Virus record (IMG/VR): IMGVR_UViG_3300002182_000344 | Span: 1 to 28,298 of that record | DNA length: 28,298 bases | Source of the DNA: a virus | Taxonomy: Duplodnaviria; Caudoviricetes | Reading direction: 5' to 3' (one strand) | Part shown: positions 1 to 28,298 of the stretch, piece after piece | How the letters are laid out: each line of letters opens with the position of its first letter | Numbering within the stretch: position 1 is the stretch's first letter | The notes under the pieces: model-generated | What the model saw: the letters and a program-made list of their open reading frames with translations, nothing else | Databases searched by the model: none | Told to the model about the DNA's origin: nothing | Program-made: the position numbers and the translations under genes

Positions 1-402
1 AGAATACACAGCAGATTAGGCTTTGATGAACCCCAGCAATACAGACGATTTTATTTTGATGAAAAAACCAAAGAGTGGTGGCTGATAATAGGATGCCCTG
101 ACAAAGTAGACCAGAAGAATGGCAAGGTTTTAGAACTAAAAACCTTCCAAGTAGCAAAAATGCCAGACAAGATTAAAATTGTCGGCATAGTGCAAGTTAA
201 TATTTATTGTTGGCTTACAGGGCTTCCTAATTGGGAACTCTGGGGTTATTCAAGCTATTCTAACAAACTTTTCAAAGTAGAGGAAGGAAGTTTTTCAGTT
301 GATTTAGCTTTACAAAGTATAGAAAAAGCAATCCAGTTAAAGCTCGCACTAATTGAATTTCATAAGACTTACAAAGAAATAGCAGAAAGTTCCAAAAAGT
401 AG
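1..402 (+). CDS. PD-(D/E)XK nuclease, RecB/Cas4-like (5'-truncated by the window edge)
   Basis: Frame 1 is open from base 1 into the 160..402 ORF: ...WLIIGCPDKVDQKNGKVLELKTF...QVNIYCWL, giving GxPD, ExK and QxxxY motifs. Confidence 0.7.
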   Translation, partial: RIHSRLGFDEPQQYRRFYFDEKTKEWWLIIGCPDKVDQKNGKVLELKTFQVAKMPDKIKIVGIVQVNIYCWLTGLPNWELWGYSSYSNKLFKVEEGSFSVDLALQSIEKAIQLKLALIEFHKTYKEIAESSKK

Positions 403-410
403 TTTCAAAA

Positions 411-444
411 GGAGGGAAGGGGCTCGCTTCTTCCCTCCAATTTT
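411..444 (+). terminator. Putative intrinsic terminator hairpin
   Basis: GGAGGGAAG(411-419) pairs with CTTCCCTCC(430-438), extended by G-U pairs, followed by AATTTT. The U-tract is short. Confidence 0.55.
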
Positions 445-463
445 AAAACAATTTAATAAAGAG

Positions 464-832
464 GTGAATAAAATGGAAGAGATGGTTTTTTTGATAATAG
501 AGAAGTGGAAGTATCTTCTCAATTTGCAAGACTGGAGAATTGAAGTCCAGTTTAGAAAAAGAGGACAAAAAGGAGCTCAAATTTATCCTGATTACAGATA
601 TAGAGAGGCTATTATAGTTATTTGCGGTAAAGATATTCCTTTAGAAGAATACATTTTGCACGAATTGCTTCATTTAGTTGTCGGAGAAATGACTGAGTTA
701 ATTTTTGAATTTTTAAAAGAAAGAATAACATTCCAAGAAGAAAACTTAATTCTTTTTGAAGAAGATAGATTAGTAGAAAAACTGACAAGATTGTTTCTCA
801 AGAAATATGCCATTAAAAGGCAAAATAAATAG
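464..832 (+). CDS. Small zincin-like metallopeptidase (HExxH)
   Basis: YILHELLHL motif. True start may be ATG 473, which follows an SD-like GAGGTG. Confidence 0.6.
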   Translation: MNKMEEMVFLIIEKWKYLLNLQDWRIEVQFRKRGQKGAQIYPDYRYREAIIVICGKDIPLEEYILHELLHLVVGEMTELIFEFLKERITFQEENLILFEEDRLVEKLTRLFLKKYAIKRQNK

Positions 833-846
833 CTCTTTTGTTTGAC

Positions 847-884
847 GGGGGACGAGAAATTCTCTGTCCCCCTTCCCCTTTTTT
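847..884 (+). terminator. Putative intrinsic terminator hairpin
   Basis: GGGGGAC-GAGA / TCTC-T-GTCCCCC stem (847-872) followed by TTCCCCTTTTTT. Confidence 0.5.
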
Positions 885-958
885 AAAAAATACAAATAAA
901 AAAAATAAAAAGGTCGGTAAAAATAATTAAAAAGGTCAATAAAGTTAAATTAAAAAAT

Positions 959-1507
959 ATGTCAGAAATTATTTCAAAAGAGAAAAAAGTTAAAAAAGTT
1001 TTTGAATTAGTTGAAGAAATTCAAAAAGCAAAAGAAGAAACAGTAAAAGGTTTTTTAATTATTGGTAAGAATTTAGATATTATACAAAGAGAAAGATTGT
1101 ATATTTACTACGGAGAACATATTCAGAATTTTGAAATGTTTTTAAAAGAAATTGGAATAAAACATGGAACTGCTTTTAATTTAATAAGAATTTGGAGGAC
1201 ATTTGGAGAAATTATAACATATAAGAACTTATATGTTGACTACTTTAGGTTAGTAAAATTATTACCAGTGGCAAAAGATTTAAGCGATGAAGAAAAAGAA
1301 GAATGGTTGGATAAAGCAAATAGTTTAACTTTTTCTGATTTTGAAGATGAAATTGGAAAAGCAAAAGGCAAAATATCAGAGCTTGAATGTCAGCATCCAG
1401 ATGAAGAACAAGAACTTTATACTCGCTGTAAAATTTGTGGCAAATGGATAAAAAGAGATATTAACTATTTTAAAAATTACATTCAAAAATATGAAAATAA
1501 GTCCTAA
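959..1507 (+). CDS. Phage hypothetical protein, probably DNA-binding (helical domain plus C-terminal CxH..CxxC)
   Basis: 182 aa ORF with an IGKNL...FEMFL...TAFNLIRIW pattern reminiscent of DUF3102-like proteins, and CQH...CKIC. Confidence 0.4.
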   Translation: MSEIISKEKKVKKVFELVEEIQKAKEETVKGFLIIGKNLDIIQRERLYIYYGEHIQNFEMFLKEIGIKHGTAFNLIRIWRTFGEIITYKNLYVDYFRLVKLLPVAKDLSDEEKEEWLDKANSLTFSDFEDEIGKAKGKISELECQHPDEEQELYTRCKICGKWIKRDINYFKNYIQKYENKS

Positions 1508-1871
1508 AAGAAAAGGAAATATTTATGAAAGGTCTTCAGCCAAATTTTGGTCTGAAAAATTAAAGGTCGTAGTTAAAAGAACTCCAATGAGTGGAGCATT
1601 TTTTAATATGCCAGCAGATTTATTAGTTTTTGGTGATTCAGTATTAAATGAATTTGTTATTGATGTTAAATCAGAACAGAATTTATTAACTAAAAAAGTG
1701 CTTCAGTATTTTCAAAAAAATAAAGAAGACGCTCAAGGAAAAAAAGCATTTCTTGAAATTTATGTTAACTATGATAAAAACTCTCCTTATGTTTTGATTT
1801 CAAGAGAAGATTTTGCTAAAATTTTAATAGAACTTGATGGATACAGAAAAGAAAGTCAAGACAACTCTTGA
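1491..1871 (+). CDS. Holliday junction resolvase, Hjc-like PD-(D/E)XK
   Basis: KRKGNIYER...RTPMSGA...ADL...IDVKS. Confidence 0.7.
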   Translation: MKISPKRKGNIYERSSAKFWSEKLKVVVKRTPMSGAFFNMPADLLVFGDSVLNEFVIDVKSEQNLLTKKVLQYFQKNKEDAQGKKAFLEIYVNYDKNSPYVLISREDFAKILIELDGYRKESQDNS

Positions 1872-1895
1872 TTTTTTAAGAAAGACTTTTATAAT
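1868..1895 (+). promoter_or_regulatory. Putative sigma70-type promoter for the que cluster
   Basis: TTGATT-N16-TATAAT ending 12 nt before the queD ATG. AT-rich context lowers specificity. Confidence 0.4.
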
Positions 1896-1907
1896 TTTAT
1901 AAAAGAT

Positions 1908-2273
1908 ATGTGGAAACTAAAATATAAAACAGATTTTTCTGCAGCTCATAGTTTAAAAGAAACTAGTTCTTTAAAAACTTCTAAATGTAAAAATCTACAC
2001 GGACACAATTATTTTGTAGAGATTACAATTAAAACAAGTGAACTAGTTGATGGTATGGTTATTGATTTTAAAGAATTAAAAGAAATTATTGATGAATTGG
2101 ATCATAAATTTTTAAATGAATTTATTGAAAACCCGACTGTTGAAAATATCAGCAAATATATTTATGACAAAGTTTACGAAAAAATGAAAAAAAGAACTTT
2201 GTTTTTTAATTTAGAAGTAGAAATTAAAGAAACAGAAAATGGTTCCGTAATTTATAGTGAAGATAATTTATGA
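1908..2273 (+). CDS. queD: 6-carboxy-5,6,7,8-tetrahydropterin synthase
   Basis: FSAAH, CKNLHGHNY, GMVIDF, LDHKFLN, NPTVEN and ET motifs. Confidence 0.93.
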   Translation: MWKLKYKTDFSAAHSLKETSSLKTSKCKNLHGHNYFVEITIKTSELVDGMVIDFKELKEIIDELDHKFLNEFIENPTVENISKYIYDKVYEKMKKRTLFFNLEVEIKETENGSVIYSEDNL

Positions 2274-2890
2274 AAATAAAAGTATCTGAAATTTTTCAAT
2301 CAATTCAAGGAGAAGGTAAATTTTCTGGTTATCCGATGTTATTTATTCGCACTTATGGATGCACAAGAAAATGTTGGTTTTGTGATACTCTTTATAGTGT
2401 AGTAGGAGATAAATATCAAGAAGTTTCTGTAGATAAAATTGTTAAAATAATTAAAAAATCAAAGTTCAATTGTGTTGTTTGGACTGGAGGTGAGCCTTTA
2501 TTACAAAGAAAAGCAATTGAAAAAGTTATAAGTAAGACAAGAGATTACTATCATTATTTAGAAACAAATGGCGATTTATTAGAAGAAATAGATTTTTATT
2601 TATTTCATTATTTAGCAATCAGTCCAAAAGAAAAGAAAGTAGCAGAAAAAGTTAGAAATTTATCTTTGGAGTTTAACCCTGAAAGATGGGATATTAAAGT
2701 AGTGAGTGATTTAGAAAAAATAGGACTTGATATGATACCTTATGCAACAATGTTAATGCCTTTAACTACTTTTAAAAAGAAAAAAGATATTGAAATTTGT
2801 AAAAAGGTCTGGAATTATTGTGTAAAGAATAATATTAAGTTTAGCTCAAGATTACAGACTTTTATTTTCGGCAAGAAAAAAGGCATTTAA
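2270..2890 (+). CDS. queE: 7-carboxy-7-deazaguanine synthase (radical SAM)
   Basis: EIFQSIQGEG...FIRTYGCTRKCWFCDT, TGGEP, LETNG, ISPK. Confidence 0.93.
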   Translation: MKIKVSEIFQSIQGEGKFSGYPMLFIRTYGCTRKCWFCDTLYSVVGDKYQEVSVDKIVKIIKKSKFNCVVWTGGEPLLQRKAIEKVISKTRDYYHYLETNGDLLEEIDFYLFHYLAISPKEKKVAEKVRNLSLEFNPERWDIKVVSDLEKIGLDMIPYATMLMPLTTFKKKKDIEICKKVWNYCVKNNIKFSSRLQTFIFGKKKGI

Positions 2891-2897
2891 AAAAAAT

Positions 2898-3428
2898 ATG
2901 GATAAAATAGAAAAAGCAGTTTATACCATTTTAAAAGAAATTGGCGAAGATGTTAATAGAGAAGGATTAATAGAAACGCCAAAAAGAGTAGCCAGAATGT
3001 ATAGAGAAGTATTTTACGGATTAAAAGAAAAGCCGCCAGAGTTTAAAATTTTTAAAAGCGATAATGACCAAATGATTGTTAAGACATTTAAATGTTTTAG
3101 TTGGTGTGAACATCATTTAGTCCCCATAGAAATGAAAATTGCTTTTGCTTATATTCCAAATGGTAAGGTAACAGGAATATCAAAAATCATCAGAAGGATA
3201 AAATGGTGGTGTGCGAGACCAGTAATTCAAGAAAATTTAACAGATAATATAATTAAAGATTTTGTAAAAGAATTGGACCCGAAAGGGGCAATGTTAATTA
3301 TTAAAGGTCGGCATTTTTGTGAATTGATAAGAGGAGTAAAAACTGAGAGTTGGACAACAACTTCGGCAGTTTATGGAATATTTGAAAATTCAGTAGTAAA
3401 ACAAGAATTTTTATCTTTAATAAAATGA
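2898..3428 (+). CDS. folE: GTP cyclohydrolase I
   Basis: REGLIETPKRVA, SWCEHHLVP, GISK, QENLT, HFCELIRGV, TTTS. Confidence 0.95.
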   Translation: MDKIEKAVYTILKEIGEDVNREGLIETPKRVARMYREVFYGLKEKPPEFKIFKSDNDQMIVKTFKCFSWCEHHLVPIEMKIAFAYIPNGKVTGISKIIRRIKWWCARPVIQENLTDNIIKDFVKELDPKGAMLIIKGRHFCELIRGVKTESWTTTSAVYGIFENSVVKQEFLSLIK

Positions 3429-4435
3429 AACCTTTTTGCATTACGATAATACCTACAAGGAAATGTAATTTACGATGTGAATATTGTTCCATTAGAAATG
3501 ATAATTTTCCGAATGAATTGAATTGGAAAGAATGGGCTCGCTATATCAAAGAATTAGTGAAAAAAAATCCAAGTATTCAGTTTGTGTGTTTATTAGGAGG
3601 TGATATTTCAGTATGGGGAGAAAAACTGGTGAGTTTTTCTAAAAGAATGAAAGAAATTTTTTGGAATTTTACTACAAATGGAGTATTACTCAATGATGAA
3701 AAAAAGTTAAAAAAGTTAAGAAAAGAAATGGATAGTATTTCTTTAAGTTTGGATTCTTTGAAACCTAAAGAAGATGTATGGGAAAGACTAAAAAGTCAAA
3801 CAACTATTAAATTATTGCCTTTATTAAATAAATTAGGTTTTAGAGATTTGCATTGCACTATTACAATTGATAAAACTAATTTAGAAGAATTACCAGATTT
3901 AGTAAAGTTTCTTACCAAGAATAAAACTTGGGCAGAAATAACTCCTGTAATTTTTGGTAAGAATAAAAATTATGACTATGCTGCTTCTTTTGATGTTTTG
4001 AAAAAGAGATTATTTACAAAAAAAGATATACCAAAGATTAAAAAGATAATGTTAAAAATGGTTGAGATGAAAAAAGAAGGATATCTGATACATAATACAG
4101 ATAATTATCTTTTGAATTGGTCTAAATATGTAGTAAAGCAACAATGGAAATGTGGATATCCAATAAATCTTGTTTTTGATGCTGACGGGTCAGCAAGATT
4201 ATGTCTTCACGTCAAAGGAAAAAGAGTAGTTAAGCATAATATTAAAGATTTTAATTTTGATGATTTTTTAAAGGATTGGTATAAAGATTTTAAAGAACTT
4301 TGCAAAGGTTGTTATTGGAATTGTCAATATGAGCCAAAATATATTTATGAAAAGACAAAAGATTTAAAAGATATTAAAGATTATTTTAATCATAAAGTAA
4401 AATATGCAGAAAAGCATATCAAAGAAATTAAATAA
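3425..4435 (+). CDS. Radical SAM enzyme with C-terminal auxiliary Cys (SPASM/twitch-like), function unknown
   Basis: CNLRCEYC, GGD, TTNG, SLD, and distal C..C..CKGCYWNC. Confidence 0.8.
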   Translation: MKPFCITIIPTRKCNLRCEYCSIRNDNFPNELNWKEWARYIKELVKKNPSIQFVCLLGGDISVWGEKLVSFSKRMKEIFWNFTTNGVLLNDEKKLKKLRKEMDSISLSLDSLKPKEDVWERLKSQTTIKLLPLLNKLGFRDLHCTITIDKTNLEELPDLVKFLTKNKTWAEITPVIFGKNKNYDYAASFDVLKKRLFTKKDIPKIKKIMLKMVEMKKEGYLIHNTDNYLLNWSKYVVKQQWKCGYPINLVFDADGSARLCLHVKGKRVVKHNIKDFNFDDFLKDWYKDFKELCKGCYWNCQYEPKYIYEKTKDLKDIKDYFNHKVKYAEKHIKEIK

Positions 4436-5021
4436 ATGTTTAGTTTTATTTAGTGGAGGGATGGATAGCACGACTTTGCTTTATTGGGCTTTAAAAAAAT
4501 ACAATAAAGTTTATGCTATAGGTTTTGATTATAGACAAAGACATAAGATAGAATTGAAATATGCAAAAAAAATAGCAAAATTGAATAATGTTTCTTTTAA
4601 AATTTTAAAGGTCGATTTAAAGCAAATTGGAGGTTCTCTTTTAACAGGAAAATCTGGTTCAGTTGTGGTTCCGGGTAGAAATATGATATTTTTGTCTTTA
4701 GCTGTAGGTTATGCTATGACAAAAGATATTAAAGAAGTTTTCTTTTGTCCTACTCGGGATGATTATAAATTGTTTAGAGATTGTAGACCAGATTTTGTTG
4801 AAAAAATAAGTTTAGCGTCATTTACAGGATATGGAGTAAAGATTAAAGCTCCTTTTGTTAATCTTAATAAAAAAGAAATAGTTAAAATAGGTAAAAAATT
4901 AAATGTTCCTTATGAAATGACTTGGAGTTGTTATTTTCCTGTTAAAGGCAAGCCTTGTAATAAATGTTTAGCGTGTAAAAAAAGATATGAAGCCCTTACC
5001 TTTTACCAGATTATCAAATAA
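4404..5021 (+). CDS. queC: 7-cyano-7-deazaguanine (preQ0) synthase
   Basis: LFSGGMDSTT PP-loop, VPGRNMIF, DCRPDF, TWSCY...PCNKCLAC. Confidence 0.93.
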   Translation: MQKSISKKLNKCLVLFSGGMDSTTLLYWALKKYNKVYAIGFDYRQRHKIELKYAKKIAKLNNVSFKILKVDLKQIGGSLLTGKSGSVVVPGRNMIFLSLAVGYAMTKDIKEVFFCPTRDDYKLFRDCRPDFVEKISLASFTGYGVKIKAPFVNLNKKEIVKIGKKLNVPYEMTWSCYFPVKGKPCNKCLACKKRYEALTFYQIIK

Positions 5022-5349
5022 AGAGTTTTCGCCATTAATTGTAAGAAGATATAGTGAACCTTTTTTATTTTTTATTGTTTTGATTACTGATGATAATTTA
5101 GATAATTTAGATGATTTGGTAATAAAATTTATTAAGAAAAAAGATTTGCCTGAAACTATACAAGAATTTAGAAATTTTGCAGGAGAATTAAATAAATTTT
5201 TATTATCATCTTATCCGAAAACTGAAGGAATAGCAATTGTTATTTATGCAGATAAAATGACTGTCAGTAGTCTTTCAGGAGATTTTATGAATCACGAACA
5301 ATGTAGATTAGAGTTGTTTGGTTTGTTAAATTTTATGACAAAGGTATGA
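4987..5349 (+). CDS. Hypothetical protein within the modification operon
   Basis: 120 aa ORF overlapping both neighbours; no motif recognised. Confidence 0.5.
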   Translation: MKPLPFTRLSNKEFSPLIVRRYSEPFLFFIVLITDDNLDNLDDLVIKFIKKKDLPETIQEFRNFAGELNKFLLSSYPKTEGIAIVIYADKMTVSSLSGDFMNHEQCRLELFGLLNFMTKV

Positions 5350-5852
5350 AGTTTGTTATTATTGCTCCCCATCCAGATGATGAGTTGATTGGGTGTTTTA
5401 CATTGTTTCAAAAAAGACTTGTTAAAAAAGTATATTATATTCTTTCTGACTTAAAACGTCGTGTAAATGCTGAAATTCTAGGTAAAGAATGGGGATTTTC
5501 GACAGAATTTCTTACTTTTGATGAGTTTTTTAAAAAAAAATTAGTTTTTCAATTTGATGAAATTTGTTTAGTTCCGGATATTTTAGACAGACATCCTTTG
5601 CATAAAGCTGTTAGTGTTATTTCTAAAGCAAAGAATTACCCTCTTGGTTATTATACAACTGAAATGAATACAGGATATGTGAGAGAGTTAACAAAAAAAG
5701 ATCAGAAACTAAAAAAGAAAATGTTAGATAAATACTATCCCACAGAAAAATCTCTTTGGCAGTATGATTGGAAGTATTTTCTTTTTGAAGGTATAACGTT
5801 AGATTTATTGTCATATGATTTACATTTTGCCCCCACTTCCTGTAAAAAATAG
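5346..5852 (+). CDS. PIG-L/LmbE-family de-N-acetylase/amidase
   Basis: IIAPHPDDELIGC and HPLH (HxDH-like) metal-binding motifs. Confidence 0.8.
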   Translation: MKFVIIAPHPDDELIGCFTLFQKRLVKKVYYILSDLKRRVNAEILGKEWGFSTEFLTFDEFFKKKLVFQFDEICLVPDILDRHPLHKAVSVISKAKNYPLGYYTTEMNTGYVRELTKKDQKLKKKMLDKYYPTEKSLWQYDWKYFLFEGITLDLLSYDLHFAPTSCKK

Positions 5853-6774
5853 ATATAGTCAAGATTGGATTGATGTTTGGAAAAGAGAATTAAATAAATT
5901 GAAAGTAAATTATAAAATTATCGGGGAAGAGAAAGCTGTTGATTTGACATATTATTTTACTAATCCTATTGAAGCATTAAAATATGAATCAAAACAGATA
6001 TTAGAGTTAGTTAAGGTTTTAAAGAAAAAAGATAAGATTTTAGTTTTAGATACAGATTTCCCTGGTTTAATGGTTCCTGTTATACATTTACTGAAAAAGA
6101 TTTATAAGATAAAAGTTTACGGATATCTTCATGCTGGTAGTTGGTGCGAAAAAGATATTTACGAAAATATAAAAGGTAAAAAAGAATTGGAAGAATCAAT
6201 GTTTAAGACTTATGATAAGATTTTTGTTGCTACTAATTACCATAAAAGAAAAATTGAGAGTTATTTTCGTAAGAAATTTAAAAATATAAAAGTAGTGGGA
6301 TTTCCTTTTTATGAAGAAGATGTTTATAGGTATGTAAAGCCAATGCCATTTTCTAAAAAAACAAGGATAGTAATTGTAGGGAGACCAGAACAGAGTTATC
6401 AGAATATGTTAAAGAAACTTGTAAATCATAAAATGGCCCTTTTTGATAATAAAAGAATAGTTTTTTTGAAAGCAAATAATCGTAAAGAATATTTTAAAAA
6501 ATTAAATGAAGCAAAATTGGTTATTTCAGTTAAAAAAGAAGAAACTTTTGGACTTTCAATATTAGAAGCATATGTTTTAGGTTCTATTGTTTTATGTCCT
6601 AATAATTTTTCTTATCGAGAAGTAGTAAAAGACAAAAGATTATTGTATAATAGTTTAAAAGATTTAAAAGAAAAGATTAAAAAATACATAGTTTTAGATA
6701 AAAATGATTTTAAGATAAATATAAAGTCGTATAGAAAAACAATTTATAGGATTATTTATGATTTACGCCATTAG
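5815..6774 (+). CDS. GT-B fold (GT4-like) glycosyltransferase
   Basis: EETFGLSILEA (ExFG..E) motif, VGR, PNNFSYREVV, N-terminal HAGSW. Confidence 0.8.
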   Translation: MIYILPPLPVKNRYSQDWIDVWKRELNKLKVNYKIIGEEKAVDLTYYFTNPIEALKYESKQILELVKVLKKKDKILVLDTDFPGLMVPVIHLLKKIYKIKVYGYLHAGSWCEKDIYENIKGKKELEESMFKTYDKIFVATNYHKRKIESYFRKKFKNIKVVGFPFYEEDVYRYVKPMPFSKKTRIVIVGRPEQSYQNMLKKLVNHKMALFDNKRIVFLKANNRKEYFKKLNEAKLVISVKKEETFGLSILEAYVLGSIVLCPNNFSYREVVKDKRLLYNSLKDLKEKIKKYIVLDKNDFKINIKSYRKTIYRIIYDLRH

Positions 6775-7477
6775 AACAATAGGAAGAGAACAGCTTACGT
6801 CTTTACTTTCCTCAATCTTTTTTGTGGGAGTTAAAGGAAAGATTATTTTAGTCAATGATAGAGAAAGACTTAGCAATACTCAGTATTATCTTTTAGAGAT
6901 TTTAAAAAGAAATGGTTATCAGATAGAAATTGTAGAATTGAATAGTCATAATCCTGGTAAAGCTCTTTTTGAGATAGTAAAAAGACTTTATAATGAAAAA
7001 GGGTATGCTTTGATATTGGATGATGATGTCTTTTTTACAAAAAAACATTTAAAAGACATTTTAAAATATAAAGGTAAATACGATGTAGTTTGTTATTTAC
7101 AAAGATTTTTAAAAGAAGACGAGAATAAAGAATTATTGGAGCATAGCAAAAAAATTCCCGTAATAGACCCTTATTTTACATTGATTAATTTGGATAAACT
7201 AAAAAAAGTAGATTTTGAAAAATTTCAATTGTTAAATTTTATGTTTGGAATATCAGAATGGTTGTATTTTGGAAAATTGTTATTATTAGAAAGGCTGTCT
7301 TTTTTTCTTCTTAGAAAAGAAGATAGACCTTATCATATATATTTTTTTGAAGAGAAACCTTGGAAAATTTCATTTTTAGAGTGGAAAAAAGTAGTAGAAA
7401 AGATTTATAAAAGCAAAGATTTTTATGAATTGGCGATTAATTCATTAGAAGAAACAATGAAAGAAAAAATAATATGA
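6758..7477 (+). CDS. Divergent GT-A fold (GT2-like) glycosyltransferase
   Basis: IRTIGR, IILVND, and ALILDDDVFF (DxD). Confidence 0.6.
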   Translation: MIYAIRTIGREQLTSLLSSIFFVGVKGKIILVNDRERLSNTQYYLLEILKRNGYQIEIVELNSHNPGKALFEIVKRLYNEKGYALILDDDVFFTKKHLKDILKYKGKYDVVCYLQRFLKEDENKELLEHSKKIPVIDPYFTLINLDKLKKVDFEKFQLLNFMFGISEWLYFGKLLLLERLSFFLLRKEDRPYHIYFFEEKPWKISFLEWKKVVEKIYKSKDFYELAINSLEETMKEKII

Positions 7478-8985
7478 AAATATATTTTTCGGGAATGGAA
7501 GCCACTTCAGAAAATATTTTGAAAGATATTTATATTCCTTATGGAATGGTTTCTTATTATTTCTTAAGAGATAGAGATGAAACTAGCATTCTTGAAAAAC
7601 TGGTTAATTTTTATGGTATGGAGTTAGTTTGTGATTCTGGAACTGCTACTTTTTTAGGAATGGCTAACAAAAGTGAGGCTATACATAGAGAAAAAAAAGT
7701 TTTAATTAAAGAAGATTTAGATAAATATGTTTCTGAGTATGTAAATTGGCTTAAGAAATACAAAGATTATTTTCATTTTTATGTTGAATTAGACGTTGAT
7801 AAGCTTGTAGGTTATGAAAAAGTATTAGAATACAGAGAATTGTTTAAAAAAAATGGATTAAAAGATAAATTATTGGTTGTTTGGCATAGTACCATTTCAA
7901 TGGAAGAATACGAAAAAATGTGTCAAGAGTATAATTTTATTGGTATTGCCGATGAACCAGAATTGCCACGAATTAATGAATTATTTGAAATTGCTAAAAG
8001 ATACAAAAGGAAAATTCACGGTTTTGCTTTAACGCAGCCGAAGTATATTGAAAGATTCCCTTTTTATTCAGTAGATAGTACTTCTTGGAAAGCAGGGAGT
8101 AGATATGGAACTACTTATTACTTAAGGGGTAATCGCTTAGAAATGGTAGGTAATGATAATAAACTTTTTAGACAAAAACTTCAGAATTTTTCTTATTTCA
8201 GTTCATATAAAATTGATTGGGATAAAGTAATGGCTGATGATATTTACGAAGTTGATAAAGTAAATGCTATTACTTGGATAGAATATGGCAAGATATTAGA
8301 TAAAATGCAAGAAGAAAATCATTTGAAATATTGGGAAAGAACCGAAGAATCAAAGACCGAAGAAAGCATAGGTAGCACTCAAGGAACGACAGAGAAAAAA
8401 GGAAGGTTAGGCGACATTCAAGAGAAACTAAAAGACCCAGCAATAAGACAAAAATGGTTAGAGACAATGAAAGGAAATCTATTTCATTTAAAAACAGGGA
8501 AATATCTTAAAAGTCCTTTGCCTTTGTATTGTAATAATTGTTATGCTAAAGGAAAATGTCCTTTTTATCAAGAGCCAAAAGAAATAGGAGATAAAGTATT
8601 ATGTGCTCTTAGAGAAGATGTTTTTACCGATTGGTTTGGAGCAGATAATTTTGATTATAGGGAAGAAAGTACAGTCTTAGAAGCAAAGAATAAAATAGTT
8701 AAATATATGTTGCAAAGGTTAGGATTGCAGATGTGGTTTGAAGCCTTAGATGGAGGAATCCAAGATAAAGCTGCAACTTCATTAGCTACCGCAGTATATA
8801 ATATGTTAAAAGAAACTCCTACTATAAAGGTCGGAGGAACAGAAATTAACATAAATAAACAGATAGCGGTAGAAATAAATAAATTAGACGATGAAACAAG
8901 ACGAAAAATTATTCAATCTCTTGAACAACTTGAAACCAGCGGACAAGAAGGAGGTTCTCTTCCTTCTGAAGAATCCGCAGTTTGA
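7474..8985 (+). CDS. TGT/DpdA-like base-exchange transglycosylase fused to a putative terminase small subunit
   Basis: N-terminal ~280 aa carry DSG, ELD, VWH, IHGF and SVDSTSW. A polar linker follows, then KGNLFHLKTGKY, CNNC..C..C and a TerS-like tail (ININKQIAVEINKLDDETRRKII). The ORF overlaps the terL start. Confidence 0.7.
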   Translation: MKIYFSGMEATSENILKDIYIPYGMVSYYFLRDRDETSILEKLVNFYGMELVCDSGTATFLGMANKSEAIHREKKVLIKEDLDKYVSEYVNWLKKYKDYFHFYVELDVDKLVGYEKVLEYRELFKKNGLKDKLLVVWHSTISMEEYEKMCQEYNFIGIADEPELPRINELFEIAKRYKRKIHGFALTQPKYIERFPFYSVDSTSWKAGSRYGTTYYLRGNRLEMVGNDNKLFRQKLQNFSYFSSYKIDWDKVMADDIYEVDKVNAITWIEYGKILDKMQEENHLKYWERTEESKTEESIGSTQGTTEKKGRLGDIQEKLKDPAIRQKWLETMKGNLFHLKTGKYLKSPLPLYCNNCYAKGKCPFYQEPKEIGDKVLCALREDVFTDWFGADNFDYREESTVLEAKNKIVKYMLQRLGLQMWFEALDGGIQDKAATSLATAVYNMLKETPTIKVGGTEININKQIAVEINKLDDETRRKIIQSLEQLETSGQEGGSLPSEESAV

Positions 8986-10549
8986 AAGAAAACCTTGTGA
9001 TAGTTTTTATGAATTTGTTGACAATCCTTATTATTTAGGAGTTGGAAAAGATGTTTGGCGAAGAGTAAAAGAAGAAGGAGATAAAATATGGAAAGGTATT
9101 TTGGAAGGTAGATATCAAGAAGGAATTTGTCTTTGGGGTATAGGCTCTGGAAAATCTTTTTTAGCAGAAATTATTTCTTGTCTGTATGTTCATTACTTAC
9201 TATGTTTAGAAAATCCGCATAAATATTTTAATATGACAGATGATAAACCGATTGTAGTAGTAAATATGGGGACTAATGCAAGTCAAGCTAAAAATGTTAT
9301 TTTTGCTGGGATTAGAAGATTGATAGAAAATTCGCCATTTTTTCAAGAATATCAGCCAGAGATTTTACAGACTGAAATAAGATTTCCTAAAAAAAATATT
9401 GCTTTATATTGTGGTAATAGTCAAGAAACAATGCCAATTGGTTTAAATGTTATATGTGGTGTTTTAGATGAAGCAGCCTGGTATTTAGACAATGAAGAAA
9501 AGTCAATTGCTGAAAACATTTATAGCACAATGAAAAATAGAATTGTTTCACGCTTTGGAGATAAAGGATTTATCTTTGTAATTTCAGCTCCAAGGTATGC
9601 AGATGATTTTATTACCAGATTATATGAAAAAAGCAAAGGCAAAGATTATGTTTATGCAAGCTCTTTTAAAACTTGGGAAGTAAAAGATAGAGAAATGATG
9701 AAACAAGAAGAATTTGAATTTAACGCTGGAAACGAGATTTGGAAAGTGCCAATGGACTTTAAAAACATAGCCGAAGCCAATCCAGAAAAATTTATGAGAG
9801 ATTTTGGAGCAAAGCCAAGCATGGTTTTAGAAGCATTTGATAGAGACGCTGATATTGTAGAAAGAAATTACAATCCAAAAAGAGAAAGTCCAGTAGATGA
9901 GTTAGGAAGGTTTAAAGAATGGTTTAAAGCAACTGATAGTGAGCCAAGATATATCCATATTGATTTGGGATATAAAAAAGATGCTTGCGGTTTGGCAATG
10001 GGTAGATTTGATGGTTATGATGAAGTAGACGGAGAAAAAAGACCGAAAGTATATATTGATTTAATGCTTCAGATAAAGCCAAGTGAAACTTCTAAAGGAG
10101 AGGTTGTTTTTGAAGATGTTAGAAGAATAGTTTATAGCCTAAAAGAAAGAGGATTTAATATTGCTTTAGTTACCTTTGATGGATTTCAAAGTGTAGATAG
10201 TATTCAAATTTTAAAAGCCCATAGTATTAATGCTGAAGTTTTATCAGTAGATAGAGATACTAAGCCTTATGAAACTTTAAAAGAACTATTACATACAAAT
10301 AGAATTGATTTTTACAGGTATGAACCTTTTATTAAAGAATACAAAAGATTAGAATTAGTAAAAGGTAAAAAAGTGGATCATCCTTTGGGAGGAAGCAAAG
10401 ATGTTGCCGATGCTGTGGCAGCAGTATGCTATAATATTTGTCAAAGAAAAGTCAGTGGATTTTTTGAATATATCAAAACAACAAAGCCACAAGAACAAGC
10501 TTCAGAATTACAAAAATGGTATGAATTATACCGAAATCAAGGATTTTAA
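8891..10549 (+). CDS. terL: Terminase large subunit
   Basis: Walker A GIGSGKS, Walker B GVLDEAA, nuclease IHIDLG and VDHP..GSKDVADA. Confidence 0.9.
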   Translation: MKQDEKLFNLLNNLKPADKKEVLFLLKNPQFERKPCDSFYEFVDNPYYLGVGKDVWRRVKEEGDKIWKGILEGRYQEGICLWGIGSGKSFLAEIISCLYVHYLLCLENPHKYFNMTDDKPIVVVNMGTNASQAKNVIFAGIRRLIENSPFFQEYQPEILQTEIRFPKKNIALYCGNSQETMPIGLNVICGVLDEAAWYLDNEEKSIAENIYSTMKNRIVSRFGDKGFIFVISAPRYADDFITRLYEKSKGKDYVYASSFKTWEVKDREMMKQEEFEFNAGNEIWKVPMDFKNIAEANPEKFMRDFGAKPSMVLEAFDRDADIVERNYNPKRESPVDELGRFKEWFKATDSEPRYIHIDLGYKKDACGLAMGRFDGYDEVDGEKRPKVYIDLMLQIKPSETSKGEVVFEDVRRIVYSLKERGFNIALVTFDGFQSVDSIQILKAHSINAEVLSVDRDTKPYETLKELLHTNRIDFYRYEPFIKEYKRLELVKGKKVDHPLGGSKDVADAVAAVCYNICQRKVSGFFEYIKTTKPQEQASELQKWYELYRNQGF

Positions 10550-10578
10550 TTTAAAAGGTCAAATAATTTTTTAAAAAT

Positions 10579-10821
10579 ATGACTTTTGTTATTTTTATCT
10601 CGTTGCTTTGCAGTATTCTTTGCTATTTTTTAGCAAGAAAAAAAGAAAGAAATAAAATTGTCGCATTATTTGCAGGCTTTTTATTTGGTATTTTTGCGAT
10701 TATATATTACTTAATCGTAGGAAAGCCAAAAAAGATTTGTCCTTATTGTGGAATGAAAATTCCAAAAGAAGCAAAGATTTGTCCTTATTGTCATAGAGAA
10801 TTTGATTTAATACAAAAGTAA
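10579..10821 (+). CDS. Small membrane protein with zinc ribbon
   Basis: Two hydrophobic helices plus a duplicated KICPYC (18-nt direct repeat AAGATTTGTCCTTATTGT). Confidence 0.65.
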   Translation: MTFVIFISLLCSILCYFLARKKERNKIVALFAGFLFGIFAIIYYLIVGKPKKICPYCGMKIPKEAKICPYCHREFDLIQK

Positions 10822-10824
10822 TTT

Positions 10825-11847
10825 ATGGAAGTTAAAAAGATTTTAATAACTGGGGGATGTGGCTTTGTAGGACATCATTTTGTTGAGCATTTTCTCAAAG
10901 AAACAGACTGGGAGATAATTATTTGGGATAAACTTAGTTATGCTTCTAATGGATTTGATAGACTAAGAGATATTGATGTTTTTGATGAAAAAAGAATAAA
11001 AGTTTTGACAGTTGATATGAATTTACCTATTTCTGAAGGAATTAAAAAAGAAACTGGCGATGTTGATTATGTTATCAATTTGGCATCTGAAAGCCACGTT
11101 GACAATTCTATTGCTAATCCTGTTTCTTTTATTCAAAATAATGTTAATTTAATTTTAAATCTTTTAGAATGGGTAAGAGGTTTAAAGAATATAAAAAAGA
11201 TAACTCAGTTTTCAACTGATGAAGTTTATGGTCCAGCACCAGAAGGAACAGAATATAAAGAAGGAGATAGGCATTGTCCGAGCAATCCTTATTCAGCGAG
11301 TAAATCAGCTCAAGAAATGATTTGTCGGGCTTATGCTAATACTTATAAATTACCGATAAATATAACTAACTCAATGAATATTTTTGGTGAACGCCAGCAT
11401 CCAGAAAAGTTTATTCCTCTTTGTATTAGAAAAATTTTAAAAGGAGAAAAAGTGTTAATTCATTCAAATGCAGAAAAAACAAAAGCTGGTTCAAGGTTTT
11501 GGCTTCACGCAAGGAATATAGCAAAAGCGATACATTTTATTTTAGAAAAAACAGATGAAAGATTAGATAAATATGATGCTTCTAAAGGAGTTTTTAATAT
11601 TGTAGGAGAAAAAGAAATTGATAATTTGACTCTTGCTAAGAAAATTGCTGAAATTCTTGGAAAGCCTTTGAATTATGAAATGGTAAATTGGCACGAGAGT
11701 CGTCCTGGTCATGATCTTAGGTATGCTTTAGATGGCAGTAAATTAAAAAGTTATGGATTTGAATACCCGAAAACATTTGAAGAAAGTTTAAAAAAAACAA
11801 TAGAATGGTCGATTAAACCAGAAAATCAAAAATGGCTAAATCTGTAA
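10825..11847 (+). CDS. NDP-glucose 4,6-dehydratase (RmlB/RfbB-like extended SDR)
   Basis: TGGCGFVG, DKLSYA, ESHVDNS, STDEVYG, PYSASK, QHPEKFIP, RPGHDLRY. Confidence 0.9.
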   Translation: MEVKKILITGGCGFVGHHFVEHFLKETDWEIIIWDKLSYASNGFDRLRDIDVFDEKRIKVLTVDMNLPISEGIKKETGDVDYVINLASESHVDNSIANPVSFIQNNVNLILNLLEWVRGLKNIKKITQFSTDEVYGPAPEGTEYKEGDRHCPSNPYSASKSAQEMICRAYANTYKLPINITNSMNIFGERQHPEKFIPLCIRKILKGEKVLIHSNAEKTKAGSRFWLHARNIAKAIHFILEKTDERLDKYDASKGVFNIVGEKEIDNLTLAKKIAEILGKPLNYEMVNWHESRPGHDLRYALDGSKLKSYGFEYPKTFEESLKKTIEWSIKPENQKWLNL

Positions 11848-12794
11848 TTGTTTCACCAGTTCATAAACAGCCTTCTTTACGATGGATAGAAGCATTACCA
11901 AATGATGTTGATATTATTATTGTTGATGATAGTAATGGTAAAGTAAAAATAGATAAAGACAATGTAGAACTTTTTGATTATAAAAAACAACAAGAGGAAG
12001 CAAAAGATTTTTACCCTTTATTTGAATTGTTTCATAGGTCGGCTGCTTGTAAAAATTTTGGATTATGGCTGGCTTATAAAAGAGGATATGATGTTGTAAT
12101 TGTAATTGATTCTGATTGTATTTTACCGCTTAATTTTGTTGAAAAACATTTAGAAATACTGAATAAAAAGGCACAAGGTTGGGTAAATCCTTTAGATGGC
12201 ATAGATAATGGTAAATGGTTTTCGAGAGGATTTCCTTATTCTCAAAGAGAAAAAAGAATAGTAGTAAATATGGGATTATGGAGTTGGGAATTGGATATTA
12301 ACGGAGTAGATAAAATTGGGGAAAGCCTACCAAGATATGTTTTAGTATCAGAAACAAGAAGCGTTGTTGGTAAAATTCCTTTTTCTGGAATGAATTTCGC
12401 TATAAGAAGAGAAGTAATACCGGCTTTGTTATTTTTACCAAATTATGACTATAAAGAATTAAGATTTAGAAGACATGATGATATTTGGGGAGGATACATT
12501 ATGCAAAAATTGATTGAAAAAAGAAATGAAGCAATGACTTTTGGACCACCGATAATTTATCATGAAACAGAAGTAGATCCGATTGAAGATGCTATAAACG
12601 AGGAAGCAATGAATTTTTACTCAGATAGTTTTTATTCGATTGTCGATGAAATAATGAAAAAAGTAAGATTTGGAAGTTATCAAGAAATGTTTAAACAATT
12701 TGCAGATAATTGTTATTTATTTAAAAAAACAGTCTTTGAGCCATTTATCTATCCAATAAAAGAATGGAGTAAATTATGGCAGAATTTTCGGTAG
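11832..12794 (+). CDS. RGP / UDP-arabinopyranose mutase-like GT-A protein
   Basis: SAACKNFG, IDSDC, RGFPYS, NMGLW, PFSGMNFA and RHDDIWGG resemble motifs of the reversibly glycosylated polypeptide family. Confidence 0.75.
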   Translation: MAKSVIVSPVHKQPSLRWIEALPNDVDIIIVDDSNGKVKIDKDNVELFDYKKQQEEAKDFYPLFELFHRSAACKNFGLWLAYKRGYDVVIVIDSDCILPLNFVEKHLEILNKKAQGWVNPLDGIDNGKWFSRGFPYSQREKRIVVNMGLWSWELDINGVDKIGESLPRYVLVSETRSVVGKIPFSGMNFAIRREVIPALLFLPNYDYKELRFRRHDDIWGGYIMQKLIEKRNEAMTFGPPIIYHETEVDPIEDAINEEAMNFYSDSFYSIVDEIMKKVRFGSYQEMFKQFADNCYLFKKTVFEPFIYPIKEWSKLWQNFR

Positions 12795-13411
12795 TTTTAG
12801 TAACATTTAATAGATTAGATTTTACAAAACAGACGATTGATTCTTTTATCAAAACTTCGCCACCAGATTTTGAAATGATTATTGTTGATAATGCTTCTAC
12901 TGAGTCAGGATTTCAAGAATATTTAACAGAATTAGAAAAAGATAAAAGAATTAAAGTAATCAGAAATAAAACAAATTTAGGTTGGGGAGCGGCAGTAAAT
13001 ATCGGTTTAAAGTATTGCCATACAGAATGGATTTTATTATCAAATAATGATGTTATTTATAAAGAAGGTTGGTTTGAAAAATGTATTCAGGCTTATCAGG
13101 ATTTTTCAGAAATAGGAGTTTTAGGCTTGTGGAAGCATCCTTTTGCTCATACTACATTATTTGAAAAAGAAAGAGGAAGAACAAAGTTAGTTGTTAGAGA
13201 TTTAATGCCAGCAGTTGCTTGGTTTATGAAAAAAGAAGTAATTAAAAAGGTCGGTAAATTTTTTGAAGCAGGTCCTTGTGTCAATCCCGATGGGACACCG
13301 AGAAGAGGAGGTTGTGGAGAAGATACAGATTATAATCTTAGAGTAAGTCAGATTGGACTATGGAATTGTGGCTTAAAAGAAGATGTTGCTGTACATATAA
13401 CAAGGACATAG
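12776..13411 (+). CDS. GT2 glycosyltransferase
   Basis: VTFNR, IVDNASTE, NLGWGAAVNIG, NNDV, GEDTDY. Confidence 0.88.
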   Translation: MAEFSVVLVTFNRLDFTKQTIDSFIKTSPPDFEMIIVDNASTESGFQEYLTELEKDKRIKVIRNKTNLGWGAAVNIGLKYCHTEWILLSNNDVIYKEGWFEKCIQAYQDFSEIGVLGLWKHPFAHTTLFEKERGRTKLVVRDLMPAVAWFMKKEVIKKVGKFFEAGPCVNPDGTPRRGGCGEDTDYNLRVSQIGLWNCGLKEDVAVHITRT

Positions 13412-13417
13412 TTTAAG

Positions 13418-14320
13418 ATGGATTTAAGCATTATAATTTCAGTTTTAAATCAGTTTGAATTATTTGAAGAGACTTTAAGTCAGATTATTTCGAACACCCA
13501 AGATTTCATTGAAATAATTGTAATTGATAATGGTAGTGATGAAATACTTTCTGATTATTGGAAAGAAAAAAGATTATTAGGGAGTAAATATGTCAGGTTT
13601 GTAAGAAATGATGAAAACATTGGCAACTATCCTATTTTTAAACAAGGATTAGAATTATCTCAAAATGAAATCATAGCATTTTTTCATAGCGATTTATTTA
13701 TTTATGAAAAAGGTTGGGATAAAAGAGTAGTTAAAGTATTTAAAGAAAATTCAAAATTAGGTTTAATTGGTTTTATTGGTTCAAATGAAATTGATAGTTT
13801 TGGTGGTAGAGGATTAGGGACGATGTCAAATTTTCAAGGAAGACAAATTGGTAAGTGGAAAGGTTCACCAGCAGAAGTTCACGGCAAAAGAATAAATGAT
13901 TTTAGAAAAGCAGTTTTAATTGATGGTTGCTCGATGATATTTAGAAGAAAATGTTTGGAAGATATTGGTTTTAGACCAGATTTTCCAGTTCATCATTTTT
14001 ATGATAGGTTGATGTGTTGTCAAGTAATAGAAAAAGGATGGGAAATAAGAGTTTTAGGAATTGAATGCGACCATATTTCTGGAATGACTGTTTCAAGAGA
14101 AAATAAATATTATGAACTTGTTAAAAAATGGTTTTTAGAAAGAGGAATAAATTCTTTTGATGAATGGTATAATAAAAACATAGATTGGGTTAATAAGATA
14201 GACAATCCTAACAGAGGAGTTAAGCCGACAAATTATGATCATCTTTGTTATTTAGAAGCAGAAAAACAATTTTTAACAGAATGGAGAGACCAAAAAGGAT
14301 TTATTCCAAGAATGGTTTAA
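13418..14320 (+). CDS. GT2 glycosyltransferase
   Basis: VIDNGSDE, ENIG, FHSD, IDGC, HFYD. Confidence 0.85.
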   Translation: MDLSIIISVLNQFELFEETLSQIISNTQDFIEIIVIDNGSDEILSDYWKEKRLLGSKYVRFVRNDENIGNYPIFKQGLELSQNEIIAFFHSDLFIYEKGWDKRVVKVFKENSKLGLIGFIGSNEIDSFGGRGLGTMSNFQGRQIGKWKGSPAEVHGKRINDFRKAVLIDGCSMIFRRKCLEDIGFRPDFPVHHFYDRLMCCQVIEKGWEIRVLGIECDHISGMTVSRENKYYELVKKWFLERGINSFDEWYNKNIDWVNKIDNPNRGVKPTNYDHLCYLEAEKQFLTEWRDQKGFIPRMV

Positions 14321-14324
14321 AAAT

Positions 14325-14567
14325 ATGAAATTAACTGAAAAAGAAATTGAAAAAATAAAACTTGATGCTTTAATAGAAAGAAGATTGCGGGAAATTCAAA
14401 CAATTGCTAACTTAGAAGTTGAAGTTAAATACTTTGAAAAATTAAGATTATTGCCTCAGGTTGATTCAAAAAAAGTAGAAGAAGAAATTAGTATAAAAAA
14501 AGCCGAAATAGAAGTTCATCAAGAAATAATAAAAATTTTAGATGAAGTAATTAACAAAAATGGTTGA
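14325..14567 (+). CDS. Hypothetical coiled-coil protein
   Basis: 80 aa charged helical ORF in tight operon spacing. Confidence 0.5.
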   Translation: MKLTEKEIEKIKLDALIERRLREIQTIANLEVEVKYFEKLRLLPQVDSKKVEEEISIKKAEIEVHQEIIKILDEVINKNG

Positions 14568-14772
14568 AGTTCAAACTATAACAACATCAGGAACAGGACC
14601 AGTAAGGGTTGATACTTACGCTTGGCATCCGTCAGAAAGGTCAATTTTTAGTCCTCCAGAAGATGATTGTGATTTGATTTTAAATCAGGACTTTACAAAG
14701 CAAGGTATAACAATTAAAATAAATAAAAAAAGTTATGCCAAAAAAAGGATACAAACCAACAAAAGAACATAG
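14560..14772 (+). CDS. Hypothetical protein
   Basis: 70 aa ORF overlapping its neighbours; no motif. Confidence 0.4.
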   Translation: MVEVQTITTSGTGPVRVDTYAWHPSERSIFSPPEDDCDLILNQDFTKQGITIKINKKSYAKKRIQTNKRT

Positions 14773-15354
14773 AGAACATTTAAGTTTATCTTTGAAAGAA
14801 GGTTTTAAAAAAAGTAGAAAACCAACAAGATACTGGTTAGGAAAAAAGATGCCAAAAGAACTTATGAAGAAATTGAGTGAATCTCATAAAGGATTTCATT
14901 ACGGATATAAATTTCCGAAAGGATATACTCCTTGGAATAAAGGTAAGAAACTTTCTGAAGAACATAAGAAAAAAATGAGTTTAGCAAGAATTGGCGGAAA
15001 AAAGAAATAATGAAACAAAAGAGAAAATGAGAATTAGTAGAATTAGATATATGAAAAAAAAAGACATAAATGGTGTAATACAGATATAGAAAAGATAACA
15101 GAAAATGAATTAAAAAGAAGAAAGTTATTTTATTTACCACAACAACCTATTGGTGGATTTGTTTTAGTAGATTTTTACTTGCCAGACCAAAAAATAATTA
15201 TTGAATGTGATGGTGATTACTGGCATAACAGACCAGAAATAAAAGAAAAAGATAGAAAAAACAAGAGAAACTTGAAAAATTAAGGTATCGAGTTTTTCAC
15301 TTTAAAAGAAGTGAGATAAGAAAAGATATTAAAAATGTATTGATTTATGTCTAA
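14735..15354 (+). pseudogene. NUMOD3 + DUF559/Vsr-like endonuclease (homing endonuclease type), frameshifted
   Basis: NUMOD3 repeats (KGKKLSEEHKKKMSLA), then out-of-frame pieces ETKEKMRISR / NTDIEK...VDFYLPDQKIIIECDGDYWH / LEKLRYRVFHFKRSEI. Shifts lie near A-runs at ~15000, ~15058 and ~15258. Confidence 0.8.
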
Positions 15355-16147
15355 AGTCTTGACAGTAATACCGACAATAAATCTTTGGAAAGAATATACA
15401 GAGCCTTGTTTAAAAAGTGTTATTAGTAATAATACTTTAAAATTTTTAATAATTGACAATGGTAGTGTAGATGAAACAAAAGAAGAATTGCCTAAACTTC
15501 TTTTAAAAAGAGATGATATTGACTATGTGATAAATTATGAAAATTGGGGTTGTGCTAGAACTTGGAATTATGGAATGAAAATAGGATTTGAAGATGGCTT
15601 TGATTATGTTCTTATACTTAATAATGATGTTTTATTACATCCTAATTGTGTTGATAGATTAGTAGAAAGATTTCAAAGAAAAGACCCTGATGTTGTATTG
15701 GTAAGTGCAATGGATATTCGGGGAGAATGTATTGTTCCAAGTGATATTTTTAAAAAAGATGATAAAGAAAAAGAAAAAGTTTCAGAAAGTGAAAATCCAA
15801 ATTTTGCTGCTTTTATGGTAAATAAAAAGTTTTGGAAAAAAGTTGGAGAATTTGACGAAGGATTTTTTCCAGCTTACTTTGAAGACAATGATATGCATTA
15901 CAGAATTAAATTGGCAGGATTAAAAGCAGTTTGTTATCCGCCAGCATTATTTTATCATTATGGATCAAGAACTCAAAATGACTTAAGATATCCCGGAGGT
16001 TTAGTCCCAAGTAATCAATTTTTAAAGAATAGAGATTATTATATCAGTAAGTGGGGCGGAATGCCAGGACAAGAAAAATTTATTCACCCTTTTAATGATA
16101 AAAGTAAATCAATTAAATGGACAAAACAAAAAGAAGAAAAATTATAG
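15347..16147 (+). CDS. GT2 glycosyltransferase
   Basis: IIDNGSVDET, ENWGCARTWNYG, LNNDV, FDEGFFPAYFEDND. Confidence 0.9.
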   Translation: MSKVLTVIPTINLWKEYTEPCLKSVISNNTLKFLIIDNGSVDETKEELPKLLLKRDDIDYVINYENWGCARTWNYGMKIGFEDGFDYVLILNNDVLLHPNCVDRLVERFQRKDPDVVLVSAMDIRGECIVPSDIFKKDDKEKEKVSESENPNFAAFMVNKKFWKKVGEFDEGFFPAYFEDNDMHYRIKLAGLKAVCYPPALFYHYGSRTQNDLRYPGGLVPSNQFLKNRDYYISKWGGMPGQEKFIHPFNDKSKSIKWTKQKEEKL

Positions 16148-16563
16148 TAGCAGTATCAGGAGGATTTGATCCCGTTCATGTAGGGCATATTAGATATTTC
16201 AAAGAAGCAAAAAAGTTAGGAGATAAACTAATTGTTATTTTAAATAGCGATAGATTTTTAATGAAAAAGAAAGGATATGTTTTTATGCCATTTAAAGAAA
16301 GAAAAGAAATTTTAGAAAGTATTAAATGGGTAGATAAAGTAATTCCAGCAATAGATAAAGACCAGACAGTATGTAAAACTTTAGCCAAATTAAAGCCTGA
16401 TATTTTTGCCAAAGGAGGAGATAGGACTTTAGAAAATATACCAGAAAAAGAAGTATGCGAAAAATTAGGAATTAAAATGGTTTTTGGAGTAGGAGGAGGT
16501 AAAATTCAGTCAAGCTCTTGGTTATTAAATAAATTTTTAAAAAAACAATGGAAGAAAAAATAA
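16117..16563 (+). CDS. HxGH cytidylyl/adenylyltransferase (TagD/RfaE2-like)
   Basis: SGGFDPVHVGH, LNSD, ER, KGGDR, SSS. Confidence 0.88.
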   Translation: MDKTKRRKIIVAVSGGFDPVHVGHIRYFKEAKKLGDKLIVILNSDRFLMKKKGYVFMPFKERKEILESIKWVDKVIPAIDKDQTVCKTLAKLKPDIFAKGGDRTLENIPEKEVCEKLGIKMVFGVGGGKIQSSSWLLNKFLKKQWKKK

Positions 16564-18011
16564 AAGTATTAGCATTGTGTGATTCACCAACAGTCAGCAC
16601 TGGTTTTGCTACAGTTTCAAAAAATGTTTTGAAAGTTTTGGCTGATACAGGTAAATACTCCATAGACATTGTTGGTATAAACTTTGATGGTTCTTATTAT
16701 GATAGAGAAAAATTCCCTTATCAAATTTATCCAGCAGTAAATGCTTTGATTCCTAATTCTGCTTATTATGATTTGTTTGGTAGACAATTATTTCTCGATA
16801 AATTAGGAAGTGGTAAATATGACTTGGTTTGGATTTTGCAAGATACATTTATCATTGAACCACTTGGACCAAGAATTGTAGAAACAAACGAAAAACTACC
16901 ACCAGAAAGAAAGTTTAAATGGATTTATTATTTTCCGATTGATGCCAGACCAAAAAAAGAATGGATTGATAATTCAGTCTTATTGGCTGATTATCCAGTT
17001 GCTTATACAAAATATGGTTATAATGAAGTTTTGAATATTTACTCAGCAGGCTTTGATGAAAAAAGTAATTTAACAGAAGAACAAAAAAGAGAATATCAAA
17101 AAAAATATGAGTTGTTAAAATCAAAATTAGATATTATTTATCACGGAATAAATCCAAAAGAATTTTATCCTATTAAGATGACAGAAGAAGAAAGGATGCA
17201 GTTAAGAAAAAAGTTTTTTGGAGAAGAACATTACAAAAAGTTTATTTTTATGAATATGAATAGAAACCAGCCAAGAAAAGATTTATTTAGAAGTATGCTT
17301 GCTGCCAAATTGTTATTAGATAAAAGAAGAGCAAAAGGAAAAAATGATGTTTATTTTTACTTTCATTGTTTGTATCAAGATATTACAGGATTAGATTTAA
17401 TTGAAATGGCAGAACAGATAAACTTCATTCAAGGTAAAGAATGGGCTTTTCCGAATCCTTTAAGGTTTACTACTGCATATGGTTTTCCGACTGAAATTGT
17501 TAATCAATTATATAATGCAGTAGATTGTATTATTTCAACATCTTTAGGCGAAGGCTTTGGTTTATCAGTCTTAGAAGGAATGGCAACTAAAAAGCCAGTA
17601 ATTATGCCGAATAATACTTCAATGCCAGAAATAATTGGAAATAATGAAAGAGGGTTGTTAGTAAAAAGTGGGGCAACAATTCAGGATTGGTTTGTTCAGG
17701 CAAATGATAACAACAGAGCAAGACCATTAACAGATGTAAATGATTTAGTAGATAAAATGGAATGGGTAATGGAGCATCCAGAAGAAGTAAAAACAATGGT
17801 TGAAAATGCTTATCAGTGGGTTTCAAAATTAAACTGGGACGGAGAATTGATTGGTGAAAAATGGAAATCATTATTCGAAAAAGCATATAAAGAACTTTTA
17901 GAAGAAAGAGAAGTAGCAAAAATAGATTGGAGAAAACTTGGAAGAAATGATATTTGCCCTATTTGTAAGATTAAAGTAAAAAAATGCAAACATTCTAATT
18001 TAATAAAATGA
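16548..18011 (+). CDS. GT4-like glycosyltransferase with C-terminal SEC-C-like motif
   Basis: DSPTVSTGFA, HGIN, NRNQPRK, GEGFGLSVLEGMA; ends LGRNDICPICKIKVKKCKH. Confidence 0.87.
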   Translation: MEEKIKVLALCDSPTVSTGFATVSKNVLKVLADTGKYSIDIVGINFDGSYYDREKFPYQIYPAVNALIPNSAYYDLFGRQLFLDKLGSGKYDLVWILQDTFIIEPLGPRIVETNEKLPPERKFKWIYYFPIDARPKKEWIDNSVLLADYPVAYTKYGYNEVLNIYSAGFDEKSNLTEEQKREYQKKYELLKSKLDIIYHGINPKEFYPIKMTEEERMQLRKKFFGEEHYKKFIFMNMNRNQPRKDLFRSMLAAKLLLDKRRAKGKNDVYFYFHCLYQDITGLDLIEMAEQINFIQGKEWAFPNPLRFTTAYGFPTEIVNQLYNAVDCIISTSLGEGFGLSVLEGMATKKPVIMPNNTSMPEIIGNNERGLLVKSGATIQDWFVQANDNNRARPLTDVNDLVDKMEWVMEHPEEVKTMVENAYQWVSKLNWDGELIGEKWKSLFEKAYKELLEEREVAKIDWRKLGRNDICPICKIKVKKCKHSNLIK

Positions 18012-18514
18012 AATTTCTATTTCAAAAAGGACATAAAGGATATTGGTTAGGTAAAAAGTTTTCTGAAGAACATAAAAGAAAAATAGGATTAGCGAATAAA
18101 AGGAAAAAGAAACCACCTTTCACAGAAGAACATAAAAAAAAATTAAGTGAAGCTCATAAAGGAAAGAAGCCTACATTGAAAAAACATTGGAAATTATCAG
18201 AAAAAACTAAAAGGAAAATAAGTGAAACAAAGAAAAGAGAAAAAAATCCAAATTGGTAAGGTGGTAAATCTTTTGAGCCGTATGGACCATATTGGACTGA
18301 AGAATACAAAGCAGCAATTAGGCAAAGAGATAATTTCACTTGTCAACTGTGTGGAAAATACCCCGCATTCTTAGTTCATCATATAGATTACGATAAGAAA
18401 AACCCTGACCCAGAAATGAAAATTACACTTTGTAGAAAATGTAATTCGGTTGTTAATTTTAACAGAAATTATTGGATTAGTTATTTTAAATTGAAAAGAG
18501 AAAAAAAGATATGA
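18008..18514 (+). pseudogene. NUMOD3-HNH homing endonuclease with an internal stop
   Basis: In-frame TAA at 18257-18259 inside NPNW*GG. The frame continues with RQRDNFTCQLCG...VHHIDYDKKN...ITLCRKCN to TGA 18514. Confidence 0.85.
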
Positions 18515-20025
18515 AATCTAATAAGATAGTTGAAAAATTTAGAAATAAGATTATTTGTGGGGATTGTTTAGAGGTAATGAAAGAAATACCAGATAATTCA
18601 ATTGACACAATTATCACGGATCCGCCTTATGGTTTGTCTAATCATAGCGAAGAAAAAATTAGAGAAACATTAAAAAATTGGTTAAATGGAAAAGAAGATT
18701 TTATTCCAGGTGGAAAAGGATTTATGGGTAAATCTTGGGATAGTTTTGTGCCTCCGCCAATAGTATGGAGAGAATGTTTTAGAGTAATGAAACCAGGTGC
18801 TACTATTTTAGTATTTGCAGGGACGAGAACATATGATTTAATGACTATTAGTTTAAGGTTAGCTGGATTTGAAATTAAAGACACTTTGATGTGGCTTTAT
18901 GGTCAAGGATTTCCTAAGGCAACTGATATTAGTAAGCAAATAGATAAAATGAAAAGAGCGAAAAGAGAAATTATTGGGAGAAATCCTAATAGCAGAGAGA
19001 ATTGTGATAAATCAAATACTCTTTATGAAAGTGGAACTGTTGGGAAAACAGATTATATTACTGAACCAGCAACTCCCGAAGCCAAACTTTGGAATGGTTG
19101 GAAATCACACGGATTAAAACCCGCTTGGGAACCAATTATAATGGCAATGAAACCAAATGAAGGTAGCTATGCAGAAAATGCTTTAAAATGGGGAGTTGCG
19201 GGCTTAAATATAGATGGAGGAAGAATAGCAGGAAGTTGGAATTGGGGTAAAACTAAAACCGATTTTAGAGGTAAAAATGGATTAAAAGAAAGTTTTAAGC
19301 AAACAAGAGTAGAAGAAGATATTGTAAGTCATCCTCAAAGACGCTTCCCCGCTAATGTTATTCTCGAATGTATTTGTGATGAAGTGATAGAAAGGAAAGA
19401 AAAACCAGAAAGAATTGGTAAAAAAGGTGGAAATAAAAGAAGTTTTGGCAGTTGGGCTGGTTCTACTGCCGATGCTATTGGAAGATGGCCAGCAGACAAG
19501 AAAATAGTTCACACTAATCCCGAATGTCCGTGTTATATGTTAGATAAGCAGAGTGGAATAGTTAAAAGTGGAGATTGGAATGGTTATAAGCCTAAGAATC
19601 CAAGAGGATTTGCGGGACAAAAGATAAGACAGCCAATTTATTGGAAAGGTGATTCAGGTGGTGCCTCTCGTTTCTTTTATGTAGCAAAGGCAAGTAAAAG
19701 CGAAAGAGATATGGGATTAGAAGGATTTGAACCACAAAAAGTAAATGATGGAAGAAAAACTCCGATAGATAATCCATTTCAAAGAGGTGAAACTCCAAGA
19801 CATAATACTCACCCGACAGTAAAACCTCTTAAACTTATGGAATATCTTTGTATTTTAACTAAAACACCAACTGGCGGAATAGTATTAGATCCTTTTGCTG
19901 GAAGTGGCACTACTTGTATGGCAGCTAAAAAAGTAGGAAGAGATTTTATTGGAATAGAAAAAGAAAAAGAGTATTGTCTTATTGCTGAAGCACGAATTAA
20001 TACAATTCAAAAACCATTATTATGA
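18511..20025 (+). CDS. DNA amino-methyltransferase (N4-C/N6-A, beta-class motif order) with long insertions
   Basis: GDCL, TDPPY (motif IV), HPTVKP, LDPFAGSGTT (motif I). Confidence 0.92.
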   Translation: MKSNKIVEKFRNKIICGDCLEVMKEIPDNSIDTIITDPPYGLSNHSEEKIRETLKNWLNGKEDFIPGGKGFMGKSWDSFVPPPIVWRECFRVMKPGATILVFAGTRTYDLMTISLRLAGFEIKDTLMWLYGQGFPKATDISKQIDKMKRAKREIIGRNPNSRENCDKSNTLYESGTVGKTDYITEPATPEAKLWNGWKSHGLKPAWEPIIMAMKPNEGSYAENALKWGVAGLNIDGGRIAGSWNWGKTKTDFRGKNGLKESFKQTRVEEDIVSHPQRRFPANVILECICDEVIERKEKPERIGKKGGNKRSFGSWAGSTADAIGRWPADKKIVHTNPECPCYMLDKQSGIVKSGDWNGYKPKNPRGFAGQKIRQPIYWKGDSGGASRFFYVAKASKSERDMGLEGFEPQKVNDGRKTPIDNPFQRGETPRHNTHPTVKPLKLMEYLCILTKTPTGGIVLDPFAGSGTTCMAAKKVGRDFIGIEKEKEYCLIAEARINTIQKPLL

Positions 20026-20294
20026 AGAATAAAAATCAAAACATTTGCCCTGTATGTGGAAAACCTTATGAGTTTAGTTTAAGGATATTTTATAATCCAG
20101 ATGGAACTAAAAGTTGCGAACACGATTTTAATGATGTTTCTTTATCTTTTACACCAAGAGAAAAAAAGTTAGCAGAAAAGGTTAGAAAAGAGGGAAAGTA
20201 TTTAGTAAAAGGGTCAGATGGTATAACAAGAATTTGTGAACCATTAAAAGATAAATATGGAAGAATCATTCAGCGAAAAAGAAAATTTTTCTAA
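20022..20294 (+). CDS. Hypothetical protein with CxxC
   Basis: CPVCGK...CEH; ATGA overlap with the methyltransferase gene. Confidence 0.5.
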   Translation: MKNKNQNICPVCGKPYEFSLRIFYNPDGTKSCEHDFNDVSLSFTPREKKLAEKVRKEGKYLVKGSDGITRICEPLKDKYGRIIQRKRKFF

Positions 20295-20493
20295 AAAAGA
20301 ATGGAGATGTCCTAATTGTAATAGATTATTAGGTTTCATTATTAATGATGTTTATCTTGAAATTGAAAGCAGTAATAGACAAAAAATTTTAGTTAGTAAA
20401 GAAGTAAGAACTGCTCTTTGTAAATGTGGGGCTATTATTACAGTCAGTGGAGAAATTACACGGATTGATTTTATTAAAGGTCTTGACAAATAA
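20257..20493 (+). CDS. Com-like zinc-ribbon regulator
   Basis: EWRCPNCNRLLG...LEIE...CKCG resembles the Mu Com-family pattern RCxxCxxLL...IKCxxC. Confidence 0.55.
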   Translation: MEESFSEKENFSKKEWRCPNCNRLLGFIINDVYLEIESSNRQKILVSKEVRTALCKCGAIITVSGEITRIDFIKGLDK

Positions 20494-20510
20494 AAATTTT
20501 TTGCTATACT
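20483..20510 (+). promoter_or_regulatory. Sigma70-type promoter of the head operon
   Basis: TTGACA(20483-88)-N16-TATACT(20505-10), with an extended -10 TG. Confidence 0.75.
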
Positions 20511-20520
20511 TTTTTAAATG

Positions 20521-20630
20521 AGTAAGGTTTGACATCTATTTAATAGATGCGACCGCATTGACGGCTCAAATCTTACTAATATCAATCCGCGTTGATATTT
20601 TTAGATATTAGTAAATTTGAGCCGTTTTTT
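20521..20630 (+). promoter_or_regulatory. Structured 5' leader with terminator/antiterminator alternatives
   Basis: 22-bp stem 20561-20583/20604-20625 plus a T-run, versus the competing pairing 20521-20532/20566-20577. Confidence 0.7.
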
Positions 20631-20636
20631 AATAAA

Positions 20637-22298
20637 ATGAAAAATCCTTTTCTGAATTTTTTTAAAACTAAAATTGTTGAACCATCTGTAAGACCAATTC
20701 TTGAGGATCTCAAAAAGAAAGATGAGATTATTAAGGTTCAACAAGAAAAAATATCTCTTTTAGAAAAAGTAGGAAATGCTCCAATGCATTTTGCTACTCC
20801 TTTTGGAAGCACTCAAGATTCAATAGGACAAGATGTTTATAAATGGAAAAAGTCAGTTGATTTTAGAACCTTAAGAGAATTTTCAGAAAGGTATGATGTA
20901 GCAAGGGCTTGTATTAACAGAAGAAAAAGACAAGTAGAAAAAGCAGATTGGTCTATTATTCCAGTAGACCCGACAGAAAAAGCAGAAAAGTATCAAGAAG
21001 ATATTAAAAGAGTAAAAGCCTTTTTAGATATGCCGGGTGGAAAGTATACAAGATTTAGAGAATTTGTTGATGAATTGGTTGAGGATTTATTAGTGCTTGA
21101 TGCCGGAGTAGTTTATAAAGACAAAGAAGGAGGTAAGTTAAAAAAACTAATAACTGTAGATGCTGCCACGATTAGATTGAGAGTTTATGAAGATGGTAGC
21201 ACTCCAGAGCCTCCGGATATTGCTTTTGAACAATGGATTAGAGGAGAAAAAAAAGCAGAATTTACAACTGATGAAATGGTTTATTTAATGTTAAATCCTC
21301 GCTCAAATAGTCCTTATGGATTAGCACCTTTAGAAACTTTAATTTTAGGAGTAGATGCTGCTTTGAAATCTCAGTTGTATAATTTGAGTATGTTGTCAGA
21401 AGGCAATATACCAGAAGGATTCTTTACTTTACCAGAAAATTGGACGCCAGACCAGATTAAAGAATTTCAAAACTGGTTTGATGCTATGATTGCTGGCAAT
21501 CCGAGATTTCAATCAAGAATTAAGTTTATGCCAGGTGGAAGAGGAGTAGGATTTATACCAGCAAAGAAACCAGAAGAAATGAGATTTTTAGAATATGAAA
21601 AATGGCTTTTATTAAAAACTTGTGCTTTATTTGATGTTCCACCAGAAGAGATTGGATTTACAGAAGAGATGAGTAGAGCAACAGCTCAAGTTCAGCAAGA
21701 AGTTTCTACTCAAGCAGGTTTAGTGCCAATTTTACAGGTATTGAAAGAATTTTTTGATGATGTTATTCAAATTGATTTAGGTTGTCCATATTTACAATTT
21801 AGTTGGTATAGTTTAGATAAAAAAGATGAATTAAGAGACGCTCAGATAACTGAAAGATTAATACCATTAGGATTGATTTCAGGAGATGAATGGAGACAAC
21901 AGAATGATTTACCACCAATTGGCTTGAAACACTATATCATGACATCATCAGGACCAATTTTTGTAGAAGACTTATTAAATGGCAGAGCTCCTAATCAACA
22001 GCAAACTTTACAAGAAACAAGAATAATTACCGAATTGGCTCAATGGGAAAGAAAATGTTTAAATAGTCTAAAAGAGGGAAAAAAGTTTAAACCTTTTCAA
22101 AGTAAATTTATTCCAGAAGATGTTAAAAAGCTTATTAATGCTCAATTGTTATTTGCGAGAACAAAAGAAGATGTTAAAAAGATTTTTGAAAAACAAATAC
22201 AAATAGCAAAACAAGATTTAGTAATACAAAAAGCAGTGAAATTAAAAGAAGAAATAGGCGAGACAGTCAGACAATATGCGACAAGTATTAAAAATTGA
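20637..22298 (+). CDS. Portal protein
   Basis: NPRSNSPYGLAPLE, GNIPEG, FDVPPEEIG, DEWRQQNDLPPI, and position before MuF/protease/capsid. ATG 20637 preferred over TTG 20592, which lies inside the leader hairpin. Confidence 0.88.
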   Translation: MKNPFLNFFKTKIVEPSVRPILEDLKKKDEIIKVQQEKISLLEKVGNAPMHFATPFGSTQDSIGQDVYKWKKSVDFRTLREFSERYDVARACINRRKRQVEKADWSIIPVDPTEKAEKYQEDIKRVKAFLDMPGGKYTRFREFVDELVEDLLVLDAGVVYKDKEGGKLKKLITVDAATIRLRVYEDGSTPEPPDIAFEQWIRGEKKAEFTTDEMVYLMLNPRSNSPYGLAPLETLILGVDAALKSQLYNLSMLSEGNIPEGFFTLPENWTPDQIKEFQNWFDAMIAGNPRFQSRIKFMPGGRGVGFIPAKKPEEMRFLEYEKWLLLKTCALFDVPPEEIGFTEEMSRATAQVQQEVSTQAGLVPILQVLKEFFDDVIQIDLGCPYLQFSWYSLDKKDELRDAQITERLIPLGLISGDEWRQQNDLPPIGLKHYIMTSSGPIFVEDLLNGRAPNQQQTLQETRIITELAQWERKCLNSLKEGKKFKPFQSKFIPEDVKKLINAQLLFARTKEDVKKIFEKQIQIAKQDLVIQKAVKLKEEIGETVRQYATSIKN

Positions 22299-23190
22299 AA
22301 AATCATTAGATAGATTTTTAAAAGCAGTAAAAGTAAATCCTACATTATATAGTTTAGAAAGAAGCAAAAAGTATAAAGAAGTAAGAAATGAATTAGAACA
22401 GGCATTTCTCATTCAAGCATCGCAACTTTTAAGAAGTGAAATTATTAAAGAAATAGATGAAAAAATTAAAGTAAATGAAAATACAATTTGGACAGAAGCA
22501 CACGAAAGACAGATAAAAGATATTATATCAAAGCACTTTAAAAGTTTAAGAAATTTCATTTCATTGCCAAAGATAAGAGATTTTTATTTATGGCTCGCAA
22601 ATAAAGGAGGACAAAGTTTCTTTGATAAGATAAGAGTAAAAAGATTTAAAAAAGTAAATATTATTGGAGCAACATTTGATTTAAAAGATACAGCAATGAT
22701 AGCAGAATTGATGAATGGAGTAGACTTGCTAATTGATAATTTGGATGATACGACCGAACAATGGTTAGTTAATCAGTTTATTCAAGGAAAAAAACAAAGA
22801 TTAAGTAGTTATGATATTGCTAATTTGATTAGAGAAAAAATTCCTGAAACTTATGCTTATCGAGCTGATACAATAGTTGCAACAGAATCAGAAAATATTG
22901 TTAATCAGATGGAATTTGAAACAGCAAAAAGAAATGAAGCAACAGCTAAGAGATGGGTAACGGCTGGAATGAATGTTTGTGAGTTATGTATGATGAATGA
23001 ACAAGCAGGTTGGATAGGAATAGATGCTTCTTTTCCGAGTGGTCATTTAAGACCGCCAGTACATCCAAATTGTAAATGTCTTTTAGAATATGAAATACCG
23101 CCTTATATTTCGGGCTATGGTTGGACTGGAAGAGAAGAAAAACCTACTTCTGAACCCAAGAATGTCTTAGAAGACAGAAAAAAATTTTGA
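22276..23190 (+). CDS. Head morphogenesis / minor head protein (Mu gpF / SPP1 gp7-like)
   Basis: RADTIVATE, KRWVT, VCELC, PPVHPNCKC. Confidence 0.85.
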   Translation: MRQVLKIEKSLDRFLKAVKVNPTLYSLERSKKYKEVRNELEQAFLIQASQLLRSEIIKEIDEKIKVNENTIWTEAHERQIKDIISKHFKSLRNFISLPKIRDFYLWLANKGGQSFFDKIRVKRFKKVNIIGATFDLKDTAMIAELMNGVDLLIDNLDDTTEQWLVNQFIQGKKQRLSSYDIANLIREKIPETYAYRADTIVATESENIVNQMEFETAKRNEATAKRWVTAGMNVCELCMMNEQAGWIGIDASFPSGHLRPPVHPNCKCLLEYEIPPYISGYGWTGREEKPTSEPKNVLEDRKKF

Positions 23191-23723
23191 GACAGACGTT
23201 TGGTGTAGATGATTTAAAACAAGTAAATGATGATGAATTTAAACGAGAAATTAGAAAGATTATGAGAGATTTTTAATACAGAGAATATGATTTCTTTGAC
23301 GTGGCTGAGGATTGGTTTAGAGGTGAAAGAGAAGAAACAAAAGATTATATGAAAGCCTGGTTAGAACTTAATCCAAAACATAGATTAGGTCAGTTAATAA
23401 ATATGCAAAAATATACAGAGTTTAAAGATATTTCTCCGAAAGAATTTTTGGAAAAAGAAATTACTGTTTACAGAGGTATCGGAGCAAAAGAGTATGATAT
23501 AGAAGCAGCAAAAGCGAAGACATTTGAATCGTTTACACTTTCAAGAGAAAAGGCTATAGATTTTGTTGAAAGATATTCGAACAAAGGAGATTTAGTTACA
23601 ATTGTAGAAGCACGAATTAAAGTTATTGATATTCTTGGATTTAATAATACAATGTCAGAAAAAGAAGTTTTTGTAGATGTAAACAAGGTGAAAGATTTAA
23701 CTATAAAAAAATTTATAAGATGA
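23187..23723 (+). pseudogene. ADP-ribosyltransferase-like (R-S-E) domain: probable disrupted MuF C-terminal extension, or separate gene from GTG 23301
   Basis: ITVYRGIG, FESFTLSREKAIDF, SEKEVFV. The same frame extends upstream through one TAA (23274) to overlap the MuF end in the -1 frame. Confidence 0.55.
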
Positions 23724-23857
23724 CACAGATACCTACTTTTGATGAATATCTTCATAGGAAAAACAGAAAACAAAAAAAACTGTCTCGGAAATTTTATTGG
23801 TCAAAGATTAAAAAATTCTATCAAATTTTTAACAAAAAAGGTTTAAGTATTAAATAG
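23720..23857 (+). CDS. Small basic ORF (45 aa)
   Basis: ATGA overlap with the ART-like ORF; MTQIPTFDEYLHRKNRKQKK...; below the ORF-track cutoff. Confidence 0.3.
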   Translation: MTQIPTFDEYLHRKNRKQKKLSRKFYWSKIKKFYQIFNKKGLSIK

Positions 23858-23871
23858 TTAAATAAAATTTT

Positions 23872-24345
23872 ATGCCAATTCCACAACCTAACCCAGATGA
23901 AACAAAAAAAGATTTTATCTCTCGATGTATGGGAGATAAAGTAATGGTAAAAGAATACCCAGACAATTCTCAAAGATACGCAATTTGTCTTTCATCTTGG
24001 AAAAAAGGCAAAAAAGCAAAATTTGTTCATTATTTTAGATGGAAAGTTTTTAGTAAAGTAGTTTCAAAATATCAAGATTTGTTGAAACTTCAAAAAATTA
24101 CTGTAGAAGAAAGAGATAAGTATTGGAGGGTAAGAATTAAAGACCCAGACTATTTTGACCCGAATAGTTTAAGAACGATTGATATTAATGATGCAGGAAC
24201 AATTAGGGCTATAACTGGGTGCCCCAAAGGAAAGTTTAGCGGGGGAAAATGTTCAGTAGGGGTAGAAATTCAGGCTTATCTATTTGATGTTGATACTTTT
24301 ACAAAAGATGAGGCAAAAAAGTGGGTAGAAGACCATAAAGGTTAA
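23872..24345 (+). CDS. Head-module hypothetical protein
   Basis: MPIPQPNPDETKKDFISRCM and RVRIKDPDYF...FTKDEAKKWV, segments of a type seen next to phage prohead proteases. Confidence 0.6.
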   Translation: MPIPQPNPDETKKDFISRCMGDKVMVKEYPDNSQRYAICLSSWKKGKKAKFVHYFRWKVFSKVVSKYQDLLKLQKITVEERDKYWRVRIKDPDYFDPNSLRTIDINDAGTIRAITGCPKGKFSGGKCSVGVEIQAYLFDVDTFTKDEAKKWVEDHKG

Positions 24346-24366
24346 TTTTAAAATATAAGAACTTAT

Positions 24367-25686
24367 ATGTTAAAAAATGAATTAAAATTTTATATTCCAA
24401 TTCAAAAAATAGATAAAGAACAGCGGATGGTTTATGGCTACGCTACTACTGATGCTGAAGATAGTCAAGGTGAAATTGTAGAAATTGATGCAGTTAAAGA
24501 TGCTTGGGATGATTATTGGAAATGGGCAAATATTAGAGAAATGCATCAATTGTCAGCAGTTGGAGTAGGTAAAGAATATCAGTTTGATGATAAAGGAGTT
24601 TGGATAGGGGCAAAAATAGTTGATGATAACGCTTGGAAAAAAGTTAAAGAAGGAGTTTATAAAGGTTTCTCAATTGGTGGAAGAACATTAGAAAAAAAAG
24701 AAAATAGAATTAAAAAGTTAGAAATAGATGAAATTAGCATTGTTGATAGACCAGCCAATCCAGAAGCAGTTTTTACAATTATTAAAAGATATGATAAAAA
24801 AAGCGAGAATTTATTATTAAAGGTCGGCTCGCTTATAGACAAAATTAAAAATCAAAAAAATAAAATGGAAAAAGAACTTGAAAAATACAGAAGGAAAACA
24901 GACTCTAAAGAGGAAGAGTCAAATGTTTCTGAGGAACAATCGGCTACTTCTGAATCTGCTGAAAAACCAACAGAAGAAAAACCGACAGTAGAAAATAAAG
25001 AATTTGGAACAGTTCCTCGGGAGCAGGCGACTGTTTCTAATATAGTTTATAAACAAGATGATGAAGAAGATAATCAAGATAATGAAGAAAACGATCAAGA
25101 AAATGATCAAGAATTGGATGATGATTTAGAAGAAGAAGCAATCAAAGAATTTGCCAGTAATTTAAGCTTACTGGTTGAAATTCTTGAGAAGAAAAATGCT
25201 TCTTCTAAGAAAATTGGAGTTTTAAAACAGATATTAGATTTACTTAGACAACTTGAAGAAGGAAATTTTGATGGAGAAAATCCAGATGAAGGAATGACAA
25301 GTGAAGAAAAAGTAATGAAAGTAATCAAGACAGAATTATCAGGTATCACCCAAAAGGTTGTAGACTCTCTCGCTAAAGTAGAGACAGACATATTGTCTCT
25401 AAAAGAGCGAGTTGAGAAATTAGAAAGACAACCTAGAGGGAATAGGCCGGTAGCTTCTTATCTTATTGAAAAAGGAGAAAAAGAAGAAGCTAAATCGGCA
25501 GATACCATAAAGAAAGAATTGGCTGAAATAGAAGAAGAGATTGAAAAGATTCACAATGAAGGAATGGTTTTACTTTCCAATCCCGACCCGGTCAAGCAGG
25601 GAGAATTGGAAAGAAAACTAAGAGACATAGAAAAAAGATATAATGAAAAAAAGCTTGAATTAAGAAAGGTCGTTTACGGAATTTAA
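24367..25686 (+). CDS. Prohead protease (XkdF/HK97-like) with C-terminal scaffold
   Basis: DSQGE, IREMH, KGFSIGG, EISIVDRPANP, followed by an acidic and coiled-coil region. Confidence 0.87.
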   Translation: MLKNELKFYIPIQKIDKEQRMVYGYATTDAEDSQGEIVEIDAVKDAWDDYWKWANIREMHQLSAVGVGKEYQFDDKGVWIGAKIVDDNAWKKVKEGVYKGFSIGGRTLEKKENRIKKLEIDEISIVDRPANPEAVFTIIKRYDKKSENLLLKVGSLIDKIKNQKNKMEKELEKYRRKTDSKEEESNVSEEQSATSESAEKPTEEKPTVENKEFGTVPREQATVSNIVYKQDDEEDNQDNEENDQENDQELDDDLEEEAIKEFASNLSLLVEILEKKNASSKKIGVLKQILDLLRQLEEGNFDGENPDEGMTSEEKVMKVIKTELSGITQKVVDSLAKVETDILSLKERVEKLERQPRGNRPVASYLIEKGEKEEAKSADTIKKELAEIEEEIEKIHNEGMVLLSNPDPVKQGELERKLRDIEKRYNEKKLELRKVVYGI

Positions 25687-25703
25687 TTAAAAATTTAACT
25701 AAA

Positions 25704-26717
25704 ATGAATACGCAAAAAATAGTAGAACCAGAGGTTCTAAAAGCTTTAATTAACGAAGAACACACTTTAGCACAGATTGCAGAGGCAATTAGAAAGGCTG
25801 CAGTAACTACTAGTACTTATACTTTTTCGCCAGCTACAAGAAGCATTTTTGTAGCAGAGAATTTAGACCCAGTTGTTAAGTTAATTGTTCCGACTGCTAC
25901 GCCTATTAGAAGTCTTTTACCAAGAAAGGCTGGTAGTGGACAAGCAACAGCTTGGAAGAAATTAACTTCAAAATTGAATTATAGTACTACTGGATCAGCA
26001 ATTACTTTTGCTGATGGAGGAGTGCCAAATGAAACTACTCAGACTTACCAAGTTGTAACAGCTGCCTATAAATTGTTAGGTAGAAAAGTAAGTGTTGGTT
26101 TATTGCATGTTGCTGCTTCAAAGGATTATTTACCAGTTGAAGATGAATTGATTAGGATTAAGACATTAGAAGTAATGCTTGGTGAAGAAGAATTGATTAT
26201 TAATGGTGATAGTAGTATCGATCCTAATGCTTTTGATGGTTTGTTAAGACAGATTACTACTAATAGTGCAACTGCTTCATTTTTAACTGCCAGTGGTATT
26301 TCTGCTTATGACCAAACCATCTTTGAAGCAGGTGGTGCTGCAGACCATTTATTCCTTGGTCCAAGACAAGCAAGAGCTTTAGCAGATGAACTACAGCAAA
26401 CTGGTTCAATCCAAAGAATAATTGTCTCCGATCAAACAGGTGCTATTGCTTATCAAAAAGTATCAGCTATTGTCAGTGCAGTGACGGGTAAGACAATCAA
26501 CTTGGTGACTTCCAGATATATGGGAAGTTGGGCAATTCTTGGACAGATTAAATCAGACGCAGGAGAGAATTATGTTGAAATGGAAGATTTAATTCCATTG
26601 ATTAAGATGGATGTTCCAACTACTAGTTTTGCTAAAGATAGTTTCATTGTTGAAGCTACTGTTTTGAAGTTAATTGCAGAACCTTACTGGTATAAAATTG
26701 GCGGATTAGCCACATAA
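25704..26717 (+). CDS. Major capsid protein (HK97 fold, inferred)
   Basis: Position after the protease; TPIRSLLPR, EEELIINGD...FDGLLRQI; distinct Ala/Thr-rich composition. Confidence 0.85.
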   Translation: MNTQKIVEPEVLKALINEEHTLAQIAEAIRKAAVTTSTYTFSPATRSIFVAENLDPVVKLIVPTATPIRSLLPRKAGSGQATAWKKLTSKLNYSTTGSAITFADGGVPNETTQTYQVVTAAYKLLGRKVSVGLLHVAASKDYLPVEDELIRIKTLEVMLGEEELIINGDSSIDPNAFDGLLRQITTNSATASFLTASGISAYDQTIFEAGGAADHLFLGPRQARALADELQQTGSIQRIIVSDQTGAIAYQKVSAIVSAVTGKTINLVTSRYMGSWAILGQIKSDAGENYVEMEDLIPLIKMDVPTTSFAKDSFIVEATVLKLIAEPYWYKIGGLAT

Positions 26718-26742
26718 AATTGATTGATTGTTTTGATTGAAG

Positions 26743-26820
26743 GCATAGTCCTTGTGCTATGACTGCTCGGGCAAACTACCTCACCGAATTTGCCTGAGCA
26801 GGTGAGGAGCATAGCACTAA
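26743..26820 (+). other. GC-rich structured intergenic element
   Basis: Nested stems 26754-61/26810-17 and 26763-75/26789-801; alternative pairing 26779-85/26801-07. Confidence 0.6.
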
Positions 26821-26835
26821 AAATAATATAAAAAT

Positions 26836-27849
26836 ATGGATCAAAAAGATGAAGAATTTTTTAATAAAGAATCAGAAAATTTAACAAAACCAGAAAAAAA
26901 AGAAGAAGTAAAATCAGAAAAAGTTCAAGAAGAACCAAAAGTTGAAATTGAAAAAAAAGAAAAAGAAGTTCAGGTTAAAAAAGTAGAAGATATAGATATA
27001 GAAACAAGTCAGATTTTACAGAAAGCAATTCAAAAAGTTATTCAAAAAGAATTTGAAAAGAATTTTGTTTTAAAAGAATTAGCAGAAATAAAGAAAGCAG
27101 TTGTGGATTTATTTAGAAGAAGACCTCCCGAAGTTCAGAAAGTAATTGGAGAAGTAGAAACTAAATTTCCGGAAGTTCAAAAAATTGAAGGACAAGTTGA
27201 AGTCAAAAACTTACCAGAAAGACAAAAAATTGAAGATGAGAGAATAGTTGAAAGAATAGAAAGATTAGAAAAAGCAATTAGAAGTCTAAAATTTCCTGAA
27301 CCATTAAAAGAAGTTAAGATTGCAAATGTTGCTGAATTTCCGAAGCCTCCAAATGTAGTCAAGATTTCTGAAATGCCGACAGATGAGTTAAAGAAAATCA
27401 TTGAAGTTTTAAAAGCAAATAAGATTGAGTTAAATGAATTAGTAGATTTTTTTAGTAGAAACCCCGATTATTATATCAATGTTAGATTAACTGATGGGAA
27501 AGAATGGTATAAAGCATTGAGCGAAATTGTGGCTGGCGTTGGGGGAGGTGTAATTCCTTTTGTTGATAGCATCGGAAAGCAGAAACCAGCAAAAGTAAGA
27601 GATGAAGACCAGAGATTAGAAGTTCACGTAATAAGTGAAAAGGAATTTACCGTAAGAACTGAATATGATTCTGCGTCGAATTTGATATATTACGGAGAAG
27701 CTGAGCCGGGTTCGTTAGAATCTGAAGCTAAATGGCGGATTAAGAAAATAACTTGGTCTGGTAGTCTTTTGGTGGATATAAAATGGGCAAATGGAGATGC
27801 TCTGTTTACGAAAGTTTGGAATGATAGGGCAACATATAATTATTCGTAA
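26836..27849 (+). CDS. Probable virion structural protein
   Basis: Charged N-terminus, PEVQK/VxNxP repeats, C-terminal YYGEAEPG...WRIKKI...WNDRATYNY domain; lies after the capsid gene. Confidence 0.55.
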   Translation: MDQKDEEFFNKESENLTKPEKKEEVKSEKVQEEPKVEIEKKEKEVQVKKVEDIDIETSQILQKAIQKVIQKEFEKNFVLKELAEIKKAVVDLFRRRPPEVQKVIGEVETKFPEVQKIEGQVEVKNLPERQKIEDERIVERIERLEKAIRSLKFPEPLKEVKIANVAEFPKPPNVVKISEMPTDELKKIIEVLKANKIELNELVDFFSRNPDYYINVRLTDGKEWYKALSEIVAGVGGGVIPFVDSIGKQKPAKVRDEDQRLEVHVISEKEFTVRTEYDSASNLIYYGEAEPGSLESEAKWRIKKITWSGSLLVDIKWANGDALFTKVWNDRATYNYS

Positions 27850-27853
27850 AAAT

Positions 27854-28298
27854 ATGAGCTATAAGTATAATCCATTTTTAAAAGGACTTGATTATTACGA
27901 ATTTGGAGGAGGGGGTGGTGTTGCTACCTTTTTAGGTTTATCAGATACCCCTTCTTCTTATACTGGAGAGGCAGGAAAATATGTTGCAGTTAATTCTACT
28001 GAAACTGCTTTGGAATTTGTTGCTCCAGTCAATAGTTTTGTTCCTTATACAGGAGCAATTAAAAATTTAGATTTAGGTGCTCATAATCTTATTGTTGATA
28101 CTAATACTTTATTTGTAGATAGTGTCAATCATAGAGTCGGCATCGGGACGACGGCACCGAATGATAAATTGACAATAAACGGAAATATAGTTCCTGTTAC
28201 TAATTCTGCTTTTAATTTAGGGAACTCAAGTAATTATTGGGCTAATGCTTATATTAACAATGTTTATTATAATTCATCAGCAAGTATAAATGGGACAA
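27854..28298 (+). CDS. Fibre-like virion protein (3'-truncated by the window edge)
   Basis: Open to the window end: MSYKYNPF...FLGLSDTPSSYTG...VPYTGA...RVGIGTTAPNDKLTING...NLGNSSNYWANAY. Confidence 0.7.
   Translation, partial: MSYKYNPFLKGLDYYEFGGGGGVATFLGLSDTPSSYTGEAGKYVAVNSTETALEFVAPVNSFVPYTGAIKNLDLGAHNLIVDTNTLFVDSVNHRVGIGTTAPNDKLTINGNIVPVTNSAFNLGNSSNYWANAYINNVYYNSSASINGT

Follow-up and report, generated by a model that had tools for sequence, protein, structure and literature searches.

The window analysed here, an entire virus contig of 28,298 bases without tail genes and most replication genes, carries a single 503-aa gene in which a domain of the DpdA base-exchange family, predicted to swap guanine for preQ0 in phage DNA, is joined to a Cys4/hairpin module that is likely a small terminase (TerS); the gene stands directly before that for the terminase large subunit (terL). 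On balance we favor a bifunctional DpdA-TerS, whose fusion would direct preQ0 exchange, late in infection, to phage DNA that has yet to be packaged. The gene order runs from a Holliday-junction resolvase through queD, queE, folE, a second radical SAM gene, queC, and three or four sugar-related genes to the fusion, and continues with terL, a glycosyltransferase/nucleotide-sugar block, a DNA methylase, and the portal, minor head, protease, and capsid genes, so that the window carries a tailed-phage head module. Its main features are as follows.

1908..2273, + strand: queD (PF01242, phrog_2389)
2270..2890, + strand: queE (phrog_2076, E 1.5e-32)
2898..3428, + strand: folE, GTP cyclohydrolase I (PF01227, E 3.5e-53)
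3425..7477, + strand: second radical SAM (3425-4435), an unknown 120-aa protein, and PIG-L-like, GT4, and GT2 genes (profile matches)
4404..5021, + strand: queC, preQ0 synthase (TIGR00364, 170.7 bits against a cut-off of 150.3)
7474..8985, + strand: putative dpdA-terS fusion gene, 503 aa (phrog_887 over aa 1-462, E 8.6e-40; 21 near-full-length homologues)
7474..8337, + strand: DpdA/TGT barrel, aa 1-288 (Foldseek, CAjan DpdA profile match, invariant residues)
8338..8400, + strand: disordered linker, aa about 289-309 (pLDDT below 50 at aa 293-313; variable across the aligned sequences)
8530..8604, + strand: Cys4 motif C353/C356/C362/C377, a predicted Zn site (putative metal binding)
8665..8811, + strand: long helical hairpin with the E423..DGG turn, predicted oligomerization core (models; homology to the C-terminal part of Gordonia "TerS")
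8845..8937, + strand: two-helix C-terminal tail, aa 458-488, predicted TerL-docking element (match to the tail of the L157 slot protein)
8891..10549, + strand: terminase large subunit, terL (phrog_17415, E 9.8e-9; 354 relatives among viral contigs)
20592..26717, + strand: portal, minor head protein, prohead protease, and major capsid (Pfam and PHROGs)

The first-pass annotation had read the fusion as one uninterrupted ORF of 503 aa, and the ORF at 7474-8985 (+) bears this out, as do the motifs claimed for it: D54-S55-G56, E105-L106-D107, I181-H182-G183, and S199-W205 (SVDSTSW) in the front half, and G334-Y344 (GNLFHLKTGKY) with cysteines C353, C356, C362, and C377 in the C-terminal half. The proposed overlap with terL (8891-10549) is exactly 95 nt, and the terL ATG sits within codons D473-E474 of the fusion gene. 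An assembly artefact is ruled out, the identical protein being present on four contigs and 21 of 85 non-self homologues being near full length (at least 90% query coverage, 28-66% identity). An AlphaFold model built from an alignment of 29 of 86 sequences shows a barrel modeled with confidence through residue 288 or so, with pLDDT mostly 85-97 in 10-residue blocks, followed by a C-terminal half of lower confidence. In the barrel the window protein shares 52-53% identity with its two closest homologues, and in the module 91-93%; the GC content is 0.28 for the barrel part vs. 0.33 for the module part; these contrasts indicate that the halves have different histories.

The front half and the preQ0 genes

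Fold, catalytic residues, and adjacent preQ0 genes together support the earlier proposal of a DpdA-like base-exchange domain. In a Foldseek comparison of the barrel model, the best PDB matches are TGTs (E 1.9e-5), and the validated CAjan DpdA matches the profile of these barrels with an E of 7e-32; a PDB sequence search with the barrel, carried up to E 10, had no TGT among its matches. CAjan residues D63, S64, H132, F189, and D206 (whose roles are described in PMC7544227) align with D54, S55, H138, F184, and D201. In the HMM alignment CAjan D105 corresponds to D107 of the ELD motif, but MAFFT places it in a gap column; CAjan F67 and G153/G154 have no exact match in the window barrel. D54, D107, H182, and D201 are invariant in all 29 aligned sequences. 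Homologues from the phages BCD7 (YP_007005872) and BRock (APC46298) are listed as DpdA in the PMC6884629 supplement.

The genes folE, queD, queE, and queC adjoin the fusion (Pfam, PHROGs, and TIGR00364), and the enzymes they encode form the pathway from GTP to preQ0, as set out in PMC10516641. QueF, ArcS, and Gat-QueC gave no match in the window, so preQ0 would be the default substrate. A related locus, L008, has a preQ0-transporter-like gene (Vut_1; L008:3662-4378) upstream of its fusion and no que synthesis genes detected in the locus, which suggests base salvage.

The barrel closely resembles that of phage DpdA1 (CAjan gp35; PHROG 887), which has the same TGT fold, the same catalytic and base-binding residues, and folE/queD/queE/queC as neighbors. 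CAjan DpdA is, however, a stand-alone protein of 306 aa encoded beside a polymerase, in a phage with a separate TerS, whereas the window barrel continues into a module that occupies the terS slot. The same C-terminal module is present in the DpdA proteins of BCD7 and BRock, but these fusions lie far from terL. The bacterial DpdA/DpdB system (Salmonella Montevideo, PDB 7UI4) shares the predicted double-displacement chemistry; as described in PMC10164549, bacterial DpdA is part of a restriction-modification island and depends on DpdB, a ParB-like ATPase, whereas no such partner was detected in the window.

The C-terminal module and the terS slot

In the models, residues 310-490 form a module of their own, in which a region with four cysteines is followed by a long helical hairpin, some short strands, and a tail of two helices. 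TerS proteins are built from a DNA-binding head, a helical-hairpin core, and a C-terminal strand and tail. Each cysteine is present in 27-28 of the 29 aligned sequences, and the Cys4 pattern recurs in 144 of the best 150 profile matches. AlphaFold places the hairpin helices at 398-425 and 432-446; they are the same in a separate domain model, which comprises the Cys4 region, the hairpin, two short strands, and the tail helices (mean pLDDT 70, pTM 0.39). The family is large: with E values up to 0.001, the module matches 1,299 clusters (50% identity), and among the best 150 matches 44 have the barrel, four a partial barrel, and 102 (some of them fragments) no barrel.

Comparison with known small terminases gave a mixed picture. 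The window protein matched no TerS profile in Pfam, PHROGs, or further profile searches, and no solved TerS appeared among the PDB sequence matches or VIA-align rows, a result compatible with membership in the family; BFVD returned no TerS row except Gordonia Jumbo (E 0.39), and structure comparison of the module found generic hairpins only (best Z 6.8). T5 TerS was rejected as a relative (Atlas score 0.82, below the bar; local profiles at most 4 bits). So was the idea that the Cys4 motif is the structural zinc site of a TGT, the motif being positioned past the disordered linker and also found as a separate gene. P0087-P0089, which come without genomic context and may be fragments, were left out as stand-alone modules.

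A clearer link is to the "TerS" proteins of Gordonia and Rhodococcus phages (GTE7 gp1, Woes gp6, Jumbo gp6, ReqiDocB7 gp1+gp2; PHROGs 6902 and 16015), which have a homologous Cys4/hairpin C-terminal part. The module of a homologue matches 111 phage records, mostly Gordonia, many of them annotated as small terminase, and HHalign of the module against the C-terminal parts of seven such proteins gave 97.4% (E 1.3e-11; reversed control 0.75%). Like the window fusion, these are two-part proteins of 455-535 aa encoded immediately upstream of terL, where the gene is the sole one in that position or a split pair. They differ in their front 270 aa, which are without profile similarity to the barrel (HHalign 0.2% for the seven front halves). 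A degenerate barrel in the Gordonia front half found no HMM, HHalign, or Atlas support, the one sign of it being a Foldseek match of the whole protein to Jumbo (E 7.7e-4), and a GTE7-to-PaMx25 TerL match with an E of 0.5 was taken as chance. The Gordonia labels appear to rest on gene position, so the homology supports a TerS role for the module without proving it.

The position of the window gene points the same way. As the first-pass annotation had noted, there is no other terS candidate in the window, which covers only part of the phage genome, by Pfam (37 ORFs), PHROGs (30 ORFs), or the slot-tail profile (75 ORFs). We compared 89 loci selected by TerL, namely the best 80 of the 354 relatives in the window family plus nine new ones from a second family; several of these begin within terL and so show no upstream gene. 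The slot before terL holds the fusion in seven of the 89 and a barrel-free module in three (L215, L218, L221), and in eight the order is dpdA, ParB, a separate slot protein, and terL, with a DpdA that has no module. When 24 slot proteins were compared with PHROGs, ten matched TerS families, nine of them families other than that of Gordonia. In the TerL tree, branches with fused forms alternate with branches that have stand-alone slot proteins, which indicates that the slot is mosaic; deep nodes of the barrel and TerL trees are weak, and we claim no evolutionary direction from them.

The tail of the module also resembles that of other slot proteins. The closest TerL (L157, 76% identical) is preceded by a slot protein of 156 aa that weakly matches DUF5681 and has the same terL overlap, and its tail aligns with aa 458-500 of the window protein at an E of 1.5e-9 among 38 sequences, a value inflated because part of the tail (from aa 473 on) is dual-coded with terL. 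A similar tail lies entirely outside the terL overlap in four of 13 hand-picked slot proteins, and with a profile of these 13 tails the fusion protein scores best among the 75 window ORFs, albeit at a weak 7.7 bits (E 0.022). Within the overlap (8891-8985), the encoded TerL N-terminus itself resembles the TerS tail pattern (L..L...D/E++.+...L), in the same register in L157.

When TerL 1-340 was modeled in complex with the module, the score was 0.42, and the best of three controls gave 0.00. Of the reference pairs, 116 of 157 solved complexes and 2 of 215 mismatches attain the mark for such scores, and scores that attain it without exceeding 0.60 are found for only 18 of the 157 solved complexes and for both mismatches. 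The runs have at least 65% of their contacts in common, with a partner pLDDT of at least 51, and weakly suggest that the module may dock on TerL. Taken with the slot, the homology to annotated TerS proteins, and the shared tail, this makes the C-terminal half likely to be a small terminase, as first proposed; against it, these searches gave no match to a solved TerS.

Departures from the usual form were also seen. In L160 (2494-4029), a fused homologue preceding terL, all four cysteines are lost and the hairpin and tail are kept, which indicates that the Cys4 site is dispensable in some homologues. An HNH-type domain, in the barrel's stead, is fused to the module in L140 (5401-6471; PHROGs) and, judged by eye, in P0161, P0178, P0189, P0192, P0212, P0213, and P0221. 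The barrel-free modules directly before terL (L215:2986-4035, L218:752-1771, L221:2049-3068) instead carry a 200-aa front part of unknown family.

Fused, split, and displaced forms and what they imply

The 80 loci selected by their barrel comprise 11 fused, six split, and 63 without the module. Eight of the 11 fused genes lie directly before terL, in company with several TerL and portal families; the other three, and all six split pairs, do not. In 50 loci selected by the module, a set with many near-duplicates that is biased by search patterns (two narrower alignments) drawn from DpdA-linked copies, a barrel is present in every case, fused in nine and as a separate upstream gene in 41; terL is adjacent in only eight of the 50, and none was detected in the flank of the 41 separate forms. 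The split forms are located within queC-dpdA-module-queD-queE clusters. In BCD7, BRock, BS162P1, L009, L017, and L056 terL is far from the module, which stays beside dpdA even where the pair sits tens of kb away from terL. The module is thus tied to DpdA at least as tightly as to terL, a tie to be expected of a TerS that also serves DpdA, and likewise of a DpdA accessory. Four of five records searched have a TerL of the same family as L053, in which the fusion precedes terL, and inspection of five remote-module phages plus BCD7 found no shared ORF preceding terL, so the TerS of these phages may be a displaced one.

In the bifunctional DpdA-TerS that we favor, FolE, QueD, QueE, and QueC would produce preQ0 from GTP, and the barrel would exchange it for guanine after replication, with D201 as nucleophile and D54 as acid/base, by the chemistry of CAjan and Salmonella DpdA (the latter's catalytic mechanism is treated in PMC10164549). 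The Cys4/hairpin module would oligomerize and bind phage DNA, and its tail would dock on the ATPase domain of TerL, as the complex model tentatively indicates. The fusion would thereby set the timing and place of modification, with several barrels per TerS oligomer on concatemeric phage DNA, and exchange would probably take place ahead of packaging or as it is initiated, not one base at a time during translocation.

The most serious alternative, which we nonetheless regard as unlikely, is that both halves work, independently, as DpdA and TerS, neighbors in a locus of the ParB-Tls type having been joined incidentally. Fused, split, and separate arrangements do all exist, fused forms turn up in scattered places on both the barrel tree and the TerL tree (many nodes of which are weak), the different histories of the two halves are in keeping with such a joining, and 63 of 80 barrel-selected loci lack the module. 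Chance adjacency does not, however, predict a module that remains beside dpdA at tens of kb from terL.

In another reading the module would be a DNA-binding or oligomerizing accessory of DpdA, perhaps derived from a TerS, that has lost its packaging role, with the true TerS encoded elsewhere. The presence of DpdA in 50 of 50 module-selected loci and of split forms inside the que clusters agrees with this reading, which we nevertheless judge to be quite improbable: a module without a recognizable barrel directly precedes terL in L215, L218, L221, and the Gordonia phages, the tail is held in common with slot proteins and the TerL complex points weakly to docking, and an alternative TerS shared among the remote-module phages and BCD7 was not apparent before terL.

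The first-pass annotation had gone further than the bifunctional reading, placing the enzyme on the translocating motor, where it would modify or check DNA as it enters the head and leave replicating DNA unmodified. The DpdA-type domain and the likely small terminase behind that proposal stand, and the fusion does occupy the terS slot; the coupling to the motor does not hold up well, the module being often split and far from terL and in-line exchange probably too slow, and we give it little credence. Packaging motors translocate hundreds of bp each second, a time in which a TGT-family enzyme completes far less than one turnover, so that the two differ by orders of magnitude; several phages can also translocate their DNA without TerS. 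In-line exchange is less likely because of this gap in rates. In DpdA1 phages up to 30% of G is modified (PMC10516641), and the CAjan DpdA gene is separate from its TerS. In its favor, modification during packaging has been predicted for ParB-Tls loci (PMC6536676 and PMC4738411).

Finally, the database label "queuine tRNA-ribosyltransferase" and the best solved folds, which are tRNA TGTs, might suggest a tRNA enzyme, or an inactive barrel in a protein of which the TerS role alone matters, but the sequence profile picks up a DNA enzyme of validated activity and none of the solved tRNA TGTs, the catalytic Asp residues are invariant in 29 of 29 sequences, and the preQ0 genes are adjacent, making this reading very improbable indeed.

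The ParB-Tls comparison bears on what is new here. In those loci DNA-modifying genes lie just upstream of the terminase genes, as they do in the window, and the fusion described in PMC6536676 and PMC4738411 is of ParB to a methyltransferase, whereas in the window it is the TerS-slot module itself that is joined to the enzyme; ParB_N had no match among the 37 window ORFs (Pfam), and ParB is present in eight related loci. Packaging-linked modification has already been proposed in print, and the conserved fusion is a variant of known parts. A search of the full-text literature, which takes in few subscription journals, found no description of a DpdA-TerS fusion, and "terminase" and "packag" are absent from the main text of PMC6884629 and from PMC10516641.

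On how phage DpdA selects phage DNA and on its timing, the published record states only that exchange follows replication, and a natural fusion to a likely small terminase makes the packaging-linked modification proposed for ParB-Tls loci directly testable, in cultured phages with fused (BCD7, BRock) and split (BS162P1) forms. If correct, the bifunctional DpdA-TerS would give BCD7-type phages, in which no obvious terS lies beside terL, a candidate for that role, and would account for the unusual length of the "TerS" in many Gordonia phages. A broader and more speculative extension, toward which we are inclined to be skeptical, is that a widespread and so far unrecognized Cys4 small-terminase family doubles as the targeting subunit of 7-deazaguanine modification, the mark being written, and perhaps read as a cutting license, at packaging initiation, with the pair staying together away from terL.

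Sugar-related genes around the fusion

Glycosyltransferase-like genes recur directly upstream of the fusion, in the window (3425-7477) and in L007, L010, L014, L017, and L056, and the window set also includes the second radical SAM and a PIG-L-like gene. Those preceding the fusion may further modify the deazaguanine base, and the genes at 3425-7477 are, by position only, possible hypermodification enzymes. The terL-portal interval of the window (10825-18011) has five or more glycosyltransferase-type genes, plus one each for a nucleotide-sugar epimerase/dehydratase and a cytidylyltransferase (Pfam), and this block may serve glycosylation of virion proteins or DNA. Two short ORFs with NUMOD3 motifs, at 14735-15010 and 18008-18259, are possible remnants of homing endonucleases.
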